A DNA stretch of 64,000 bases from a virus (Duplodnaviria; Caudoviricetes), in IMG/VR virus record IMGVR_UViG_3300038393_001585, positions 709 to 64,708 of that record; one strand, 5' to 3'. Positions 1 through 64,000 of the stretch are shown in pieces; positions within the stretch are counted from its first letter, which is position 1, and the number at the start of each line of letters is the position of its first letter. Both the position numbers and the translations under genes were made by a program. Under the pieces are notes generated by a model. The model worked only from the letters and a program-made list of their open reading frames with translations, did not search any database and had not been told where the DNA came from.

Positions 1-192
1 GAGAAGGCGCTCGCCGCCGAGAAGCTCCTCGCCTCCCAGTGGGTCGACGGCTCCTACGGCTCGAAGACCATCAGCGCCTACGCGGCCTGGCAGAAGCGCC
101 TCGGCTACACCGGCTCCGACGCCGACGGCATCCCCGGCAAGACCAGCCTGACCCGCCTCGGCGACAAGCACGGCTTCCAGGTGGTCGCGTGA
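1..192 (+). CDS. Endolysin C-terminus, peptidoglycan-binding domain (partial)
   Basis: Frame 1 reads ...VDGSYGSKTISAYAAWQKRLG...ADGIPGKTSLTRLG..., a PG_binding_1-like DG-x-x-G-x-x-T motif; lies upstream of holin. Confidence 0.8.
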   Translation, partial: EKALAAEKLLASQWVDGSYGSKTISAYAAWQKRLGYTGSDADGIPGKTSLTRLGDKHGFQVVA

Positions 193-497
193 GTGCGCCA
201 CGCCCAGCGCCGCCGTCGGACTGGCCGGGCATGGAGATGGTCGGCATGACCAAGCTGACCGACGACATCTACTTCGGTTGGCTGGCCAACGAGGCCAACC
301 CCACCTTCTGGCACTGGTGCAAGGCGCTGGAGAACGTGCCCGAAGACCGCAAGGTGCACGAGGGCTGCTGGGTGGCCGCAGGAACGAGCGCACACACCCT
401 CGTCTCCCGCCAGCCTCTGCACCTCGAACCATCCCTGCTGTGGCGGTGCTGCGGCACGCACGGCTTCGTCCGCAACGGGGCATGGATCCCCGCCTGA
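189..497 (+). CDS. Small Cys/His protein (DUF6527-like)
   Basis: GTG overlaps endolysin stop; C-terminal PLHLEPSLLWRCCGTHGFVRNGAW motif. Confidence 0.6.
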   Translation: MSAPRPAPPSDWPGMEMVGMTKLTDDIYFGWLANEANPTFWHWCKALENVPEDRKVHEGCWVAAGTSAHTLVSRQPLHLEPSLLWRCCGTHGFVRNGAWIPA

Positions 498-518
498 CCT
501 CAACGAATCGAGACCCCC

Positions 519-881
519 ATGCGTATCTTCGGCCGCGAACCGGCTCTCATCATCGCCGTCATCAGCGCGAGCCTGTCCCTGCTGGTCACCTTCAACTTCG
601 GTCTGTCCGCCGAGCAGGCCGGTGCGATCGTCGCCGTCATCAGCGCGGTGTTCGCCGCGGCCACCGCCGCCATCACCCGCCCGATCGCCCCCAGCGCGTT
701 CACGGGCCTCGTCGCTGCGGTCGCCGCACTCCTCGCCGCCTACGGCCTCAACCTCGGCCCCGAAAAGATCGGCGCCCTCAACGCTGTCGTCCTCGCCGGA
801 CTCGCCCTCATCACCCGCGGGCAGGTCTCCCCGGCCAGCCCGGCAGCGCCCGCAACAGCCCAGCCGCCGCGGAGCGTCTGA
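519..881 (+). CDS. Holin (prophage A)
   Basis: 120 aa with several hydrophobic segments, in lysis cassette; MRIFGREPAL start. Confidence 0.8.
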   Translation: MRIFGREPALIIAVISASLSLLVTFNFGLSAEQAGAIVAVISAVFAAATAAITRPIAPSAFTGLVAAVAALLAAYGLNLGPEKIGALNAVVLAGLALITRGQVSPASPAAPATAQPPRSV

Positions 882-899
882 CCCGATCGGAGCACCACC

Positions 900-1247
900 G
901 TGGCCGATGAGCCGACTCTCGGCGAGGTCGTCCGCAGACTTGAGGCCATCCACGCCGACCTCAAAGAAGACCTCCGCGAGTACGGCGCCCGGCTCGACAG
1001 CAAGGTCAGCATCGAGCGGTACGAGCTCGAACGACGTGCCGCCGACGACGTGCACCGCCAAGTGATCGAGCGGGTGACAGCGATCGAGACAGCCCGGGAA
1101 CGCGAGAAAGACCAGCAGCAGCAGACCCGCCAGAGGGCAGAGGAAAGGCGCCGCGCGGACCGGCGTCTCGCCTTCACCGCACTGATCGCACCAGTGCTGA
1201 TCCTGCTCCTGCAGGCGTATCTATCGGCGAAGGGGGCGGGTTCGTGA
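900..1247 (+). CDS. Lysis-cassette membrane protein (coiled coil plus C-terminal TM)
   Basis: Charged helical region then [19 protein letters not shown]; follows holin. Confidence 0.7.
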
Positions 1248-1903
1248 GAGCTCACAGCTCCCCGACCAAGGCGGCACGGAATCGTGCCGACCTGTGGTTC
1301 ACCCTCGGTGTGGTCCTCGCCCTGTCGCTGCTGGCGTGGGTGGTCATCACCATGCAGCAGCTCAGCCACGATCTGCGGACAGCGAACGCGGCGCGTGATG
1401 CCCTCGCTGTGCAGGTGCAGAAGCTCGGAGCTAAGCCGGTCGCCGGCCCGCCTGGCAGCCGCGGTGAGCCTGGTCTGGTGGGCCCGCGCGGGCCGCAAGG
1501 CGACACGGGCCCGGCCGGACCGCCAGGGCCTGAAGGGTCGCCGGGTTCGCCTGGCCCGTCTGGGTCGCCGGGCAAGAACGGCAGCAACGGGACGGACGGG
1601 CAGCCTGGAACAGCCGGGCAGCCCGGAACAGCCGGCGCCACCGGGCCAGCGGGTCCCGCAGGGCCACAGGGCCCGAAGGGCGACACCGGCCCCGCGGGAC
1701 CGCAGGGCGAGCAAGGTCCGCGAGGCGAGCAGGGGCCTGCCGGACAGTCCTGCCCGGACGGCTACAGCTGGCAGACCCCCGACTACGACCCGGACGCGAA
1801 GGTCTGCCGCAAGGACGGCGCACCGCAGCCGAGTCCCAGCGACGACAAGGGCGGTGGCCTGCTCGGCATGGCCCTCGATCCCAACCGCCGCGAGTACATG
1901 TAG
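1244..1903 (+). CDS. Membrane-anchored collagen-like protein
   Basis: N-terminal TM, coiled coil, long Gly-X-Y run, C-terminal Cys pair; GTGA overlap. Confidence 0.8.
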
Positions 1904-1911
1904 GAGGGGCG

Positions 1912-2049
1912 ATGCCCGATCCGATCCCGGTGCAGCCGCTCCCGCAGCCCGGCGCCGCCGACCTGAAGTCCCTCGTCGCGCTCGGGCAGGCGGATCCGCC
2001 GCCCGTCCCGCAGCCGGCCGAGCCGCCGGCACCCAACCAGACCCAGTGA
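1912..2049 (+). CDS. Pro-rich microprotein (45 aa)
   Basis: GGAGG RBS; MPDPIPVQPLPQPGAADLKSLVALGQ... Confidence 0.5.
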   Translation: MPDPIPVQPLPQPGAADLKSLVALGQADPPPVPQPAEPPAPNQTQ

Positions 2050-2056
2050 GGCAACC

Positions 2057-2146
2057 GTGGAAGACGAAGACGACGACGTCCCGCTGTGGCTGAGCCCGTG
2101 GCCGTTCCGTGAACCGCCCTGGCCGCCGGACTACGACGAAGACTGA
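2057..2146 (+). CDS. Acidic Trp/Pro microprotein (29 aa)
   Basis: GAGG RBS; MEDEDDDVPLWLSPWPFREPPWPPDYDED; ends just before terminator. Confidence 0.4.
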   Translation: MEDEDDDVPLWLSPWPFREPPWPPDYDED

Positions 2147-2149
2147 GAG

Positions 2150-2177
2150 CGCCCCCTCCTTCGGGAGGGGGCGTTTC
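2150..2177 (+). terminator. Intrinsic terminator after lysis cassette
   Basis: CGCCCCCTCC-TTCG-GGAGGGGGCG then TTTC. Confidence 0.8.
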
Positions 2178-2210
2178 GTCTTGCCCAAAGGGCTGCACAC
2201 GGCCAACTCT

Positions 2211-2238
2211 GTGGTTGATAATGACAGTTATCCAATAC
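2211..2238. other. dif/Xer-like tyrosine recombinase site (11-6-11)
   Basis: GTGGTTGATAA-TGACAG-TTATCCAATAC; ATAA-N6-TTAT core in an AT-rich patch about 0.5 kb upstream of a tyrosine recombinase. Confidence 0.6.
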
Positions 2239-2285
2239 CGCGCTAGCGTGGCGGTACAACGACCCCACTGGTGAAGGAGACTGCG

Positions 2286-2498
2286 ATGACCGGTGCCGAT
2301 GCCCTCAAGACCACGATGATCAACCGCCCCGAACGACCGCACGAGTTGGTGCCCACTCCACTCCTTAAGGGCGCCCTCGCCCGCTCCAGCGCCGATGCCC
2401 GGCGCTACGCCCAGACCGGGCCGAAGGAACACGAGGACATCTGCCACCTCCTTGCAGACGAGTACCTGACCGAGCTTCAGGCCCGAGGAGAGCTGTGA
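2286..2498 (+). CDS. Hypothetical protein
   Basis: AAGGAG RBS; first gene of the recombinase operon. Confidence 0.6.
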   Translation: MTGADALKTTMINRPERPHELVPTPLLKGALARSSADARRYAQTGPKEHEDICHLLADEYLTELQARGEL

Positions 2499-2749
2499 GC
2501 AGCTCGATGTACTGGCGACCCGCACCCAAAGAAGAGCCCCCAGTGCAGGACCTGCCCTACGAGTTGAAGCGCGCTGTCGCGCAGCGCTTCTGGGGCCACG
2601 ACGGGACTTTGCATGGTGACGACTACGCCCTGAGCAAGGAAGACATCCCCTACCTGGAGGGTCTCGCGGACGCAGGCATTGACGGCGCCACCGAACTGAT
2701 CGAGGCCATCCGGCAGCATGGCCGTGTGCTCGTCTGGATCGGCGGCTAG
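2495..2749 (+). CDS. Hypothetical protein
   Basis: GTGA overlap, phage-like codon usage. Confidence 0.6.
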   Translation: MSSSMYWRPAPKEEPPVQDLPYELKRAVAQRFWGHDGTLHGDDYALSKEDIPYLEGLADAGIDGATELIEAIRQHGRVLVWIGG

Positions 2750-2750
2750 C

Positions 2751-3779
2751 GTGACCGCCCTCGTCCCGCGCCCGTCGGCGGAGCTGTCGACCGACCGGCA
2801 CGACCCCCGCGACGACTGGCCCGACGAAGCCCGCCACCTCGCCGACTATCTGACCGAGTTCTACGGCGACGCCGACCCACTGCCCACCATCGCGGGCGGC
2901 TGGGTCGCCCGGCAGAAGTCTCGGCACACCCGACGCGCATACGTGCGGACGTTCAAGGCGTGGGAGGGATACGCCCGCAAGAGCAAGATCCACCCGCTCC
3001 AGGCGAAGTTGCCTCTGGCCGACGCCTACGCCAAGCACCTCGCCAAGACCCCCACCCGCAACGGCAAGCCGCCCGCAGAGACCACCCAGGCCCAGGCCCT
3101 CGCCGCCGCCGGGAGCTTCTACACCTACGCCGCCCGCCTCCAAGCCGTCGACTCCGACCCGTTCGCCGCCGTCAACCGGCCCTACGTCGACCCCGACTAC
3201 TCGCCCACCGAAGGCATGACCGAGGACGAGACAACCCGGCTCATCCAGACCGCCCGCGACTGGGCGCCCCGCTCCTACGCCCTCGTCATGCTCCTCTACC
3301 TCACCGGCGCCCGCGTCGACGAACTCCTCTCACTCAACGCCGACCAACTCGGCTACGACCGAGGCCACCGCACCCTGCCCCTCACACAGAAGGGCGGCAA
3401 GAAGCGTCCCGCCCCCGTACCGCCGCTCGCCCTCGACGCACTCCTCGCCTACCTCGGCGACCGCACCGACGGCCCACTGTTCACCAGCGAGACCGGCCGC
3501 CGCTGGACGCAGCCCGAAGTGTGGAAGCACCTCCGCGTCCTCGCCCGCCGCGCCGGCATCCCGCAAGCCGCCACGATCAAGCCCCACACGCTGCGGCACC
3601 AGTTCATCACCGACAACCTCGCCAACGGGGTGCCACTCCAGGACGTGCAAGACGCCGTCAGCCACTCCGACCCGCGCACCACCCAGCGGTACAACCGACG
3701 CCGCCGGCAACTCGACAACCACCCCGCCTACGCCCTCGCCGCTCGGCTGGGGGAGAGGCTCCAGCAAGGCGAAGGCTGA
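2751..3779 (+). CDS. XerC/D-like tyrosine recombinase (second recombinase)
   Basis: TGARVDE (R), QKGGK (K), PHTLRH (HxxR), HSDPRTTQRY (H, Y) all intact. Confidence 0.9.
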   Translation: MTALVPRPSAELSTDRHDPRDDWPDEARHLADYLTEFYGDADPLPTIAGGWVARQKSRHTRRAYVRTFKAWEGYARKSKIHPLQAKLPLADAYAKHLAKTPTRNGKPPAETTQAQALAAAGSFYTYAARLQAVDSDPFAAVNRPYVDPDYSPTEGMTEDETTRLIQTARDWAPRSYALVMLLYLTGARVDELLSLNADQLGYDRGHRTLPLTQKGGKKRPAPVPPLALDALLAYLGDRTDGPLFTSETGRRWTQPEVWKHLRVLARRAGIPQAATIKPHTLRHQFITDNLANGVPLQDVQDAVSHSDPRTTQRYNRRRRQLDNHPAYALAARLGERLQQGEG

Positions 3780-3788
3780 GCACGACGA

Positions 3789-3820
3789 CGCCCCCGCAGC
3801 CGAACCCGGCTGCGGGGGCG
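3789..3820. terminator. Hairpin terminator (probably bidirectional)
   Basis: 14-bp stem CGCCCCCGCAGCCG / CGGCTGCGGGGGCG, loop AACC. Confidence 0.75.
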
Positions 3821-3839
3821 TTCTGCTGTCCTAGGGTGC

Positions 3840-3866
3840 TCAGCCCCATCCGGTGTCGTCGCTCAT
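3840..3866 (-). CDS. Putative 8-aa micropeptide MSDDTGWG
   Basis: GAGGAG RBS 5 nt upstream of ATG, convergent on the terminator. Confidence 0.3.
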   Translation of the reverse strand: MSDDTGWG

Positions 3867-4025
3867 GACCCCTCCTCACGTAAGGTGCGGCCTGCCGAGG
3901 GGGTACCCCCACGCCCCGAAGGGTCGCTGCGAACGAGGCAGGCCGCCCGAACACGGTACGCGCGGGCGGCCGTTCTGTCGCCAGTCGTGCCACACTGATC
4001 CCCGTTTCGCTGGGGTGGAGGCTGA

Positions 4026-4412
4026 ATGGCTACTGATCTTGTGGACTTGCTCAAGGACCGTCGGCGGGAACTGGGGCTGTCTTACCACTCCCTTGCTGCT
4101 GCGTGTCTCGACGCAACGTCGAACACGACCGTGTCGGCCGGCTGGCTGCACCGCCTGGAGACAGGAGCGCCGGTGATCCCTCCGTCGCTCGAGATGCTGG
4201 GCGCTCTGGCCGAAGGGCTGCAGTTGCCCCGGGTGCGCCTTCAGGAGGCAGCCGCAGCCCAGTACTACGGCGTGCGCCTGTCGTGGGAGATCTCCGGCGA
4301 CGCCGCAGCCGTACTAGCCGATTTGGCCGTGTTGCCGCAGGGGCAGCGACAGGCGATATCGGATCTGATCCGGGTGCTGGCCGAGGGCGAGTCTGATCAG
4401 CCCTCCAGGTAG
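4026..4412 (+). CDS. XRE-family HTH regulator
   Basis: LLKDRRRELGLSYHSLA...WLHRLETG...SLEMLGALAEGL. Confidence 0.75.
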   Translation: MATDLVDLLKDRRRELGLSYHSLAAACLDATSNTTVSAGWLHRLETGAPVIPPSLEMLGALAEGLQLPRVRLQEAAAAQYYGVRLSWEISGDAAAVLADLAVLPQGQRQAISDLIRVLAEGESDQPSR

Positions 4413-4738
4413 CCCAGCTCCGAGTCTGGCCGACAGTGGCTGCAGGCTGGCACCCCGGCGGCGAGGGCCCGGCGCGCGGTGTCGGAGTCGACGCCCTTCG
4501 CCCGCTTGCCGCGCATGTGGCAGTCGCCGGTGTGGACGCCGATGGGCATGGCGTCCTTGTTGAGGCCGTAGTCGAGGACCCAGTCGGGTGGTGCCGGCCG
4601 GGCCTGCTCGCCTTGCTGCCGTTCCCGCTCGCGGCGTTCTTCGTCGGCGATCCAGCGGCGGGTGCGCTCGAGATCCTGCTCCTGAACGCGTTCGAGGAAG
4701 CGCAGCAGGTCGAGGCGCGAGGGAGCGGGGTCGTTCAC
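4397..4738 (-). CDS. DUF6233-like Zn-binding protein
   Basis: VHTGDC...ARRALAAGVPACSHCRPDSELG motif. Confidence 0.7.
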   Translation of the reverse strand: MNDPAPSRLDLLRFLERVQEQDLERTRRWIADEERRERERQQGEQARPAPPDWVLDYGLNKDAMPIGVHTGDCHMRGKRAKGVDSDTARRALAAGVPACSHCRPDSELGYLEG

Positions 4739-4746
4739 GTGTTCGA
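4731..4746. promoter_or_regulatory. LexA (SOS) box-like site over the DUF6233-like start codon
   Basis: Minus strand TCGAAC-ACGT-GAACGA vs actinobacterial TCGAAC-N4-GTTCGA (10/12). Confidence 0.5.
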
Positions 4747-4793
4747 TTCTAGGCGCTAGTCTGTCCCCGCAGCGCGACGGGCAGAGGGATCAG

Positions 4794-5165
4794 GTGGACA
4801 TCGAACGCATGACGGTCGACGAGCTGCTCGCCAGCCACGCCGTGGACCCGGCCCGCCTGGATCCCGCGCCGGCCGACCCGTCCCGCGCGCAGACGACGGC
4901 CCGCTACGCCCAGCATGGGACGCTGCCATGTACGGCCTGCGGGAAGACGGAGGACTGCCGCACCTCCCGATCCATCCCCTTCCCGGGGCACGGCCCACGC
5001 TGGGTGGACCTGTGCCGAGACCACTCGCTGGCGACGATGCCGCCCTGGACGGGGCCGGCCACAATCGAGGGGGTCCTCGCCGACCTGCGGGCGGTCATGG
5101 GGCGGGGCGCGGGGCTGCGGCTGTGGACGGACGAGGACGGCTGGCAGGATGAGCGTCATGGATGA
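4794..5165 (+). CDS. Hypothetical Zn-finger protein
   Basis: CxxC ... LCxxH motif. Confidence 0.55.
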   Translation: MDIERMTVDELLASHAVDPARLDPAPADPSRAQTTARYAQHGTLPCTACGKTEDCRTSRSIPFPGHGPRWVDLCRDHSLATMPPWTGPATIEGVLADLRAVMGRGAGLRLWTDEDGWQDERHG

Positions 5166-5349
5166 CCCCGGCCGCTACCACCTGACCCTCACCTCCGACG
5201 GCCGACCGGTACAGCACGGCTGGTGGGCGAGCGAGGAGACCGCCCGGGACAAGTTCCGGCGCTGGGTCGGCGCAGTCGGCAACATGCCCGAGCCGCGAGT
5301 CACCCTCACCGACGAGGAGACCGGCGAGCAGCTCGACAGTTGGCCGTAG
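5149..5349 (+). CDS. Hypothetical protein
   Basis: GRYHLTLTSDGRPVQHGWW...; overlaps upstream stop. Confidence 0.6.
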   Translation: MSVMDDPGRYHLTLTSDGRPVQHGWWASEETARDKFRRWVGAVGNMPEPRVTLTDEETGEQLDSWP

Positions 5350-5410
5350 CCGGACTGTCAGTGGTGGCCGCTACGGTGGTTCCTGTCCCAGTCTTGGGCG
5401 AACTCGAATG

Positions 5411-5445
5411 ACGCCCCGCCCGGCGTGATGCACCGGGCGGGGCGT
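5411..5445. terminator. Hairpin between convergent genes
   Basis: 13-bp stem ACGCCCCGCCCGG / CCGGGCGGGGCGT. Confidence 0.7.
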
Positions 5446-5452
5446 GGCGCTG

Positions 5453-5689
5453 TCAGCTGGCGGCCGGCTCCGGGTTCCGGACGGCCTTCTTCGCGGCCAT
5501 CTCCACCTCGTACCGCACCGCTCCCTCGGCTTCGGCATGCTCGGTGACCGCGGCCTGGAAGACGGCGGCGGCTTCGATCCAGGCCTGCCGGGTGCCGGCC
5601 TGGTCGGTGTCGGGGTCGGCAAGGTACTGGGCGTGCGCCGCCTCGGCGGAACGTTCCATCTGCACGAGATCTTCGAAGGTGTGTGCCAC
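5453..5689 (-). CDS. Hypothetical protein
   Basis: MAHTFEDLVQMERSAEAAHA...; AGGA RBS. Confidence 0.55.
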   Translation of the reverse strand: MAHTFEDLVQMERSAEAAHAQYLADPDTDQAGTRQAWIEAAAVFQAAVTEHAEAEGAVRYEVEMAAKKAVRNPEPAAS

Positions 5690-5700
5690 GGGCACCGATC

Positions 5701-5895
5701 CTAAGCGGCGGCCACCACGTCCTCGAGCGCCCGCTCCCGCGCGGTCGCCGCATGCCACTCCTCGACGAGCCGATGGTAGGTCGACCGGTCCTCTGGCCGC
5801 AGTCGGCCACCAGCCCGCAGCATCAGGGCGCGAATGTCCGCGTTCACCGCGGCTGCAGACCGCGGCAGGCCCGGGACCGGGGGAGTGGAGGACAT
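5701..5895 (-). CDS. Hypothetical protein
   Basis: RSAAAVNADIRAL...GGRL...Y.RLV.EW pattern. Confidence 0.55.
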   Translation of the reverse strand: MSSTPPVPGLPRSAAAVNADIRALMLRAGGRLRPEDRSTYHRLVEEWHAATARERALEDVVAAA

Positions 5896-5928
5896 GCGAT
5901 CAGGCTAGTCGCCCGGTCTGACAGTCAC

Positions 5929-6186
5929 CTAGGAGTTCGAGCGGTCCGCGATGTACGTGCCCTTCGCCGGGAGCGTCACGACGAGCCCGCGCTCCCGTAG
6001 CTCCTCGACCGCGCGGCGGACGGTGCCGACGGCGACGCCGACCTGCTCGGCCAGCTCCCGCTCGCCCTCCAGCCGTGCACCCGGCTGCAGCTCGCCGGCC
6101 TCGATCCGACGCGCGATCCAGTCGGCGACTTGCTGCCACACGTAGACCGGGCGGGACGGATCCACCACCGGCTCTTGATCACCCAT
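5929..6186 (-). CDS. GntR-family winged-HTH-only regulator
   Basis: WQQVADWIARRIEAGELQPGARLEGERELAEQVGVAVGTVRRAVEELRERGLV...KGTYI. Confidence 0.85.
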   Translation of the reverse strand: MGDQEPVVDPSRPVYVWQQVADWIARRIEAGELQPGARLEGERELAEQVGVAVGTVRRAVEELRERGLVVTLPAKGTYIADRSNS

Positions 6187-6222
6187 GCTTTGACGCTAGG
6201 GCGGCCCACCGCAGCGCATCTC

Positions 6223-6270
6223 AGCAGGTAGCTCCATACAGCGGTATAGAGCAGTGTGGAGCGGTAGCCT
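6223..6270. promoter_or_regulatory. 10-bp-phased repeat array (likely GntR operator)
   Basis: AGCGGTA at 6240 and 6260, AGCAGTG at 6250, AGCAGGT at 6223, between divergent genes. Confidence 0.45.
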
Positions 6271-6350
6271 CACATCAGGACAGCAAAACGCCCCCGAGGC
6301 CGCAGCCGGGAAGCCCGGCCCCGAGGGCAGCCGACGATCGGAGCGTCGAC

Positions 6351-6578
6351 ATGGGCGAGGGTAGACCCAGAGACCCAGCCACGGACCCAGCCCGGCCGAC
6401 TGGGCTCAGCCCGCTCCAGCAGGCGTGGAAGGACTACACGAGCCACACCGCCGGCTGCCCCCGCTGCCGGACCACCGACGGCGGCCGATGCGCCGATGCC
6501 GCCCGGTTATGGGCGGCGCACCGCGACCTCTGCGACCAGGCCTACGCCGCGCTCGCGGCCGAGCGGGGCCGTGCCTGA
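6351..6578 (+). CDS. Small CxxC protein containing a TTA codon
   Basis: HTAGCPRC...RC motif; in-frame TTA at 6507-6509. Confidence 0.55.
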   Translation: MGEGRPRDPATDPARPTGLSPLQQAWKDYTSHTAGCPRCRTTDGGRCADAARLWAAHRDLCDQAYAALAAERGRA

Positions 6579-6755
6579 CAGGCACCAATTCGGCGTTCAG
6601 TTTTGCCACAGAGGGAAGCCCTGGCCATAACATGCGCCAGCGGTCAGCGCCCACGTGTGGGATGTGTGGGAGTCGTGCAGATAAATGCGAATCTCATCTT
6701 CCGCTACTGGTCGTGCGTGGTGTTGACTCACGGTCAGTGGCCGCTGCATGCATCG

Positions 6756-6992
6756 TCAGTGAAGGAGGTCGGTCACGTGCACCCTCAGGGCCCGCGCGAT
6801 ACGCAGCAGGGTCGAGATGCGGGCGTCCACCAAGCCGGCCTCGACGTCCTGGTAGGTCTTGCGACCGAGCTGCGCGGCGAGGAAGACGGACTCCTGGGTG
6901 CGGTCCTGACGGATCCGGATGATGCGGATGCGGTCGCCGATGGCGCGGCGCTCTTCGAGGAGCCAGGCGTCGTCATCGGGCAGGTGGGGCAC
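6756..6992 (-). CDS. XRE-family HTH regulator
   Basis: IGDRIRIIRIRQDRTQESV...RKTYQDVEAG...ISTLLRIARAL. Confidence 0.85.
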   Translation of the reverse strand: MPHLPDDDAWLLEERRAIGDRIRIIRIRQDRTQESVFLAAQLGRKTYQDVEAGLVDARISTLLRIARALRVHVTDLLH

Positions 6993-7013
6993 CTGTTACA
7001 CGCTGGGGCGACC

Positions 7014-7056
7014 ATGATCATAAGTCAGCCTGGAATTCCAGGCATTCTGTGATCAT
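7014..7056. promoter_or_regulatory. Palindromic operator upstream of XRE gene
   Basis: Perfect 16-bp palindrome GCCTGGAATTCCAGGC (7028-7043) flanked by ATGATCA and TGATCAT. Confidence 0.55.
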
Positions 7057-7198
7057 GGAATCGGCCAGAGTCCCGCGACGGACGGGGCAACCACCCGCGT
7101 AGAGAGAGCGGGGTGCGCAGCCGCTCGGCGGCTGTCACCCGCCACTGGCGGCCCTGTGGTCTGGCATATGCCGCAGGGCTGGCTGTAGTGTCCATGAA

Positions 7199-7214
7199 TC
7201 GAACGGGTGTTCGC
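7199..7214. promoter_or_regulatory. LexA (SOS) box
   Basis: TCGAAC-GGGT-GTTCGC, 11/12 match to TCGAAC-N4-GTTCGA. Confidence 0.6.
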
Positions 7215-7312
7215 CCGAAAGGGTGAACCCACAGGCCAGCCCGCATCCAGGCCAGCAAGCCGGGCATCCGAACCACGCCCCCGAGCCCCGCAAGACGTCA
7301 ACAGGAGACGGC

Positions 7313-7546
7313 ATGGACCGGCAACAGATCCTCGACCTCTACGACTGGACGCCGGGCACCTGCTTCCGGCACCCCCGTAAGGGCGAGGTGCCTACGGCTC
7401 ACGTCCGGACCGTTCGACCCTCGGCCGGCGGCATCCAGGACATCCGCGCCTGCGCGGAGTGTGTGACGTCCATGGAGGAACAGCGGAAGCGAGCAGCTGA
7501 CCGCAAGGGCCTGTCGTACCGGCCTGGGGAGCTGGCCATCGAATAG
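7313..7546 (+). CDS. Hypothetical Zn-binding protein
   Basis: AGGAG RBS; CFRHP...ACAEC. Confidence 0.6.
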   Translation: MDRQQILDLYDWTPGTCFRHPRKGEVPTAHVRTVRPSAGGIQDIRACAECVTSMEEQRKRAADRKGLSYRPGELAIE

Positions 7547-7578
7547 GCCCTGCTGAAGGCCTGTTTCCAGGTGGATTT

Positions 7579-7946
7579 CTGGGGAGCGTCTGGGGAGTGA
7601 AGGGGGCGGGGGAGCGCTCGGGGAGATCCAGCATGACTAGTTACGCTCCGCAATGCTTTCCTATGTTCTCCAATGCTTCGCAGTTCAGAGGGGGTGCGGC
7701 CCCTCGACGGGTAGAACGCCCAGGCGGCGCCCCGTGCAAGAGACAGAACAACACCATCTGGCACGACATCGCCCCACCAGCCACCACAGACACCGCGCCG
7801 AACACCGCCCACCAGGTCACAGCGGCAAGAGACGTGCAGGTCAGGGGACTAGGGCGAGGGCATCTGAGGCAGCAGCACCATCGTCCTGGGGAGCGTCAGA
7901 AGCCGTCGGAACAACGGCTTCCAAATCCTGGGGAGCGGCTGGGGAG
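7579..7946. other. attP-like junction: arm-type repeats on both sides plus Xis-like repeats
   Basis: CTGGGGAG at 7579, 7590, 7886, 7928, 7939 (pairs 11 bp apart), degenerate copies at 7607 and 7618; 10-bp-phased repeats at 7641-7680; lies at the int 3' end. Confidence 0.65.
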
Positions 7947-9244
7947 ATCTTTTTCGTGTCTCCCTCGAACCAGTTCTGCATCGCGGTGCGGCCCCGGCCA
8001 TCCGCCTCGGGCATCATGTGCGCGTAGATCCGGAGTGTGATCGACGGATCCGCATGGCCCAGCCACCTCGAGACTGACACAACCGACTCACGCGCGTCCA
8101 GCTGCACGCTGGCGAACGTGTGCCGCAGCGAGTGGAAGCCCATCTCCCGGTCCTCCGCATACCGCTTGACGGTACGGAACCGGCCCGGCTTCCCCGCGAT
8201 CGGACGCTTCGTCACCACAGGCGGGTCGATCAGCCCGGCCGCCTCCAAGGCCGGCTTCCAGAGGGTGTCGTTGAAGTAGTCCCGCCGCCAGGCACCGCCC
8301 CGGGCCGCCGTCAGTATCAGCTCGAACGTCTGCGGCGCCCGCTCCTTGATCTCCTTCTCCGTCTCGCCCGCTTCGGGGTCTCCCCACGGCAGTGTCACCG
8401 CCGTCGCCGGCCAACGCGCCAAGTGCTCCTGCACCTTGGCCAACAGGTGGGCGGGGACCGGAACGGTCCGTGTCTTGCGGCCCTTCGGCAGGGCGAACAC
8501 GAGCTTCGAGCCGACCTTCTTCACCTGCCGCCGAACATGGATCACTTGGGCTTCGAAGTCGACGTCCTCGACCGCGAGCCCGAACACCTCGCCCTGCCGC
8601 AGCCCCGCACCGACACCGATATCGACGGCGAGCCGCACCCGGGGGTCGATCAGGGACCGCACCAGCAGGACCCGCTCGCGCGACCAGGCATTGGCCCGGG
8701 GCTCAGGGCGGGCAGGCGGGCGCACCGTCTTCTGTGAGCGGCAGTAGTTCTTCGTGATCCGTTCGTCATCGACCGCGGCCTGCAGGATCGCGGAGAGCGT
8801 CCCCCAGACATCGTTGACGGTGCCGGGGCCGAGCTGGGCGTTGAGCGTCTTCAGCCACGCCCGCAGCTGGGGAGTCTTGATCGTGTTCAGCGGATTGGAT
8901 CCCAGGTGGCTGAGGACGTGGTTCCAGACCTTGCCCTTGACCGTGGCCCTGGTGAGCGGGTCGGGATAGTTCTGGTTAGGCCACCAGTGCTCCTCGACGT
9001 ACTCTCGCAGCAGCATCGTGCCATCGCGCGGGTCGATGAACTCGCCGCGGGTGGACTCGTGCTGAGCCTTCGCCAGCCAGGCTCTAGCGCCGTCTACGCC
9101 GAGGAGCTTCTCGAAGCTGCGGTCACGCACTCCCGGCACGCCGGCCACCCGGTAGCGCTTGCCCTGACCGTTGCGTTCGGTGGGGATGGTCCGCTTGCCG
9201 TCGGGACCCTTCTTGAACCAGCGATCCTCGATATATCCAGCCAT
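7841..9244 (-). CDS. int: Tyrosine integrase
   Basis: GLRQGE, PKGRK, FHSLRH, LGH...TLRIY catalytic residues; N-terminal arm-binding and core-binding regions. Confidence 0.95.
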   Translation of the reverse strand: MAGYIEDRWFKKGPDGKRTIPTERNGQGKRYRVAGVPGVRDRSFEKLLGVDGARAWLAKAQHESTRGEFIDPRDGTMLLREYVEEHWWPNQNYPDPLTRATVKGKVWNHVLSHLGSNPLNTIKTPQLRAWLKTLNAQLGPGTVNDVWGTLSAILQAAVDDERITKNYCRSQKTVRPPARPEPRANAWSRERVLLVRSLIDPRVRLAVDIGVGAGLRQGEVFGLAVEDVDFEAQVIHVRRQVKKVGSKLVFALPKGRKTRTVPVPAHLLAKVQEHLARWPATAVTLPWGDPEAGETEKEIKERAPQTFELILTAARGGAWRRDYFNDTLWKPALEAAGLIDPPVVTKRPIAGKPGRFRTVKRYAEDREMGFHSLRHTFASVQLDARESVVSVSRWLGHADPSITLRIYAHMMPEADGRGRTAMQNWFEGDTKKISPAAPQDLEAVVPTASDAPQDDGAAASDALALVP

Positions 9245-9268
9245 GCAGTACCCCCTGGTTGGTGCAAG

Positions 9269-9721
9269 TCAGGCAGCAGCGTTGCCTTGGGAGTCGTCCA
9301 TCGTGACGATCTCACCCTGCCACAACTGGAACCACTGGCCGCCGGCCAGGAACTGCTCGATGGCGGGGTTGAGGGCGCGGACGAGGAGCTCGGCGGGGGC
9401 GTTCGGGTTGACGTGCAGCCGGACTTCGCCGCGGTCCTCCCGTATCTGGACGCAGAGGCGCAGGGGCACGTCGGGGTCTGGCACGTACTGGACGGTGAGC
9501 GGGCTGTCGGGGGAGTCGGCGCTGATGATCTGGCCACGCCAGATCTGGAACCAGCTGCACTTGCCGACGAATTCCTTGAGCGCAGCGTTCAGCGGCGGGA
9601 TGTAGTCCTCAGCTGCAGAGCCTTCGCGGAGCTTGATGCTGACTCGGCCGCGGGTCTCTGTGATCTCTACGAGCTGGCCGGGTGCGAGGTCTGTGGTGGC
9701 TTCGTACACGACGCGCAGCAT
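9269..9721 (-). CDS. Two-repeat hypothetical protein between int and repressor
   Basis: Two homologous halves, each ending LNxAxxxF...WFQxWxGxI. Confidence 0.75.
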   Translation of the reverse strand: MLRVVYEATTDLAPGQLVEITETRGRVSIKLREGSAAEDYIPPLNAALKEFVGKCSWFQIWRGQIISADSPDSPLTVQYVPDPDVPLRLCVQIREDRGEVRLHVNPNAPAELLVRALNPAIEQFLAGGQWFQLWQGEIVTMDDSQGNAAA

Positions 9722-9880
9722 GTACCCTCCCCAGGATTAGTGCGCTTGTGAGTCATGGGGCGTAAGCGCACGGTTGTGGAAGGGTACGTCTTGTATCCGG
9801 ACGGCGACAATCTGTTGAAGTGAATGTCTACTTAGGGACTCTTTCGGACAACCGCCCCTGTAGCGCTGCACCACCTGCCG

Positions 9881-10336
9881 TTACTCGTTCTCGTGCCGCG
9901 CCCGCTCGTCGGCCTCGATCATCGCCCGCCAGCGCCGCAGCTCAGACTCGGGCATGTTCCCGAGGTGGCTGACGATGATGCGCACCTCGTCGTTGTAACC
10001 GGCGAGCTCGGTCGCCTCGTATTCCAGCCACTGCGCCGCCGCGGCGGCCTTGACGCGGCGCTCGCTCACGCGGAGGGCGATGGCGATGGCCCTCAGCTGC
10101 GCTGGGCTCGGGGCGTTGGCCGGCGGATTCGCGACGAGCCGCTGGAGGTAAGGCTTGGACAGCTTGGCGCCCGTCTCGGGATCGACGGCCCGTTCGGACA
10201 TCTTGGCGTAGGAGAGGCCGCGGTCGTTGGCGTCCTGGATGAGCTGCGAGAGCGCGCCGACAGGCGCATGCTGCTCGGCCACGCCCTGGTCAGGGGCGGG
10301 GGCTGCTGCCGTCACGTCCTTTTCCTCTCGCGTCAC
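9881..10336 (-). CDS. Immunity repressor (XRE-like)
   Basis: HTH GLSYAKMSERA...LSKPYLQRL; divergent from cro/xis. Confidence 0.8.
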   Translation of the reverse strand: MTREEKDVTAAAPAPDQGVAEQHAPVGALSQLIQDANDRGLSYAKMSERAVDPETGAKLSKPYLQRLVANPPANAPSPAQLRAIAIALRVSERRVKAAAAAQWLEYEATELAGYNDEVRIIVSHLGNMPESELRRWRAMIEADERARHENE

Positions 10337-10348
10337 GTTCGCACCGAC

Positions 10349-10525
10349 TGTCTCTAGAGATACGGATGGGCGCCCGAAAATTACCAGCTCAGCCCGTACA
10401 ACCTTCTCGGATCCGAGACGATCCGTCTACAAGTCGATGCTATCCAGCCACAAGCGTTGCCGATACTCGACCCCCCGTCGTCTCGGATCTGTAGACGAAA
10501 CGGCTCCACTATGCTTTCCTATGTT
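10349..10525. promoter_or_regulatory. Repressor/Cro operator region
   Basis: Palindromes TCTCGGATCCGAGA (10405-10418), AGACG-N3-CGTCT (10416-10428), CGTCT-N9-AGACG (10479-10497), near-palindrome TGTCTCTAGAGATA (10349-10362). Confidence 0.6.
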
Positions 10526-10556
10526 GTGCAAGCAAACCGCACCACTCGGGGGCAAT

Positions 10557-10853
10557 GTGAGCCGACGTGCAAGCAGGCGCTGGACCATACGCAGCGTCGA
10601 GATCCTCAGGCACTACATGGAGTTCCCGGGCCGGGGAAAGTCCTTCTCGATCCGTGACCTGGCCGAAGAGTCCGGGGTCAGCAAGGGAGTCATCGAGAAC
10701 CTCCTCGCCGGCCGCCAGGACAACGCCGACGTCGATGACGCCACGGCTCTCGCGGAGGCCGTCGGTAGCGCGATCTTCCCCCTTTTCGCGCCCCCGTCGT
10801 CTCCGGAACTGAATCAAACGTCTCGTCCCCCGACCCCCACGAGCGAGGAATAG
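10557..10853 (+). CDS. Cro-like HTH protein
   Basis: FSIRDLAEESGVSKGVIENLLAG; divergent from repressor. Confidence 0.8.
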   Translation: MSRRASRRWTIRSVEILRHYMEFPGRGKSFSIRDLAEESGVSKGVIENLLAGRQDNADVDDATALAEAVGSAIFPLFAPPSSPELNQTSRPPTPTSEE

Positions 10854-10857
10854 ACCA

Positions 10858-11085
10858 ATGCCGAACAAGCCCGCACCGAAGGGCTGGCTCTGGAGCGAAG
10901 ACGCCGCCGACTACCTCGGCGTCCACGTCGTCACCCTCCACCGCTGGCGCCGCGAAGGCACTGGCCCGACCGGCGTCCTCCACGGCCGGCGCCGCTACAA
11001 GTACAAGATCAGCGTGCTCGACGCCTGGATGAACGGCGACACCGCCGACGACGACCAGCCACACCGAGCCCGCGCCGCCGCCTAG
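10858..11085 (+). CDS. xis: Excisionase / RDF (AlpA/MerR-like HTH)
   Basis: WSEDAADYLGVHVVTLHRWRREGTGP. Confidence 0.75.
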   Translation: MPNKPAPKGWLWSEDAADYLGVHVVTLHRWRREGTGPTGVLHGRRRYKYKISVLDAWMNGDTADDDQPHRARAAA

Positions 11086-11179
11086 CCGGCAAACGAAGAG
11101 GCCGCCCCAAACGCCAGCCCGGGACGACCTCGAACGATCCCTCATCCAGAACGCACTGAACGAAAGGGACCGCGTTCCC

Positions 11180-11464
11180 ATGATGTCAGAACCCGAATAC
11201 CCCGCGCTCGACGACTTCGACCGCATCACCACCCAGGTCCGCATGGTGACCCCGCTGCAGACGCTGTTCGCGCAGGCGGAGGAAGAGTTGCTCGCCACCC
11301 GTCCGGAGGGCTTCACCCCGGAGGACATCGGCCGGCGCGCCTGGGAGCTGCTGCCGCAGGCCGAGAAGGAGCAGGCGTTCGCCGAGCTGCTCTACACGTA
11401 CTGGGAAGCCACCACCGCCGACGAGGAGAAGTGGGCCGCCCACGAGGCCGGGGGTGCGCGATGA
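11180..11464 (+). CDS. Hypothetical protein
   Basis: RBS and early-operon position. Confidence 0.65.
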   Translation: MMSEPEYPALDDFDRITTQVRMVTPLQTLFAQAEEELLATRPEGFTPEDIGRRAWELLPQAEKEQAFAELLYTYWEATTADEEKWAAHEAGGAR

Positions 11465-12051
11465 GCAACTACCCGGAGATCGCCGCCCGCTTCGCCCGCC
11501 ACACCGTGACCGTCCTGCACGAGGACGGCCTGTACCGGCACCTCCGGTTCTCGGGCCCCGACAGCCACTACGTCTTCGAGCTCATCACCTGGCCGTACAA
11601 CCTCGTCGTCAAGGCGGGCTGGACGTTCCACTTCGACATCGACGCCACCCCCGACATGTTCGACCTGTTCCGGAAGACCGCCTTCAGCGGTCAGATCAAC
11701 CCGGGCTACTGGTCGGAGAAGGTCCGCGCCGGCCGCGACGAGGTCGAGGGCTTCAACCCGGACCTGTTCGAGCAGCAGGTCAAGCAGCACGTGGTCGAGG
11801 CGATCCGCAACGGTGACGCCCCGCGCGGCATCGGCGCCGAGGTATCCCGCGACATCTTCGAGTGGGGCGACATCTCCCACGAGGCCGGGGCTCGCAAGGA
11901 GCTGGTGGACTTCCGCTACGAGGGATGGTCCTTCGGCGAGACGTGGGAGTGGAACTTCTGCGACTTCACGCCGGGCTTCCTGCACTGCTGCTACGCGATC
12001 CGCTGCGGCATCGACCTGTGGGACGCGGCCCGCAAGGCGGTGGCGGCATGA
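11461..12051 (+). CDS. Phage hypothetical protein
   Basis: ATGA overlap; HEDGLYRHLRF...LITWP...INPGYWSEKV. Confidence 0.75.
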   Translation: MSNYPEIAARFARHTVTVLHEDGLYRHLRFSGPDSHYVFELITWPYNLVVKAGWTFHFDIDATPDMFDLFRKTAFSGQINPGYWSEKVRAGRDEVEGFNPDLFEQQVKQHVVEAIRNGDAPRGIGAEVSRDIFEWGDISHEAGARKELVDFRYEGWSFGETWEWNFCDFTPGFLHCCYAIRCGIDLWDAARKAVAA

Positions 12052-12398
12052 CGACCGACGCGAGCGTCTTGAGGGACCGGCAGCGCGAGGCCGAAGCCGC
12101 GGAGCTGTGGAACCGCCTGCACCCGGTCGGCACCCCCGTGGTCGCCTACCCGGGCATCCGCCCGGAGGACTCCTGGAGCCCCGAGAAGGTCAGCCGGATC
12201 GTCACCTCAACCCGCAGTAAGGCCACTGTCCTCGGCGGACACACCGCGGTCGTCTGGGTCCACGGACACGGCGCCTGCATCGCCCTCACCCACGTCGACG
12301 TCCGAACCCAGGCCACGCCCGGGGAGTCCGCCGAGATGCGGCACTGGGTCGAGCCCCTCCTCGACTACACCCGCCGGCCGCAGGCGGCCGCCTCGTGA
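12048..12398 (+). CDS. Phage hypothetical protein
   Basis: WNRLHPVGTPVVAYPG...TRSKATVLGGHTAVVWV. Confidence 0.7.
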   Translation: MTTDASVLRDRQREAEAAELWNRLHPVGTPVVAYPGIRPEDSWSPEKVSRIVTSTRSKATVLGGHTAVVWVHGHGACIALTHVDVRTQATPGESAEMRHWVEPLLDYTRRPQAAAS

Positions 12399-12577
12399 CC
12401 ACCCTGCACCTGCCGCCGATGCCGGCCGACGCCGAGCCGGTGATAGTGCCCGGCCTGCTGTCCGGCCTCGGCATCACACCCCGCCGAGTGCCCGCCTGGA
12501 TCACCGACCCGGACCTCATCGCCGACATCCTCGCCGGCCACGCCGACATCCCCGCCGACTTCGGAGGCGCCCAGTGA
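12395..12577 (+). CDS. Hypothetical protein
   Basis: GTGA overlap chain. Confidence 0.55.
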   Translation: MTTLHLPPMPADAEPVIVPGLLSGLGITPRRVPAWITDPDLIADILAGHADIPADFGGAQ

Positions 12578-12756
12578 CCGCCCTCAACGCCTACGACACC
12601 GCCCGGGTCCTGGCCGCACACGGCCTCAACTCGGACACCGCCACCACCGCCGACATGAACGCCGCCGCCGACCACGCCGGAGCCGACCGCCCCGCCGACA
12701 GCCACGACCGGCACACCGTTCGGATCGCCCTCGACGCCATCGGAGAAGCCCGATGA
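12574..12756 (+). CDS. Hypothetical protein
   Basis: GTGA overlap chain. Confidence 0.55.
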   Translation: MTALNAYDTARVLAAHGLNSDTATTADMNAAADHAGADRPADSHDRHTVRIALDAIGEAR

Positions 12757-13448
12757 CCATCACCAGCCCGGCACCCGCACCGGCCAGCACGGCCGCCGAC
12801 TGGGAACTCGCCGAACGCGTCAGCCGCCACATGCAGGAACACTTCCCCGACACCACGGCCGCCGCCTCCTGGACCGTCGCCCGCGACGAACGCGACAACA
12901 CCGCCGTCGTCGTCGCCGGCCCCGGAGACGACCCGACCATGCCGGGCAGCGCCTACGCCATCCACGCCTACCGCTGGCTGTGCTCCCTGCGCGACGCCGG
13001 CTTCACCGCCGAAGCCCGCACCGACATGGAGGTGTTCGGCCGCCCCGACGAGCAGGCCCCCGGAGGCCGGGCCCGCTGGCTGCACATCACCGCCTGGGAC
13101 GAGAAGGCCATCGTCCCGGAGCGCAGCGTTCCCGAGATGGTCGCCGAGCTGTACCAGAAGATCGGGCTGCGGCCCCAGCACTACGTGGAACTCGACCCGA
13201 CCGCACATCCGCCGGTGGAGACCGTGTTCGGGGGAGTCGTCCGTGCCGAAACTGCCTGCTTCACCTACCACCCCGACGGCGAGTGCGGCGGCATGACCGT
13301 GACCGTCTACCAGGACTGCACCGGGTACATGGTCGGCGCAGGCAAGGTGCCCGCCTGGCTGTGGGAGATCGGCGAAGCCCACCGCGAGCACGTCGGCTTC
13401 GTCGGCTCCTGGTGCTACCTCCGCGACATGGCCGGAGGCGGCCAGTGA
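12753..13448 (+). CDS. Hypothetical protein
   Basis: ATGA overlap, GC3-rich codons. Confidence 0.6.
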   Translation: MTITSPAPAPASTAADWELAERVSRHMQEHFPDTTAAASWTVARDERDNTAVVVAGPGDDPTMPGSAYAIHAYRWLCSLRDAGFTAEARTDMEVFGRPDEQAPGGRARWLHITAWDEKAIVPERSVPEMVAELYQKIGLRPQHYVELDPTAHPPVETVFGGVVRAETACFTYHPDGECGGMTVTVYQDCTGYMVGAGKVPAWLWEIGEAHREHVGFVGSWCYLRDMAGGGQ

Positions 13449-13804
13449 CCACCACCACCGCCCCGACGGACACCGAGATCGCAGATGTCCTCGACAAGGC
13501 CCGCGCCCACATCGTCCGGTACGGCTTCTACAAGAAGTACCTGTACAACGCCAACCAGGCCAGCAAGGGCATGCCGATCGCCGACTGTGAGGTCGACCTG
13601 GACGGTGCGATCTGCGTCGCCGTTCACGGCACCCCGCTGCACCTCGGCCGGGACCCGCTCACCCAGGCCGCAGTAGAAGCCGTGCTCGCTCGTATCGACG
13701 CGCCGTCGCTTGCCACCTGGTGCGACTACAAGGGCCACGGCAAGCACCAGGCCATCACCCTCCTCCGGGACACCGCGGACCGGCTGCGCAGGAGGGCATC
13801 GTGA
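13445..13804 (+). CDS. DUF6197-like protein
   Basis: DVLDKARAHIVRYG...DGAI...W.D..GH...QAITLLRDTA. Confidence 0.6.
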   Translation: MTTTTAPTDTEIADVLDKARAHIVRYGFYKKYLYNANQASKGMPIADCEVDLDGAICVAVHGTPLHLGRDPLTQAAVEAVLARIDAPSLATWCDYKGHGKHQAITLLRDTADRLRRRAS

Positions 13805-14160
13805 ACGGCCGGCACCGGCGGACCAAGACCGGAATGCGGCGGGAGATAGCCCAGCTGCGCACCGCCCTGCGCGCCGAGCAGACCAAGTCGGGACGCCTCG
13901 CCGACGACCTGGCCCTGTGCCAGCGGGACCGGCGAGTCGACGGCCGTGAGATCAAGCGACTCCAGGCGGCCCTCCGCGCATGGCAGTCGCAGTGGGAGAA
14001 CGAGCACCCGATCCACGTCCCGGCCCCGCGCGACCTGCGTGCGGCCGACGACCGGCCCACCGTCCCCACCGACGTCAGCAGCATCCGCCCGATCCACCGG
14101 GTCATCCCGATCACCGAACGCCCGGACGCCGCCAACCCGGCAAACATCCCCGCCGCATGA
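13801..14160 (+). CDS. Coiled-coil hypothetical protein
   Basis: GTGA overlap. Confidence 0.6.
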   Translation: MNGRHRRTKTGMRREIAQLRTALRAEQTKSGRLADDLALCQRDRRVDGREIKRLQAALRAWQSQWENEHPIHVPAPRDLRAADDRPTVPTDVSSIRPIHRVIPITERPDAANPANIPAA

Positions 14161-14267
14161 ACTCCCGGTCGCCCGGCCGCGGAGGTACGGGCGACCGGCG
14201 AACAAAGAAGCCCCGAGCGCGGCAGACGCCCGGGGATCCACCACCAGCATCCCACGGAGGGATCACC

Positions 14268-14597
14268 TTGTCCGTCACCACCCCTCTCACCCACACGTTC
14301 CAGACCGACATGGGCGACTTCACCGTCCCCGCGACCAGCCCCGTCCCCGGCCTGTTCGTCTACGAGATCCCCGCCGAGGTCGAGCCGCACAGCACCTACC
14401 GGTGGAGCGTCGGCCACCACTCGGGCCTGCTGATCGCCTCGGCCATGTACGAGGACGACGCCATCCGCGGCGCCCAAAAGATCGGCGCCCTCGCCGACTG
14501 GACCAAGTCGACCGACGAACTGCGCACCGAGCTGGACCCCGACGAGGTGTACGAGCAGATCGCCTGGGCGTCCTGCGAGATCCCCGCCCTCACCTGA
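14268..14597 (+). CDS. Hypothetical protein
   Basis: GGAGG RBS then TTG. Confidence 0.55.
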   Translation: MSVTTPLTHTFQTDMGDFTVPATSPVPGLFVYEIPAEVEPHSTYRWSVGHHSGLLIASAMYEDDAIRGAQKIGALADWTKSTDELRTELDPDEVYEQIAWASCEIPALT

Positions 14598-14652
14598 CCC
14601 ACAGCCACCCAGCCGCCGCGTGAGCGTCCCCCCTGCGCTCCGCGGCACCCCG

Positions 14653-14695
14653 GGGCCGCCAGCCCCGCCCATCCCCCCGTCGGGGCTGGCGGCCC
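14653..14695. terminator. 15-bp hairpin with C-rich loop
   Basis: GGGCCGCCAGCCCCG-CCCATCCCCCCGT-CGGGGCTGGCGGCCC. Confidence 0.6.
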
Positions 14696-14724
14696 TCCCT
14701 TAGCACACCCTTCAGGAGCCTCAC

Positions 14725-15459
14725 ATGAGCCACAACAGCCCCAAGAGCGGCGCCCGTCCGCTCGTCTTCATCGACACGGAAACCACCGGCCTCGACCCGG
14801 ACCTGCACGAGATCTGGGAGATCGCCGTCATCCGTCGCGACATCGACGGCATCGACTGGCAGAGCCACTACCAGATCCGCAAGACCGAACTCCACCTCAC
14901 CACCGTGGCCGACGAGAAGGCCCTCGAGATCGGCCGCTACCACGAGCGAATGATCCTCCCCGACGACTGCTTCTACGCCCAGATCGACGGGGCCGGCAAG
15001 CCCTGCGCGATGAGCCACGAGACGCTCGTCTACTCCCTGACCCGTCTCCTCGACGGAGCCATGCTCGTCGGATCGAACCCGGCCTTCGACGCCGCGTTCC
15101 TCCGCAACCTCATGGACGCCGCACCCTGGCACTACCGCACCATCGACATCGCGACCATGGCCGTCGGCCACCTGTACGGGCAGGCCTACACGCTCACCAA
15201 GCAGAACTGCGACGCCGAGTACTACAACCGCGCCGACGCCCTCCTCGCAGACGGCTGGAAGTCCTACGAACTGTCCCGCCTGATGGGCATCGAACCGCCC
15301 AAGCCGAGCGTCGCGCACACCGCCCTCGGCGACGCCCGCTGGGCCCGCGACGTCTACGACGCCATCACCAAGGCCGACGCCTTCTACACCGCCACCGACG
15401 AACAGCTCGCCGAGCTGGCCGGCCAGGCCCTCTCCCGCTTCCACGGGGACGCGGCATGA
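14725..15459 (+). CDS. DEDDh 3'-5' exonuclease (DnaQ-like)
   Basis: FIDTETTGLDP, EIA, GSNPAFD, HTALGDA. Confidence 0.85.
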   Translation: MSHNSPKSGARPLVFIDTETTGLDPDLHEIWEIAVIRRDIDGIDWQSHYQIRKTELHLTTVADEKALEIGRYHERMILPDDCFYAQIDGAGKPCAMSHETLVYSLTRLLDGAMLVGSNPAFDAAFLRNLMDAAPWHYRTIDIATMAVGHLYGQAYTLTKQNCDAEYYNRADALLADGWKSYELSRLMGIEPPKPSVAHTALGDARWARDVYDAITKADAFYTATDEQLAELAGQALSRFHGDAA

Positions 15460-16283
15460 GCGGGGCGCCGGTCGAGGTCGAGCCCGGCCTGTACGACATC
15501 CCAGCCGAGCAGTACCACGCCGACCCGATCCCCGGCGGCAGCCTGTCGTCGACCGGCGCCCGCACCCTCGTCAAGAAGTGCCCCGCCGTCTTCAAGTGGC
15601 AGCTCGACAACCCGCAGCCCCACAACAAGGCCCTCGAACTCGGCACCGCCGCCCACAAGCTGGTCCTCGACGACGGCCCCGAGCTGGTCCTCGTGGACGC
15701 CCCGCGGTGGGACACCGACAGCCTGAAGGCCGAAGTCGCGGCCATACGGGCAGCCGGCGGCATCCCGCTCAAGCGACACGAACTCGAGCAGGTCTGGGCC
15801 ATGGCCAAGGCCCTCCGTGCCAACGAGGAAGCCGCCACCCTCCTGGAGCCCGGCTCCGGACTCGCCGAGATGTCCGCGTTCTGGGAGGACAACGGCGTCT
15901 GGCGGCGAGCCCGCTTCGACTGGCTCCGCAACGACGGCCAGATCGTCGACTACAAGACCGCCCGGTCCTGCCGTCGGGAGGACCTGGAGAAGGCGTTCAA
16001 CGAACACGGCTACCACCAGCAGCAGGGCTGGTACGAGGACGGCGGCGTCGCACTCGACGTCTCCGATCCCGAACGGCCCATGCAGTTCGTGCTTCAGGAG
16101 AAGGACCCGCCCTACCTGGTGGTCGTCACGACCTGCGACCCGATGGCCCGCGGCATCGGCCGCCACCTCAACGAGGTCGCCCTCAACACCTACGCCATCT
16201 GCCGCGACAGCGGCGAATGGCCTGGCTACCTCCCGAACCCGATGATCTCGCTCCCTCCGTGGGTCGAGCGCCAGTACGCCTAG
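15456..16283 (+). CDS. RecE/ExoVIII-like PD-(D/E)XK exonuclease (DUF3799-like)
   Basis: YHAD...LSSTG...GTAAH...RARFDWL...IVDYKT...HGYHQQ. Confidence 0.85.
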   Translation: MSGAPVEVEPGLYDIPAEQYHADPIPGGSLSSTGARTLVKKCPAVFKWQLDNPQPHNKALELGTAAHKLVLDDGPELVLVDAPRWDTDSLKAEVAAIRAAGGIPLKRHELEQVWAMAKALRANEEAATLLEPGSGLAEMSAFWEDNGVWRRARFDWLRNDGQIVDYKTARSCRREDLEKAFNEHGYHQQQGWYEDGGVALDVSDPERPMQFVLQEKDPPYLVVVTTCDPMARGIGRHLNEVALNTYAICRDSGEWPGYLPNPMISLPPWVERQYA

Positions 16284-16294
16284 GAGCAGCCCGC

Positions 16295-17059
16295 ATGTCC
16301 CAGCTTCCGCCGCCCACCCGAACCGCTCGCCCCGCTCAGCAGCAGGACGCCAACGGGCAGTTCGCGTTCCGGCCCGCCAGCAAGGCCGGCCGCAAGGCCC
16401 GCCTGTCCATCCAGGGCATGTCCGGCTCCGGCAAGACCTGGACCGGCCTGTCCATCGCCCACGGCCTCTCCGAGGGCAAGCGGTTCGCCGTCATCGACAC
16501 CGAGAGCGGCGCCGCCAGCCTGTACGCCGGGATCGGCGGCATCCAGTTCGACGCCGTCTCCATCGACCGCTACGACCCGCGCGACCTCGTCCGCATCCTC
16601 GACTCCGCCGCCCAGGCCGGCTACCCCACCGTGTTCGTCGACAGCCTCTCCCACTTCTGGAAGGGCACCGACGGCACCCTCGACCAGGTCGAGAAGGCCA
16701 GCAGCCGGTACGGCGGCAACAAGTTCGCCGGCTGGAAGGACGGCACCCCGATCCAGAACGACATGGTCGCCGCGATCCTCGCCTACCCCGGCCACGTCGT
16801 CTGCTCGATGCGCTCCTACACCGAGTGGGTGCTGAACGGCGGCAAGCCCGAGCGGGTCGGGATGCGACCCGAGCAGCGCAAGGGCATCGAGTACGAGTTC
16901 GACGTCGCCGTGGCCATGGACCTGGAGAACACCCTCGAAGTCCTCAAGTCCCGGTGCCCGGACCTCCACCGCAAGGTCATCAAGCGCCCGGTCGGCGCCC
17001 GCGACATCGCCGCCCCGCTCCTCGCCTGGCTGAACACCAGCGCCGAGCCCACCGAGTAA
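16295..17059 (+). CDS. AAA_24 / Sak4-like ATPase (recombination)
   Basis: Walker A GMSGSGKT, IDTE, VDSLSH. Confidence 0.8.
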   Translation: MSQLPPPTRTARPAQQQDANGQFAFRPASKAGRKARLSIQGMSGSGKTWTGLSIAHGLSEGKRFAVIDTESGAASLYAGIGGIQFDAVSIDRYDPRDLVRILDSAAQAGYPTVFVDSLSHFWKGTDGTLDQVEKASSRYGGNKFAGWKDGTPIQNDMVAAILAYPGHVVCSMRSYTEWVLNGGKPERVGMRPEQRKGIEYEFDVAVAMDLENTLEVLKSRCPDLHRKVIKRPVGARDIAAPLLAWLNTSAEPTE

Positions 17060-17120
17060 CCGCCTTCGGGGCTGCCGCGGCCCGAACCTGCGGCAGCCCC
17101 GCTACCCCAAGGAAACCATC

Positions 17121-17510
17121 ATGACGAAGCGTCTGACTCTCGCCGAGCAGCTGGCCTCGGACGAGAAGAACCTCCTCCTCGAGGACATCGTCCGCACCGA
17201 CGACTGGTCCCTGTTCCTCGTCCAGCAGGCCGTCCTCCATTTCGGTCTCGACCGTGACGAGTGGTCGTGCAACGACCTCCGCGACGTGCTGCCGGAGCTT
17301 GGGCAGGGCTTCCTCGGCGCCGCGATCAACTCCCTGCGGAACGCCGGGATCATCGAGCACACCGACCGCATGGTGCCGTCCACCCAGGTCAACACTCACG
17401 CGCACCGCATCGCCGTCTGGCGGCTCACCGAGAAGGGCCGCGGCATAGCCCTCGCCCGCCGCGCCGCCGCGGGCATCAAGGCCGGCATCGAGCAGAGGGA
17501 CGCCGCGTGA
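17121..17510 (+). CDS. Winged-helix-like hypothetical protein
   Basis: NDLRDVL...GAAINSLRNAGIIE...WRLT. Confidence 0.6.
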   Translation: MTKRLTLAEQLASDEKNLLLEDIVRTDDWSLFLVQQAVLHFGLDRDEWSCNDLRDVLPELGQGFLGAAINSLRNAGIIEHTDRMVPSTQVNTHAHRIAVWRLTEKGRGIALARRAAAGIKAGIEQRDAA

Positions 17511-17626
17511 GCCGCCGGATCGAACTCCCGCTGCGGGCCCTGGCCCTCGCCCTCCTCGCTGCCGGAGCGGTCGGCGGGGGAGCCTGCGCCGCCGTCGACC
17601 TCCTCATCCGCGGGAGGCGACCGTGA
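17507..17626 (+). CDS. Small hydrophobic protein
   Basis: GTGA overlap, single TM-like stretch. Confidence 0.45.
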   Translation: MSRRIELPLRALALALLAAGAVGGGACAAVDLLIRGRRP

Positions 17627-17811
17627 TGGACCGCCTGATCCTCGCCGCGCCCGCCCTTATACCCGCCATCGGACTCCTCGCCGTCGGTATCTGGGCCGTC
17701 CTCCACAGCATCTTCGGCCACCGGCCCCGCAACCCCGCCGACGACGACCTCAGGACCTGCCGCCGCATCAACGCACTGCCCACCACCCAGCCCCGGAAGG
17801 AGAAGCCGTGA
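17623..17811 (+). CDS. Small membrane protein
   Basis: N-terminal TM, GTGA overlaps. Confidence 0.55.
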   Translation: MMDRLILAAPALIPAIGLLAVGIWAVLHSIFGHRPRNPADDDLRTCRRINALPTTQPRKEKP

Positions 17812-18626
17812 CCACCGCCAAGCCGTTGCCGCCGCACGGCACCGACGCCCGCTACAAGGGCAACCGCACCGGCACCCGGCCTCCCTGCCGGTGCCCCCAC
17901 TGCACCCGCGCCCACCGCCGCGCCGACCTGGAACGCGAGCTCCGCCGGCAGCGCGGCGAACGCAACCTCGTCCCCCGCGAGGAAGTCCTGCCCCACATCC
18001 AGATGCTCCGCGCCAGCGGCATGAGCCAGACCCTCATCGCCCGCCAGGCCGGCGTCTCCCAGGCCGTCATCAGCTACATCACCACCGGCCGCAACAAGAC
18101 CGTCCAGACGGAGAAGGCCCGCCGCATCCTCTCCGTTCAGCCCCGCCGCTTCGACGGCAACGCCGAACGACCCGCGCTCGGCTCCATCCGCCGGGTGCGC
18201 GCCCTGTACAGCCTCGGGCACAGCCGTGCCGACATCTCCGCCCTTAGCGGTCTGAGCTTCGCCAGCATCAGCCTCCTCGCCGAAGGCCGCTGGAAGATCA
18301 TCGACAACCAGAAGGCCGTTGCTCTCGCCACCGCCTACCGGCAGCTCGCCAACCGGCGCGGCACCAACTGGAAGAACGAGCGCCGGGCCGTCACCGAGGG
18401 CTGGCACGGCCCGCTCGCCTGGGACGACATCGACGATCCGAACGAGCAGCCCGACACCGAGGGCGTCGTCAGCCTCAAGCGGCACAAGGCCGTCATCGAC
18501 CTCGAGCTGGTCGCCCGCCGCACCTCCCAGGGCCACACCGCCGAGCAGATCGCCGAAGAGATCGGCTGCCACAAGCGCAGCGTCGTCCGCGCCCGCCGCC
18601 GAGCCGAGATGGGAGTGGCCGCATGA
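17808..18626 (+). CDS. Zn-finger plus multi-HTH DNA-binding protein
   Basis: CRCPHC; GMSQTLIARQAGVSQ; PLAWDDIDDP; C-terminal HTH. Confidence 0.7.
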   Translation: MTTAKPLPPHGTDARYKGNRTGTRPPCRCPHCTRAHRRADLERELRRQRGERNLVPREEVLPHIQMLRASGMSQTLIARQAGVSQAVISYITTGRNKTVQTEKARRILSVQPRRFDGNAERPALGSIRRVRALYSLGHSRADISALSGLSFASISLLAEGRWKIIDNQKAVALATAYRQLANRRGTNWKNERRAVTEGWHGPLAWDDIDDPNEQPDTEGVVSLKRHKAVIDLELVARRTSQGHTAEQIAEEIGCHKRSVVRARRRAEMGVAA

Positions 18627-19486
18627 GCACCCGCCCCCACGGCTACGCCCGCTACCGCCTCGACGGATGCCGCTGCTACACCTGCGGCTGGGCCCGCGCC
18701 CAGTACGACGACAACCGCCAGCGAGCCATCCAGCGCGGCACTTGGCAGCCCCACGTCGACGCCGAACCCGTCCGCGTCCACATCCGGCACCTGCAGGCCT
18801 GCGGCATGGGCCTCCGCGCCATCGCCACCGCAGCCGGCATCGACCGCAAGCGCCTCCAGGCCATCCTCAGCGGCCGCACCGAACGCGGCACCGGCCCGCA
18901 GGAGAAGGTCCGCCCCGACCACGCCGCCGCCGTCCTCGCGGTGGAGCCCACGCTGGAGAACCTCGCGCCGTCCACGCTGATCAACCCGGTCGGTACCCGG
19001 CGCCGCATCCAGGCCCTCGTCGCCATGGGCTGGCCGCAGCAGCACCTCGCCGAGCGGCTGGACATGACCCCGTCCAACTTCGGGGCGATGATCCGCCGCG
19101 ACAACGTCCTCGTCCGCCGCGCGCTCGCCGTCCGCGCCCTCTATGACCAGCTGTGGCGAGCCAACCCGGCTCAGCACGGGGCCACGGCCGCTGGCATCAC
19201 CCGGGCCCGCAAGCTTGCCGCCGCCAACGGCTGGCCCCCACCTGCCGCATGGGACGACGACACCATCGACGACCCGGCCGCAACGCCACACACCGGAGAA
19301 GCGAAGCCTCTGAACCGGGACGAGCGGGCAGCGGTCCGCCGCGAAGAGATCAAGCACCTGAGCAGCTTCGGTCTCTCCGAAGACGAAATCGCATCGCGCC
19401 TCGACATGGGCCTCAGCACCGTCCGCGGCGTCCTGCAGGCACTCCGGACCGGGCAGCGCGGCGACCGCACCGAGGCCGCCGCGTGA
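18623..19486 (+). CDS. Zn-finger plus multi-HTH protein (paralog of previous gene)
   Basis: GCRCYTC; GMGLRAIA; RRRIQALVAMGW; PPAAWDDDTIDDP. Confidence 0.7.
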   Translation: MSTRPHGYARYRLDGCRCYTCGWARAQYDDNRQRAIQRGTWQPHVDAEPVRVHIRHLQACGMGLRAIATAAGIDRKRLQAILSGRTERGTGPQEKVRPDHAAAVLAVEPTLENLAPSTLINPVGTRRRIQALVAMGWPQQHLAERLDMTPSNFGAMIRRDNVLVRRALAVRALYDQLWRANPAQHGATAAGITRARKLAAANGWPPPAAWDDDTIDDPAATPHTGEAKPLNRDERAAVRREEIKHLSSFGLSEDEIASRLDMGLSTVRGVLQALRTGQRGDRTEAAA

Positions 19487-19596
19487 CCGCCGTGCCGTGC
19501 CGGCCGCGCGACCGGACCTAACAGCACCACACCAGCCACCGCACACGACAAAGGCCCCGCAACCGCGGGGCCCGGAGGAGAGGAGGGGAGATGCGA

Positions 19597-19815
19597 TCAG
19601 TCGGAGTCCGCGGCCTTGTCGACCAGGACGCGCTGCTCGCCGAGAGCCTCGAGGGCGCGCTCGTAGAAGTCCATGCCGACGATGACGGCGACGCGCTTCC
19701 CGCGGCTGGTCATGACGGTCGTCTCGTCGTAGTAGCGGGCGCGTTCGATCGCGTCGGCGAGCGAGTTGCGCACGTCGGCGATCTTCTCCTGGTGCTCCTT
19801 CTTGGGCGCGGTCAT
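19597..19815 (-). CDS. Phd/YefM-family antitoxin-like protein (solo)
   Basis: IADVRNSLADAIERA...TTVMTSRGKRVAVIV matches the Phd N-terminal fold. Confidence 0.8.
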   Translation of the reverse strand: MTAPKKEHQEKIADVRNSLADAIERARYYDETTVMTSRGKRVAVIVGMDFYERALEALGEQRVLVDKAADSD

Positions 19816-19822
19816 GTCGGCA

Positions 19823-19877
19823 GTGTACCTCACGATCATGATGTACATGAGCGCGTTGAGCGCTATGATGTACATGA
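19823..19877. promoter_or_regulatory. Phd/YefM-type operator
   Basis: ATGATGTACATGA twice (19838, 19865), each with an ATGTACAT palindrome. Confidence 0.7.
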
Positions 19878-19956
19878 ACGCTCGAACCTCCGGACCAAAT
19901 CGGTCCGCCCGATTCGTCACGCGCAGTCAAAAACACGCTTCCAAATTGAGGGACAA

Positions 19957-21288
19957 ATGGCCGTCTCCAAACGCCTCCGCTACGAAATCCTCCGCAGGGA
20001 CAACCACACCTGCAGGTACTGCGGAGCATCCGCCCCCGACGTCCCGCTGCGCGTCGACCACGTCACCCCGGTGGCGCTCGGTGGCACCGACGAGCCGGGC
20101 AACCTCGTCACTAGCTGCGAGCCCTGCAACAGCGGCAAGAGCAGCGCTAGCCCCGACGCTCACCACGTCGCCGAGGTTGCCGACGACGCCCTCCGATGGG
20201 CCGCCGCGATGAAGCAGGCCGCTGACGATCTGCGCGAGCAGCAGGCGCCGAAGCTCGCCTATCGGGAGACCTTCAGGCAGTCCTGGAGCAGTTGGACCCG
20301 GGAAGACGGATGGAAGACCGTGCACGTCGACCTTCCCGAAGGCTGGAAGGGCAGCCTCGACGCCTTCTACCAGGCCGGCCTGCCCCAAGAGGTCTGGCCC
20401 GACATCATCGAGAAGGCCATGACCAACCCGACGGTCAGGGCCGACAACACCTTCCGCTACGCCTGCGGCATCGCCTGGCGCATGGTCCGCGAACTTCAGG
20501 AGCGGGCGCGCGCGATCGTTGGCGCCGCTGCTGCGCCGGCCAAGACGGCTGACGGTGCTCTCAGCCCGATCGGGCAAGCCGCAGTTGACCGGTGGGTCCA
20601 TAACTGGACGTCCGATCTCGACGAGGCGCCTTCGGATGAGGAGCGCGCCGAGTTCACCCAGAGCCTCATTCAGCTTGAGGCGAGCAGCGAGTGGGTGGAC
20701 CCCAAGCAGCTCATTGCCGCGGCCGTCTTCGGCGGCTCCGAAGGGCTCTCGACCATCCAGGACGCGATGGCTGCCGCTACCGATCAGGGGCGTGCCGACC
20801 TCGTCATCGAGTGGTGCGACGCGTGGACCGATCTCGACGGGGCGGCTACGTACACCGAGCCGCCTGACGCGTTCCTCCTCAGCGTCGTTCAGAACCAGGT
20901 CGACGAGCTGGCAGACGGCGGCGTGTCGTTGGATCGCATCAGGCGCGCCGCGCTTCTGGCCGGCTACCACCACTCGTCAGAGCTTCACCACGGCTTGAGG
21001 GCAAGCGAGATCGAGGAGACGGGAGTCGACGCCTTCCGGCAGCGATCTGTCGACCTCTGGTCGCGCAGCTTCCGTGCGGGCGCCAACCGATGGCCTGAGC
21101 CCGACGAGCGAAGCGCATTCCTGGGCCACTACAACCGCGTGGCCGCAGACGGCAACTTCTACCTCAACGACATCCTTACTGCCGCCGGCGCAGCGGGTGC
21201 TTACCAGGACACAGACTTCACAACCTGCCTTCCGCGACACCTCTCCGTTCTGGAGATCGCTGCACAGCCCCTGGGTGGTGTCGCCTGA
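19957..21288 (+). CDS. HNH endonuclease-domain protein with long helical C-terminus
   Basis: RRDNHTCRYCG...VDHVTPVALGGTD...NLVTSCEPCNSGK. Confidence 0.85.
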   Translation: MAVSKRLRYEILRRDNHTCRYCGASAPDVPLRVDHVTPVALGGTDEPGNLVTSCEPCNSGKSSASPDAHHVAEVADDALRWAAAMKQAADDLREQQAPKLAYRETFRQSWSSWTREDGWKTVHVDLPEGWKGSLDAFYQAGLPQEVWPDIIEKAMTNPTVRADNTFRYACGIAWRMVRELQERARAIVGAAAAPAKTADGALSPIGQAAVDRWVHNWTSDLDEAPSDEERAEFTQSLIQLEASSEWVDPKQLIAAAVFGGSEGLSTIQDAMAAATDQGRADLVIEWCDAWTDLDGAATYTEPPDAFLLSVVQNQVDELADGGVSLDRIRRAALLAGYHHSSELHHGLRASEIEETGVDAFRQRSVDLWSRSFRAGANRWPEPDERSAFLGHYNRVAADGNFYLNDILTAAGAAGAYQDTDFTTCLPRHLSVLEIAAQPLGGVA

Positions 21289-21319
21289 TGACCCGCATCG
21301 TCAGCCCAGGGGAGATCTG

Positions 21320-22279
21320 ATGCCCTGGTTCAAGATCGACGACAAGGCGCACTCACACCCGAAACTGATCAAGGCCGGGAACGCCGCCCTCGGCTTGTGG
21401 CTGCGCTGCGGCTCCTACGCCGCCCAGCACCTGACCGACGGCATCGTCCCCGGCGTCGTAGCCGAGCTGTACGGCACCAAGCCCCAGGCGGCCAAGCTCG
21501 TCAAGGCCGGCCTCTGGCACGAGCACGGCCACGACTGCCCCGCCGGATGCCCCGACCCGGCCCCCGGCGACTACGCCTTCCATGACTTCCTCGACGACGG
21601 CCGCAACACCTCTCGCGCCCGCGCCGAGGCGGACCGAAAGAAGGCCCGCGACCGCCAGTCGAAGCACCGCGAGGGAACCCGCGGAGCCCAGAACGGCGAG
21701 CAAAACGAGGAAGAAACGAAGGACTTTACCTTCGATTCGTCCTCGAAAAAAAGTGAAAGTGCTTCGGAAAAATCCGAGTTCTCAGACTCCATCGCAGGTC
21801 AGCAGGGGTCGTCACGGCGTGACACTTCCGTCACGGGTATCCATGCCGGTGCCGCTCCTTACCCCAGTACTTCCTACGGAAGTACTGGTGCTGCAGGCGA
21901 GCAGCGATCGGCCGGCCTCCCCGACCCTCTTGCCGAGCTGAAGCGCGGCATCGCCAACGCCGGTCTCTCAGGCGTCGCCTGGGACCTCCGCGAGTCCGGC
22001 TGGGAGTACACCCGCCAAGCCATCGACCGCGTCGGTGTCGCCGCGATGGTCGCTCACGCCGTTAGCTCCGCCCGCCTCAAAGGCATGCCCGCCGGCGCCT
22101 CCGCCTGGGTGCAGGGCTGGCGAACCCTCGAGGCCCCCGAGCCGCAGGACGGCGTCTCGTACCTCCCCGCCGCTGTCGGCGGAGGTATCGCCCCTGCCAG
22201 CCGCCAGCAGCAAGAGACCAACGACCTGTTCGACCGCGCCATGCAGCGCGCCAAGTCCCGCATGCAGGAGGACCAGTGA
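21320..22279 (+). CDS. Phage replication initiator-like protein
   Basis: MPWFKIDD...HPK...ALGLW...LTDG...LVKAGLW N-terminus; internal A-rich linker. Confidence 0.7.
   Translation: MPWFKIDDKAHSHPKLIKAGNAALGLWLRCGSYAAQHLTDGIVPGVVAELYGTKPQAAKLVKAGLWHEHGHDCPAGCPDPAPGDYAFHDFLDDGRNTSRARAEADRKKARDRQSKHREGTRGAQNGEQNEEETKDFTFDSSSKKSESASEKSEFSDSIAGQQGSSRRDTSVTGIHAGAAPYPSTSYGSTGAAGEQRSAGLPDPLAELKRGIANAGLSGVAWDLRESGWEYTRQAIDRVGVAAMVAHAVSSARLKGMPAGASAWVQGWRTLEAPEPQDGVSYLPAAVGGGIAPASRQQQETNDLFDRAMQRAKSRMQEDQ
21700..21888. other. Putative replication origin inside the initiator gene
   Basis: A-rich tract at 21700-21790 and perfect hairpin CCAGTACTTCC-TAC-GGAAGTACTGG at 21864-21888. Confidence 0.4.
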
Positions 22280-22890
22280 CCCCCGACGAAACCGTGGTGC
22301 TCGCCCGCTACGTGCGGGCCTTGTGCCCCGGCCAGAAGTTCGACGAGTACACCCCCGACGCCTGGCACGACGTCCTCGCGGACTTCGCCCTCACCGACGC
22401 CCGTGCAGCCGCCGCTGCGGTGGCTCGCCGGCAGCCGTTCGTCAGCCCCGCCGAGATCATCGACGAGATCCGCAAGATCCGCGACGCGAGGGCCGACGGC
22501 TACCAGGGGCCCGGCCTGTCGGCTGAGATCCCGGACGCCGACCCCGACGACGTCCAGGCCTACCTGTCGGCACTTCGCGGCCTGCGCACCCGGGCCGGAG
22601 ACGGCCTGGAGATGAAGAAGCGCCCCATCGCCCAACTGCTGGCCGGTGTCGGCCGCGAAGTCCCCGGCGAAGTAGCCGCGGTGAAGCGGCCCGGCCCGCT
22701 CGGCGTCGAGTGCCCGAACTGCGGCGCCGCGATAGGTCGGCCGTGCCGGACGCCCGGCGGCAAGGAACGCCCCGCGCACTCGGCTCGCCAGAACGGCGGC
22801 GCCACCGACGAGCAGGCCGAGGTCGAACGCCGCAGGGCGGCTTCCGCCCGGCATCTCGCCCGCGTGCAGGACGAGGAGGCCGCGTCGTGA
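22276..22890 (+). CDS. Helicase loader/inhibitor-like protein with Zn finger
   Basis: YVRALCPGQKFDEYTPDAWHDVL...ARAA...FVSPAEI; CPNC...C...H. Confidence 0.6.
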   Translation: MTPDETVVLARYVRALCPGQKFDEYTPDAWHDVLADFALTDARAAAAAVARRQPFVSPAEIIDEIRKIRDARADGYQGPGLSAEIPDADPDDVQAYLSALRGLRTRAGDGLEMKKRPIAQLLAGVGREVPGEVAAVKRPGPLGVECPNCGAAIGRPCRTPGGKERPAHSARQNGGATDEQAEVERRRAASARHLARVQDEEAAS

Positions 22891-23210
22891 CCGCCGACTG
22901 GGAGCCCGAGCTCGAAGACATCAAGGCCATGCGCGCCGAGAACGGCGGCAGCGACCTGCGGGCGTTCATGCGGCAGCAGATCGCGGCCGGCAAGCAGCGA
23001 CGCGAGGCCAAGCCGAAGCCTGTCGTGCCGAAGCCGCCCGGTCACCGGCCCGGCGCCTGGCCGACCGGCTCCAGCCCGCCCGGCGCACCACCCGAGTGGC
23101 AGATCCCCGCCGACGTCTGGCGGCGAGCCACCCGCCACCACAGCAACGAGATCAACCGACCCGGCCAGCCCTGCGACTGCGGCGACTGCCCGCCCGAGGA
23201 GACCCGATGA
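22887..23210 (+). CDS. Hypothetical protein
   Basis: GTGA overlap; C-terminal CxCxxC. Confidence 0.55.
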   Translation: MTADWEPELEDIKAMRAENGGSDLRAFMRQQIAAGKQRREAKPKPVVPKPPGHRPGAWPTGSSPPGAPPEWQIPADVWRRATRHHSNEINRPGQPCDCGDCPPEETR

Positions 23211-23512
23211 ACCGTCCGCCCGCCGCCCCGATGCCGATCGAGGTCCGCAACCTGATGCGTGCCCGCCAGCACCCCGCCCGCGCCGTGGACTGCCCCCACT
23301 GCGGCGCCCACGACCGCGGCCCCTGCAAGACGATCTCCGGCCGCCGGCTCCTCACCACGCCGCACCCGGCCCGGGTGTCCGCCTGGGCCGAGGCGTCCGC
23401 CTGCTGCCCGCAGTGCCAGGTCACCCGCGGCGTGCCCTGCCACGAGGACGGTCGCGCCCGCTCGACGGTCCACGCACGCCGCTATCAGGAAGCCGAGGCC
23501 ACCGCCGCATGA
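23207..23512 (+). CDS. Double Zn-finger protein
   Basis: CPHC...C...H and CPQC...C...H. Confidence 0.7.
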   Translation: MNRPPAAPMPIEVRNLMRARQHPARAVDCPHCGAHDRGPCKTISGRRLLTTPHPARVSAWAEASACCPQCQVTRGVPCHEDGRARSTVHARRYQEAEATAA

Positions 23513-23739
23513 GCGCCTGGCACAAGGCCCGCGAGACCTGGACGACCGCCGACGACTACGACATCGAGCTCGTCGTCCACGATCGGCTCCCCGACTGGGG
23601 TCTCACCCGCCTCGGCCGGCGCATCGCTGCCCGGCAGCTCACCGAACGCAACGCGTCGGTCGACGAGATCTCCGAACTGATCGGCGTCGACCGCCGCACC
23701 GTCTACCGCTGGCGCGCCGAAGACCGACGCGCCGCCTGA
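23509..23739 (+). CDS. HTH protein
   Basis: SVDEISELIGVDRRTVYRW. Confidence 0.7.
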   Translation: MSAWHKARETWTTADDYDIELVVHDRLPDWGLTRLGRRIAARQLTERNASVDEISELIGVDRRTVYRWRAEDRRAA

Positions 23740-23785
23740 GCCGCCCCCGTCACCACCACCCGGCACACCCACAACGGAGACCCAC

Positions 23786-24265
23786 GTGAACCAGACCGCC
23801 ACCGCCGAGCAGCTACAGCCCCTCGCCCCACTCGCCCGCGTCATCGCCGACACCGTTCAGGCAACCCCGATCCGCCTCGGCACCCCGGACGGCGCCGTCG
23901 ACCTCATCCAGCAGCTGATCATCCGTGTCGCCGCCTACATGGGCAGCGAACTCCCCACCACCCCCGGCGTCGCCCGCCACATGGTCGAGGTCGACGGCGA
24001 ACGCCAGCGACAGCTCGCCAAGTGGGGCGAGCAGCACCACCCCGACGGCACCGGCATCACCGACGCTCAGCGCACGCTCGCCGATCAGGCCCGTGCCGCC
24101 TGCCAGCAGGCCTTCGCCGAAGGGCGCGGCAGCTGGGCGCACATCCTCATGGAGGAAGTCCGGGAGGCCTACGCCGAAGCCGACCCGGCCACCCTGCGCA
24201 CCGAGCTGGTGCAGTGCGCGGCCGTCATCCAGGCCTGGATCCACGACCTCGACAACCGCGCCTGA
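23786..24265 (+). CDS. MazG-like nucleotide pyrophosphohydrolase
   Basis: ERQRQLAKWGEQ...ILMEEVREAYAE...ELVQCAAV acidic motif. Confidence 0.65.
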   Translation: MNQTATAEQLQPLAPLARVIADTVQATPIRLGTPDGAVDLIQQLIIRVAAYMGSELPTTPGVARHMVEVDGERQRQLAKWGEQHHPDGTGITDAQRTLADQARAACQQAFAEGRGSWAHILMEEVREAYAEADPATLRTELVQCAAVIQAWIHDLDNRA

Positions 24266-24302
24266 CCTGTCTCAGGCCACCACCCGAAAGGACCCCCGCA
24301 CC

Positions 24303-24467
24303 ATGACCCAGCAGCCCCTCGACCTCGACCAGATCGAAGCCGACCGCGCCACCCTCAAGGCCGCCCCGCAGAACAGCGACGACTGGGACGACAAGACGTG
24401 GGCCGCCTGGTGGCGGACCGCCGAACGCGTCCACGGAGACGCCGCCGTGTCTTCCGCCCGGTCGTGA
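24303..24467 (+). CDS. Short hypothetical protein (possibly truncated)
   Basis: AAAGGA RBS; PLDLDQIEA start. Confidence 0.45.
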   Translation: MTQQPLDLDQIEADRATLKAAPQNSDDWDDKTWAAWWRTAERVHGDAAVSSARS

Positions 24468-24553
24468 CCACCCCGCAAGCAAGGCAGCCCGGGCGTGAGG
24501 AAAGCACGCCCGGGCCGGCCCCAGCCTCCCACACCACGACCGAAAGGACCGAC

Positions 24554-24874
24554 GTGACCCTGCTCCGTCGCGCCACCCTCGCAGGACTCGCCTACGCCGC
24601 CGAGTTCGTCGACCGATTCGGCTGGCACCCCTGCGGACCCGGCAGCCACCTCGACCTGTGGTCCCACCTCAACGTCGCCGCCGGGAAAGCCGCGCTGGAG
24701 TACGGCGAGCACGCCGACGACGTCAACGGCCTCATGGGCTACCTCCTCGCCCAGCACCTGGAAACCAACTGCTTCCACGACTGGGAGGCAGAACCCGGTC
24801 GAACCGCCGACGAGGTCCGCGCAGTGCTCATTGCCGCGGCCGGGCACACCGACCGCCTGCCGCACGCCGCCTGA
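24554..24874 (+). CDS. DUF6197-like protein (second copy)
   Basis: AAEFVDRFGW...WEAEPGRTADEVRAVL. Confidence 0.55.
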   Translation: MTLLRRATLAGLAYAAEFVDRFGWHPCGPGSHLDLWSHLNVAAGKAALEYGEHADDVNGLMGYLLAQHLETNCFHDWEAEPGRTADEVRAVLIAAAGHTDRLPHAA

Positions 24875-24912
24875 CCGCCCGCCCGCACCAGCCACCAGCC
24901 CTGGAGAACACC

Positions 24913-25614
24913 ATGACCGACCGCACCGAGACCGCCCCGGAGAAGACCGTCCGCGAGCACGTGACGACGCTGCACCTGATCGGCGAACAGCTCGCCCAGG
25001 TTGAGCACTGGATGTGGCAGCACCTGGCCGACGTCCGCGAAGCCGCCGCTCCTGCCGGCCCGGCGCCCGCCACCGACCGGGCGGCCGTCCTGCTGGAAGC
25101 CGCCGACGAGTTGGACCGGTACGTCGGCGAGCAGTCCAGTGATGCCGCCCCCGAGGTCTACGGAGCGCGCATGGTCATGCGAGAACTGCGTCGTCTGGCT
25201 GGCGAGGCGCAGCAGGACGAGCGCTGCACTCGCTGCACCCACCCGAAGCGCGACCACGACGGCCGCGCCGACCACCGCGCCAAGTACTCGCCCCTGGTCG
25301 CCGGGGAGCCGTGGTGCCACGCCTGCAACGCCGAGTGCGACTACGCCCGCGAGGCGCGGCAGGACCCGACACAGCGCAGGCCGGACATCCTGTCGCCGTT
25401 CAACGCGGACGCCGGGCCCGACGAAGGACGGCAGCCAGACGCCGCCGTGGCGCGGCCCGGCCAGCCCGAGACGGAGACGGAGGCGGTCGTCGTCCATGCC
25501 CGTCCCGAGCCGGGCGACAACGGCATCAGCCGCTGCTGCGGGCGCCCGCCCCACGAGTTCGTCGGCGAGCGCCTCACTCGGGACCCCGAGAAGGTCACCT
25601 GCCGAGGGGATTGA
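24913..25614 (+). CDS. Mosaic hypothetical protein with Cys motifs
   Basis: GGAG RBS; CxxCxH, CxxC and CCG motifs. Confidence 0.6.
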   Translation: MTDRTETAPEKTVREHVTTLHLIGEQLAQVEHWMWQHLADVREAAAPAGPAPATDRAAVLLEAADELDRYVGEQSSDAAPEVYGARMVMRELRRLAGEAQQDERCTRCTHPKRDHDGRADHRAKYSPLVAGEPWCHACNAECDYAREARQDPTQRRPDILSPFNADAGPDEGRQPDAAVARPGQPETETEAVVVHARPEPGDNGISRCCGRPPHEFVGERLTRDPEKVTCRGD

Positions 25615-25773
25615 CCGCAGTGTCGCCGGGGCCGCGTACCCCAGCGCGGCCCCACAGAAGCCGTCAGCGCCCGCCTGACGGCCTCACAGCCCCTCCGGCA
25701 CCCCCACCGGCGTCTGAGGGCGCCACAGGGCCCCACAGAGGCGTACAGAGCCCCGAACCGCGAAGGACCCGCC

Positions 25774-26067
25774 ATGACCCGCCCAACCACCCGCGCCCCC
25801 AAGCCCAACCAGCACGAGCGCGCCCAGCGCCAGGGCGCCATCGACGTCCTGCTGCAGCGCGCCCTCCGCGGGAAGCTCACCATCCCCGAAGCCGCCGTCC
25901 TCGCCGACTACGTGCGGGCCGAACGCCGCCTCGCCGACCAGACCCGGCTCTCCCTCGGCCACACCACCCGAACGCTGAACCTCCACCGGGCCGCTGCCGA
26001 CGCCGAGATACAGCGGCTCGAAGCACGCATCGCCGAACTCACCAGCCAGCAGCAGGAAGCCGCATGA
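25774..26067 (+). CDS. Coiled-coil hypothetical protein
   Basis: AAGGA RBS. Confidence 0.6.
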   Translation: MTRPTTRAPKPNQHERAQRQGAIDVLLQRALRGKLTIPEAAVLADYVRAERRLADQTRLSLGHTTRTLNLHRAAADAEIQRLEARIAELTSQQQEAA

Positions 26068-26255
26068 CCGCCGACCAGCTCACCCTCGGCGACTGCGACC
26101 CCATGTGGTCCGACTGGGACCAGCTCTGCCAGCGCGGCGCCGAGGAGCTCGCCGACCCCGTCGACCCGCGCTGGCGCGACCTCCGCCACCAAGGCCTCAC
26201 CGCCCGTCAGTACCACCGCATCGTCGACGTGCCCGTCGTCGGCGACTACCTGTAA
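26064..26255 (+). CDS. Hypothetical protein
   Basis: ATGA overlap. Confidence 0.55.
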   Translation: MTADQLTLGDCDPMWSDWDQLCQRGAEELADPVDPRWRDLRHQGLTARQYHRIVDVPVVGDYL

Positions 26256-26275
26256 GCCCCGCACCAAGGAGCACC

Positions 26276-26887
26276 GTGATGGACGCCTGCCTGATCTGCC
26301 GCCGCGACCTCCGCGACTACGAGACCGGCCGGTACTCGTGCCTCATCTGCCAAGACCGCGGGATAGCCATGCTCCGCGCAATGCCCGGCCTGTACGAGCA
26401 GCTCGGCGACCTCCTGCAGCCCGGCTCCGGACAGGGCGGAGGACGCGTCTCCGGCAGCAAGACGGCGCCCCTGCCCTGCTCCACCGAAATCCTCAACCTG
26501 CGCTCCCGCGGCGGCCTCGTCACCATCCTCGCCAGCTGGGAAGACGCCATCCGCGACGAACTCGGCTACACCGCCGCCACCTTCCGCGGCAACTACCAGC
26601 AGACCCTGGCCGGTGTCGTCGCGTTCCTCGCCGGCAACGCGCCCTGGATCTACGCCTCGTTCGCGGCCGTCGACGAGATGCACGAAGAATTGCGGCGCTA
26701 CCACGGGCAGGCCAGGGCGCTCGCCGAAGGGGAACGCGGGCCGCGGCAGTTCGGCGTCGTCTGCGCATGCGGAGCCGTCCTCAGCATCAGCCTGGAGACA
26801 CCCGGCAAGCAGTGCCGAAGCTGCGGGGAGCAGTACGGGCTGCAGGAACTCCGGCGGCTGCCGCTCGCTGCCCGATCTGCGGCATGA
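26276..26887 (+). CDS. Zn-ribbon protein, putative late regulator
   Basis: CxxC...CxxC N-terminus, APLPC...LASWE, C-terminal CAC...CRSCG; last early-operon gene. Confidence 0.6.
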   Translation: MMDACLICRRDLRDYETGRYSCLICQDRGIAMLRAMPGLYEQLGDLLQPGSGQGGGRVSGSKTAPLPCSTEILNLRSRGGLVTILASWEDAIRDELGYTAATFRGNYQQTLAGVVAFLAGNAPWIYASFAAVDEMHEELRRYHGQARALAEGERGPRQFGVVCACGAVLSISLETPGKQCRSCGEQYGLQELRRLPLAARSAA

Positions 26888-26915
26888 TGCCCACCCGCAA
26901 CCCGAGGGGGGACCA

Positions 26916-27326
26916 ATGGCAACGGAGCGGGAACGTGCAGCCTTCATCGGCTACCTCGTCTTCGCGATACCTCTCGTAGCCATCGGCTTCTGGATCGCCA
27001 ACACCGGGCCCACCACCGACCCGCCGGACTACACAACGCCCAGCGAGCCAGCCGTCACCTGGACGCCAGAGCCCCCGGTGAGCATTCCTGACAGTCCATC
27101 CTCTGCCCAGCAGGACTGCGGAGACGGCACCGATGGCACGTGGGCCGAATGCTGGCAGCGGGCGCACGACCGGGCCGTCGCACGGCTACGGACGGCCTGG
27201 CCCACCCCATCGACTCCGGTAACCGTGCCATCGCTCGCCCCGCCCGCCCTCACCGTCTGCGCAGACGGCAGTATCAGCCACTCCACAGGCAGCGGCACCT
27301 GCTCCTGGCACGGCGGCATCGGCTGA
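26916..27326 (+). CDS. Membrane-anchored DUF3761-like protein
   Basis: N-terminal TM, Pro/Thr linker, VCADGSISHSTGSGTCSWHGG. Confidence 0.65.
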   Translation: MATERERAAFIGYLVFAIPLVAIGFWIANTGPTTDPPDYTTPSEPAVTWTPEPPVSIPDSPSSAQQDCGDGTDGTWAECWQRAHDRAVARLRTAWPTPSTPVTVPSLAPPALTVCADGSISHSTGSGTCSWHGGIG

Positions 27327-27331
27327 ACGAC

Positions 27332-27364
27332 GAAGGCGCCCACCCAGCCCGGGTGGGCGCCTTC
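27332..27364. terminator. Bidirectional terminator
   Basis: 14-bp stem GAAGGCGCCCACCC / GGGTGGGCGCCTTC between convergent genes. Confidence 0.75.
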
Positions 27365-27376
27365 ACGCATGTCCGG

Positions 27377-27703
27377 CTACGGCACCCATCGGCCCGTGCA
27401 CGCCAGGCAGATCATCGATGTACTCCAAGCGCCGTGTGCCGCCTCCCACCGGGCCACCCGCTGCTGCATCACCGCACCCCACACCAGCCCGCCGGCCGCG
27501 GCGAGCAACCCGAGCAGGACGCTGCTCGTCGCCATCAACGCGATCCCGACCGCGATCACACCCAGCACCAGCACATACTGCGCCTCCACCGCTGCGGGTG
27601 GCGCGTACCGGCCCTTCAACGGCGAATCCGACGGCAGCGACTCCCAGTAGTGCGGAAGGTGCTCAACGTTCGACGAACCGCACTTCGCGCTCGGGCACTT
27701 CAC
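27377..27703 (-). CDS. Two-TM membrane protein with terminal Cys pairs
   Basis: CPSAKC N-terminus, two hydrophobic helices, CLAC C-terminus. Confidence 0.65.
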   Translation of the reverse strand: MKCPSAKCGSSNVEHLPHYWESLPSDSPLKGRYAPPAAVEAQYVLVLGVIAVGIALMATSSVLLGLLAAAGGLVWGAVMQQRVARWEAAHGAWSTSMICLACTGRWVP

Positions 27704-27825
27704 TACAACCCCCCACAGGTCAGACAGTTGAAGCCCGCAGCATCTGCGGAACGTCCGACTCCATCAAGGGCGCACACGGCGAAGCCCCGTCCGTGCACGA
27801 CGGACGGGGCGGGAGTGGCTGTTGA

Positions 27826-28131
27826 TCAGGCAGTGGGGCGCATCTCTGTCAGCTGGTACAGCTCCGGCAGCTCGGGCATCGGCACTCGCAGCGCCTGCCC
27901 GAGCATCGCGCGGGCCACGATCTCCCACTCCGCCTCCGGGCGGCCGGCCGGGCGAACGAACAGCAGGCTGCCGTCGCCGCGGACGTAGGCGCCGCCGGTG
28001 AAGCGGGGGCCAGCCTTCAGAACGCTGACGTCGATGGCGAACTCGGCGAGGAGCTGGGGGAGCGGGGTATCGAGCAGGTGATCTGTCGACAAAGCGGTCG
28101 GCGTTAAACGGGCAGGGGCTGCTACCGTCAT
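27826..28131 (-). CDS. Hypothetical protein (ImmA-like, no HEXXH) with TTA codon
   Basis: FTGGAYV...LLFV..AGRP..E.EIVARAMLG; codon 9 is TTA (28107-28105). Confidence 0.55.
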   Translation of the reverse strand: MTVAAPARLTPTALSTDHLLDTPLPQLLAEFAIDVSVLKAGPRFTGGAYVRGDGSLLFVRPAGRPEAEWEIVARAMLGQALRVPMPELPELYQLTEMRPTA

Positions 28132-28230
28132 GGAGAACTCCATCCTTCGCAGGGTTGGGTTGTTGATCGGCGAGTCGCCACTCGCCGGTCGAACTGGCCG
28201 GGCGGTCGCCACCGCTCGGCCGTTCGCGTT

Positions 28231-28641
28231 TCAGTGCGGCAGTACCTCGTCGAGGTACTCCTGCACCGGTTCGAACAGGCCGTAGGGCACCAGCTTCGGG
28301 ATCTCGTCGTGGGCGACCCAGGCGACCAGGTCGAGTTCGTCGGCGTCCGCGACGCGTGCCTCTCCCGAGATCACCTCGCAGGCCGTGTAAGCCATGAACT
28401 TCTTCGTCTTCGGGTGCACGCGGTCGCCGATGTACCTGACCGCCTTCACGACGAGGCCGGTCTCCTCGAGCGTCTCCCGCACGGCTGCCTGCTCCGCCGT
28501 CTCTCCCTCTTCGACACCTCCAGCCGGGAACTGCCAGCTGAGTTCGCCCTCCTTCACGCGGCGGCGAACCATCAAGACACGGCCGCCGTCGGTGATGATC
28601 GCGGCGCTGACGTCGGGCGTGGTCGTCGTCTCGGTGGTCAT
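28231..28641 (-). CDS. Nudix hydrolase (Pif-like)
   Basis: Perfect Nudix box G-GVEEG-E-TAEQAAV-RETLEETGL. Confidence 0.9.
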   Translation of the reverse strand: MTTETTTTPDVSAAIITDGGRVLMVRRRVKEGELSWQFPAGGVEEGETAEQAAVRETLEETGLVVKAVRYIGDRVHPKTKKFMAYTACEVISGEARVADADELDLVAWVAHDEIPKLVPYGLFEPVQEYLDEVLPH

Positions 28642-29273
28642 ACCGTTGCCTCCAGGGCATTGAGGATCGGCGGATAGATGCGGTCGGTGGGGATGTACCG
28701 GTCGAGCTCGCTTATCGGAGCCCAGGCCACGGCGACGTTCTCGGAGGAATCCCCGTTGACCGCCTCGCCGTGCACGTAATCGCAGATGAAGTAATCGCAC
28801 ATTGCGCGCGTCCTGGGATGGAGCCGTTCACCCAAATGCTCGCGGACCATGCAGTGAACCCCGGTCTCGTCCAGGGTCTCCCGTACCGCGACCTTCGACG
28901 CCAGACCGCCCGGCTTCACGATGCCGGCTGGGAACTGCCAGGCGATATCGTCGCCGTCCTGCCTGCACACGAGCAGCACGTCACCGCCGCGGCGGACCAC
29001 GGCAATCGCCACGCGCAAGGCCTGGACCTCCGGCTGCGGCGCCGCTGTCCGCGACAAATGGATGAACCGCCGGCGCACCGCATCACCTGCCCTTTCAAAG
29101 GCTGTTTCCAGGATCCGCTGCGTTTCCGGCTGGGGGATCATTGCGGGGTTCGCGCGCCATGCTGCGACGCTGCGAACCGAGACCCCGAGCTTTGCCGCGA
29201 ACGCTTCCTGGGTCATCTCGAATGCGTCCTGGAGCCAGGCGGCTTTCTGCCCGGTCCACTGTTGTCCGTCCAC
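28638..29273 (-). CDS. XRE-HTH plus degenerate Nudix fusion regulator
   Basis: MTQEAFAAKLGVSVRSVAAW HTH; WQFPAGIVKPGG...RETLDETG altered Nudix box. Confidence 0.85.
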   Translation of the reverse strand: MDGQQWTGQKAAWLQDAFEMTQEAFAAKLGVSVRSVAAWRANPAMIPQPETQRILETAFERAGDAVRRRFIHLSRTAAPQPEVQALRVAIAVVRRGGDVLLVCRQDGDDIAWQFPAGIVKPGGLASKVAVRETLDETGVHCMVREHLGERLHPRTRAMCDYFICDYVHGEAVNGDSSENVAVAWAPISELDRYIPTDRIYPPILNALEATV

Positions 29274-29316
29274 TATCGGCTCCTCGGCCGCCTTTGTGGG
29301 CCCTGCTGTAGCGGGT

Positions 29317-29363
29317 CTGCATGGTGCTGCACATCCCGCTGCAGATCACTGCATGGTGCTGCA
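29317..29363. promoter_or_regulatory. Direct-repeat operator upstream of HTH-Nudix
   Basis: CTGCATGGTGCTGCA at 29317 and 29349; TGCA at 29318, 29328, 29340, 29350, 29360. Confidence 0.55.
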
Positions 29364-29425
29364 TGAGATGTTCATGGTCTGGGCGCGCTCGCGCGCGAAG
29401 ACTCGGATGCATGCTGAAGCCACTG

Positions 29426-29671
29426 CTATCTGCCTCGCGCGATGGCCTCTGCGCGAGAGCCGCTGAAGCCGAGCATGCGGCCGACCTCAGCCCAGGTGCG
29501 TCCCTCGTACAGCGACCAGACCACGTCCCGCTGGATGTCCAGCAGGGCGCGGTCTGCGTCGGCGAGTTCGGTGCGCAGATCGCGCGCCTTCTGGAAGCGC
29601 TCGACCGGGTCGGCGATGGCCGTCACGGCGACGGTGGCGGTCTCAAGGGCATCGGTGAGCGTATCGGTCAT
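29426..29671 (-). CDS. Small C-terminal HTH protein
   Basis: GRTWAEVGRMLGFSGSRAEAIA; divergent from transfer operon. Confidence 0.7.
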   Translation of the reverse strand: MTDTLTDALETATVAVTAIADPVERFQKARDLRTELADADRALLDIQRDVVWSLYEGRTWAEVGRMLGFSGSRAEAIARGR

Positions 29672-29758
29672 GCGGCCAGAGTAGGGACCGATTCCACCCG
29701 CTTCAACCCCGTGTTGATGATCGGGTCTGATGGGTTTCAGTCTTCTGGGCGAAGGGAG

Positions 29759-29798
29759 TTGACAGCCCGTCGGGCACTCTTCAATATGGGTGTTGAAG
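29759..29798 (+). promoter_or_regulatory. Putative promoter of transfer operon
   Basis: TTGACA-17 nt-CAATAT, overlapped by inverted repeat CTTCAA-N8-TTGAAG. Confidence 0.45.
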
Positions 29799-29924
29799 CC
29801 GACGGCGCTCCACCGCCCGAAGCCTCAGCAGCCGCTCCACCGGCCGCACAAATGAAGACGGGCCGGACTCTGCGACTCCACTCGCAGGCCGGCCCTGACC
29901 ACCAGGTTCTGTAGAGGAGACCCT

Positions 29925-30209
29925 GTGGCTACCACGATCGTACAGTCGCCCCCGTGCGACGCTGACCAGGGCATGACCCTGGCCGACCGCCTCGCCCACG
30001 AGGCCGGCAGCTACGTCCGCGTCAGCCCGGATGTGCAGCGCGCCCTCACCCGCTACGGCATCTGCCTGGCCCGGGTCGCCGACCTGACCATGCGGGACCG
30101 GCTGACGGCCGCCGAGTTCGACGGCCTCGCCGACGCGCAGAAGGAGCTCGACCGGCTGCACGAGCAGCTGGAGCAGGCCGGGCAGCTCCACCTGGTGGTG
30201 GCGTCGTGA
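29925..30209 (+). CDS. Hypothetical protein (transfer operon)
   Basis: GAGGAG RBS. Confidence 0.6.
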   Translation: MATTIVQSPPCDADQGMTLADRLAHEAGSYVRVSPDVQRALTRYGICLARVADLTMRDRLTAAEFDGLADAQKELDRLHEQLEQAGQLHLVVAS

Positions 30210-30367
30210 GCCGCCGCATCCTCGCCGAGTTCCCGGCCGGTGGGCCGCGCGGCTCCTGGCCGGCGGAAGAGAAGGCAGCAGAGCTGACCGCACAGGGCCA
30301 GCCCGCCACCGTCCGCCAGGACATCACCCGCGACGTGTTCATAGTGGTTCCGGAGCGTGAGTCGTGA
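30206..30367 (+). CDS. Small hypothetical protein
   Basis: GTGA overlap; MSRRILAEFPAGGPRGSWPAEE... Confidence 0.5.
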   Translation: MSRRILAEFPAGGPRGSWPAEEKAAELTAQGQPATVRQDITRDVFIVVPERES

Positions 30368-30555
30368 CCGCCGACCTGGAGCGTCTCACCGCCGCGCAGA
30401 CGAAGGCCTACGAACTGGTCGCCGCGATCGCTGAGGCCCCGGAGCCGGGTCGGCACCTGCGGGTGGCGATCACGGACCCCGAGACCGAGCAGCGGCTCGC
30501 GACCTGCTTCGTCAACTACGAGACCGCCCGATCCCTGCGGCTGGTTACGTCGTGA
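30364..30555 (+). CDS. Small hypothetical protein
   Basis: GTGA overlap. Confidence 0.55.
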   Translation: MTADLERLTAAQTKAYELVAAIAEAPEPGRHLRVAITDPETEQRLATCFVNYETARSLRLVTS

Positions 30556-30737
30556 CCGCCGAAGAGCACGCGGAGCTGTCCCGGAAGCTCGCCGAACTCA
30601 ACCGGCAGAGCTCCAACCGGCCCAAGTAGGGCCCCACCGACCGCCGCGCTGACGGCATCCATCCATCCCCCGCCACCACCGTCAGCGCGGCCTCCCACCC
30701 CATCCCAGCCCCACCTGACCAGTGAGGAAGACCAGCC

Positions 30738-30974
30738 ATGCCCCCGTTCCTGTTCGACGGCGACCTCGCCGTCACCAAGCTCGGTTCCCGCCGCCGCGCT
30801 TCGATCACCGTGGCCGCTGCGACCGACGACTACGCCGCCCAGCTGATCTCCGAGTACCTGACCGCCATGAAGGCCGGCCGCCACGAGGAGATGCTGCTGA
30901 TCCGCGACCAGGCCTCCGCGATCCACGGCCTCGTCGACGAGCTCGACGGCTTCGACTACCCCGCCGCCGCCTGA
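30738..30974 (+). CDS. Small hypothetical protein
   Basis: GAGGA RBS. Confidence 0.55.
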   Translation: MPPFLFDGDLAVTKLGSRRRASITVAAATDDYAAQLISEYLTAMKAGRHEEMLLIRDQASAIHGLVDELDGFDYPAAA

Positions 30975-31011
30975 CCCACTCACCCACTCCCATCTCCGAG
31001 AGGACATTCCG

Positions 31012-31233
31012 ATGCTGAAGACCATCCGCCGCCGCCACCGTCTGGGGCTCGCCGCCGCGAACCGCGAGTGGATGAACGAGCGCCTGGACAACGTCGCCAG
31101 GCTCGTCGAGCAGATCCGCGAGCTCCCGGCGGGCGTGTCGGCGAAGGAACTGGCCGGCCAGCTGCTCACCGAGGCCGAAGAGGTGGCCGTCCGCGCGACC
31201 TACGTCGACGAACTGACCGCGAAGGCCGCCTGA
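31012..31233 (+). CDS. Small hypothetical protein
   Basis: GAGAGGA RBS. Confidence 0.55.
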   Translation: MLKTIRRRHRLGLAAANREWMNERLDNVARLVEQIRELPAGVSAKELAGQLLTEAEEVAVRATYVDELTAKAA

Positions 31234-31240
31234 CCCACCG

Positions 31241-31289
31241 GCCCCGGACCAGCCGCGAGGTGCCGGATCGAATCCGGCCCGGGGCGCCA
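31241..31289 (+). ncRNA. tRNA-like minihelix (acceptor stem, T-arm and CCA; no D or anticodon arm)
   Basis: GCCCCGG / CCGGGGC 7-bp stem, GCCGG-ATCGAAT-CCGGC T-arm, G discriminator, CCA. Confidence 0.6.
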
Positions 31290-31329
31290 ACCGCCACCCA
31301 CCATCCGTCCCGACCCCAGTGAGGTCGTC

Positions 31330-31521
31330 ATGCCCCGTTTCATCCTCTGGGCGCTCCTCGCCCTCTACCTGCTCGTTGTCGGCCTGTTCCCGGCCGCAGC
31401 CGCTCCGGTCGTTCTGGCCGCCGCGGGTGCCGGGATCGTCCTGGCGAAGCTCCCGCTGCTCGCCGTGGCCGGCGCCGTTGCCCTGTACCTCCGCCGTCCC
31501 GCCCGACCCGCTACCGCCTGA
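31330..31521 (+). CDS. Small Spd-like membrane protein
   Basis: 63 aa, almost entirely hydrophobic, upstream of traB-like gene. Confidence 0.6.
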   Translation: MPRFILWALLALYLLVVGLFPAAAAPVVLAAAGAGIVLAKLPLLAVAGAVALYLRRPARPATA

Positions 31522-31536
31522 AGGGACTGATCACCC

Positions 31537-32823
31537 GTGACCGCCATGCCCATCGAGAAGGTCAACGGCCACACCGTTGCCTCCCATGCTGAGCCGCGTA
31601 TCGATCCGCGTGCCGCAGCCGAGGTGGAGGCGATCCGGGCTCGCACCGCCGCCGAGACCAAGGCTCTCCTGACCGAAGCCGAGGGGAACAAGGCCCTGGC
31701 GCTCGAGCAGGCGAACCAGCTGCGACTGGAGAACGAGAAGCAGCAGCTCGCCAACGAGCGGGCCGCGCTCCGGTTCGAGCGCGAGAAGGCTGAGCAGCTC
31801 GCCAAGATCGCTGAGGCGAACACGAAGCAGGAAGCCGCGGAGCGCGCCGCTCGTGCCGCCCGCGAAGCCGACGACGCCCAGCGCGCCGAAGAGCAGAAGC
31901 AGGCCGCCGAGGTCGCCCAGGCGGACGACCGGTGGCGCCGGTACGCGCTCACCTTCTACGTGGTGTGCGCGATCGTGGCCCTGCCAGTGCAGGTTGCCGC
32001 GTTTTGGAGCCCGCGCGCCCCGTGGTTGATCGCCGCCCCGCTGATGCTCGAAGGCGGCGCCTGGGTCGTCCTCAAGGGCGCCGCCGCGGCGGTCGCCAAC
32101 CATCGGCCGCACTGGCACTACAGGCTCATCGCCTGGCTGCTCGCCGCGATCGCCGCCTGCATCAACCTGTGGCACGGCCTCAACGCGTTCGACCCGGCGA
32201 CCGCCATCGGCACCGCATTCGCCTCCATCGCCGGACCTGGCGTGTGGGACCTCCACGAGCACGGCCGCATCCGGAAGCGGGACGGCGTCCTCACCCGCAA
32301 GGAGCGCCGCGCGCAGCGGAAGGCCGAACAGGCTGAGGCCGCGCGGAAGGCCGCTGAGGAGAAGCGGCGTGCCGCCGAGAAGGAGGCCGCCGACAAGGCC
32401 GCGGCGGAGGCGCGGAAGCAGCTGGACGAGGCGCGGGCGAAGGCCTTCCCGAAGGTGTGGGAGCACGCCCTGAAGATCGCTGCCGCGCTCGGCGAGACGA
32501 CCGTCACTGAGTCCGTGTGGAAGCGCGCGCACCGCGACGTCGAGGGCGCCGACCCGTCCGAGTCCGCGGAGATTATCCGACTGCGCAACGCCGCCGAAGC
32601 GAGGGTCGAAGCGGCCCGCCAACAGCGCCCCGTCAGCACCGTCAGCAAGACCACGAACGCGCAGCGTGCATCGCAAGTGCCCGGGTCGAAGAAGCCCCGC
32701 GTCTACAACCCGCCCGCGCGCCGCGGCACCCGCACCAAGGGCGATGTGAAGTACACGCCCGCAGCCCGTCGCCAGGCCTCCATCACCGCCCGCCAGACCG
32801 CCGCCCAGAAGGACCAGACGTGA
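31537..32823 (+). CDS. SpdB2/DUF2637-like coiled-coil plus multi-TM transfer protein
   Basis: Long coiled coil, four hydrophobic segments, second coiled coil, basic tail; coupled to FtsK gene. Confidence 0.65.
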   Translation: MTAMPIEKVNGHTVASHAEPRIDPRAAAEVEAIRARTAAETKALLTEAEGNKALALEQANQLRLENEKQQLANERAALRFEREKAEQLAKIAEANTKQEAAERAARAAREADDAQRAEEQKQAAEVAQADDRWRRYALTFYVVCAIVALPVQVAAFWSPRAPWLIAAPLMLEGGAWVVLKGAAAAVANHRPHWHYRLIAWLLAAIAACINLWHGLNAFDPATAIGTAFASIAGPGVWDLHEHGRIRKRDGVLTRKERRAQRKAEQAEAARKAAEEKRRAAEKEAADKAAAEARKQLDEARAKAFPKVWEHALKIAAALGETTVTESVWKRAHRDVEGADPSESAEIIRLRNAAEARVEAARQQRPVSTVSKTTNAQRASQVPGSKKPRVYNPPARRGTRTKGDVKYTPAARRQASITARQTAAQKDQT

Positions 32824-34952
32824 GCATCGAGACGACCCCCAGCAGCAGCAACGACCCCGAGTGGGAGCGGCTCGTCGCCGGCTACCTCAACGAGCCGGTC
32901 AAGGAGCCCGCCATGCAGTCCGCCGGCGGCTCCGTCGTGAAGCCGTCGCTGCCCGCCGACCCGATGGGCGACACCCCGCTCACCCCCGCCTGGACGAAGA
33001 CCCGCGCCGGCTGGAAGAGCCGCACCCAGCTCGGCCGCGTCAACACCGTCCGCGGCTTCCGCAAGTGGCTGCGCCGTCAGACCACCCGGCACGGGCAGCC
33101 CGCGCAGATCTACCGAGGCACCGCCCGCGTCATCGTCTGGGTCCGCGGCGTCGAAGGCGTCGAAGTCGCCAAGGCCAAGCACGAAGCGCGCCGCGCCCAC
33201 CAGGAATACCGGCAGGCGCAGTGGGCCAACGGCAAGCGGCTCATGCCCGGCAGCGCCAAGGACAAGCTGTCCAAGGAGATGGATAAGGCCGCCGACGAGT
33301 CCGAGCGGGCCATGAGCAAGTACCGCAAGGCCCGCAAGGACGCCCGCACCCTGCAGTCCCTGCGCGCCGCCGCGGCCCTCACCCCGCTCGCCGCCGTCGA
33401 AGGCGCCGGCCTGTACCTGGGCGGTGGCCCCGGTGGCATCCTTGCCGCCGGCCTCACCCTCACCGGGCTCGCCCTCATCGGTCGCCGCACCAGCACGGGC
33501 GAACTGTGGTCGGACCGCGACGCGAAGATCGGCGACGGCGACCGGATGACCGAGACCATGCTGAACCGGGTCTACCAGGACGCCAAGGTCATCGGATCCG
33601 ACGACGTGCTGAAGCTGGTCACCCCGTGCACGCTCACCGCCGACGGGCAGGCCTGGCAGGTCGTGTTCGCTCTGCCGTCTGGGATCCCCGCGAAGAAGGC
33701 GCTCGGTGCACGTGACGGCCTCGCCAACGGCTTCGGTGTGTCCGCACAGCAGATCCACCAGACCCGAGGCGACCGCGAAGACCGCATACACCTCCGCGTC
33801 TCCCTGAAGCTGCCGTTCTCCGCCAAGCCCGGCAAGGGACCCCTCCTCGAAGCCGAGCGGGTCAACCTGTGGCAGCCCATCCCCATGGGCATCAACCTGC
33901 GCGGCGAGCCGGTATCCACGTCGTGGGTGGAGCGGTCCGGCCTGTTCGGCGGTGAGCCGGGAGCCGGGAAGTCCGCCGCGGCCAACGGTCTGCTCCTCGC
34001 CGCCGCCCTCGACCCGACCGTCCGCATGTACCTCGCCGACGGCAAGGCCGGCGCGGACATCACCCCGTTCGAGCCGATCGCCACCATGTACGACACCGAC
34101 GGCGATCCGGCCCGGCTCCTCGAAATCCTCGAGCACATCTGGGACGTGGAGATCAAGGAGCGTCGGGCGCTCGCCAAGGAGCACGGCTCCCGGAAGTTGA
34201 CCGAGGCCATGGCCGCCGCGGACCCGCGGGTTTGCCAGGCCGTCCTGCTGGTCGACGAGTGGTCGTCCTACGGTGCCGCCGCCGACCAGAAGACCCGGCA
34301 GGAGATGGAGCGGCTGCTCCGGCTGATCGTGCAGCAGGGCCGTGCGCTCGGCATCATCACACTGGCCGCCACCCAGAAGCCAGACAGCGACTCCGTGCCG
34401 ACCGGCATCCGCGACATCCTGTCCATCCGCTGGGCGATGCGCTGCCTCACCCCGCAGGCCTCCGACACGATCCTCGGCCAGGGGTACGCCTCCGCTGGGC
34501 ACAACGCGCAGGACATCCTGAAGTCGCAGCGCGGGGTGGGCATCTACATGGACGGTGAGGGCGCCGAGCCCGAGCTGGCCCGCGGCCACTACTACGACGA
34601 CGACGAGGTAGAGGCGATCCTGCGTCGGGCCTACGCGCTGCGGCAGGAAGCCGGCACGCTGCCCGTCGTCGCCGAGCCAGAGGTGACGATCCTCGACCAC
34701 CTCATCAAGGCTGCGTCCGCGACCGGCCGGGGCAACGTGACCCGCGCGGAGGTCTTCGCCTACCTCGCTGGCGTCGATGAGGAGTTCGTCCAGGCCGACG
34801 ACGAGAGCGACGCGCGCTACGCCTCCCGGGCCGGGACCGCCCTGAAGGACCGGCTCGCCGAACTCGAGGTCGACGTGCCGGCGGTGCAGTTCCCGCACGA
34901 CGGCAAGCGCGTGTGGGGCTGGACCCTGGACGCGCTCCAGAACGCCCGGTAA
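32820..34952 (+). CDS. traB: TraB-like FtsK/SpoIIIE DNA translocase
   Basis: Central TM pair, Walker A GEPGAGKS, Walker B LLVDEW, GRALGI..LAATQKP, C-terminal wHTH-like domain. Confidence 0.85.
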   Translation: MSIETTPSSSNDPEWERLVAGYLNEPVKEPAMQSAGGSVVKPSLPADPMGDTPLTPAWTKTRAGWKSRTQLGRVNTVRGFRKWLRRQTTRHGQPAQIYRGTARVIVWVRGVEGVEVAKAKHEARRAHQEYRQAQWANGKRLMPGSAKDKLSKEMDKAADESERAMSKYRKARKDARTLQSLRAAAALTPLAAVEGAGLYLGGGPGGILAAGLTLTGLALIGRRTSTGELWSDRDAKIGDGDRMTETMLNRVYQDAKVIGSDDVLKLVTPCTLTADGQAWQVVFALPSGIPAKKALGARDGLANGFGVSAQQIHQTRGDREDRIHLRVSLKLPFSAKPGKGPLLEAERVNLWQPIPMGINLRGEPVSTSWVERSGLFGGEPGAGKSAAANGLLLAAALDPTVRMYLADGKAGADITPFEPIATMYDTDGDPARLLEILEHIWDVEIKERRALAKEHGSRKLTEAMAAADPRVCQAVLLVDEWSSYGAAADQKTRQEMERLLRLIVQQGRALGIITLAATQKPDSDSVPTGIRDILSIRWAMRCLTPQASDTILGQGYASAGHNAQDILKSQRGVGIYMDGEGAEPELARGHYYDDDEVEAILRRAYALRQEAGTLPVVAEPEVTILDHLIKAASATGRGNVTRAEVFAYLAGVDEEFVQADDESDARYASRAGTALKDRLAELEVDVPAVQFPHDGKRVWGWTLDALQNAR

Positions 34953-35007
34953 ATCCCATTCGCCCCTATGTGTCTGCACCGTTATGACCGTGTATGGCCA
35001 TATGTGA

Positions 35008-35123
35008 CCCCTGTGCGGAGTCGCCTCCACCCTGTGCACGCCGCACAGGGCGACAGGCCCTCGCACAGGGGCCCGCACACCCCCCGACCTGCAACTTCAC
35101 CGCCCCGCACAGCCCGCGCACAC
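35008..35123. repeat. clt-like locus (TraB recognition repeats)
   Basis: GCACAGGG exact x4 (inverted 35009 and 35030; direct 35043 and 35063) plus CGCACA variants, directly after traB. Confidence 0.6.
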
Positions 35124-35143
35124 CCCACCGACCGGAGATCCCG

Positions 35144-35608
35144 ATGACCACCGAGACCAACCCCACCCATGCCGCCATGACCGACCAGGAGGCCGCCGCC
35201 AAAGCCCGGCGGATCATCGCGGACTTCGCCACCAGCTACCGTGACGACTCGCTGCCCAGCGTCCCCACCATCGGCGACGCCCCACCCGTGCTCCAGCCCG
35301 ACAAGCGGATCGTGCCCGCGTGGGCCGCCGGGATCGCAGTCGCCTCCATCGGCGTCGGAGCCGGCACCACCGGCATCGGCTGCGCCGCCTGGCTCATCCT
35401 CAAAGGCCTCGCCGCCGTCACCCTCGACAGCGTCCTCATGGTCACCCTGCCGATCGCCGCACTGGCCATGCTCGTCACCGCCATCGGCGCCGCCATCAAC
35501 CGGGCCCGGCCCACGGTCACCACCAACGTCTACAAGGGGACCGTCCACCAGAAGAACATCCACAGCCGGACAACCGGCGTGTGGGCCAAGACCTCCAACC
35601 GGCCGTGA
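35144..35608 (+). CDS. Spd-like two-TM membrane protein
   Basis: TSYRDD...PPV.QP then two TM helices; GGAG RBS. Confidence 0.6.
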   Translation: MTTETNPTHAAMTDQEAAAKARRIIADFATSYRDDSLPSVPTIGDAPPVLQPDKRIVPAWAAGIAVASIGVGAGTTGIGCAAWLILKGLAAVTLDSVLMVTLPIAALAMLVTAIGAAINRARPTVTTNVYKGTVHQKNIHSRTTGVWAKTSNRP

Positions 35609-35735
35609 AGCCGGGACGCAAGAACGCGCGTTCGGGTTGCCTGGACCACCAAATCTTTTCCATGAACCATGCAACCATCCATCACTCGCACAAGTCCTTC
35701 ACATGTAATCCACAGACATCCCTTTGGGGGGGATC

Positions 35736-36389
35736 TTGAACCAGAACCCGCAGCAGCCTCCGCAGCCCGGCTGGAACGGCCCGCAGCAGCCCGGACAGCC
35801 GCAGCCCGGATGGGGCATGCCGCCGCAGCCGCCGAAGCGCAAGGCCGGAAAGATCGTCGGCCTCGGATGCCTCGGCGTCGTCGCCTTGTTCATCATCATC
35901 GGCATCATCGGTGCCGCCACCGGAAGCGGCTCCAGCAACAACGCCAGCAAGGGCACCGCCGCGACCCACAGCACCACGCCCAACCCCGGTAAGGCGAAGG
36001 ACACGACGCCCACGGCCAGCAGCAAGCCGAAGACCACGGACAAGCCCAAGCCCGCGGCCAAGCCCGCACCCAAGCCGAAGCCGAAGCCGAAGGTCGTCAC
36101 CTTCAAGGTGTGGGGCACCGCCCCGGCCGGCGCGCTCGGCGGCCTGGACATCACCTACGGCTCCGACAGCGACAACCGCCAGGGCCACTTCTCCAACGGC
36201 AAGTTCGAGGCCACCCTGCCTCTGAACGACAAGGCCATGTACTACACGGTGACCGCCCAGCTGCAGGGCTCGGGCGACATCCACTGTTCCGTCACTGTCG
36301 ACGGCCAGACCAAGCAGGGTCACGCGTCCGGCGGGTACAACATCTGCGATGCCCAGCTGTCCGGCGGCCTCTTCGGCGGCTGGGACTAG
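35736..36389 (+). CDS. Membrane-anchored surface protein (Pro/Lys linker, MmpS-like C-domain)
   Basis: Gln/Pro N-terminus, TM, PKPK linker, VTAQLQGSGDIHCSVTVDG...C. Confidence 0.7.
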   Translation: MNQNPQQPPQPGWNGPQQPGQPQPGWGMPPQPPKRKAGKIVGLGCLGVVALFIIIGIIGAATGSGSSNNASKGTAATHSTTPNPGKAKDTTPTASSKPKTTDKPKPAAKPAPKPKPKPKVVTFKVWGTAPAGALGGLDITYGSDSDNRQGHFSNGKFEATLPLNDKAMYYTVTAQLQGSGDIHCSVTVDGQTKQGHASGGYNICDAQLSGGLFGGWD

Positions 36390-36403
36390 ACCCCCCAAGG
36401 GAA

Positions 36404-36438
36404 GAGGCCCGGTCGTACCCCCAGTGCGGCCGGGCCTC
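36404..36438. terminator. Hairpin terminator
   Basis: GAGGCCCGGTCGT / GCGGCCGGGCCTC then CTTT. Confidence 0.6.
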
Positions 36439-36572
36439 CTTTGGGTGTAGGGCTTGCTTGACCTGCCGATCACCGGTATGTCACAGTGGCCCCGTCCGGA
36501 TACCCGTGTGTCCGCAGTTACTTGAGCCCCCAGCTTCCGGCCGGGGGCTTTCTGCATGTTCGGGGGGTGCCC

Positions 36573-36815
36573 ATGGACGTGACCGAGCTGTACCCCGACG
36601 ACCTCGTCTACGAGCATGAAGCGACCGAAGCAACCGGCGTCCCCGGCACCGTGATCCGGCAGTGGGCGCGGCGAGGGAAGATCCACCGCTTCCAGGGCAA
36701 CGGCCAACTCACCGGCCAAGGCCACGAGTACAAGACGATGTACGCCCTGCCCGAGATACAGCAGCGCGCGGCCACCTACCGGCCCATGCCGCAACGCGCC
36801 CGCCGCGCCGCCTGA
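36573..36815 (+). CDS. MerR-like HTH DNA-binding protein
   Basis: EATEATGVPGTVIRQWARRGKI...MYALPEI. Confidence 0.7.
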   Translation: MDVTELYPDDLVYEHEATEATGVPGTVIRQWARRGKIHRFQGNGQLTGQGHEYKTMYALPEIQQRAATYRPMPQRARRAA

Positions 36816-36878
36816 GCGTCCCGCCGTCCGTCGTGCCCCCGCCACGGGCGGCGGGACTCGCAACTCTGGGAGGCGGCG

Positions 36879-37961
36879 ATGGCGTTCCCGGCAGGTACTC
36901 CCGTTGTCACCCTTACCGGCACGCTGCCGTCCGCGGTCGCCGGCACCGGCTACGGCGGGCAGGTAGTCGCCACCCCGTCCGCTGTGCTCACCGACGAGAC
37001 CCGGCACGCCGTCTACCCCGGCGGCGGGAAAGCCGACATCGTCGACGGCACCTTCACGGTGCAGCTGATCCCGAACGATGCGGCCGGGATCCTGCCGACC
37101 GGATGGAAGTGGTACATCGACGTCCAGCCGTCCCGCGCCCGGCGGATCGCGTTCTGGTGCGACATCCACGGCGCCGACGGATCCACGATCCACCTCGACG
37201 ACCTCGTACCTGCGCAGGCGCCCGGCGGCGGCACCGCTGGCACACCAGGCGAGAGCGCCTACGAAGTTGCTGTCGAGCAGGGGTTCACCGGCACGGTCAC
37301 CCAGTGGCTGGCCTCGCTCGTCGGCCCCGCAGGTCCGCAAGGTCCCGCCGGGCCGACGGGCACTCAGGGCCCCAAGGGCGATACCGGCGCGCAAGGCCCT
37401 GCCGGCCCGGCTGGTGCCGACGGTGCGCAAGGTCCACAAGGCCCGGCCGGTGCGACAGGACCCCAGGGTCCTCAGGGTAATCCCGGACCTCCGGGTCCCG
37501 GCTCCCCGATCAAGACGGTCACAGCACGCATCACCGACGACAACCTGTCCGGCCTGCCCTCCGCGGCCAGTTGGACGGTTGTGCAGACGTCCGCGGGGAC
37601 GCCGTTGCAGTGCTCGATCGCCGCCGTTGCCGGGGACCGGATCAAGCTGTACGGGGCGTTCATGTACCAGGGCGCCCACTATCTCGACTGGGCGCTCCTG
37701 GCTTCTGACGGATCGATCGCCCTGTACGCGGCTTCGGGGACGAGCAGCCCGCTCAGCGAGGGCAACCCCACGATGTATCCGTCCACGAGCTTCTCGCGGA
37801 TGTCGACGGGCGACATGGTCACCGTCGGAGCTGGTCACATCAACAACGGCATGATCACGATCGCGCTCGCCCACCAAGGCACCGCGGCTGGCACCGTCTA
37901 CGCCCACCCCGTCTACCCGTGGCGTCTACGCCTGGAAAACGTCGGCCCTGAGCCGTCCTGA
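36879..37961 (+). CDS. Collagen-repeat virion fibre protein
   Basis: N-terminal beta domain, GESAYEVAV...WLASLVG, Gly-X-Y run, C-terminal beta domain. Confidence 0.8.
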
Positions 37962-37972
37962 GAGGAGGCCCC

Positions 37973-38356
37973 GTGGCCGACAACTTGACGAACACGGCGG
38001 AGAACCGGGCGCTGGACTGGATAAACGGGCTGACGTCGACGGCTCCGACGACACCCCTGAAGGTGGCGCTCGTGACCGCGAACGGTGACGACGCGACCGC
38101 GGGCACGGAGGTGACGGGCGGCGGCTACGCGCGGCAGACCCTGACCGTTGCCGCAGCCGTCAGCGGGGCGACCAGCAACTCGGCGGACCTTGTGTTCACG
38201 AACATGCCGGCGTGCACGGTCGTCGGTGTGGAGATCTGGGACAGTGCCGGCGCCCCGGTGCGGCTCTGGTACGGCGCGCTGAGCGCCAGCCGGGCCGTGA
38301 ACGCTGGCGACGACTTCAAGCTGGTGGCCGGAGCGCTCTCGCTGTCGCTGAGCTGA
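37973..38356 (+). CDS. Virion fibre/adapter protein
   Basis: EVTGGGYARQT...NSADLVF...VVGVEIWD...L.YGAL...VNAGD. Confidence 0.7.
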   Translation: MADNLTNTAENRALDWINGLTSTAPTTPLKVALVTANGDDATAGTEVTGGGYARQTLTVAAAVSGATSNSADLVFTNMPACTVVGVEIWDSAGAPVRLWYGALSASRAVNAGDDFKLVAGALSLSLS

Positions 38357-38366
38357 GGAGGCGCCC

Positions 38367-39473
38367 GTGCCGATCCTCTCCACGCTGGTCGACAACTTCA
38401 ACGACGGGACGATCGGACCCGACTGGGGCAACAGCTACGGCGGCGCCTACGAGTCCGGCGGCTTCGCCCACGTGCCATGCACGACGGGTTTCGCCGGATT
38501 GCAGACCGCCTACAGCTGGACGTTCGCCGGGGCCAGCCTCTTCGTGAAGATCGTGTCCGTGCCAGCGGCGTCGACGGCGACGGAGGCTTACTGCGGCGTC
38601 CTCGTCAACTCGGGCACGGACGGCACCCGCATCGGGTTCACGATCAAGCTCGGTGCGACGCTGCGCATGCAGAACGACGTCGGCTACTTCGACGCGAGCG
38701 CTGTCGAGATCCCCTACGACCCCGTGGCCCACGCTTTCCTGCGGCTCCGTGAGGACGGCACGAACGTCTACTGGGACACGTCGCCCGACGGGACCACGTG
38801 GACCAACCGCAGGACGCTCGCCAGCCCGGCGTGGATCGCCACCGCGATCGACCAGTGCGCGCTCGACATGAGCGCCCACCGCGACGCCGGCACCAACGAC
38901 GAGGCCACCTACGACCTGTTCAACACGCTCAGCAACGGCGCCGTCGTCACCGGAATCGCGGCTCTCGCAGCTGGCAGCAGCCTCACCGCGACCGCCACAG
39001 CCACCGTCCAGGCGACCGCCGCACTCACAGCCGACAGCAGCATCAACACCACCCCTGCGGTCGCCGTGCACGCGGCGGCAGCCTTGACCGCAGGCTCGAC
39101 ATTGATGGCAGACGCGTTCAGCGAGGGCATCCCGGAGGTGGCTGGCTTGGCTGCGGGAGACCTCGACCTCACGATCGAGCAGGGCTCGACGTTCGTGCAG
39201 ACGTACACCGTGACCGACGCCGGCTTCACGTGGGACGGTTGGACGGCCCGCGCGCAGATCCGGTCTGCGCCTGCCGACAGCGGCGAGCTGCTCCTCGACC
39301 TCGCCCCCTACCTGACGGTCATCGGTGCTGCGGTGCGGCTGGCGATCCCCGCCAGCGTGACGCAGACCCTCACCCGCAACGGCGTGTGGGATCTTGAGAT
39401 GGTCAGCGGCACCACGGTGGTGCGGATCCTGCAGGGCAAGGTCACCATGTCGCTGGAGGTGACCAGGACGTGA
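38367..39473 (+). CDS. Virion protein (lectin-like N-domain plus adapter-like C-domain)
   Basis: LVDNFND...FLRLRE...YWDTSPDG; DLTIEQGSTF...WDLEM...RILQGKVT. Confidence 0.65.
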   Translation: MPILSTLVDNFNDGTIGPDWGNSYGGAYESGGFAHVPCTTGFAGLQTAYSWTFAGASLFVKIVSVPAASTATEAYCGVLVNSGTDGTRIGFTIKLGATLRMQNDVGYFDASAVEIPYDPVAHAFLRLREDGTNVYWDTSPDGTTWTNRRTLASPAWIATAIDQCALDMSAHRDAGTNDEATYDLFNTLSNGAVVTGIAALAAGSSLTATATATVQATAALTADSSINTTPAVAVHAAAALTAGSTLMADAFSEGIPEVAGLAAGDLDLTIEQGSTFVQTYTVTDAGFTWDGWTARAQIRSAPADSGELLLDLAPYLTVIGAAVRLAIPASVTQTLTRNGVWDLEMVSGTTVVRILQGKVTMSLEVTRT

Positions 39474-41239
39474 AAATCCAGGTCACTGGCGAGACCGATC
39501 CCAGCGCGATCGATGTCGAGGGCGGGGAGCCCGCCACCGTCGTCGAGGTCACCTCCGGGTTCGTGTCCTCCGTCAACGGAAAGACGGGAGGCGTCATCCT
39601 CGGCGCGGCTGATGTCGGCGCCGACTCGACCGGTGCGGCAGCCGCGGCCCAGACAGCGGCGATCAGCGCCGCAGCCGACGATGCGACGGCGAAGGTGGCC
39701 GCACACGTTGCGGCCGTCGACCCGCATGGCGACCGCGCCTATACGGACAGCCGGATCACCGTCGACTGGGTCAACGTCAAGAAGACCTACGGCGCCAAAG
39801 GCGACGGCACGACAGACGACACGGCAGCCATCCAGGCCGCCATCGACTCGGGCTCGCCGGTGTACTTCCCGCCCGGCGTCTACCTGACGGGCACGCTCGA
39901 AGCCCGCCTCGGCATGGTCCTCATCGGCGCCATGCGCTCCGCCTACGCCTACCCTGTGCCGTCCACCCGCTCAGCCACGCTCAAGCTGAAGAGCGGCACG
40001 AACGGCAACCTGATCCACGCCGCCGACGGCATCAACAACGTCCAGATCAGCAGCCTCGCCTTCGACGGGAACAAGGCAGGCAACAGCAGCGGCGACATCA
40101 TCCACCTGGATACCGCCAGCGCCCAGGACACGTCGTGGCACATCAGCGACTGCTACTTCGACAACGCCCCCGCCAACGGTGTCTTCATCGGCTCCGGCCG
40201 CCAAGCAGTCAAGATCCACCGCACGTGGATCATGCGAGCCGCGAACGCCGGGATCATCGTCAACGGGCCCGACTGCGGCTTCAACACCGTCCTGATCGGC
40301 CTCTCCGGCGCCTACGGCATGTACATCGGCAACGGCGCCAACGTCCAGCACATCACCGACTGCGACATCTGGTCATCCACCCAGCACGGTATCGTCGTCG
40401 ACAACGCCTCCATGGTGGCCATCACCGGCACCGGCATCGACCGGCACCAGCAGTCCGGCATCGTCGTCCTCAATGGCGACGTCACCATCCGCGGCTGCAT
40501 GCTCCACGGCAACAGCCAGGCCGCCAACTCGACCTACCCGCACATCCGGGTCGACGCCGGCAACGTCATCGTGTCCGGCTGCATCTTCGGCGGCACCACG
40601 TTCGTCAACAATCCGAACTACGCGATCAGCACCACCAACGGGAAGATCCGCGAAAGCAGCAACTCGTCCACCGCCCAGTCGTACACGACCGGGTTCATCA
40701 ACAACCTTGCCGCTCTCATCCCCGACGACCGGCAATGGCAGCCCACCGACATGGGGCTCCTCGCCTGGACCCACGACCCGCTCGCAGCAGCCGGCACCAT
40801 CGCCAGCACCAGCGGCAGCGTGTACTTCATGAAGATCCCCATCCGGCGCATGACCACGGTGACCAACATCGTCCTCACCGTCACCACGGCCGGATCCGGG
40901 CTCACCGCCGGGCAGAACCTGGTCGGCCTGTACGACTCGGCCGGCAACCGGCTCGCCGTCAGCGCCGACCAGTCCACCGCATTCACCACCACCGGCACCA
41001 AGACGATCCCGCTGACCACACCGCTGCTCGTCCAGCCCGGCTACTACTACATCGCGGTCATGTCCAACGGGACCACGCCCGCCGCGCTCATGTACACGGT
41101 GGTGCAGTCCGCCGCCGCCCTCAACCTGAACAGCTCGCTGCGGTTCCTCAACATCACCGGGCAGACCAGCCTCCCGGCAACGTTCACGCCCGGGACAGCA
41201 AGCACCGGCACTAACGCCCGCTGGGCAGCCATCAGCTAA
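39470..41239 (+). CDS. Tailspike / depolymerase (pectate-lyase-3-like beta-helix)
   Basis: NVKKTYGAKGDGTTDDTAAIQAAID...VYFPPGVY followed by beta-helix repeats. Confidence 0.85.
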   Translation: MKIQVTGETDPSAIDVEGGEPATVVEVTSGFVSSVNGKTGGVILGAADVGADSTGAAAAAQTAAISAAADDATAKVAAHVAAVDPHGDRAYTDSRITVDWVNVKKTYGAKGDGTTDDTAAIQAAIDSGSPVYFPPGVYLTGTLEARLGMVLIGAMRSAYAYPVPSTRSATLKLKSGTNGNLIHAADGINNVQISSLAFDGNKAGNSSGDIIHLDTASAQDTSWHISDCYFDNAPANGVFIGSGRQAVKIHRTWIMRAANAGIIVNGPDCGFNTVLIGLSGAYGMYIGNGANVQHITDCDIWSSTQHGIVVDNASMVAITGTGIDRHQQSGIVVLNGDVTIRGCMLHGNSQAANSTYPHIRVDAGNVIVSGCIFGGTTFVNNPNYAISTTNGKIRESSNSSTAQSYTTGFINNLAALIPDDRQWQPTDMGLLAWTHDPLAAAGTIASTSGSVYFMKIPIRRMTTVTNIVLTVTTAGSGLTAGQNLVGLYDSAGNRLAVSADQSTAFTTTGTKTIPLTTPLLVQPGYYYIAVMSNGTTPAALMYTVVQSAAALNLNSSLRFLNITGQTSLPATFTPGTASTGTNARWAAIS

Positions 41240-41257
41240 CCGCCTAAGGAGAGCGTC

Positions 41258-41800
41258 ATGCCGACGAGCATCGCCGAGGGCAAGGACTGGTCCCTCGAAC
41301 GGTTCAAGCGACACCAGCCCAACACCGTCACCGACGTCGGCCCGGGCGAAGGCACCTACGCCAAGCTGTTCCGGCCCGAGCGCAAGGGCATCTGGTGGAC
41401 CGCCATCGAGATCCACAAGCCCTACGTCGCCAAGTACAAGCTGAAGTCGACCAAGACGCGCAGCATGTACGACGAGATCCACGTCGAAGACGCCCGCGAG
41501 AGCGACGACCACCTGTTCCACCGGGACCTCGTCATCTTCGGCGATGTCCTGGAGCACATGCCCCGCGAGGACGCCATTGCTCTGCTGCAGAAGGCAGAGC
41601 AGGCCGGCGCCTGGAACATCCTCGTGTCCCTGCCGATCGTCGAGGCCCCGCAGAGTGAGGTTGACGGCAACCCGCACGAGGCCCACGTCCACCAGTGGGA
41701 CGCTGACGACATGGACCAGGTGCTCGCCTCCCTCGGCGGCCGGACTGAGTCCATGCGCGGCAGCACGCTCGGCGTGTGGTGGTGGAGTCGACGCATCTGA
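41258..41800 (+). CDS. Class I SAM-dependent methyltransferase
   Basis: DVGPGEG motif I, IEIH, FGDVLEH. Confidence 0.8.
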   Translation: MPTSIAEGKDWSLERFKRHQPNTVTDVGPGEGTYAKLFRPERKGIWWTAIEIHKPYVAKYKLKSTKTRSMYDEIHVEDARESDDHLFHRDLVIFGDVLEHMPREDAIALLQKAEQAGAWNILVSLPIVEAPQSEVDGNPHEAHVHQWDADDMDQVLASLGGRTESMRGSTLGVWWWSRRI

Positions 41801-41826
41801 CCCAACGACACGGAAGGCCCGCGCCC

Positions 41827-42006
41827 ATGGCCCGTTACCGCATCGCCTACCTTGACGGCGAGACCGAAACCATCACCGCCGCCAATCTCGAACCCTCCGG
41901 CAACCAGTACATCGCTTGGGTCGGAGACGGCTCCGCAGCCGCCTACATCCCCGCCGCCAACGTCCGCAGCATCGTTCGGCAGGACGACGAGGCGGTGACC
42001 GACTGA
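41827..42006 (+). CDS. Hypothetical protein
   Basis: GGAAGG RBS. Confidence 0.55.
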   Translation: MARYRIAYLDGETETITAANLEPSGNQYIAWVGDGSAAAYIPAANVRSIVRQDDEAVTD

Positions 42007-42275
42007 TGTCGAGGTTGAGGAAGACCGATGGGCCGCGCGGCGCCGTGATCGAGATCGTCGAGAAGGGTCGTGTCACGAGCGACGCCACCATCGGAGACAG
42101 CGTCATTGTCCCGAACGACATCCGCATCAACGGGCAGTCTCTGCTCGCCTCCGCCGACGACCCCGTCATCCTGCATGAGGTCAGCACGCGAGCGGACGAA
42201 CTCGTGCGCGTCACGCTCACCCTGCTCGCCCGGCGTGTATCCATTCGCGCGGAGAACGACCTCGAAGGCTCGTGA
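42006..42275 (+). CDS. Hypothetical protein
   Basis: TGATG coupling. Confidence 0.55.
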   Translation: MSRLRKTDGPRGAVIEIVEKGRVTSDATIGDSVIVPNDIRINGQSLLASADDPVILHEVSTRADELVRVTLTLLARRVSIRAENDLEGS

Positions 42276-42562
42276 GCGGCGGCTGGCAGGGCTCGGACCG
42301 CAAGGCCCGGCTGCCGTCGAACTGGCCGCAGATCAGGGCCCGCGTCCTCGCCCGCGACCCGGTCTGCAAGATCTGCGGAGTGCGACCCAGCACCCACTGC
42401 GACCACGTCCAGGCCAAGACCGACGACCACGCCGAGGACCGGCTCCAAGGCGTGTGCGCAACCTGCCACAGTCTCAAGTCCAGCCGGGAAGGTAACGCCG
42501 CACCACGGCCGGCCAACGGCCGCACACGACCACCCGAGCAGCACCCCGGCCTGCGCGGGTAG
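42272..42562 (+). CDS. Packaging-associated HNH endonuclease
   Basis: VLARDPVCKIC...CDHV...LQGVCATCHSLKS, upstream of terminase. Confidence 0.85.
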   Translation: MSGGWQGSDRKARLPSNWPQIRARVLARDPVCKICGVRPSTHCDHVQAKTDDHAEDRLQGVCATCHSLKSSREGNAAPRPANGRTRPPEQHPGLRG

Positions 42563-42597
42563 GAGACAAGGAGCCCGCGCCCGAGGAGTGATCCATC

Positions 42598-42813
42598 GTG
42601 GCCAAGCTCAGTTCGAAGAAGCGGCGCTCCCTGCCGAAGTCGTCGTTCGCCCTCCCCGGCAAACGGAAGTACCCCGTCGACACAAAGGCCCGGGCGCGCA
42701 ACGCCCTCTCCCGGGTCGCGCAGCACGGGACGCCGGCCGAGAAGAAGGCGGTCCGAGCCAAGGTCGCCAAGCGCTACCCATCCATCGGCAAGCGCCGCAA
42801 GGGAGGCAAGTGA
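42598..42813 (+). CDS. Small highly basic protein (DUF6582-like)
   Basis: LPKSSFALPGKRKYPV...ARARNALSRVAQ. Confidence 0.65.
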   Translation: MAKLSSKKRRSLPKSSFALPGKRKYPVDTKARARNALSRVAQHGTPAEKKAVRAKVAKRYPSIGKRRKGGK

Positions 42814-43061
42814 TGGCAGCCCGAGGACGCGGAGCACGCAGCAAGCGAGGCAGCGCTGAGACGCTCAGGCGCTACTGGTCCACCGGAGAAGGCGCAGCAA
42901 AGATCAGGTGGAACACGCCAGGCGACTGGACTCGCTGCACCAAGCAGCTGCACAAGTACATGGGAGCCAGGGCCAAGGGCTACTGCCAACTGCTGCATCT
43001 CCGTAACACGGGGGTGGGCACAGGTAGCCGGCTCAACGTGGGCAGGCGCAGCGGCCGGTAG
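42813..43061 (+). CDS. Small basic protein
   Basis: LRRYW..GEGAAKIRW.TPGDW.RC...L.KY....AKGYC..LH. Confidence 0.65.
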   Translation: MAARGRGARSKRGSAETLRRYWSTGEGAAKIRWNTPGDWTRCTKQLHKYMGARAKGYCQLLHLRNTGVGTGSRLNVGRRSGR

Positions 43062-43129
43062 GGCAGGGCCCAAGCGGGCCGGCCACTAGCGGGTGCGGGC
43101 GAGGCAGGCTCGGAGCCGCGAGGTCTATG

Positions 43130-43344
43130 GATCATGCTTGGGTGATCGACTGCTCATGTGAGCAACCTTGATCGCATAAGCAGTTCGATCATGAAACGTC
43201 GAAGATCGATTCATGAAGATCGTCAGTCGAGTCGATCAAGGTGAGTGATCATCCGCCCAAGATCAACGATCACTCAAATCGAAGATCAATCAGGGCGATC
43301 TCAACCCAGGGGGGATAGCCCCCTCCCCGCCGGCTCCAGGGATC
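43130..43344. repeat. GATC-dense putative pac/cos region
   Basis: 13 GATC within 215 bp between HNH/basic genes and terS. Confidence 0.55.
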
Positions 43345-43498
43345 GGGGCCGTATAGCACCTGACTTTCTGTACGGGTTTCCTTGGCCCTTGGCCGACCCG
43401 ATCACGCACCGTGACCGCGCTCGCCCTGGAGGCGCCGCGGCCGGCGCGCCGTTCCTGCCCCGCGCGCCCTGGCGGCGTGCCTGACCCTGGAGGTCGCC

Positions 43499-43933
43499 AT
43501 GGGCACTCGTGGACCCATACCGGAGCGCTCCGAAGCGCGCCGCCGACGCAACAAGGATGACGGCCCGAAGCTGGCCCAGGCAGCGGCCGGGCCGCCGGTG
43601 GATCTGCCGGACCTGCCGGAGCCGGATCCGCTGTGGCATCCGATCGCCACCGACTGGTACCTGTCCCTGCGTGAGTCCGGGCAGGCCGTCTTCTATGAGC
43701 CGTCGGACTGGGCGATGGCCCGGTACGCTGCTGAGTTGATGTCCCGGGGCTTGTCCTCGGACCGGCCGCCGAACGGCCAGTACGTCTCGGCGCTCGACAG
43801 CGTGATGGCCCGCCTGCTGACGACCGAGGGGGACCGGCGTCGGGCGAGGATCGAGCTGGAGCGCAAGCCTGCCGGCCCGCAGCTGGCAGCGGTGAAGCCG
43901 CTGGACGCTTACCGTGACCTTGCTGGCGGCTGA
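43499..43933 (+). CDS. terS: Terminase small subunit
   Basis: MGTRGPIP.RS..RRRRN...WHPIA..WY..L..SGQ...TEGDRRRARIEL. Confidence 0.85.
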   Translation: MGTRGPIPERSEARRRRNKDDGPKLAQAAAGPPVDLPDLPEPDPLWHPIATDWYLSLRESGQAVFYEPSDWAMARYAAELMSRGLSSDRPPNGQYVSALDSVMARLLTTEGDRRRARIELERKPAGPQLAAVKPLDAYRDLAGG

Positions 43934-45656
43934 CGAGGAAGTCCCGGAGGTCGTCGAGCCGTTCACGATCGGTCCGACGTGGAAGCGTGGCCCGGACGGG
44001 CGGTTCATCCTGCCGGAGTACACGCTGGGCTGGCACTGCCTGGCCTGGACGGCGACGTACCTGCAGCACTACGTCGGTGCCTCGTGGCGGTACACGGCGG
44101 AGCAGGCCCGGCTGACGCTGTGGTGGTACGCCATGGATCCGGTGACGAACCGGTTCCTGTGGCGGGACGGCGTGATCCAGCGGCTGAAGGGCTGGGGCAA
44201 GGACCCGCTGATTGCGACCTGGTCGGCGTTCGAGTTCGTCGGCCCGTGCCGGTTCGGCGAGGTCGCCGACGAGGGCAACGAGTGGGGTGTTCCGGCTGGG
44301 CAGCCGCTGGGGGTGCAGCATCCGGCGGCGTGGGTGCAGATCGCTGCCGTGAGTCAGGACCAGACGCGGAACACGATGACGCTGTTCCCGTCGATCCTGT
44401 CGAAGCGGGCGATCGAGGAGTACCGCATCGACCTCGGCAAGGAGATCATCTACGCCGACAAGGGCCGGGCCCGGATCGAGGCGGTCACCTCGTCGCCGCG
44501 GGCGTTGGAGGGCGGCCGACCGACGTTCGTGTCGCTGGGGGAGACCCACCACTGGGTGGAGTCGAACCAGGGCCACGAGATGGCCGGGGTCATCGAGCGT
44601 AACGCGACGAAGAGCGCCGACGGTCAGGCACGGACGCTGGCGAACACGAACGCCTACGAGCCCGGCGAGGACAGCGTCGCCGAGCGGACGCGGGAGGCGT
44701 TCGAGTCGGCGGAGTCCGGGCGCGCGGTGGATACGGGCCTGTTCTACGACTCGCTGGAGGCTCCGGCTGAGGCGAAGCTCACCGAGGCCTGGATCGTGCC
44801 GACGCTGAAGGCGGTCCGCGGGGATTCGGTGTGGTTGGACATCGAGCGGTTGAAGGCGTCGATCCTCGACGTCCGCAACCCGCCGTCGCGGTCACGCCGG
44901 TTCTGGTTCAACCAGATCGTCGCGGCTGAGGATGCGTTCCTGGCCCGCTACGAGTGGGACGCCAACCCGCACGAGGGCCTCGACCTGGAACAGGGCGACG
45001 AGATCGTCCTGTTCTTCGACGGCTCCAAGAGTGACGACGCCACCGGCCTGGTCGGCTGCCGCATGTCGGACGGGCTGGTGAAGACCCTTGGCGTCTGGCA
45101 GCGCCCGGCGAACTGGCCTGGTGAGCGGCCGTGGCGGGTGCCGCGGGACGAGGTCGACGGAGTTGTCGACAACGTCTTCGCCCAGTACAAGCCGCTCGCG
45201 TTCTTCGCGGACCCGGGCGCCGGCCAGGACGACGCGGACGGCGAACGCTACTGGGACGGCTACATCGACGCGTGGGCGCAGCGGTATGGCAAGCGGCTGA
45301 AGCTGAAGGCTGTGAGCTCGGGGCACGGCCAGCACGCGGTGATGTGGGACATGCGGGACCGGCGCCGGCAGCAGGCCTTCACGGAGGCAGTGGACCGCTT
45401 CTATCGAGACGTGCTGGAGCGGCAGGTGCCGCATGACGGCCACAAGGTGCTGCGACAGCACATCTCGAACGCCCGGCGCCGCACGAACGCCTGGGGCTAC
45501 TCGATCGGCAAGGAGCATCGGGAGTCGGCTCGGAAGGTCGACTTGGCGGTGTGTGCGATCGGCGCGCGGATGCTGCGCCGCTTGGTCATGAACAGTCAGT
45601 TCTGGGTGAAGCGCTCTCGGGTGCGCGGTAGGGGACGGGTGGTGGTGCTGCGGTGA
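43914..45656 (+). CDS. terL: Terminase large subunit
   Basis: RLKGWGKDP Walker A, LGETHH, FFDGSKSDDATG and KVDLAV nuclease motifs. Confidence 0.95.
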   Translation: MTLLAADEEVPEVVEPFTIGPTWKRGPDGRFILPEYTLGWHCLAWTATYLQHYVGASWRYTAEQARLTLWWYAMDPVTNRFLWRDGVIQRLKGWGKDPLIATWSAFEFVGPCRFGEVADEGNEWGVPAGQPLGVQHPAAWVQIAAVSQDQTRNTMTLFPSILSKRAIEEYRIDLGKEIIYADKGRARIEAVTSSPRALEGGRPTFVSLGETHHWVESNQGHEMAGVIERNATKSADGQARTLANTNAYEPGEDSVAERTREAFESAESGRAVDTGLFYDSLEAPAEAKLTEAWIVPTLKAVRGDSVWLDIERLKASILDVRNPPSRSRRFWFNQIVAAEDAFLARYEWDANPHEGLDLEQGDEIVLFFDGSKSDDATGLVGCRMSDGLVKTLGVWQRPANWPGERPWRVPRDEVDGVVDNVFAQYKPLAFFADPGAGQDDADGERYWDGYIDAWAQRYGKRLKLKAVSSGHGQHAVMWDMRDRRRQQAFTEAVDRFYRDVLERQVPHDGHKVLRQHISNARRRTNAWGYSIGKEHRESARKVDLAVCAIGARMLRRLVMNSQFWVKRSRVRGRGRVVVLR

Positions 45657-47086
45657 CGACGACCATCCCTGATCTGCCGCTTCTGACGCTGTCGGATGAC
45701 GAGCGCCAGCTGCTCACGGCGCTCCGCACGGACCTCCTCGGCTGCCGGTTCAAGCTGGAGCTGCTGGACGCCTACTTCAACGGCGAGCAGATCGTGCGCG
45801 ACCTCGGCATCAGCATCCCGCCGCAGTTGCAGCGCCTGCACACGGTGATCGGCTGGCCGAGGATCGGCGTGGAGTCCCTCGAGCAGCGCCTGGACCTGGA
45901 GGGCTTCCGTTGGGCGGACGGTTCGGACGCCTCCGACCTGGAGGAGATCGCGGAGTCGAACGACCTGTACGACGAGGCGAGCTTGGCCCACCTGGACGCC
46001 CTGACTTACGGCCGCGAGTACGTGGCGGTCGGCTCGGGCGAGGCCGGTGATCCGCCGCTCATCACCTTCGAGTCGCCGCTGGACATGACGATGTTCTGGG
46101 ATGCGCGGCTGCGGATGGCGACGGCGGCTCTCCGCGAGTCTGTCGAGGACGGCGTGCGGATCGCCACGCTGTACCTGCAGGACCAGACCGTGTACGCGGC
46201 GGAGACCAGCGACGGCTGGGAGGTTTTCGACCGGGACCTGCACAACTTGGGCATGGTGCCGGTGCTGCGGATGGCGAACCGGCAGCGGACCGCGGACCGG
46301 GTGGGTAAGTCGGAGATCACGCCCGAGGTCATGGCCATCACGGACGCGGCCTGCCGCCGGCTGATGGGCATCGAGGTCGCGGCGGAGTTCTTCGGCGCAC
46401 CGCAGCGGTACATCCTCGGCGCTTCAGAGTCGGCGTTCCAGGATGCGGAGGGCAACACCAAGTCGGCCTGGGAGACGTACATCGGCCGGGTGCTGGCGTT
46501 GGAGCGGGACGAGGATGGCAACGTGCCGACGGTGGGTGCGTTTACGGCGCACGATCCGTCCGGACAGACGAAGATCATCGACCTGTATGCCCGGATCATG
46601 GCGTCGCAGCTGTCTGTGGCGCCGCACGTCCTCGGCTATACCAGCGACAACCCGGCCAGCGCGGACGCGATCCGCTACGCGGACAATGCGCAGATCAAGA
46701 AGGCAGAGCGCCGCATCCGCCGCTTCTCGGCGACGCACCGGGACGCGATGCGGCTCGCGCTGTGGTTCCGTGACGGGGAGCCGCCGGACAAGTCTCGCCG
46801 CATCGAGTGCATCTGGCGGAACCCGGCGACCCCGACCCTCGCCGCCCAGGTCGACGCGGTCACGAAGCTCGTGACGACCGGCATCCTGCCCGCGGACTCG
46901 GATGTCGCGCTGGAGATGGCCGGCCTCACCGAGGACCAGCGTCGCCGGGTGGCGGCCGAGCGGCGGCGTAGCGCTGGCGCCGCGGCGAGCACGCAGATCA
47001 TGGAGCGGCTCGCCGCGCTGAACCAGCAGACTGAGCCGCTGCCGCCGGTGCAGGAGGTGACCGGTGGCGACAACGGTCTCGGATAG
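45653..47086 (+). CDS. Portal protein (SPP1 gp6-like)
   Basis: AYFNG...GWPRIGV...ALTYGR...RM.NR...G.SEI...NPASADA. Confidence 0.9.
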   Translation: MTTTIPDLPLLTLSDDERQLLTALRTDLLGCRFKLELLDAYFNGEQIVRDLGISIPPQLQRLHTVIGWPRIGVESLEQRLDLEGFRWADGSDASDLEEIAESNDLYDEASLAHLDALTYGREYVAVGSGEAGDPPLITFESPLDMTMFWDARLRMATAALRESVEDGVRIATLYLQDQTVYAAETSDGWEVFDRDLHNLGMVPVLRMANRQRTADRVGKSEITPEVMAITDAACRRLMGIEVAAEFFGAPQRYILGASESAFQDAEGNTKSAWETYIGRVLALERDEDGNVPTVGAFTAHDPSGQTKIIDLYARIMASQLSVAPHVLGYTSDNPASADAIRYADNAQIKKAERRIRRFSATHRDAMRLALWFRDGEPPDKSRRIECIWRNPATPTLAAQVDAVTKLVTTGILPADSDVALEMAGLTEDQRRRVAAERRRSAGAAASTQIMERLAALNQQTEPLPPVQEVTGGDNGLG

Positions 47087-47843
47087 CGGCGACGCTGCGA
47101 ACCGGTACCGGGCTGCTCAGATCGGCCTGACACGGCTGCTGGTACGGGACGTGCGCGGCCTGCGGCGGCTGATCCTGCCCTCGCGGCTGCGGGAGAGCGT
47201 GCCGGACTGGCTGACCGCGGTGAATGCGATCGTCGACCAGTACGCGCGTACCTCCGCCTCTCTGGCGGCGGAGTTCTATGACGCCCAGCGTGAGGCGGCC
47301 GGCGTGCCCGGAACCTTCACCGTGCCTGTCGCTGATCCGCCTCCGCCGGAGCAGGCGGGGGCGTCGCTCCGCTGGGCGACGAAGGACCTGTGGCCGCGGG
47401 ATCCGGAGGATCCGAAGACCACGGACGCGCAGCGTGAGCCGCTGGATGTGCGACTGGCGCAGGCGGAGAAGAAGGCCGAGCAGGTGGCGCAGAAGCTGGT
47501 CACCGATACGGGACGCGGCACTGTCCAGGAGGCGGTGCGGCAGGACCGGCAAGCCACCGCCTGGGCACGCTCCGCAGCGTTGGGCGCTTGCGCGTTCTGC
47601 AAGCTGCTCGCCGCGCGCGGGGCGGTGTACAAGCGGGACACGGCGGATTTCCGGGCGCACGACGGATGCCATTGCGGCGTGGTCCCGGTGTTCAAGGGGC
47701 AGCGGTTCGAGCTGTCTCCGCATGCACGCGAGTGGGAGCGCATCTACCGCGACTTCGCGGCAGGCCACCCCGGCAACCAACTTCGCCTGTTCAGGCAGGC
47801 GCTGGCCGAGCACGACAGCAATCCGCTGCCGGGCTCGAACTGA
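47064..47843 (+). CDS. MuF/VG15-like minor head or maturation protein
   Basis: WAR...ACAFC.LLA.RG.VY...HDGCHC. Confidence 0.75.
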   Translation: MATTVSDSGDAANRYRAAQIGLTRLLVRDVRGLRRLILPSRLRESVPDWLTAVNAIVDQYARTSASLAAEFYDAQREAAGVPGTFTVPVADPPPPEQAGASLRWATKDLWPRDPEDPKTTDAQREPLDVRLAQAEKKAEQVAQKLVTDTGRGTVQEAVRQDRQATAWARSAALGACAFCKLLAARGAVYKRDTADFRAHDGCHCGVVPVFKGQRFELSPHAREWERIYRDFAAGHPGNQLRLFRQALAEHDSNPLPGSN

Positions 47844-47899
47844 CCAACCCCTAGCCGCCCTGGAGGCGGCTATCTCTGCCCCTGGAGGGCCACTTCACC

Positions 47900-48490
47900 A
47901 TGCCCGAGAACGAGGAGACCCCCGAGGTCGTCGAGGAGCCGCAGGAGCCCGAGCCCGCCCCGGAGGCGGAGGGCGCCGAAGAGGAGCCGTTCGACCGGAA
48001 GCGCGCCGAGGCTGCGCTGAAGAAGAAGAACTCCGAGGCGGAGAACCTCCGCAAGCGGCTGAAGGAACTGGAGCCCCTCGCTAAGAAGGCGCAGGAGCTG
48101 GAGGACGCGCAGAAGTCCGAACAGGAACGCCTGTCGGAGAAGCTCACCGCTGCCGAGAAGCGCGTGCTCGCCTTCCAGCAGCGCGCGGTTCGCTCGGAGG
48201 TCAAGGCCCTGGCCGCCGCCGAGTTCGCCGACCCCGAGGACGCGCACGCATTCCTCAGCCTCGACTCCTACGTGACCGAGGACGGCGACGTCGATACGGA
48301 CGCCATCCAGCGAGACCTCAAAGACCTGCTGAAGCGCAAGCCGCACCTGGCCCGCCAGGTCGACACCTCCCCGCGCACCCCGCGCCCGGACCACACGCAG
48401 GGCTCCTCGGGCAACGGCAATCGATCCACTTCCGAACCGTCGGCGGTGTTCGCCGACTTCATGAAGGGCGCCCTCACTCGGGGGCGCTGA
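47900..48490 (+). CDS. Scaffolding protein
   Basis: Acidic N-terminus, coiled coil, KPHLA...P.PD..QG; directly before capsid gene. Confidence 0.8.
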   Translation: MPENEETPEVVEEPQEPEPAPEAEGAEEEPFDRKRAEAALKKKNSEAENLRKRLKELEPLAKKAQELEDAQKSEQERLSEKLTAAEKRVLAFQQRAVRSEVKALAAAEFADPEDAHAFLSLDSYVTEDGDVDTDAIQRDLKDLLKRKPHLARQVDTSPRTPRPDHTQGSSGNGNRSTSEPSAVFADFMKGALTRGR

Positions 48491-48505
48491 GAGAGGTAGC
48501 CCTCC

Positions 48506-49462
48506 ATGGTTGCAACCAACCCCATCAAGCTGAGCGACGTCGACCCGACGTTTCTCCCGCCCACTCTGACGGCCCCGATCTTCGAGAAGTCCGTCGAGCA
48601 GAGCGCCGTCATGAGCCTCGCCCGGCGGGTGCCGCTGTCCATGTCGGCGAACACCGCAGTGCCCGTCCCGCTGGACGTGCCGACGGCAGACTGGGTGGAC
48701 CAGGCCGGCCGTAAGCCGCTGTCCACCGGTGGCGTCGACATCAAGCAGATGTCCGGCAAGAAGATCGCCGTCATGATCCCGGTCGCGATGGAGGTCGTCG
48801 AGTCCAACGCGGCGGGCCTGTGGACCCAGCTGCAGAACGACCTGCCGACCGCGTTCTCCCGCGCCTTCGACCGGGCGACGATCCACGGCCGCACCATGAA
48901 GGGCGCCACCGGCCCGTTCCCGGACTACCTGGCCATGACGACCAAGGAGGTCGTCCTCGGCACGACCGGCCAGTCCACGGGCGGCATCTGGACCGACCTG
49001 GTCAACGGCATGGAAGCCATCATCGACGACGACTGGGACTACACCGGGACCGTCGCCGACAACCGGCTCAAGCCGAAGCTGCTGAAGGCCACCGACACCA
49101 CCGGTCAGCCCATCTTCGTCGACACCACCCAGCCGGGAACCGGTGCGGCGCTGGCGGGCACCCTGGTCGGCGAGCCGGTCGCCTACTCCCGCAGCGTCTC
49201 CGGCAAGGTGCGCCGCCAGTCCACCTCGGTCGACTCGGGTCTGCGCGCGATTGGCGGGGACTTCTCCCAGGCTGCCTACGGCGTGGGTATGGACATCTCC
49301 GTCAAGATCAGCCGTGAGGCGACGTACATCGACGAGGACGGCGGCGTGCACTCGGCGTTCCAGGAGAACCTGGTGCTCCTGCTCGCGGAGGCGTACTACG
49401 GCTTCGTCCTCGGCGACCCGGAGGCGTTCGTGCGGTACGTGGCGACCGCCGGGGCCTCGTGA
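48506..49462 (+). CDS. Major capsid protein (HK97 fold)
   Basis: ADWVDQAGRKP...KKIAV.IPV..EV...D.A.I.G...FQENLV. Confidence 0.9.
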   Translation: MVATNPIKLSDVDPTFLPPTLTAPIFEKSVEQSAVMSLARRVPLSMSANTAVPVPLDVPTADWVDQAGRKPLSTGGVDIKQMSGKKIAVMIPVAMEVVESNAAGLWTQLQNDLPTAFSRAFDRATIHGRTMKGATGPFPDYLAMTTKEVVLGTTGQSTGGIWTDLVNGMEAIIDDDWDYTGTVADNRLKPKLLKATDTTGQPIFVDTTQPGTGAALAGTLVGEPVAYSRSVSGKVRRQSTSVDSGLRAIGGDFSQAAYGVGMDISVKISREATYIDEDGGVHSAFQENLVLLLAEAYYGFVLGDPEAFVRYVATAGAS

Positions 49463-50469
49463 CCGGAGCGGGCTCGGGCCGGGCGATGCGTGTCATCGCC
49501 CGGCTGCACGGCTATCCGCCGCGGCACAACGCGGGCGCGGAGTGGATGGCCCACTCCATGCTGCGGGCGCTTGTGGCGCGCGGCCACGACGTGCAGGTGT
49601 GGCTGTCGCGGTACTCGGGCGATGGCAAGCCCTACGACCTGGACGGCGTGCACGTGGTGCCGCTCCAGGCTCGCCTGGACTTCGCCACCGCGGTCCGGAA
49701 GGCCGACGTCCTCGTCAGCCACCTGGAGAACGTCCCGTCCACTGCGGCGCTGGCCCGCGGCTACGGCAAGCCGGTGGTGGCGATCTGCCACAACACGCAC
49801 CGGCCCACCTTCCGCGACGTCGCATCCGGCGGCGTGAGCCTGGCGGTGCTCAACAGCCAGTGGATGGAGCGCGAGGCGGAGCTGTTCTTCGCCGAGTACC
49901 CGAAGGCTGTCCGGCCGGCTCAGACGCTGATCGTGCGGCCTCCGGTGTTCGCCGACGAGTACCGCACGAAGCCGGGCGCGAAGGTGACACTGGTCAACTG
50001 CAATGCCGACAAGGGCGGCAAGGTGCTGGAGGCTGTCGCCCGCCGGATGCCCGACACCGAGTTCCTGGCGGTGGCTGGCGCCTACGGTGAGCAGATCCTG
50101 CCGGACCTGCCGAACGTCGAGATCGTGCAGCAGGTGCCGGGCAGCGAAATGCGGGACCGCGTGTACGCCAAGACGCGTGTGCTGCTGATGCCGAGCGTCT
50201 ACGAGTCGTGGGGCCGGGCCGGTGTCGAGGCGCTCGCCTCCGGTATCCCGGTCGTTGCGCACCCCACGCCGGGGCTGTGCGAGTCGCTCGGCGAGGCCGG
50301 CGTGTTCGTCAACCGCACCGACCTTGAGGGCTACGAGGCGGTCCTGCGCAGGCTGCTGCAGCCCGACGAGTACCGGCTGGCGTCGAAGCGAGCTCGGGCC
50401 CGGTCGGCGGAGCTGGATCCGACGAAGGAACTGGCCGCCTGGTGCGATGCGGTGGAGGCCCTGGCCTAG
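49459..50469 (+). CDS. GT4-family glycosyltransferase
   Basis: GAEWMAH.ML..L..RGH.V; NADKGG; LLMPS.YESWGRAGVEA..SGIPVVA. Confidence 0.9.
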   Translation: MTGAGSGRAMRVIARLHGYPPRHNAGAEWMAHSMLRALVARGHDVQVWLSRYSGDGKPYDLDGVHVVPLQARLDFATAVRKADVLVSHLENVPSTAALARGYGKPVVAICHNTHRPTFRDVASGGVSLAVLNSQWMEREAELFFAEYPKAVRPAQTLIVRPPVFADEYRTKPGAKVTLVNCNADKGGKVLEAVARRMPDTEFLAVAGAYGEQILPDLPNVEIVQQVPGSEMRDRVYAKTRVLLMPSVYESWGRAGVEALASGIPVVAHPTPGLCESLGEAGVFVNRTDLEGYEAVLRRLLQPDEYRLASKRARARSAELDPTKELAAWCDAVEALA

Positions 50470-50478
50470 GAGGTAGCG

Positions 50479-50895
50479 ATGACGTTCGTACCGCCGACCG
50501 CCGAACAGCTCGGCCTCTACCTCGACCTGGCGGAGATCAACGGGGACCGGGCCGACCTGCTCATCACTCAGGCGGTCGCCCTGTGCGAGACGGTCGTCAA
50601 GCCGCTGCCGGACCAGGCCACCGCGGTGGTTCTATCAGTGGCCGGGCGTGGCTACGTCAACCCGCAACAGGTGTCCTACGAGACGATCGGCCCGATGTCG
50701 GTGCAGCGCCCCCAGGGTTCTGGCGGGCTGTATCTGACGAAGGCGGACCGGACCGCGCTTAAGTCGCTCGCCGGCCGCGGTGGTGCGTTCACCGTGGACC
50801 CGACCCCGGTCGCCGCAGACGTATCGCCGTCGTACCCGATCGACGACGACTACGGTCCGCCGTTGGACTGGGAGCCGGGCTGGGGGTGGGTGTAG
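50479..50895 (+). CDS. Head-to-tail adaptor
   Basis: Position; AVVLSVAGR...NP...ETIGP...LYLTKADR. Confidence 0.75.
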   Translation: MTFVPPTAEQLGLYLDLAEINGDRADLLITQAVALCETVVKPLPDQATAVVLSVAGRGYVNPQQVSYETIGPMSVQRPQGSGGLYLTKADRTALKSLAGRGGAFTVDPTPVAADVSPSYPIDDDYGPPLDWEPGWGWV

Positions 50896-51258
50896 ATGCC
50901 CGGCCCGTACCCGTTCGGTGAGACGGTGCGGATCATCCGCACCGGCCCCTCGCCGGGGAGGGACGACCGCGGGCACCCGTTGCCCGGCCCGGACGAGTCG
51001 TTCGACGTTCCCGGCTGCGTCGTCACCCCCCGAGCGGAGACACCGCAGGTCGGTGGCGCCGAGCAGCAGGGCAGGGACACGGTCATCGTCGGATGGACGG
51101 TGTACGCACCCTCCGGGACAGTGCTGCGCACCACGGACAAGGCCCTGGTTCGCGGCGTCGTCTGCGACATCACGGGCGAGCCCGGCGACTGGGGCCGCTC
51201 CCCGTTCACGGGCACCGCCGGCCCGGTGCAGTTCGCGGCGGACCGGGTGACCGGCTAG
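50896..51258 (+). CDS. Head closure / stopper protein
   Basis: Position; DDRG...VPGC...TVYAP...D.ALVRG...G.P..W. Confidence 0.75.
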   Translation: MPGPYPFGETVRIIRTGPSPGRDDRGHPLPGPDESFDVPGCVVTPRAETPQVGGAEQQGRDTVIVGWTVYAPSGTVLRTTDKALVRGVVCDITGEPGDWGRSPFTGTAGPVQFAADRVTG

Positions 51259-51575
51259 CCGCGGGCCTGCTCCACCGCGGCGACGAGCTTCTCGACAGCG
51301 TCGTTGTTCTTGTACCGGAAGGACAGGCTGTGGGGATCCTCGTATGAGGGCCGGCTGCCCATCTTCAGGCCCTGGTGCTCACCGGCCGCTCCGCTACCTG
51401 CCAGCAGGAACTGCACGTAGCCGTTGATGAACCGGTTACCGCGCTTGAACCGCGTCGAGATGACGTCGGCAGCGCGGATACGAACGGGCGCCGGCCTGAA
51501 GCCGAGTCCCTTTTTCGTGATGGTGATCCATTCACCGTCGAAGCTGATGGTGCCGAGTACACCTGTCACTTCCAT
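51255..51575 (-). CDS. DUF4429-like (PH-like) moron, opposite strand
   Basis: GTISFDGEWITITK...RI....I....F......NGYVQF. Confidence 0.65.
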   Translation of the reverse strand: MEVTGVLGTISFDGEWITITKKGLGFRPAPVRIRAADVISTRFKRGNRFINGYVQFLLAGSGAAGEHQGLKMGSRPSYEDPHSLSFRYKNNDAVEKLVAAVEQARG

Positions 51576-51610
51576 GTCCGCCCCTTGGCACGCGAGTTGT
51601 AGGAGGGGAT

Positions 51611-51937
51611 ATGGCAGCACGGTTCAAGATGTCCCGTAAAGGAGTCGGCGAGCTCCTTCGGTCGGAGATGATCCGCGCCGATCTGGTCCGCCGTGCTCAC
51701 GCGATCGAGGGTGCTGCAGTAGGGCTGTCCCCGGTCGGGGGTGCGAGTGACCCGCACCCTGGCGAGTACAAGAGCAGCTGGTCCGTGGACAGCACGGCAC
51801 GGGGCGGGCGGCGCCGCGACCGAGCGGTGGCCTACGTCCGCAACGGCGCCTACTACGCCCGTTGGGTCGAGTACGGCACTGAGCGCGTTCCCGCTCACCA
51901 CGTGCTGCTGCGTGCAGCCCAGGCGGGCGGTCGCTGA
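51611..51937 (+). CDS. Tail completion / gp10-like protein
   Basis: AGGAGG RBS; GVGELLRS...YARWVEYGT. Confidence 0.75.
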   Translation: MAARFKMSRKGVGELLRSEMIRADLVRRAHAIEGAAVGLSPVGGASDPHPGEYKSSWSVDSTARGGRRRDRAVAYVRNGAYYARWVEYGTERVPAHHVLLRAAQAGGR

Positions 51938-52335
51938 TGACCGATGTCGGATCAGTCGATGTCGAGCTGGCGGTCATGGTCGCGCTGAGGGCCTTCCTCG
52001 GCGCTGGTGTGGTAGTCCGCGACGAGCTCGACAACGACCTGGCCAACGAACTGCCGACAGTTCAGGTGCAGGTGGCGGGCGGCGACGACGACGGGTTCCG
52101 GCTCGATAGGGCCTTCGTCGACATCGACGTCTACCACTCCACCCGGGCCGATGCGATCGCACTCGCAGCGACCATCCGGGGCTGGGTCCTCACGGTGCTG
52201 CGCGGCAGTGTTACCGCTCAGGCTGTGTTCGGCCGGACGGGCACCATTTCCCGGCCGGCTGTCCGCCCCTACGAGAACACCGCGCTCCGCCGTGTCGGGG
52301 CGACCTACGAGATCAACTGTCACCCGGTCTCCTGA
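51937..52335 (+). CDS. Tail terminator protein
   Basis: Position; LPTVQV..AGG.DD...LD...VDIDVY. Confidence 0.75.
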   Translation: MTDVGSVDVELAVMVALRAFLGAGVVVRDELDNDLANELPTVQVQVAGGDDDGFRLDRAFVDIDVYHSTRADAIALAATIRGWVLTVLRGSVTAQAVFGRTGTISRPAVRPYENTALRRVGATYEINCHPVS

Positions 52336-52406
52336 CCGGCTGGGCCCGCGCCGGACCCATAACCCGACCCCGCCTGCCGCGGGGTCTTCGCATGTCTGGA
52401 GACCCA

Positions 52407-52997
52407 ATGGTCAACATCACCCGTGCGGCAGACCTGACCGTCATCGGTGCCAACGGTGGCGGCTGGGTGGCGGCGGTCGGCACGACTGCCCCCGACTCGC
52501 CGCTGACGCAGCCGCTGTCCCCGTGGGAGCCGCTCGGCGCCATCAGCGACGACGGCCTCGTCTACGGCTTCGACGAGGACAGCCAGGAGTTCACCCCGTG
52601 GGGCCTCACCAGCCCGTTCCGCACGCAGATCACCAAGTCGGTGCGGACGTTCAAGGTGACGCTGTGGGAGACGGCCCGCGTCGCCGTCCAGTCGATCATG
52701 TACCGGATTCCGGCCGCCGACCTCAACCCGGACGGCACCAGCGGCCTCACGAGCTTCGCGGAGACCGCGTCGCCGACCCCGGACCGGCGCGCCTGGTGGT
52801 TCGCGGTCATCGACGGTGACACCGCCCGCGGCTTCTACGTCCCCAGCGGCGAGATCTCCGACCGCGCCGACGTGACGTTCAAGCAGGACGAGATGAGCGG
52901 CTACGAGATCACCGTCACCGCCTACCCGGACAGTGCCGGCAACACCGTCTACCACACCGACAAGCTGCCCGCGACGCCCGGCTACACGGGCTCCTGA
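52407..52997 (+). CDS. Major tail protein
   Basis: LGAISDDG...E.TPWG...EITVTAYPD. Confidence 0.85.
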   Translation: MVNITRAADLTVIGANGGGWVAAVGTTAPDSPLTQPLSPWEPLGAISDDGLVYGFDEDSQEFTPWGLTSPFRTQITKSVRTFKVTLWETARVAVQSIMYRIPAADLNPDGTSGLTSFAETASPTPDRRAWWFAVIDGDTARGFYVPSGEISDRADVTFKQDEMSGYEITVTAYPDSAGNTVYHTDKLPATPGYTGS

Positions 52998-53089
52998 ACT
53001 GGTGGGCGGGCCGCGAACCTGTCGGCGCGGGCCCGGCCCGCCCACCTCAACCCTCACTGCCCGCGCCCTGAACGAAGGAGGCCCGCGCC

Positions 53090-53503
53090 GTGGCTGCCAA
53101 CGCACGAACCGCCCACCGCAACACGCAGAGGAACCGCCCCAACCAGCGCCCGCAGGACAACGAGCGCCCCGCTACCAACCAGGCCACCGAGCCCACCGAG
53201 GCCGAGGCGCAGGAGATCGAGGCCGAGGGCCAGTACGTCACGGCCGAGCTGTGCGGTGAAGAGGTTCAGATCGTCCCGCCCCTGGCATGGCGGGCTTCCT
53301 GGCAGCGCCTGCTGAACCAGGGCAACCTCGACGCGTTCGCGTCGAAGGTGCTGCACCCTGACGACTACGAGCTGTACGAAGAGCTCGACCCGACGCTCGC
53401 CGAGTTCATGGAGTTCACCACGGACGCCGCCCAGCGGTCGGGTGAGAGCCTGGGGGAATCGCGTGGACCGGCTCCGTCGTCGAGGCGCACGCGGAGGCGG
53501 TAG
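53090..53503 (+). CDS. Tail assembly chaperone G
   Basis: Between major tail protein and tape measure; ends near slippery site. Confidence 0.8.
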   Translation: MAANARTAHRNTQRNRPNQRPQDNERPATNQATEPTEAEAQEIEAEGQYVTAELCGEEVQIVPPLAWRASWQRLLNQGNLDAFASKVLHPDDYELYEELDPTLAEFMEFTTDAAQRSGESLGESRGPAPSSRRTRRR

Positions 53504-53913
53504 AGGCCGACCTGCTCCGCTACTACAACGGCGTGGACCTCCTGGACGTCCACCGGGGGCAGATGTCGTGGCGGCGGCTGCGGGTTCTCATCCAGCACCT
53601 GCCCCCGGAGTCGGCCACGTGGACCGCCCTCCGTAACGCCACACCGGAGGACGTGCTGGCCGAGCAGGCGAACAAGGGCGAGCCGGAGAAGGACCGCTGG
53701 TCCAAGGTGGAGCAGCTCCTCGCGACGGTTGTCGATCGAGTGGCCCGGGTGGAGTACGTCCTCATCTGCGCCAACACCGACAAGAAGTCCCGGCGGCCGG
53801 AGCCGCCACAGCCCATCCGCCGCCCGGGAGCGCGCCCCCCGCGGCCGAAGCCAAAGCTGTCCGAAGCAGGGGCGAACACCCTGTTCCAGCTGATCAATGG
53901 GGGCGCCGCGTAG
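53452..53913 (+). CDS. Tail assembly chaperone G-T extension via -1 frameshift
   Basis: GGGGGAA at 53452-53458; -1 frame open to 53913 (GIAWTGSVVEAHAEAVEADLLRYY...). Confidence 0.8.
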   Translation, partial: GGIAWTGSVVEAHAEAVEADLLRYYNGVDLLDVHRGQMSWRRLRVLIQHLPPESATWTALRNATPEDVLAEQANKGEPEKDRWSKVEQLLATVVDRVARVEYVLICANTDKKSRRPEPPQPIRRPGARPPRPKPKLSEAGANTLFQLINGGAA

Positions 53914-53932
53914 CGCCATGGAGGGAGGCTCC

Positions 53933-56900
53933 ATGGCCATCAGCGTCGGATCCGTCGAGGTCGATGTTGTCCCCAACACGCAGGGCATCGAGGGCCGGCT
54001 CAGGTCGGCTCTCGTGCCGCCGGCGTCTCAGATCGGCGATGAGGTCGGCCGGATCATCGGCAGGCAGATTGCCGCACAGATCGCTCCTGCGGTACGCGAC
54101 GGTATCCAGAACGGTGCCCGCACTGCCCAGCCCGGCGCTGTCCGCGCGGGGCAGCGGACCGGGTCCACGTTCGCCGAGTCGCTGAAGGCGACCCTGCAGA
54201 CCGCGCTCCGGAACCTGCCGGAGATCCGGCTGCACGCCAACAGCACGGACGCCGAGCGGGAGATCTACCAGATCCGCAGCCAGATCCAGGCGATCCAAGA
54301 CGCCCGGATCGGGGTCGACATCTCCTCTGCGGACGCTGTCGCAGCGATCGACCACATCCGGGAGCGCCTGGCCCGGCTCTCTTCGTCGAACGCGGACGTC
54401 GCGGTGCGAGTGGACGCTGCAAATGCGGCTGCACAGCTCGCCACGATCCAGGCGCAGGTGAACCGGCTGGACGGGCAGACCGCCCGCGTCGACGTCGACA
54501 CCAGTTCGGCCACGGCCAGCCTCGGCGGCTTGACCGCTGCAGCCATCGCATTCGGCCCGGCGATCATCCCGGCTCTGCCGGTGGTCGCTGCCGGGCTCGG
54601 GGCGATCGCCGCTGCTGCCGCTGCGGCCGGCGCCGGGATCGGCGGCATCGCGCTCGTCGCCGTACCAGCGTTCAAGCAGATCGCCGGCGTGCTGCAGGCG
54701 CAGAAGGCCGCGCAGGACGCGGCGGCTACCGCGACGGCCAACGGCGGTCGGACCGCGGCGCAGGCGTCGTCTCGCGCTCTTCAGCTCGCCTCCGCGCAGC
54801 AGGCCGTTGCTACGGCGGAACGGAACGGCGCCCGCCAGATCGCGCAGGCGGAACAGCAGGTGACGCAGGCGCGGCAGAACGCGGCGCAGGTTGCGCAGCA
54901 GGCTGCACTGCAGAGCCAGCAGGCCGCGCGCGCGGTCGCCGACGCGGAGCGGGCTCTGAGCGCTGCGCAGGTCGCGGCAACGCAGGCGCAGCAAAACCTG
55001 ACGGCTGCCCGCCAGCAGGCGACGCGTGAACTGCAGGACATGAACAACCAGCTGGTCGACTCGCAGCTGGCTCAGAAGCAGGCCGAGTTCGCTCTGGCCG
55101 ATGCCAAGAAGCAGCGGGATGCCGTGTTCGCGAACTCGGCGTCCACCGACGACCAGCGTGCCCGCGCTCAACTGCAATACGACCAGGCTTTGCAAGCTCT
55201 CAACGAGCAGCAGATCCAAACCAAGCGGCTCCAGAAGGACACGGACGCCGCGAACAAGGCCGGGGTCAAGGGATCCCAGACATACAAGAGCGCCCAGGAC
55301 CAACTGGCCCAGGCCCAGCAGGCTGTCGCCGACAAACAGCGTGCGCTCAAGGATGCCCAGGCTGAGCAGGCCCGAGTGGCGCAGCAGAACGCGCAGCAGA
55401 TCGCGCAGGCACAGCAGCGCATCGCGGACGCTCAGGCGAACGTGGCGAACGCCCAGCAGCAGGCAGCCGATCAGATGGCGAGCGCTCACCGGCAGCTGCA
55501 GCAGGCGCAACTGTCCGAGGCCACCGGCGCGGATGCTGCGGCGACGGCACAGACGAAGTACCAGCAGGCGCTGGCCAAGCTCACCCCCAGCGCCCGAGAC
55601 ACGTTCAACGCACTCGTCGATCTGCGTACCGCCTTCTCCAACTGGTCGAAGTCGCTGCAACCAGCCGTGATGCCGATCTTCACGAAGGCCTTGGTCGGGC
55701 TGAAGAACACCCTGCCGACGCTGACCCCGTTCGTCCTCGACGCGGCGGATGCCATCAAGTCGCTCCAGGACCGGGCATCCGCCAACCTGAAGAAGCCGTT
55801 CTGGCAGGGCTTCAAGAAAGATCTGCAGGGCTCGGTGAAGCCGGCCATCACGGGGCTCGGTGTCGCGTTCGGCAACGTGATCACCGGCATGGCCGGGATC
55901 ATCGACGCCTTCCTCCCTCACATGGACGGCATCAGCGGCCACCTGCAGCGCATCACTGGAAAGTTCGCCGACTGGGGCAAGGGCCTGAAGGGAAGCCCGG
56001 AGTTCCAGAAGTTCCTGGACTACGCCAGCCAGCACGGCCCGATGATCGCCGACACCATCGGGAAGATCGCGGGAGCGATCCTCGCGATCGGCTCCGCACT
56101 GACCCCTGTCTCGGGCCCGCTGCTGCAGGTGATCGGCGCACTCGCGTCGTCCGTCGGCTGGCTGGCCACGAACGCGCCAGAGTTGGTCATCGCGATTTAC
56201 GGACTGTTCCTGGCGACCAAGCTGTGGGCTCTGTGGCAGCTGCTCGTGAACGGCGCGATGACAGCGTTCAACCTCATCATGAGCCTGGGCCCGTGGGGAT
56301 GGATCGTCCTCGCCATCGCGGGAGTGGCGCTCGCCATTCTGGAGCTCTGGAAGCACTGCGCCTGGTTCCGCGATGCCATCAAGGGCGCGTGGAAGGCCAT
56401 CAAGGACGCGGCCATTGCGGTGAAGGACTGGTTCGCCGGGCCCTTCGTCGACTTCTTCACCAAGACGATCCCGAACACGTTCTGGACGGTGATCGACTGG
56501 ATCAAGAAGCATTGGCCGTGGATCCTCGGTGCCCTCACCGGACCGATCGGTCTCGCGGTCGTCGCCATCGTCAAGAACTGGGACCACATCAAGACCGGCA
56601 TCTCCGATGCATGGAGCGCCATCAAGAAGTGGACCATCTACCCAATCCGGGACTTCTTCACCAAGACGATCCCCGGGTGGGGAACGACGTTGAAGGACAA
56701 GATGGTCGGCGCGTTCGACGCTGCCAGGAAAGGCATCAAGACTGCCTGGGACGGGATCAAGAACATCGCCCGAACGCCCGTGCAGTACGTCGTAGACGTG
56801 GTGTACAACAACGGCATCCGCCGGGTGTGGAACCTCGTCACCGACGCGTTCGGCGGCAAGCATCTCGACCCGCTCAAGTTCGCGACCGGCGGCATCATGC

Positions 56901-57949
56901 CGGGCTACACCCCCGGCCGTGACGTCCACCTTGTCCCGTCGACCGCAGGCCCCGTTGCCCTGTCCGGTGGCGAGGCCATCATGCGTCCCGAGTGGACCCG
57001 GGCGGTCGGCCCCGGCTACGTGCACGCCATGAACGCGGCAGCGCGTGCCGGAGGCGTCTCCGGCGTCCGATCCATGCTCGGCTTCAAGGACGGCGGCATC
57101 TTCAAGGGCATCGGCGACGTCCTGTCCGGCGCCTGGGACAAGGTCAAGAAGGGCGCGAAGTGGCTGAAGGACACCTTCGGCGGCGCTGTAAAGGCTGGTG
57201 TGACGCACGTCGTCAACCCGCTGATCAATGCCATCCCCGGCGGCCACATCGGGTTCGTCGGGCTACTGAAAGACCTGATGAAGGGTGCTGTCGCAAACCT
57301 GGTCGGCGCAGGCAAGAAGGGCGACGACCTGGCCACGCCGAATATCAAGTACAAGCCGTCTGCTGGCGTCGAGCAGTGGCGGCCGGTCGTCCTGCAGGCT
57401 TTGCGTGAGGTTGGCCAGCCGGCCGGTCTCGCCCAGTCCACGCTGCGCCGCATGCAGCAGGAGTCGGGCGGCAATCCGACGATCGTCAACAAGTGGGACA
57501 GCAACTGGCAGGCGGGCCATCCGTCAGTCGGCCTCATGCAGGTCATCCGAGGCACCTTCCAGCACTACGCGGGCAAGTACCGCGGGAAGGGCCCCTTCCT
57601 GTACGGGGTGTCTGTCAACCCGATGGCGAACATCTACAGCTCGATGAAGTACGCCCTCGGCGCCTATGGCAGCTTGTCGCGGGCCTATGACCGGCCGGGC
57701 GGCTACGACTCCGGCGGCTGGATGCCCCCCGGCATGAACCTCATGTACAACGGCCTCGGCCAGCCGGAAGCCGTCCTCACCCCGAACCAGTGGAGCGCAC
57801 TCCACGGCGCGGCCACACGGGGCGGTGATGGGGCACAGGCCCCGGTCGTCGTCGAGCTTCATGCGAAGGAAGGCGCACTGGGACAGTTCATCGACGTGCG
57901 AGTGCAGGAGCACCAGCAGCAACTCATCCAGGTCATCACCGCGAGCTGA
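53933..57949 (+). CDS. Tape measure protein with C-terminal lytic transglycosylase domain
   Basis: 1338 aa, Ala/Gln helical repeats, aromatic-spaced repeats, QQESGGNP...GLMQVI SLT motif. Confidence 0.95.
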   Translation: MAISVGSVEVDVVPNTQGIEGRLRSALVPPASQIGDEVGRIIGRQIAAQIAPAVRDGIQNGARTAQPGAVRAGQRTGSTFAESLKATLQTALRNLPEIRLHANSTDAEREIYQIRSQIQAIQDARIGVDISSADAVAAIDHIRERLARLSSSNADVAVRVDAANAAAQLATIQAQVNRLDGQTARVDVDTSSATASLGGLTAAAIAFGPAIIPALPVVAAGLGAIAAAAAAAGAGIGGIALVAVPAFKQIAGVLQAQKAAQDAAATATANGGRTAAQASSRALQLASAQQAVATAERNGARQIAQAEQQVTQARQNAAQVAQQAALQSQQAARAVADAERALSAAQVAATQAQQNLTAARQQATRELQDMNNQLVDSQLAQKQAEFALADAKKQRDAVFANSASTDDQRARAQLQYDQALQALNEQQIQTKRLQKDTDAANKAGVKGSQTYKSAQDQLAQAQQAVADKQRALKDAQAEQARVAQQNAQQIAQAQQRIADAQANVANAQQQAADQMASAHRQLQQAQLSEATGADAAATAQTKYQQALAKLTPSARDTFNALVDLRTAFSNWSKSLQPAVMPIFTKALVGLKNTLPTLTPFVLDAADAIKSLQDRASANLKKPFWQGFKKDLQGSVKPAITGLGVAFGNVITGMAGIIDAFLPHMDGISGHLQRITGKFADWGKGLKGSPEFQKFLDYASQHGPMIADTIGKIAGAILAIGSALTPVSGPLLQVIGALASSVGWLATNAPELVIAIYGLFLATKLWALWQLLVNGAMTAFNLIMSLGPWGWIVLAIAGVALAILELWKHCAWFRDAIKGAWKAIKDAAIAVKDWFAGPFVDFFTKTIPNTFWTVIDWIKKHWPWILGALTGPIGLAVVAIVKNWDHIKTGISDAWSAIKKWTIYPIRDFFTKTIPGWGTTLKDKMVGAFDAARKGIKTAWDGIKNIARTPVQYVVDVVYNNGIRRVWNLVTDAFGGKHLDPLKFATGGIMPGYTPGRDVHLVPSTAGPVALSGGEAIMRPEWTRAVGPGYVHAMNAAARAGGVSGVRSMLGFKDGGIFKGIGDVLSGAWDKVKKGAKWLKDTFGGAVKAGVTHVVNPLINAIPGGHIGFVGLLKDLMKGAVANLVGAGKKGDDLATPNIKYKPSAGVEQWRPVVLQALREVGQPAGLAQSTLRRMQQESGGNPTIVNKWDSNWQAGHPSVGLMQVIRGTFQHYAGKYRGKGPFLYGVSVNPMANIYSSMKYALGAYGSLSRAYDRPGGYDSGGWMPPGMNLMYNGLGQPEAVLTPNQWSALHGAATRGGDGAQAPVVVELHAKEGALGQFIDVRVQEHQQQLIQVITAS

Positions 57950-57959
57950 GGAGGCGCCC

Positions 57960-60194
57960 ATGTCGATTCCCGGGAACCTCCTCAGCTCGAGCACCGAGTC
58001 CATGGATCCGGTGGTCACGGGCTGGGTGTCTCAGCTCAACTGCACGATCTCCAAGGGGTCTGGTGGCCGGAACGGTGACGGCTGCCTGCAGATGAAGTCG
58101 TTGGCGGCGGGCGAGATGCAGGCCCGTATCGTCGGCTCCGTCATCGTCACCGAGGGCACAACGTACTACGCGTTCGCGGACGCGTCCGGCAGCACCGTGC
58201 CGGAGCGGATCGGGATCCGCTGGCTGTCGCGGATCGGCACGGACATGGGCACCACGTGGTCGCTGACCACAATGGCTGCGTCCGCATCCTGGCATCGGAT
58301 CAGTGTGGCCGGGCAGGCGCCGGTCGGGGCGGCACGGGCGCAGGTGGTGCTGTCGTCCACACCGGCCGCCGCCAACGTCAACAGCTTCTTCGAGAACGTC
58401 TACCTCGGGCCGCCGATCCGGCAGTACGGCAACCTCTTCCCCTTCAACGTCGAATCCTCCGAGGTCGACGCCTCGGGGTGGACGGCCGAGGTCAACGCCA
58501 CCGTCTCCCGTCAGGTGCCGGTTTCCTCCTGGCCGGTGGACTTTTACACGGCTGGCGGGCACATGCTCGCCATGACCGTGACGGCGGCGGGCAACGCCTC
58601 GGTGTCGACTGTGGACCGGCCGTCGGTGAAACCGAACACCGAGTACATGGCCTACTGCTACCTGTCGCCGCCGGTGCTGTCCTCGCAGGCGTGGATTGAG
58701 CTGCGGTTCTACGACAGCGTCGGCAACCAAATCCAGGCCACGCGCGCGTATCTGGCGCCGCCTGGTACGGGCTTTTACAGGCAGCGGGTGTCCGCGTTCG
58801 CCCCGGCATCCGCGGCAACGTGCGCGGTCGCGGCGGGCCTGGACGGCGCATCTGCCGGGCAGGTGCTGCGGATCGATCAGCTGGTCGTTTTCCAGCCTTC
58901 CCTGATCGTGGCCGGCTCGGTCATCCCATACGCCAACGGTTCGTTCGAGCAGGACACCGGTGGCTGGACGACCGTTGCAGGGGCGGCCACGCTGGCCCGC
59001 TCGACGCCGTGGGGTGCTGCCGGCTACTTCGGCAGCTACAGCCTGGCCATGTCTTCGGCGACGGCCTCCTCGTCGACGATCCGCTCCCCGAAGTTCACTG
59101 CACCGAACGCGCCGGGCTTGAACTGGCGGGCACAGATCATCGCCGGGGTGGGCGCCGGATCGTGGTCCACGGTCACCGTGAAAATCCACTGGTACGACGC
59201 GGTGGGCAGCGACCTCGGGGCCAGCACAGGCACGGCCTACGCGCTACCTTCAGGCGGCTGGTATCAGCTCATCACCGACGCCGTCGCCCCGACGGGCACC
59301 GTGCAGGCTGCCGTCGAGGTTGTGACAGTCGCATCCGCCACCTCCAGCGTGATGTATGTGGACGCGGTCGCTCTGTGGCAGGTGCTGCCGCAGACCGCGG
59401 TCACCGCGTTCGACTCCGACGGCTACATCGAGCTCGATCTGCGGGAACTGCCCGTCGGTCAGCTGATCTCCGTGTACCGGATCGGGGCCGACGGCACGCG
59501 CACCCTGGTCCGCGGCGACGAGGGGCTCATCGACCAGCAGGCCATCACCTCCGACGCGATGGTCATCGAGGACCACGAGGCCCCGCTCAACGTCGCGCTC
59601 GCCTACTACATCGAGCTGTACTCGGCGCCCGGCGTGCTCGCCTCCACTCGGTCCTCGCCCGGCGTGCAGCTCACCCTCGCCGACGCCAACACCGCGTGGC
59701 TGAAAGACCCGGGCAATCCTCAAAGGAACTGCCTGGTCATGGTGGAGAAGGCCCCAGACTGGCAGCGGCCTATCGACCAGGCCTCATTCGTGGTCCGAGG
59801 GCGCCGCAACAAGGTCGTGCTCAGTGGCCGGCGGCAGGGCCTGGAGGGCGACCTCGCCATCTGGACGCGCTCCGATGAGGAGCGCAAGGCCCTGCATCTG
59901 CTGCTCGACTCCGGCAACGTCCTGTTCTGGCAGGCCGCTCCCGGGATGGGCGTCGACGACATGTACGTCAACGTCGGCGGCATCACCGAGGCCCGGGTCG
60001 GCGGCCCGGCCCAGGAGCCGTGGCGGGCCTGGACGCTGCCACTGGTCGAGGCGGACATGCCGGTCACCACTGCGGTGAACGGGGCAAGGGGCCGGACTTG
60101 GCAGGACGTATTGACGGAGTTCGCGACCTGGCAGGACGTGCTGGCCACCTACGACACGTGGGAGGCCGTCCTCCTGGACCGCCGAAAGGGGTGA
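57960..60194 (+). CDS. Distal tail (Dit-like) protein with three carbohydrate-binding repeats
   Basis: Repeated N..FE....GW...W....G......TAP..A units; C-terminal WLKDP domain. Confidence 0.75.
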   Translation: MSIPGNLLSSSTESMDPVVTGWVSQLNCTISKGSGGRNGDGCLQMKSLAAGEMQARIVGSVIVTEGTTYYAFADASGSTVPERIGIRWLSRIGTDMGTTWSLTTMAASASWHRISVAGQAPVGAARAQVVLSSTPAAANVNSFFENVYLGPPIRQYGNLFPFNVESSEVDASGWTAEVNATVSRQVPVSSWPVDFYTAGGHMLAMTVTAAGNASVSTVDRPSVKPNTEYMAYCYLSPPVLSSQAWIELRFYDSVGNQIQATRAYLAPPGTGFYRQRVSAFAPASAATCAVAAGLDGASAGQVLRIDQLVVFQPSLIVAGSVIPYANGSFEQDTGGWTTVAGAATLARSTPWGAAGYFGSYSLAMSSATASSSTIRSPKFTAPNAPGLNWRAQIIAGVGAGSWSTVTVKIHWYDAVGSDLGASTGTAYALPSGGWYQLITDAVAPTGTVQAAVEVVTVASATSSVMYVDAVALWQVLPQTAVTAFDSDGYIELDLRELPVGQLISVYRIGADGTRTLVRGDEGLIDQQAITSDAMVIEDHEAPLNVALAYYIELYSAPGVLASTRSSPGVQLTLADANTAWLKDPGNPQRNCLVMVEKAPDWQRPIDQASFVVRGRRNKVVLSGRRQGLEGDLAIWTRSDEERKALHLLLDSGNVLFWQAAPGMGVDDMYVNVGGITEARVGGPAQEPWRAWTLPLVEADMPVTTAVNGARGRTWQDVLTEFATWQDVLATYDTWEAVLLDRRKG

Positions 60195-60197
60195 AGG

Positions 60198-61289
60198 TTG
60201 TACCCCGTCTCGGATCGTTTCCTGGCCCGGCTCGCCGAGTCCCACACGGTCGCCACGAGTGTCGAGCTGTTCCTCACAGACGGCCGTGTCTTGGACCTGG
60301 AGCACACGGGCGGCAGTGTGACGGTGGACCGGTCGCAGGCGATCCGCCGCACCTGCTCGGTGACGCTCGCCGACCCGTCCTTGATCCCGCGCACCCCGAC
60401 GGATCAGCTCGCCACCTACGGCGCCCGGCTGCGGATCTCCCGCGGCGTCGACTACGGCGACGGCTCGTCTGAGTTGGTGCCGCTCGGCGTGTTCCGGCTC
60501 GACTCGGTAGACGGCGACATCAGTGAAGGCCCGGTCACGCTGCAGGGCAAGGGCCTCGAGGCGGTCGTCGCCGACGACAAATTCACCTCGCCCTACAAGG
60601 CGACCGGCACGGTGGTCGGCGCGGTCAAAGCGCTCATCCAGCGCAGCATTCCGGACGCCGACATCGTCAGCCTCATCACCGACACCCCGATCGGCTCCCG
60701 CGTGTTCGATGTCGAGGCCGACGCGTGGGCGGGCGCACAGGAGATCGCCGCTGCTGCGGGCGCTGAGGTGTACGCCAACGCCGACGGCTCGTTCGTCATC
60801 AGCGCCCTCCCGGACCTGCTGACAGCCACCCCGGTGTGGGCGGTCGAGGCCACCGAGGGCGGCGTATACATCTCCGGTAACCGCGGCATGAGCAGCGACA
60901 CCGTGTACAACGGCGTCCTGGCCCGCGGCGAGAACACTGCCGACAACGTCCCGCCGGTCTCCTACCTGGCCACCGACAGCGACCCGAACTCCCCGACGTA
61001 CTGGGGCGGACCCTACGGCCGCCGGCCCATGTTCTACTCCTCCAGCACGCTGACCACGGTCACCGCGTGCACGGCAGCGGCGAAGCTCAAGCTGGCCGCA
61101 GCTCGTGCCCCCAACGCGACCGGGGACTTCAGCTCGTTGCCGAACCCAGCGCTGGAACCGGGCGACGTCATCCGCGTCACCCACCCCGACGGCACCCGCG
61201 AACTTCACCAGGTCGCCGCGTTTACTGTGCCGCTCGATGAAGGCGGCGACTTCCAGATCAGCACAATCAGCGCCAAGGAAGACGCATGA
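60198..61289 (+). CDS. Baseplate hub / Tal-like protein (DUF5047-like)
   Basis: VTVDRSQAIRRTCSV...LVPLGVF...PNPALEPGDVI. Confidence 0.75.
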   Translation: MYPVSDRFLARLAESHTVATSVELFLTDGRVLDLEHTGGSVTVDRSQAIRRTCSVTLADPSLIPRTPTDQLATYGARLRISRGVDYGDGSSELVPLGVFRLDSVDGDISEGPVTLQGKGLEAVVADDKFTSPYKATGTVVGAVKALIQRSIPDADIVSLITDTPIGSRVFDVEADAWAGAQEIAAAAGAEVYANADGSFVISALPDLLTATPVWAVEATEGGVYISGNRGMSSDTVYNGVLARGENTADNVPPVSYLATDSDPNSPTYWGGPYGRRPMFYSSSTLTTVTACTAAAKLKLAAARAPNATGDFSSLPNPALEPGDVIRVTHPDGTRELHQVAAFTVPLDEGGDFQISTISAKEDA

Positions 61290-61951
61290 AGTCGCAGCAC
61301 AGCACACACCGCGATCTCGCCTGGGCGCTCAAACAGCAGGCCCAGCGTGCGGGGGAGAGGGCGCCGTCGGTACGCGGCTCCGACTGGCGGCTCACCACCG
61401 TCACCACCGTCAACACGGACGGCACGATCATCGCCGACGGCATCACCGCCCGCCGCATGGAGACCTACCAGGTCGCGGCTGTCGGCGATGTCGTCGTCCT
61501 CTCCCAGTCGAGCAGCGGGAACTGGATCGCCCACGGCCGCCTGTCGGCCGGCACCGACACCGCCTGGACGGACGTCTCGCTCGTCTCCGGGTTCACCCAC
61601 AACGGAAACTCGAACGGCAACGTGCAGTACCGCGTCGTCCTGGTAGGCGGCGCCCGGATGATGCAGTGGCGCGGCGGCATCGGCATCACCTACACGTCCA
61701 ACACGATCCCGAACAGCGGCAACATCCTCGTCTCGGCTCTCGGCACCTCGCTGCGGCCATCCGTCCGCCGCTCGGTCACGGCGGCCTGTTCGGCGGCCTC
61801 CAGTTCCACCCTCTCACTGAAGATCGACTTCCAGACGGACGGGACCGTGCAGATCGTCGGCACCACCACCAACACCAGCGACACCTACTCGACTCCGATC
61901 ATCCGGCCGCCCTGGGTGTCCCTCAACAACGTCCAGTACTCACTCGACTAG
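61286..61951 (+). CDS. Minor tail protein
   Basis: VTTV..DGT...Y..AVGDVV...W...G spike-like N-terminus plus beta domain. Confidence 0.7.
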   Translation: MKSQHSTHRDLAWALKQQAQRAGERAPSVRGSDWRLTTVTTVNTDGTIIADGITARRMETYQVAAVGDVVVLSQSSSGNWIAHGRLSAGTDTAWTDVSLVSGFTHNGNSNGNVQYRVVLVGGARMMQWRGGIGITYTSNTIPNSGNILVSALGTSLRPSVRRSVTAACSAASSSTLSLKIDFQTDGTVQIVGTTTNTSDTYSTPIIRPPWVSLNNVQYSLD

Positions 61952-61959
61952 GAGCGCCG

Positions 61960-62580
61960 ATGCCGACACCCGACGACTACGGCCAGGGAATCAGCATCGC
62001 CTCCCTCACCGATGCGCCCGACGCCGACAAGCTCGCCACGGACATCGTCAACGCGATCGCCCAGCGCAGCATCATGCGGTTCGCATCCACCTCGGCCCGC
62101 GGCGCCACCCTCGTAGGCGATGCGGCACCGGTCGAGGGCATGCTCACCTGGATCAAGGACGCTGACCGGCTCGACCTGTACGACGGAAGTGGGTGGGTGA
62201 CCGTGTCCGTCGGCAGCCGCTCCTGGACCACCATCACGCCCGCCTCCGGCTGGTCCCAGAACGGCAACAGCCAGGGAACCCTGCAGTACCGGGTCCTCAA
62301 CATCTCCGGCGAGGACAGCCTGCAGTTCCGCGGCGGCCTGGCCCGCTCCTCCTATCCATCGACAGTGCCGGGATCCTTCGTCATCAACAACACGGCGCTG
62401 CCCTCCACGGCCCGCCCGTCAACGCTGCGGACGATCCTGCTGCCCTGCTCCGACGTCAGCAGCGACCGCATCTCGCTGAAGATGGACATTCGCACCGACG
62501 GCTACCTCGAAGTCTTCGGCTTCAGCAGCACCACCAAGCCGCCGTGGATCGGCTTCAACGGCCTGATCGCCTCCCTCTAA
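61960..62580 (+). CDS. Minor tail / receptor-binding protein
   Basis: GGAG RBS; MRFASTSAR...PVEGM; C-domain paralogous to previous gene. Confidence 0.7.
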   Translation: MPTPDDYGQGISIASLTDAPDADKLATDIVNAIAQRSIMRFASTSARGATLVGDAAPVEGMLTWIKDADRLDLYDGSGWVTVSVGSRSWTTITPASGWSQNGNSQGTLQYRVLNISGEDSLQFRGGLARSSYPSTVPGSFVINNTALPSTARPSTLRTILLPCSDVSSDRISLKMDIRTDGYLEVFGFSSTTKPPWIGFNGLIASL

Positions 62581-62595
62581 CCACCCCTCGCACAG

Positions 62596-62627
62596 CCCGC
62601 GCCCCGGACCCTGGGCGCCTTTTTCAT
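62596..62627 (+). terminator. Putative terminator after tail genes
   Basis: GC hairpin followed by TTTTT. Confidence 0.55.
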
Positions 62628-62645
62628 GCCCGGGAGGGCCACGCA

Positions 62646-63539
62646 ATGCTCCATGGGATCGACGTCTCCGCCTACCAGCCGGAGAGCTACAGCACTTCCG
62701 GTCTGGACTTCGTGTTCACGAAGGTCACCGAAGGCCTGTCCTACGTGAATCCGCGGTGGGCGGCGCAGCGGGACCGCGCGAAGAAGGCAGGCCTGGTGTG
62801 GGGCGCCTACCACTACCCGCACATGGCCAACGACCCGGTCAAGGAAGCCGACTACTTCCTGAAGCAGGTCGCGTGGAAGCCGGGCGACATCATCGTCCTC
62901 GACTGGGAGGGCTACGACAGCGCCAACAGAACCGTGCCCCACTCCCGCATGCTCGCCTACCGCGACGCCTGGCTGAAGTACGTCAAGGGCAAGATGCCCG
63001 GCCACCGGGTCGGCATGTACTGCAACACCGACTACTGGCTCCACGTCGACCAGACCGGCAACTGCGGCGACTTCCTATGGATCGCCACCGCCGGCGTCCC
63101 GGCCGGACAGCCCGGCATCAAGGCCAAGTGGGCCTTCCACCAGTACAGCACCGCGGGCGGCATCGACCACGACGTCGCCGCTTTCGACTCCCGGGCCGCG
63201 CTCGCCGCGTGGGCCGGCCACATCGAAGAGGACCCCATGGCAGGCATCAGCAAGCAGGACATCCACGACGCGGTCTGGCGGATCGACGACATCAAGGCCG
63301 GTTCGACGGAGAAGAACGCCGGCAACACGACGTGGGAGCCCCAGACCTACCTGAAGGGCACCTTCGAGAACACGGTGAAGCTGCTCACGCAGGAAGCCGC
63401 GCAGACGGCTGCCATCGCCAAGCTCGCCCAGCTCGTCGGCTCCAACGTCGACACCGCGGCGGTCGTCGCCGCCGTACAGAAGGCCATCGCGGACGCGGTG
63501 GTGAAGGTGTCGGTCGACGTGACCGGCCAGCAGAGCTAA
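62646..63539 (+). CDS. GH25 muramidase endolysin
   Basis: GIDVSAYQ...FTKVTEG...GAYHY...LDWE...HQY...DHD. Confidence 0.9.
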   Translation: MLHGIDVSAYQPESYSTSGLDFVFTKVTEGLSYVNPRWAAQRDRAKKAGLVWGAYHYPHMANDPVKEADYFLKQVAWKPGDIIVLDWEGYDSANRTVPHSRMLAYRDAWLKYVKGKMPGHRVGMYCNTDYWLHVDQTGNCGDFLWIATAGVPAGQPGIKAKWAFHQYSTAGGIDHDVAAFDSRAALAAWAGHIEEDPMAGISKQDIHDAVWRIDDIKAGSTEKNAGNTTWEPQTYLKGTFENTVKLLTQEAAQTAAIAKLAQLVGSNVDTAAVVAAVQKAIADAVVKVSVDVTGQQS

Positions 63540-63548
63540 GGAGTTCTC

Positions 63549-63911
63549 ATGCGTATCTTCGGCCGCGAGCCTGCGCTCATCATCGCGATCATCAGCGCCG
63601 CCCTGTCGCTGCTGGTCACCTTCAACTTCGGTCTGTCCGCCGAGCAGGCCGGTGCGATCGTCGCCGTCATCAGCGCGGTGTTCGCGGCGGCCACCGCCGC
63701 CATCACCCGCCCGATCGCACCCAGCGCCTTCACCGGCCTCGTCGCTGCGGTCGCCGCACTGCTCGCCGCCTACGGCCTCAACCTCGGCCCGGAGAAGATC
63801 GGCGCCCTGAACGCGCTCGTCCTCGCAGGACTCGCCCTGGTCACCCGCGGCCAGGTGTCGCCTGCCAGCCCGACAGCGCCCGCAACAGCCCAGCCGCCGC
63901 GGAGCGTCTGA
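63549..63911 (+). CDS. Holin (prophage B)
   Basis: 115 of 120 aa identical to 519-881. Confidence 0.8.
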   Translation: MRIFGREPALIIAIISAALSLLVTFNFGLSAEQAGAIVAVISAVFAAATAAITRPIAPSAFTGLVAAVAALLAAYGLNLGPEKIGALNALVLAGLALVTRGQVSPASPTAPATAQPPRSV

Positions 63912-63929
63912 CCCGATCGGAGCACCACC

Positions 63930-64000
63930 GTGGCCGATGAGCCGACTCTCGGCGAGGTCGTCCGCAGACTTGAGGCCATCCACGCCGACCTCAAAGAAGA
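63930..64000 (+). CDS. Lysis-cassette membrane protein (partial)
   Basis: Identical to 900-970. Confidence 0.75.
   Translation, partial: MADEPTLGEVVRRLEAIHADLKE

Follow-up and report, generated by a model that had tools for sequence, protein, structure and literature searches.

A lone Xer-like recombinase and its likely dif-like target site in a Streptomyces-type temperate phage

In the XerS/difSL system of streptococci and lactococci, as well as in XerH/difH and the archaeal XerA/dif, a lone recombinase is paired with an asymmetric dif-like site that has short inverted arms and adjoins the recombinase gene, and chromosome dimers are resolved at the terminus. XerS requires FtsK (PMC2965235). 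XerC and XerD are two paralogues that act at a dif site in the chromosomal terminus and are activated by FtsK. The phage-plasmid P1 encodes, alongside a full virion gene set, the tyrosine recombinase Cre, which resolves dimers of the circular prophage at loxP, a palindromic site (13-8-13) that occurs once per genome, upstream of the gene. In ResD/rfsF of F and TnpI/IRS of Tn4430, the site is located immediately upstream of the recombinase gene, overlaps the promoter, and is present in one copy per replicon; the IRS of TnpI also has direct-repeat accessory sites. Integrases of the lambda type belong to the same enzyme superfamily, and their attP is split into attL and attR in lysogens.

The locus that we compare with these systems is located in a 64,000-nucleotide stretch of viral DNA (hereafter, the window), which corresponds to positions 709-64708 of one IMG/VR virus record of 64,708 bp (listed as linear, with a CheckV completeness of 100). 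The record is that of a high-GC, Streptomyces-type temperate siphophage, with a gene content that includes a holin, a collagen-like fibre, terminase-to-tail genes, a GH25 lysin, a replication initiator, and a TraB/FtsK-like gene. A nucleotide search of phage and plasmid collections yielded no useful near relatives. An initial annotation of the window had pointed to a second tyrosine recombinase gene headed by a 28-bp dif/loxP-like motif, and this motif is present exactly as claimed (2211-2238, + strand). Its layout is 11-6-11, with an ATAA-N6-TTAT core: the left arm (2211-2221) and the right arm (2228-2238) are imperfect inverted repeats, complementary at eight of 11 positions, on either side of an asymmetric spacer, TGACAG (2222-2227). 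This is the architecture of a Xer-type site (about 28 bp in length, in which an asymmetric spacer of 6-8 bp is flanked by inverted 11-bp arms that end in ATAA/TTAT). Allowing up to three mismatches, the full motif had a single match in the window; the core occurred once in the 64 kb, compared with 0 occurrences in 100 shuffles, and no additional half-site in the window was significant.

The associated gene (2751-3779, + strand) encodes a 342-residue Xer-like tyrosine recombinase, with a SAM-like N-terminal domain followed by a catalytic domain (Pfam matches to Phage_int_SAM_1 and, at 1e-26, Phage_integrase). The GTG at 2751, and not the ATG at 2718, is the most likely start codon, as the relatives are approximately 340-360 residues in length and align from residue 1 of that reading. 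The protein scored 94 bits against the tyrosine recombinase superfamily model (PF00589; cut-off 27.1), and alignment to XerD and XerA revealed that R188, K217, H279, R282, H305, and Y314 are all present, confirming that the recombinase has the full catalytic set and is, as annotated, intact. In the ten plasmid-clade homologues, a lysine aligns at the second catalytic arginine (R282), which may be either an effect of the alignment or a real variant. The best relatives of solved structure were XerA (4a8e) and XerD (1a0p), while no Cre chain was matched in the PDB at an E value of 1e-5. The label “XerC-like”, given previously, is appropriate as a statement of family resemblance but not of orthology: scores of 117-121 bits fall far below the NCBIfam cut-offs for XerD and XerC (330-335) and for XerA (220). 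The XerS model (30 bits, cut-off 267) and the integron-integrase model, IntI (66 bits, cut-off 265), similarly excluded membership. No recombinase of identical sequence was among the relatives listed in one search, the best of which was 92% identical.

Homologous loci were collected from Streptomyces genomes (39 loci), viral contigs (32), and plasmid regions (14), and the main count was performed on the 70 loci with a complete 5' end (691 kb in total). The relatives share 50-95% identity with the recombinase in Streptomyces prophages and 37-46% on plasmids. The initial annotation had made its proposal depend on conservation of the site upstream of homologous recombinases, and the proposal withstood that comparison: ATAA-N6-TTAT is present in 68 of the 70 loci, once in each, always in the same orientation and less than 3 kb upstream of the recombinase gene (30-2700 bp), and nowhere else in the 691 kb. 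One of the two exceptions has the site with a single mismatch. The other, L050 (NZ_CP109180, a 63-kb circular plasmid), has a frameshift-split recombinase gene and no site within 3 kb, such that gene and site appear to decay together. Beyond these 70 loci, the site was found in four further plasmids, and two plasmid loci had only degenerate candidates, with no clean site within 3 kb. The copy number is equally strict in larger sequences. In each of two complete host genomes (9-9.7 Mb), ATAA-N6-TTAT occurs exactly once, at the prophage; the 17-bp core has one copy in each of five host genomes and 20 viral records, and no second copy of the site was encountered in these or in the window.

In blastn comparisons of the loci, similarity took the form of separate islands at the site (window 2203-2238) and at the recombinase ORF, with the DNA between and around them unrelated. 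No other conserved non-coding island accompanied the gene, and neither the neighboring HTH gene nor the upstream genes are conserved across the related loci. The recombinase is, in fact, the sole constant partner of the site among the loci compared, and the site both adjoins the gene and is inherited with it, as in a single-recombinase Xer-like module. Conservation around the site is asymmetric: a profile of 52 distinct relatives showed the left flank to be kept and an abrupt stop after the right arm. In the close clade, the conserved block to the left extends over about 28 bp (2183-2210, + strand), is most pronounced in the 7 bp that adjoin the left arm, and may include the -35 region or serve as an additional binding element. 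The clade whose spacer is TCTCGG (L025, L027, and L034) has a different palindrome in place of this block. Two individual loci were unusual. In L011 (Streptomyces sp. NPDC059649, 13 kb), the module, with its one site, is inverted with respect to the flanking lysis and DUF6233 genes, relative to the window. L003, a 2.9-kb contig binned as a Thermomicrobiales MAG, carries the site and a 93%-identical recombinase; it is almost certainly Streptomyces phage DNA that was mis-binned into the MAG.

We compared (i) the type of site present at each locus with (ii) the placement of its recombinase in a quick protein tree. The 11-6-11 geometry is common to all clades, the arms are complementary at 7-11 of 11 positions, and every spacer is asymmetric, from which it follows that the sites are directional. 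The inner arm bases, beside the spacer, are kept everywhere, while the outer arm bases and the spacer itself vary with the recombinase clade, inverted symmetry being retained. For instance, the spacer of the close prophage clade is TGACAG, between asymmetric arms; at 65-67% identity, there is a clade with TCTCGG and perfectly palindromic arms; and two plasmid clades have arms of their own, with TTACGG or TTACTG as spacers. Each site type is confined to a single well-supported, monophyletic clade. This change of arms and spacer with the recombinase clade points to the recombinase as the protein that would bind the site, and, as the arm classes differ within one host genus, a host factor is unlikely to be the binder. 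The pattern supports, at the level of sequence comparison, the interpretation that site and recombinase form a cognate pair distinct from Int and attP.

The phage has a separate integration system. As had been claimed, the recombinase is distinct from the integrase, a 467-residue protein (Phage_integrase and Phage_int_M matches) encoded at 7841-9244 on the - strand. This is the only other PF00589 gene of the record, and so the module comprises a single linked recombinase on phage DNA. Evidence for the role of Int came from a related lysogen, G002 (an 8.5-Mb Streptomyces contig), in which two window segments (2150-7771 and 7746-9840) are separated by about 66 kb and have only a 15-bp core in common (7746-7760, + strand); an 86%-identical copy of the integrase is found at the far end of this prophage. 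As the two segments share nothing beyond this core, comparison of the sequences indicates that Int and the attP common core at 7746-7760 integrate the phage. Host coding sequence is found beyond the core on each side, placing the insertion inside a host protein-coding gene, and no tRNA was present at the insertion. By eye, the translated flank appeared metallophosphatase-like. The attL and attR of this relative both derive from the 7746-7760 core. The 28-bp site, by contrast, is not split in lysogens as an attachment site would be: it is whole in the chromosomal prophages, with phage genes on both sides, and is positioned a few kb inside one prophage end, which accounts for proviral records that end 3-7 kb from it. 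Because attP is intact in the present record, this record corresponds to the excised or circular phage, or else to a junction between tandem copies.

The recombinase gene and its site belong to a transcription unit that is bracketed by hairpins. An intrinsic terminator hairpin closes the preceding lysis and tail-fibre genes (2147-2177, + strand; -30.8 kcal/mol, z -4.7, with a terminator-like site at 2155-2171) and is predicted to insulate the recombinase unit from upstream transcription; a second terminator hairpin (3788-3821, + strand; -39.8 kcal/mol, z -6.3) closes the unit itself. Between positions 1900 and 4100, the sole sigma-70-like match (0.1 expected) is TGCACA-17-GATAAT (2194-2222, + strand), whose predicted -10 hexamer consists of the inner left arm plus the first base of the spacer. 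In many related loci, a ribosome-binding site or start codon is found 2-20 nt beyond the right arm (in one plasmid, the ATG of the recombinase is only 2 nt past the site), leaving no room for another promoter, so transcription starts in or before the site. As the site carries the predicted -10, regulation would form part of its role. Two short genes intervene in the window: orf1 (2286-2498, + strand; 70 residues), which has a good ribosome-binding site, and orf2 (2495-2749, + strand; 84 residues, GC3 0.81), whose start overlaps the orf1 stop (GTGA). Neither has a Pfam, PHROG, or NCBIfam match, a search of the protein Atlas returned nothing above noise, and no related locus contains a homologue of either. 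Thus, the three-gene operon described in the initial annotation as headed by the site is indeed present here, but its layout is specific to this window. Two other explanations of the motif were considered and set aside. The idea that it is merely an AT-rich promoter, with TGACAG as the -35, was dropped, as the spacer differs by clade and start codons are too near the site; and the HTH gene for which it might serve as an operator (4026-4412) is not conserved beside the module.

More distant homologues are encoded on Streptomyces plasmids, of which 12 of the 14 fetched are circular and two are on records labelled linear. Some of these homologues adjoin ParA or zeta-toxin genes, and some are carried by phage-plasmid-like replicons that encode a terminase or have “prophage-like” content; pSAM1 is a phage-plasmid-like replicon carrying such a homologue (PMC11302927). 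On the host side, no XerD-grade protein was detected in G002 or G004, the host genomes of L014 and L029 (best score 141 bits, compared with the cut-off of 330), and these two Streptomyces seem to be without a canonical XerCD/dif system.

Together, we consider it probable, though well short of certain, that the gene at 2751-3779 and the site at 2211-2238 constitute a self-contained, single-recombinase module of the Xer/Cre type that resolves multimers and is autoregulated. From the pairing, copy number, and co-diversification of site and gene, their independence of Int/attP, and the intact catalytic residues, we infer binding, strand exchange, resolution, and autoregulation in the following form. 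Two recombinase monomers would bind the two 11-bp arms, and the asymmetric 6-bp spacer would make the site directional. With a single site in each genome unit, the system would be inactive in a lone copy, whether integrated or monomeric. Activity would require two direct copies, either in circular dimers generated by extrachromosomal replication or by transfer, or in prophages arranged in tandem, and both would be resolved to monomers without Int/Xis. The excision of a 63-kb element, suggested in the initial annotation, would be the same reaction acting on tandem prophages. Bound recombinase would probably also repress its own transcription and that of the cargo genes between site and recombinase, given that the left arm contains the predicted -10 of the one promoter-like sequence that precedes the unit.

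A single site per replicon, a directional spacer, and circular replicons are the features to be expected of multimer resolution, and all three were found. The earlier suggestion of a resolution system for a circular phase thereby retains its main supports (a cognate pair, one site per replicon, homologues on circular plasmids, and a record in which attP is intact), and resolution would be the likely outcome of that pairing; less of it holds for the present phage as a plasmid, as a search for partition genes found neither ParA nor ParB in the record, and a stable plasmid phase is thus not evident. Several other observations weigh against resolution. A concatemer-packaging phage does not obviously need to resolve dimers; two of the plasmid homologues are on linear-labelled records, and two plasmid loci have no clean site. 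Among the loci compared, no natural product of recombination was seen: none of the loci has two sites, and no breakpoint was mapped to a spacer. Further, conservation of the motif would be expected of a pure operator as well.

The same chemistry would suffice for the opposite outcome, in which the module mainly fuses molecules: an incoming circle would join a resident prophage or plasmid carrying the same site, yielding tandem arrays, phage-plasmid cointegrates, and exchange of arms. We regard this as unlikely, although the family is common to the prophages and plasmids of one genus, the flanks on both sides of the site are strongly mosaic, and the record contains two related lysis cassettes with a period of 63,030 bp. 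The last of these points derives from the ends of the record. Its final 127 bp (63874-64000) exactly match an internal segment (844-970), and the record stops 127 bp into that repeat, at window base 64000; the 326 bp preceding the repeat are approximately 92% identical between the copies (27 mismatches). At the 63,030-bp offset, the holin and the beginning of the gene after it are found again with 94% identity, while the lysins upstream of each are unrelated. The 127-bp end repeat resembles the outcome of an assembly at k=127 whose path runs back into a cycle bearing a variant branch, and the molecule behind the record is either a circle of 63 kb with such a branch or two copies in tandem. Sequence identity between the copies sets in 1.4 kb upstream of the site, however, and not at the site itself. 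Prophage and plasmid clades also have different site classes, simple sites of the lox/dif type favor intramolecular resolution, and no two-site locus was found in the 20 viral records and five host genomes.

A second alternative, which we judge decidedly unlikely, is that the palindrome is a promoter and operator only, for the recombinase or another factor, and that the true recombination target is elsewhere (e.g., a secondary attachment site). The predicted -10 hexamer within the left arm, the start codons 2-20 nt after the site in many loci, and the further conserved block on the left would all fit such a role. Other properties are those of a recombination site: ATAA/TTAT arms in an 11-6-11 arrangement around an asymmetric spacer are the geometry of a Xer site, and the inner arms are retained across clades that differ in their spacers. 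Nor is there another conserved non-coding island that travels with the gene and could serve as the target. As for the other factor, the neighboring HTH gene is not conserved, and a host factor is disfavored by the variation of arm specificity inside a single host genus.

The region between the site and the recombinase gene is a hypervariable slot. Across approximately 70 loci (L003-L087), it ranges from 30 bp to 2.7 kb and contains 69 ORFs in 50 sequence clusters, the commonest cargo being DUF6221; the cargo genes, orf1 and orf2 among them, may be accessory genes that are expressed in the lysogen. It can be conjectured, albeit with little confidence, that the module is a portable promoter-plus-site platform on which Streptomyces phages and plasmids fuse, swap arms, and gain cargo, with tandem lysogens releasing a whole TraB-transferable 63-kb circle without Int/Xis; it would then be more than a resolvase with a housekeeping role. 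We give very little credence to the proposal that the site serves, in the manner of an integron attI, as the insertion point by which the variable intervening genes were acquired. The slot does vary while site and recombinase are 65-95% conserved across loci, and a promoter at the site would express the cargo, but the cargo is not bounded by another such site or by one resembling attC, and the last cargo gene usually overlaps the start of the recombinase gene, leaving no space for one; the score against the IntI model (66 bits, with a cut-off of 265) is also that of a non-member. Finally, an inversion switch, or mimicry of a host dif used with host XerCD, has only a general resemblance to invertase and dif sites in its favor and can be practically discounted, as the single site per genome leaves nothing to invert (a tyrosine DNA invertase acts on two inverted sites) and as the two hosts tested have neither a XerD above cut-off nor another ATAA-N6-TTAT in 9-9.7 Mb.

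The module thus provides a likely 28-bp target for an uncharacterized family of recombinases that is common among the prophages and circular plasmids of Streptomyces, and this target was defined here from sequence alone. The real integration system of the phage can now be told apart from its second recombinase, and the slot between site and gene is flagged as a hypervariable position for cargo that is probably expressed in the lysogen. With two tested hosts lacking both a XerD-grade gene and any other such site, an element with a circular phase could not borrow one there and would have to bring its own system. There are at least four or five natural specificity classes, which, if active, would constitute orthogonal lox-like tools native to high-GC actinomycetes. 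We found no description of the module in the literature on Streptomyces dif/Xer, plasmid multimer resolution, or second recombinases of actinophages.

Compared with the described systems, the module shares with the lambda-type integrases their superfamily and their usual genome position, after the lysis genes and before the immunity region; it differs in that its site is not split in lysogens, no arm-binding N-terminal domain was detected, and the real Int and attP are at 7746-9244. It resembles ResD/rfsF and TnpI/IRS in having one upstream, promoter-overlapping site per replicon, and some of its plasmid homologues are found near partition or toxin genes; unlike the TnpI IRS, no direct-repeat accessory sites were identified, only the conserved left flank. 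With Cre/loxP, it has in common a phage-borne tyrosine recombinase and one palindromic site per genome upstream of the gene, accompanied by virion genes, and it would act similarly on dimers; however, the arms and spacer are 11-6-11 rather than 13-8-13, the lack of a Cre match at 1e-5 argues against membership, and the present phage, unlike P1, integrates through Int/attP and has no partition genes. The lone recombinase, the asymmetric dif-like site with short inverted arms, and the adjoining gene recall XerS/difSL, XerH/difH, and XerA/dif, but those systems act at the chromosomal terminus, whereas the module is found on phage and plasmid DNA, in tested hosts without a XerD-grade gene. It likewise differs from XerC/XerD, as a single linked recombinase in place of two FtsK-activated paralogues, and from all of XerS, XerA, XerC, and XerD in scoring far below the model cut-offs and in its 6-bp spacer and promoter-embedded site ahead of variable cargo. 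The best reading of this comparison is, then, that the module resembles XerS/difSL or Cre/loxP in its mode while being a member of neither, and that its particular twists are a site within the promoter and a hypervariable slot for cargo.

Follow-up and report, generated by a model that had tools for sequence, protein, structure and literature searches.

A putative TraB-clt transfer module in the genome of a temperate Streptomyces siphovirus

The cassette considered here (27377-36400) lies in a window of 64,000 bp, the whole stretch of DNA that was analyzed, taken from the 64,708-bp IMG/VR soil-metagenome virus contig IMGVR_UViG_3300038393_001585, and it carries a pSVH1-type transfer and spread module between the early and the late phage genes (Table 1). 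A first-pass annotation had listed at this locus a TraB-like FtsK translocase with intact Walker A and B motifs, a coiled-coil multi-TM protein coupled to it, small membrane genes, clt-like repeats and a divergent Nudix/regulator block, and every one of these elements was found again at or near its place. The divergent block comprises two tandem minus-strand Nudix genes, one of them fused to an HTH domain, and three small genes for which no family match was found (Pfam and PHROGs for the 108-aa protein). The single-domain Nudix gene, whose true start is probably near 28660, has a 73% identical homologue adjoining the cassette of Streptomyces sp. MS06 and is Pif-like by position only, while the HTH-Nudix fusion, a candidate regulator or immunity factor, has a 52% identical homologue in the same strain. 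The 128-aa protein is weakly conserved beside the cassette in relatives (40-43% identity in G005/S. azureus and G002), and the 81-aa protein has a weak homologue in G002.

Table 1. Features of the cassette and of the phage genome around it (window coordinates)
Feature	Position	Strand	Remarks
Phage tyrosine integrase	7841..9244	-	Pfam Phage_integrase, E 6.8e-15; sole integrase adjoining the repressor and early region
108-aa protein	27377..27703	-	Cys-rich N-terminus, one TM helix (44-62); GC3 0.87; left-most gene of the divergent block
128-aa protein	27826..28212	-	
Nudix hydrolase	28231..28800	-	Pfam NUDIX, E 6.8e-24
HTH-Nudix fusion, 211 aa	28638..29273	-	Pfam NUDIX, E 7e-15; HTH_3, E 1.2e-3
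81-aa protein	29426..29671	-	GC3 0.85; last minus-strand gene, facing the divergent intergenic region 29672-29924
Six small ORFs	29925-30209, 30206-30367, 30364-30555, 30738-30974, 31012-31233, 31330-31521	+	GC3 0.83-0.95
SpdB2 homologue, 428 aa	31537..32823	+	Multi-TM core flanked on both sides by coiled coils; shares 4 bases with the traB start
TraB, FtsK/SpoIIIE-type dsDNA translocase, 710 aa	32820..34952	+	N-terminal helical region, motor domain, predicted C-terminal winged helix (about residues 624-709)
clt-like repeat cluster	35005..35125	.	Intergenic, downstream of traB; GCACAGGG in two minus-strand and next two plus-strand copies, then CCGCACAC, CCGCACAG, GCGCACAC
154-aa membrane protein	35144..35608	+	Three TM helices; phrog_19266, E 2e-13; Spd-like by position
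221-aa membrane-anchored protein	35724..36389	+	Pro/Gln-rich N-terminus, one TM helix, Lys/Pro linker, beta-rich C-domain; last cassette gene
GC-rich inverted repeat I6	36404..36438	+	15-nt arms, 87% complementary; closes the cassette just before the late-gene train from 36567
Virion and lysis module	43499..63911	+	TerS, TerL, portal, protease, capsid, GT4 glycosyltransferase, tail tube, tape measure, tail proteins, GH25 endolysin, holin

TraB matched Pfam FtsK_SpoIIIE (PF01580, E 3.6e-8) and phrog_1358 (E 2e-103), and it proved homologous, by the full-length standard applied here, to an experimentally characterized protein, the TraB of pSVH1 (44% identity over 598 aa covering the N-terminal and motor regions, E 2e-128); identities to the TraBs of pSG5, pFP11 and other plasmids were 41-44%. 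The Walker A (GGEPGAGKS) and Walker B (LLVDEW, with VDEW) motifs were invariant among 55 homologues. Against the NCBIfam plasmid_TraB model NF041214 the protein scored 23.5 bits for a cut-off of 800, and this equivalog assignment was rejected. The best matches of its AlphaFold model were TcpA and the FtsK motor with dsDNA (E 1e-12 to 1e-13). The C-terminal domain was modelled with a pLDDT of 88.9 and an H-E-H-H-E-E topology, and its top PDB matches were all winged-helix DNA-binding domains (probability up to 1.0, with weak E-values of 0.02-0.2); the fold is confidently modelled as a winged helix, which is predicted to read the clt repeats. The phage copies of TraB form a clade with 57-87% identity among themselves and at most 44% to any plasmid copy. 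No TraB more than 44% identical was found on any sequenced plasmid, and the 50,697 sequenced phage records of the INPHARED collection held no similar TraB.

The gene just upstream of traB encodes the coupled coiled-coil protein, which we assign to SpdB2 on the basis of its position, its coiled-coil-flanked multi-TM core and its homology to pSVH1 SpdB2 (BLASTP, 30% over 315 aa, E 5e-15; shared core MLEGGAW / NxWHGL / WDL-HG). It is 71-74% identical in three relatives (G001, G005 and MS06); only two of its TM helices pass the hydropathy threshold, where four were predicted for SpdB2 (PMC4447253). The six small ORFs stand where pSVH1 has its small spd genes, ahead of spdB2, and one of them (30738-30974) is conserved at 41-58% in five relatives. 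The small membrane genes are the last of these ORFs (31330-31521), for which a TM helix is predicted, and the two genes behind the repeats (35144-35608 and 35724-36389). The first of the latter is partly conserved in the same three relatives and showed no similarity to pSVH1 Spd198, while the second is a variable gene for which no homologue was detected in the relatives examined. The closing inverted repeat was not called by the terminator scan because it has no T tract.

The intergenic region directly behind traB is where clt lies in pSVH1-type plasmids, and it holds a dense cluster of repeats. Indeed, 6 of the 25 CGCACAS words of the window fall within 113 bp (35011-35123), for about 0.044 expected (Poisson p about 1e-11), and GCACAGGG occurs there four times (35009-35070) out of eight in the window. 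The 9-bp clt repeat word of pJV1, CCGCACA[C/G][C/G] (PMC3583192), is present in four exact and two one-mismatch copies (35010-35124). Among 13 related loci, we found three types of TraB C-terminus, each accompanied by its own repeat word (GCACAGGG, CCTGGACA or CCCCGTCC), and the differences among these types map to the putative recognition helix and wing. A cluster of short (~8-bp) repeats that lies at or behind the 3′ end of traB and is specific to the cognate TraB is what defines clt, and the region 35005-35125 is clt-like, i.e., a putative clt matched to its own TraB.

Judged from its gene content, the genome is a complete temperate tailed phage (siphovirus) of Streptomyces. The head, tail and lysis genes that the first-pass annotation had called complete were all found, from TerS through holin, and the integrase, terminase, portal, protease, capsid, tail tube, tape measure, tail tip, endolysin and holin genes are all open frames; CheckV completeness reached 96-100% for five relatives. 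The same annotation had placed the cassette inside a prophage, but the copy in the record has no host flanks and is in an attP-intact, circularly permuted form, not that of an integrated prophage. The integrase is 65% identical both to that of a S. azureus prophage, which abuts a 91-bp att repeat, and to the integrase abutting the attP-like site of another relative (G001); attP is expected at 6993-7840. Scanning about 47 ORFs of the window against Pfam revealed no ParA/ParB and no plasmid Rep, and membership of the pZL12-type phage-plasmids was rejected on these grounds together with the presence of a tyrosine integrase.

The evidence supports a cassette that belongs to the phage genome and not to a separate AICE. 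Family searches of 27377-36400 returned no Rep or Int, in line with the earlier annotation, and its flanks showed neither an att-like sequence nor any direct repeat of more than 14 bp. In composition the cassette does not differ from the remainder of the genome. In the S. azureus relative, a single pair of 91-bp att repeats bounds a 67-kb prophage with TraB inside. An AICE would carry its own Int, Rep and Tra in one att-bounded unit of about 10-25 kb, and a self-contained AICE insert was rejected since neither an Int nor a Rep of its own nor att-like flanks were found for the cassette and the S. azureus att pair encloses the whole 67 kb. In addition, the cassette occupies the same place in at least ten related phage genomes, and it precedes the late genes in three or more distinct virion lineages; SpdB2 and TraB are its two conserved core genes. 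Relaxed selection on TraB had been named beforehand as a sign against the two-route reading; the NG86 dN/dS of traB and spdB2 was 0.38, that of portal and capsid 0.31 and that of a tail protein 0.35, indicating purifying selection comparable to that on virion genes, with ratios that are to be compared between genes only and not taken as absolute because NG86 dS is compressed in genomes with such GC3 bias. Members of the lineage came from soil and rhizosphere metagenomes; among 301 sampled genomes of the genus, 2 gave a match at E <= 1e-150, one being the S. azureus genome on which the search was centred. Isolates with relatives include S. azureus ATCC 14921 and S. bobili.

Altogether, these results suggest, with a probability that we put at roughly 45%, that the cassette is native to a temperate Streptomyces siphovirus and works as a transfer module of the pSVH1/pJV1 type. 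As the phage carries TraB, docking repeats and SpdB2, its DNA may also pass between hyphae without virus particles. In such a mechanism, the phage genome would be present as a free double-stranded circle, excised or replicating, on which TraB hexamers would dock through their C-terminal winged helix at the GCACAGGG/CCGCACA repeats (35005-35125). TraB would then drive the dsDNA, unprocessed, through the hyphal envelope and into neighbouring mycelium, SpdB2 and the small membrane proteins would carry it through the septal cross-walls, and the phage integrase would finally fix it in the recipient chromosome, giving a second route, independent of capsid, receptor and lysis, beside that of the virions. 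The Nudix genes may act like pSAM2 Pif in blocking transfer where donor and recipient both have the element already. We infer such virion-independent transfer from the gene set, in which passage between mycelia and spread within one mycelium would leave the same sequence signature. Several points count against a working module: no TM helix above the hydropathy threshold was found in the N-terminal part of TraB, where residues of about 186-222 form a Gly/Ala-rich hydrophobic stretch below that threshold and of low pLDDT; the Nudix block has not been conserved among relatives, most of which lack it; and no GntR repressor of the TraR/KorA kind, which usually keeps toxic traB in check, was found in the cassette of this copy, though relatives have one. 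Moreover, phages normally excise as part of the lytic programme, and this could kill a donor that has not yet transferred its DNA.

A different role for the same machinery would be to pump phage DNA across the septal cross-walls within an infected or lysogenic mycelium and not between mycelia, so that one infection or induction reaches many compartments and either lysogenizes the colony and its spores or enlarges the burst. TraB is needed for spreading too, and the conserved core of the cassette is precisely the SpdB2-TraB pair; yet TraB and clt suffice for intermycelial transfer in every studied Streptomyces plasmid (PMC3583192, PMC4447253), no TraB homologue was found in the INPHARED records mentioned above, and phiC31-type phages get by with SpdB2 alone, so that a complete TraB-clt pair seems more than spreading needs. 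We regard this restricted role as fairly unlikely. Less probable still are roles in which transfer of the phage itself is not the point, namely exclusion of or immunity to incoming plasmids, AICEs or phages, mobilization of the host chromosome from the prophage, or delivery of extrachromosomal phage copies into spore compartments. Pif-type Nudix genes do act in conjugal immunity in pSAM2 (PMC2440964), TraB systems mobilize chromosomal markers via clt-like sites (PMC3218068), and an attP-intact phage form is seen both in the record and in G001. Against these roles stand the lack of ParA/ParB and Rep in the ORFs scanned and the matched clt on the phage directly behind traB, which covaries with the DNA-binding domain of TraB as would be predicted for a TraB acting on the DNA of the phage itself. 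Finally, a captured plasmid or AICE fragment, decaying or selfishly carried and without function for the phage, would fit the related plasmid-phage pNBC_01005, which shares the virion module (45-83% aa identity) and lacks the cassette, the differing placement of the cassette (a homologue of window gene 26276-26887 lies within ~0.7 kb of a methyltransferase gene in pNBC_01005, and relatives have the cassette on either side of that gene) and the variable regulator and Nudix content of relatives, but it is very improbable given intact ORFs, invariant ATPase motifs, dN/dS as low as in virion genes, a protein-DNA pair co-diversified into three types within phage genomes, phage TraBs far closer to each other than to plasmid copies, and flanks with neither att-like sequences nor a compositional break.

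Returning to the working transfer module, a broader reading, to which we give slightly less than even credence and which we hold tentatively, is that of an integrative temperate siphovirus lineage of Streptomyces with two routes, virions and TraB/clt conjugation of the excised circle, in which specificity types would be diversifying inside the phage population. If the module works, receptors, adsorption and lysis would not be all that sets the host range and spread of these phages. A lysogen could hand on its prophage from one hypha to the next, as AICEs do, and defences acting on virion entry would be bypassed. With two routes, receptor-less or phage-resistant hosts would come within reach and lysogeny would spread without lysis. 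The AICE/plasmid/phage boundary in actinomycetes would then be blurred, and a mixed phage and plasmid ancestry has indeed been argued in AICE reviews. In addition, the single case of pZL12, the one experimental precedent, would be extended to integrative phages, and the co-evolution of a DNA pump with its docking site can be studied in a natural system, the three TraB/clt specificity types.

Among the closest known systems is the Streptomyces venezuelae plasmid pSVH1 (TraR, SpdB3-Spd79-SpdB2-Orf108-TraB-clt-Spd198), which has homologous TraB and SpdB2 (identities given above), a winged-helix C-terminal DNA-recognition domain and the same order of divergent regulator, small genes, spdB2, traB, repeats and small membrane genes. 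However, pSVH1 is a 12.6-kb rolling-circle plasmid and not a 63-kb tailed-phage genome, the phage copy has neither Rep nor a GntR TraR, the C-terminal domain and the repeat word differ, and the downstream Spd proteins are unrelated. With pJV1, compared by the repeat word alone, the phage shares the same 9-bp word repeated behind traB, in fewer and partly inverted copies. AICEs such as pSAM2 (int-xis-rep-tra-spd-pif-korSA) likewise combine integrase-mediated maintenance with TraB-type dsDNA transfer, and two Nudix domains adjoin the transfer genes here as Pif does there, a likeness of position only and absent from most relatives. In contrast, the phage is about six times larger and a complete virus, RepSA, RepAM and Prim-Pol were not found in it, no KorSA-type GntR was found in the cassette, and its integrase lies in the phage arm, 18 kb away.

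The first-pass annotation knew of no characterized element of this kind, a statement that has to be withdrawn: the dual-route idea is not new, since in the plasmid-phage pZL12/phiZL12 a locus for conjugal transfer has been mapped and virions are produced (Zhong et al. 2010, J Bacteriol 192:3747, as cited in PMC3583192 and PMC4487206), and SpdB2 homologues on actinophages such as phiC31 and VWB have been proposed to help spread phage DNA (Thoma et al. 2015). As these citing papers describe it, pZL12 unites on one replicon a locus for conjugal transfer and a complete virion and lytic cycle; it is kept as a ParAB plasmid, whereas the present phage has a tyrosine integrase and integrated relatives. 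No homologue of the phage TraB was detected in pNBC_01005, which we take, from indirect evidence (ParAB, phage particle genes and a type III PKS gene), to be of the pZL12/pSLE1 kind, so that the transfer modules of the two groups may differ in origin. Like phiC31 and VWB, the present phage is a temperate Streptomyces phage that encodes a plasmid spreading protein; those phages are described as SpdB2 carriers only, whereas here SpdB2 stands beside a full TraB motor and a putative matched clt.

The cassette components listed by the first-pass annotation (a TraB-like translocase, a coiled-coil multi-TM protein, small membrane genes, repeats and a Nudix block) are all present, as unremarkable representatives of the TraB, SpdB2 and clt families. 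TraB shares 44% identity over 598 aa (E 2e-128) with its counterpart from the Streptomyces venezuelae plasmid pSVH1 and 41–44% identity with TraB of pSG5, pFP11 and other Streptomyces plasmids. The AlphaFold model of this TraB has matches in the dsDNA-bound FtsK motor and the TcpA coupling protein, and the last 90 residues display a confident winged-helix fold in the predicted structure. Just 5′ of traB, and overlapping its start, lies the gene of a 428-aa SpdB2 homologue (E 5e-15), which follows the SpdB2 plan of coiled-coil, TM and coiled-coil. The divergent block contains two Nudix genes, one of them an HTH fusion. A GntR repressor is absent from the cassette of this copy, the 154-aa membrane protein of the cassette has no similarity to pSVH1 Spd198, and the search for sigma-70 promoters and intrinsic terminators over window positions 26800-37000 gave nothing beyond shuffled sequences. 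Note that a 1063-aa TraB homologue of Streptomyces sp. NPDC001268 (P0061) is annotated as a LAGLIDADG homing endonuclease (PF14528) and may be interrupted by an intein.

Behind the traB stop, positions 35009-35123 gather 6 of the 25 window copies of CGCACAS, for ~0.044 expected (p ~1e-11 by our arithmetic), and half of the eight window copies of GCACAGGG. As summarised in PMC3583192 and PMC4447253 from Vogelmann 2011, TraB-clt pairs are expected to covary, and we compared the TraB C-terminal type with the repeat word across 13 loci. TraB ending in ...GKRVWGWTL (the window and the IMG/VR relative G001) is followed by GCACAGGG, the ...GGRSMGYRL type (Streptomyces sp. MS06, KN37 and cg35) by 3–7 copies of CCTGGACA, and the pSVH1-like ...GSKVSVYPL type (seven loci, clear in six) by 4–6 copies of CCCCGTCC, in place of which S. 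bobili has only the shorter core CCGTCCG, in 3 copies. In addition, the residue differences between the ...GKRVWGWTL and ...GGRSMGYRL types sit in the putative recognition helix and wing. At the sequence level, this apparent covariation of type and word is the strongest evidence for a function of the cassette.

The cassette belongs to the phage, as first proposed. A self-contained AICE insertion, the separate element that had been named as a counter-case, is ruled out: the cassette contains no Int or Rep family match and no att, no repeat longer than 14 bp flanks it, and its composition is that of the remaining genome (tetranucleotide correlation of 0.97–0.98 with other phage segments, for 0.96–0.99 among those segments). 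Five IMG/VR relatives (62–85 kb, CheckV 96–100%) display 76–86% identity in TraB, 73–89% in the portal and 72–82% in the capsid. The cassette lies between early and late genes in G001, in G005 and in the prophage of S. azureus ATCC 14921, and in G002 the late genes open the contig and the cassette, preceded by the early genes, lies near its end. TraB of this clade is also next to phage genes in MS06, S. bobili, KN37, S. thermocarboxydovorans and genome G068, with cg35 as the one exception (virion genes absent within 10 kb of the locus, and PF05065 capsid absent genome-wide). MS06 and S. bobili have virion modules of other types: the portal of MS06 is only 38% identical, and the TerL and portal of S. 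bobili are PF03354/PF04860-type.

The circular 88-kb plasmid pNBC_01005 of Streptomyces sp. NBC_01005 (NZ_CP108705.1) carries ParAB and a type III PKS gene and seems to be a plasmid-phage of the pZL12/pSLE1 kind; it has a full virion and lysis module in common with the window phage (45–83% identical), and the cassette is absent. At the cassette's position, it carries 717-, 649- and 398-aa proteins that match no Pfam family and resemble neither TraB nor SpdB2. The portal of NZ_CP109578.1 (92 kb) is 68% identical. Since pNBC_01005 lacks the cassette, and since relatives differ in the side on which it flanks their homologue of window gene 26276-26887, the cassette behaves as a mosaic module. At E ≤ 1e-150, a genus-wide search matched at least 2 of 301 sampled genomes, a rough lower bound with 3 candidates scored per genome, and a single-protein peptide-pattern scan of genome contigs, with overly exact patterns, returned 3 loci.

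The window derives from a single IMG/VR virus record of 64,708 bp (bases 709-64708), with ~69% G+C, no tRNA in the window and no host flanks in the record; gene calls were based on third-position GC. The holin region is found in two copies, bases 518-970 recurring in the last 453 bases (63548-64000) with 94% identity and 63,030 bp spacing, so that the record exceeds one genome unit. Metagenome contigs from four soil and rhizosphere samples were mapped on positions 1-9500; these are short unitigs, too short to span the holin repeat directly. A minor variant (depth 4–8) makes up the first ~520 bases, the right arm and the right-end holin variant display similar, higher depth within each run (~25–190 by run), and the upstream sequence of a contig entering at position 518 is exactly window 63518-63547. 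The order in the dominant molecule is therefore endolysin, holin, right arm, attP and int; its 63-kb unit forms a circle, a concatemer or a tandem, and the first ~520 bases derive from a low-depth variant phage. In the record, the assembly of a circular or concatemeric genome thus seems to have run into a related strain.

In S. azureus, the 67-kb prophage, which carries TraB, lies between perfect 91-bp direct repeats (contig 62686-62776 and 129818-129908), with the integrase at one end and homologues of window genes 5149, 5453 and 6756 past the lysis genes at the other. Because its ends show this arrangement, the first 7.8 kb of the window are the right arm of the phage, with an intact attP linking it to the integrase arm. 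G001 is permuted like the window, its integrase, in mid-contig, adjoining a single attP-like copy (93% over 103 bp). The S. azureus integration target is probably a protein-coding gene, since the 100 kb around the prophage (contig 50001-150000) contain no tRNA by ARAGORN. A contig of run X2 matches the window from ~7800, just outside the integrase stop, with unrelated sequence before; it could represent an attL junction left by integration of this same phage in the sample concerned. Thus, of the ‘prophage’ initially described, the temperate phage stands and the integrated state does not for this copy, with no host flanks, an intact attP and a 63-kb unit joined end to end.

Features of the phage in window coordinates
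Feature	Coordinates	Remarks
Holin copy	519-881	
XerC/D-like tyrosine recombinase (second one)	2751-3779	Right arm
DUF6233 protein	4397-4738	Right arm
85-aa GntR-type HTH protein	5929-6186	Right arm
Tyrosine integrase	7841-9244	Minus strand; then leftward repressor-side genes
Rightward early genes		RNase_T-like exonuclease, PDDEXK, AAA_24, two HTH proteins, Zn-finger protein
Cassette	27377-36400	After early genes
TraB	32820-34952	Both ATPase motifs present
Fibre-like block	36879-41239	Collagen-repeat protein (36879-37961), Gp80-like, LtfC-like beta-sandwich, 589-aa pectate-lyase beta-helix
Methyltransferase		Between fibre-like block and TerS
Late genes, in order		TerS, TerL, portal, protease, capsid, GT4 glycosyltransferase, tail tube, tape measure, tail proteins, GH25 endolysin, holin
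GT4 glycosyltransferase	49459-50469	Directly 3′ of major capsid gene

It should be noted that the tail-fibre-like block is placed upstream of the terminase, away from the tail genes 3′ of the tape measure. The block is kept in relatives, with a beta-helix protein that varies in its C-terminal part and is a possible depolymerase. The GT4 glycosyltransferase (65–75% identity in all relatives and pNBC_01005) may glycosylate the virion, and the DUF6233 protein is also found on pNBC_01005 and in G001.

Overall, the initial interpretation is partly supported, the putative virion-independent transfer that it proposed being the best reading of a phage-borne cassette. We give a probability of roughly 0.45 to transfer into neighbouring hyphae followed by spread and integration, in which TraB would engage the repeats on the free circular phage genome and drive its dsDNA into adjacent hyphae, with SpdB2 and the small membrane proteins taking the DNA across septa and the phage integrase fixing the transferred DNA. 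A spread-only role, with DNA movement confined to one mycelium as raised for phage SpdB2 homologues in Thoma et al. 2015, is a less probable alternative, and other uses of the same components (exclusion, chromosome mobilisation or spore delivery) appear unlikely. A passenger or relic is the least probable; in place of the relaxed selection on TraB anticipated in that case, pairwise NG86 dN/dS medians were 0.38 for traB and spdB2, comparable to 0.31 for portal and capsid and 0.35 for tail. The compression of dS at this GC3 makes these ratios meaningful between genes only, not as absolute values.

By megablast, the cassette had no match in sequenced phages, and tblastn of TraB against the 50,697 phage records of INPHARED gave one weak, irrelevant match and no similar TraB, so that no isolated phage in this collection is usable as reference. 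A complete TraB-clt-SpdB2 module conserved in integrase-bearing tailed phages was not found in the searchable literature. The closest likenesses are with conjugative elements: the Nudix genes recall, by analogy, Pif of the AICE pSAM2 (PMC2440964), the cassette gene order matches that of pSVH1, and the repeat word behind traB is the clt word of plasmid pJV1, given in PMC3583192 as CCGCACA[C/G][C/G].

Follow-up and report, generated by a model that had tools for sequence, protein, structure and literature searches.

A Conserved tRNA-like Intercistronic RNA in the Transfer Operons of Streptomyces Conjugative Elements, a Candidate Processing Site for Host tRNA-End Enzymes

Introduction

Transcripts may carry, between or behind their coding parts, structures that resemble tRNAs closely enough to be handled by the enzymes that mature tRNA ends. 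This is how RNase P and RNase Z release the mascRNA and MEN-beta tRNA-like RNAs from the MALAT1 and NEAT1 transcripts. In mitochondria, tRNAs or tRNA-like structures stand between coding regions, and the cuts made by RNase P and RNase Z define the ends of the mRNAs; the principle of tRNA-like punctuation is known from both settings. Bacterial RNase P, RNase Z, and the CCA-adding enzyme also accept minihelices composed of an acceptor stem and a T arm. Cutting of a different kind is the activity of the hammerhead ribozymes, namely site-specific self-cleavage.

A search of Rfam 15 and of the full-text literature for a family of the tRNA-punctuation kind in bacterial mobile elements found none. 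This report describes an element of 49 nt in a stretch of viral DNA of 64,000 nt (IMGVR_UViG_3300038393_001585:709-64708), referred to here as the window, and the family of structures to which this element belongs. We present it as a putative processing element of tRNA-like form, newly recognized in the conjugative operons of bacteria.

The Element of the Window and Its Gene Neighborhood

By its gene content, the record, a single contig of 64.7 kb nearly all of which is covered by the window, resembles a phage-plasmid or else a prophage that carries a conjugation cassette. Positions 43914-62000 hold a full siphovirus-type head and tail module, including the genes for the terminase large subunit, the portal, the protease, the major head protein, and a 1350-aa tape measure, and two tyrosine integrases (2718-3779 and 7841-9244) are present beside a TraB-type conjugation module (32517-34952). 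The sequencing runs that contain the stretch (n = 12) are all soil or rhizosphere DNA metagenomes.

The element occupies positions 31241-31289 of the plus strand, and a direct reading of the window agrees base for base with the layout proposed in the original prediction. Written as RNA, it opens with the 5' strand of an acceptor-like stem, P1 (GCCCCGG, 31241-31247), which pairs with 31279-31285, and continues through a junction, J1/2 (ACCA, 31248-31251), into a mini-hairpin, P2 (GCC/GCGA/GGU, 31252-31261), of the three-way fold. Then comes a T-arm-like hairpin, P3 (GCCGG/AUCGAAU/CCGGC, 31262-31278), which in this copy is extendable to 7 bp with a CGA triloop, and, contiguous with it, the 3' strand of P1 (CCGGGGC, 31279-31285). 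The tail reads G-C-C-A, with the G at 31286 and the CCA at 31287-31289. The fold originally proposed, with the geometry of a tRNA acceptor stem and T arm, has held, in that the three-way junction is the minimum free energy structure (-28.8 kcal/mol in ViennaRNA) and all three helices covary. Folding energy itself is not used as evidence because the z-scores are ordinary for DNA of 70% G+C: z is -0.72 with the flanks included, 50 of 200 shuffles folding equally well, and -1.94 for the element alone.

Regarding the genes around it, all on the plus strand, the element begins 7 nt past the TGA (31231-31233) of a 73-aa ORF (31012-31233, GC3 0.95), for which no Pfam match was found, and stands 44 nt ahead of a 63-aa ORF (31330-31521). 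The C-rich spacer before the latter (31290-31329) carries a ribosome-binding site, GAGG, ahead of the start codon. There follow a 428-aa ORF (31537-32823) and, in the same operon, a TraB-like FtsK/SpoIIIE DNA translocase (PF01580, E 3.6e-8; phrog_1358, E 3.5e-103), given here as the longest ORF, 32517-34952, with a true start that probably lies later than 32517. The placement first given to the element, directly upstream of the spd/traB genes, is roughly right, although the 63-aa and 428-aa ORFs stand between it and the TraB-like gene.

Homologues and Distribution

When 2.2 kb around the site were compared by blastn with 72,556 plasmids, the element was matched only through about 80 bases (window 31220-31303) in three Streptomyces plasmids, whereas in the remaining six matched records only the 428-aa downstream ORF aligned. 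In all three the match falls in the same place, the intergenic gap between two ORFs of ~60 aa upstream of traA/traB. A short-query search added many further Streptomyces plasmids, including pCQ3, pCQ4, and pFP11, and an exact pattern applied to one genome per species returned more than 120 loci, every one with the full architecture, about 90 of them from Streptomycetaceae and a few from other actinomycetes.

These elements, termed type I to separate them from two sister types discussed below, were used exclusively to build a covariance model, R1, from 42 sequences and 17 base pairs, with E-values taken from a shortened calibration. R1 scores the element of the window, its sole copy there, at 62.5 bits (E ~4e-9). 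Applied more widely, it yields 114 matches, 106 of them distinct, in 95 loci; 41 copies in 34 contigs of IMG/VR, most of these contigs being 50-90 kb long; and 1-5 copies in each of the 24 positive genomes among 151 sampled Streptomyces species. A second, weak match in the window (17862-17902, plus strand, 19.3 bits, E 0.2), with the hairpin GCACCGG...CCGGUGC, is probably due to chance, since it lies inside an ORF (17808-18626). The family numbers over 100 copies across Streptomyces plasmids, integrated conjugative elements, and phage-plasmid-like contigs, and its patchy distribution among genomes fits the cargo of mobile elements. The genes that flank the homologues have diverged past recognition at the DNA level, whereas the element itself still aligns. 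A covariance search in Streptomyces mobile elements had been proposed as a check on the original prediction, and it did return covarying homologues, in the form of the 106 distinct copies.

No description of the motif was found in the full-text literature, and in Rfam 15 there was no match at the element at E<=10 and none in the window at the gathering score; this is apparently a family of tRNA-shaped RNA structures not yet catalogued. A small self-cleaving ribozyme was considered and rejected on the same Rfam result and on the junctions of the element, which are of 0 nt or unconserved.

The number of homologues also bears on whether the element is a chance hairpin or a decayed tRNA or att fragment that has no function. 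Such a view would agree with the unremarkable folding z-score and with the likeness of the 3' half to tRNA 3' ends, and yet it is exceedingly improbable in the face of more than 100 syntenic, covarying homologues kept despite diverged flanking genes. That the element is not a simple att remnant, as was originally argued from the presence of both acceptor strands, is supported by further observations: the copies occur several to an operon, there is no adjacent integrase (both are more than 20 kb away), and a search for host tRNA identity in 5 host genomes found none within 2 mismatches of 23 bases.

Covariation and Helix Detail

Across the 106 distinct copies, 98% of the cells in the 17 pairs are standard pairs, and double-sided changes occur at 7 of these pairs (44 cells), a level reached by none of 500 shuffles; sliding the 3' partners by 1-3 columns lowers the pairing to 10-59%. 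Most copies were retrieved by the exact pattern, which fixes part of P3 and of the 3' strand of P1, so that the informative copies are those found by the model only. The genus sample retrieved by the model alone is 97% paired, with 8 of the 17 pairs double-changed and again no shuffle in 500 reaching that value. Because most copies came from the pattern search and all share common descent, the shuffle statistics make the sequences seem more independent than they are; the alignments, moreover, are fitted to the model.

In P1, 99% of the cells are paired across the 106 copies and changes from C-G to U-A occur, the first pair being G-C in 102 of them. The length of J1/2 is variable in the family, from 4 to 8 nt, and a four-way subfamily adds a hairpin of 7-8 bp at this point. 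P2 has a consensus of a 3-bp stem under a GYGAN loop and switches between GCC/GGC and GGC/GCY, with 26 double changes: its middle pair is C-G in 71 copies and G-C in 26, and its outer pair G-C in 70 and G-U in 27. Three stem pairs of P3 exchange C-G/G-C or A-U in copies missed by the exact pattern, and the variants in the model-only copies include GCGGG/CCCGC, GCCCG/CGGGC, GCCGC/GCGGC, and GCGGA/UUCCGC. The loop of P3 reads AUCGAAU in 61 of the 106 copies, and several of its variants raise the palindromy of the arm (GGAUC-N-GAUCC). No covariation was seen between the P2 loop and the T-like loop, so an elbow-like tertiary contact between them is speculation.

Strand, Position between Cistrons, and Neighboring Genes

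Over the 106 copies, G-U and U-G appositions together number 42, against 11 for A-C and C-A, an asymmetry that is meaningful only for the strand shown. With flanking genes called by a simple GC3-based caller, a same-strand flanking gene is present at 97 of the 106 copies and any opposite-strand one at only 9. A same-strand stop codon lies 5-21 nt ahead of P1 in 49 of the 106, and for 33 copies the next start codon comes 32-49 nt past P1; a second mode of this distance falls at 71-133 nt. This second mode is accounted for by another conserved GC hairpin, GGCCGC-loop-GCGGCC followed by CNCCGCAC, which occurs in a subset of loci (L012, L085, L117, L119, L130, and others) 4-30 nt after the element. 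Strand bias, the excess of G-U pairs, and the spacing from stop and start codons together mark the element as an intercistronic structure of the sense mRNA, and it is very probable that we are dealing with a conserved, sense-strand, structured RNA family.

These results weigh against a function in duplex DNA, in which the palindrome would be a site for TraB (similar to clt or TRS), a site for a repressor, or a cruciform. The element is indeed palindromic and near traB, and the CCGGA-type words in its arms presumably resemble the TraB recognition word of pSVH1, GACCCGGA. Nevertheless, this reading is very improbable, as G-U exceeds A-C by about 4 to 1, which is meaningless for a duplex, the orientation is tied to the gene strand, the P2 hairpin and the junction are asymmetric, and stem variants with different half-sites share one operon. 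The operon in L009, for example, has three copies with differing stem variants, one behind each small ORF, an arrangement not expected of a palindrome that co-evolves with a single DNA-binding protein. A recognition array of the clt/TraB type was rejected separately, the window having a single inverted-repeat element two genes upstream of traB.

The same position would also suit a structured intercistronic RNA that works without tRNA enzymes, a REP-like cluster of hairpins that tunes the neighboring small genes by blocking 3' exonucleases, by pausing or attenuating transcription, or by shielding the gap from Rho. The sense orientation just past stop codons, the several copies per operon, the very stable and GC-rich fold, and the loop variants that raise palindromy all agree with this, as do the C-rich, U-poor downstream spacer (46% C and 10% U in the 30 nt downstream, for the family) and the second GC hairpin of the subset. 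What a generic hairpin leaves unexplained is the near-invariant loop and the GYGA motif on covarying stems, together with the fixed length of 12 bp, the host-like purine-C tail, and the sister types with a canonical T-loop that are described in the following sections; we regard the REP-like explanation as possible, if somewhat unlikely. A classical intrinsic terminator was rejected, because a U-tract follows the element in only 2 of 90 copies, and a consensus scan for promoters and terminators found no such site at the copy in the window.

The flanking genes vary widely, a diversity that suits a general signal for punctuation better than a leader for one gene, and most of them have no family assignment. 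The families seen are NUDIX, DUF2637, FtsK/SpoIIIE, DUF6284, DUF6251, DUF3307, and the RapZ C-terminal domain; we take FtsK/SpoIIIE, NUDIX, and DUF2637 to be typical of actinomycete conjugative elements. The most frequent downstream neighbor is DUF6284, in 8 of 43 cases. Genes with the RapZ C-terminal domain (PF22740) flank 4 of the 85 examined copies, for instance in L025 and L019, and since RapZ is an RNA-binding adaptor, these neighbors are candidate RNA partners.

The last finding is one argument for a specific protein, encoded by the element's carrier or by the host, that would bind the RNA and control the translation or decay of the neighboring cistrons. Conserved GYGA and AUCGAAU loops on covarying stems are typical of hairpins that are recognized in this way, but no single family accompanies the element, its neighbors being diverse, and the tRNA-like dimensions and the sisters with true T-loops point to the host tRNA machinery instead. 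A dedicated binding protein is, in our judgment, distinctly unlikely.

Rfam models run on 40 related loci gave only two families at the gathering score, the hammerhead, discussed below, and gntR-DTE RNA (RF02989). The latter is found on the strand of the tRNA-like elements and ahead of them, where it apparently forms the leader of the transfer operon, at L070:7424-7581 (minus strand, 99 bits) and L036:3681-3767 (minus strand, 73.5 bits); the window has no copy at the gathering score.

Resemblance to tRNA: Dimensions, Loop, and Tail

The stack of acceptor and T stems is constant at 12 bp, divided as 7+5 in type I and 6+6 in type II, and in the copy of the window as in the family types it forms a minihelix, that is, a 12-bp coaxial acceptor and T stem with contiguous 3' strands. 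As in tRNA, 12 nt separate the loop from the discriminator in all forms. The resemblance of the loop is partial. The A-U-C-G-A-A-U of the window agrees with a T-loop at positions 55-58 and has A, not U, at position 54; in the family, A54 is found in ~104 of 106 copies and A58 in ~80, with G58 in about a quarter. Of the T-loop that was originally assigned, the length of 7 nt stands, but A takes the place of U54 and only about three quarters of the copies retain A58.

Following P1, the family has A in 87 copies and G in 16, with purine-C in 103 of 106 and a tail consensus of A/G-C-(U/G)-C. The encoded CCA, which had been counted among the defining features, has to be given up: it occurs in 3 of the 106 copies (ACCA twice, and GCCA once, in the window), and its presence in the window is therefore incidental. 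The comparison with host genes is more informative. In genome G002, all 31 distinct tRNA genes (L137-L166) encode C74, and what follows the discriminator is a full CCA in 7, CC in 5, and C alone in 19. With its purine-C tail matching this host C74, the family tail looks like that of host pre-tRNA genes. On the other side of the stem, the base at position -1 is A or C, whereas RNase P prefers U there.

The element is not a tRNA, as it is without the D arm and the anticodon arm, and type I is missed by both tRNA detection methods: ARAGORN finds 0 tRNA genes in the window, and RF00005 has no match at E<=10 across the whole record of 64.7 kb. In genome G002, 67 tRNAs were detected, and neither of its two elements is among them. 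R1 nevertheless matches a genuine tRNA(CAA) gene of 74-76 nt over its whole length, with scores of 39-41 bits; this gene is present in 7 of the 151 Streptomyces genomes (L225-L230, around positions 1505-1582 of each). This gene has AT-rich conserved flanks, an ACUU tail, and no long variable arm, a feature expected of bacterial tRNA-Leu. It may be the evolutionary source of the elements, or the tRNA that they mimic. When the 3' half of the element is compared by blastn with isolated phage genomes, annotated tRNA genes come out on top, although the matches are weak (84% over 37 nt, E 0.2).

Sister Types and Hammerhead Ribozymes

Two related types occur in the same operons as type I. Type II elements are 41-44 nt long and combine a 6-bp acceptor-like stem, a bulge of 10-13 nt (AUGGUCGUAG), a covarying 6-bp stem under a canonical UUCGAYU T-loop, and an AC tail as in type I. 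Their model, R2, has 10 strong copies and cross-matches the type I copies, including that of the window, at 20-34 bits. On the plus strand, type II elements are located at L013:1447-1487, L066:2666-2707 and 3034-3074, and L082:2906-2945; on the minus strand, at L051:4233-4273, L080:1528-1569, L094:323-366, L110:5325-5366, L026:6544-6596, and L091:990-1051. Type III elements are 63-64 nt long; besides an acceptor stem of 7 bp and a T stem of 5 bp under a UUCGAAY loop, they possess a long anticodon-like hairpin. They are located on the minus strand at L091:492-555, which ARAGORN calls a tRNA-Gly(ccc), and at L037:1223-1285.

The two operons with type III elements also contain type II hammerhead ribozymes (RF02276, cut-off 37 bits), at L037:1504-1566 (minus strand, 50.1 bits) and L091:722-785 (minus strand, 32.1 bits), and the same hammerhead sequence is present in the IMG/VR locus L191:6814-6870 (minus strand). 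The upstream stop codon is either overlapped by the ribozyme or stands immediately in front of it, and ~4-12 nt separate the end of the ribozyme from the ribosome-binding site that comes next. In L037 and L091, the hammerhead fills one gap between stop codon and ribosome-binding site, and the adjoining gaps hold type I, II, and III elements. This interchange of position, which concerns two related operons, suggests that cutting of the transcript between cistrons is the selected function.

A Putative Processing Site in the Transfer-Operon mRNA

Since the enzymes that mature tRNA ends are known to accept minihelices, their action at the borders of P1 is the most economical mechanism for such cutting, and the type I element may well be a processing site for host tRNA-end enzymes in the mRNA of the transfer operon, a reading that we favor tentatively. 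According to this proposal, the element would be transcribed within the sense polycistronic mRNA of the transfer/spread operon, with the tiny GYGA(N) hairpin in place of the D and anticodon arms, and would be taken by host tRNA-end enzymes for the minihelix of a pre-tRNA. Cleavage by RNase P would fall on the 5' side of G31241, and on the other side RNase Z or exonucleases would remove what follows G31286, leaving a 3' end on which the CCA-adding enzyme could act. The operon transcript would in this manner be cut between cistrons, which would set the ends and the stability of the adjoining messages, and an RNA of roughly 46-50 nt would be released.

The sequences show that the element is conserved and covaries, that its strand and position are kept, that its dimensions are tRNA-like, and that some of its relatives have true T-loops; cleavage by RNase P and RNase Z, with the consequences described, is inferred. 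Several findings count against the involvement of these enzymes, namely A54, the G58 of about a quarter of the copies, the palindromic loop variants, the A or C at position -1, and the failure of RF00005 and ARAGORN to detect type I. The original prediction had offered a processing signal as one possibility, and this part of it has gained indirect support from the sense intercistronic site and from the hammerhead in the equivalent gap of related operons; the cleavage itself is putative.

Its other suggestion was a released decoy for toxins that modify tRNA ends or for sensors of uncharged tRNA. In a wider form of this idea, the minihelix, once freed from the mRNA and possibly given a CCA end, would act in trans and, as a decoy or sponge, occupy proteins whose targets are the acceptor ends or elbows of tRNAs: toxins or defense nucleotidyl- or pyrophosphotransferases encountered in a new host, or tRNA-binding regulators. 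The element does mimic the acceptor stem, T arm, discriminator, and C74 that such enzymes see, its carriers invade new hosts, and several copies and types may share one operon. At 1-5 copies per genome, however, the number is low, the strict intercistronic position is more simply explained by a role in cis, and among the neighbors examined there is no toxin or antitoxin-like gene, which leaves the decoy decidedly improbable. A combined scheme, in which interchangeable cleavage modules (the three minihelix types and occasionally a hammerhead) punctuate the transfer operons, and the CCA-tailed minihelices so released serve as decoys for toxins or defense enzymes in the new host, is likewise a long shot.

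Significance

If the host tRNA-end enzymes do cut at these sites, the family would represent tRNA-like punctuation of bacterial mRNAs on a family-wide scale. This punctuation would operate within the poorly understood transfer and spread operons of Streptomyces plasmids, integrated conjugative elements, and phage-plasmids, where it would account for the individual expression levels of the many tiny spd-type genes that share one long operon, and the catalogue would gain three related RNA motifs. The system also gives experiments a convenient handle, as the element is about 50 nt long, has clear stems to mutate, and can be followed by pock formation or transfer as a read-out. Even if the step that involves tRNA enzymes is wrong, there is a well-supported new structured RNA that marks actinomycete conjugative elements.

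Comparison with Known Systems

Among the systems that share individual traits with the element, REP/BIME palindromes and mRNA-stabilizing hairpins are likewise short, GC-rich, multi-copy, located after stop codons, and biased in orientation. REPs are, however, genome-wide with hundreds of copies, whereas type I is confined to operons of conjugative elements, at 1-5 copies per genome, and has dimensions and a tail specific to tRNA. The clt/TraB sites are also cis elements of transfer modules, with GC-rich words containing CCGGA. A clt locus consists of several direct repeats, each of 7-9 bp, arrayed beside the 3' end of tra, and it acts as duplex DNA (PMC3583192), in contrast to the covariation of RNA type and the G-U pairs of type I.

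The hammerhead RF02276 is closer in setting, as it occupies the same type of gap between stop codon and ribosome-binding site in the same operons, L037 and L091. It differs in that it is self-cleaving and has a conserved catalytic core; type I is without this core and would need a trans-acting enzyme.

In structure, the close systems are the genuine tRNAs of Streptomyces, above all tRNA(CAA) and also tRNA-Arg. With tRNA(CAA) the element shares an identical acceptor stem (GCCCCGG/CCGGGGC), a near-identical T arm, A73, and an encoded C74, and it is distinguished from it by its length of 46-49 nt, by A54, by having no D or anticodon arm, and by its location inside protein-coding operons.

With regard to the proposed function, mascRNA and MEN-beta (RF01684) likewise place a tRNA-like fold inside a longer transcript, where it is a processing signal. 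The mascRNA model is the best Rfam match to type II, at an insignificant 21-22 bits (E 3-5), and has no match to the type I copy of the window. In addition, mascRNA is vertebrate, nuclear, and a full cloverleaf, whereas the Streptomyces elements occur in multiple copies and separate the cistrons of bacterial operons. Plant mitochondrial t-elements and mitochondrial tRNA punctuation have the same placement, with the order stop codon, element, next gene; they are organellar, whereas the Streptomyces elements are bacterial and their cleavage is putative. Although it is a member of none of these groups, the type I element is, in its proposed mode of action, nearest to mascRNA/MEN-beta, the plant mitochondrial t-elements, and mitochondrial tRNA punctuation.
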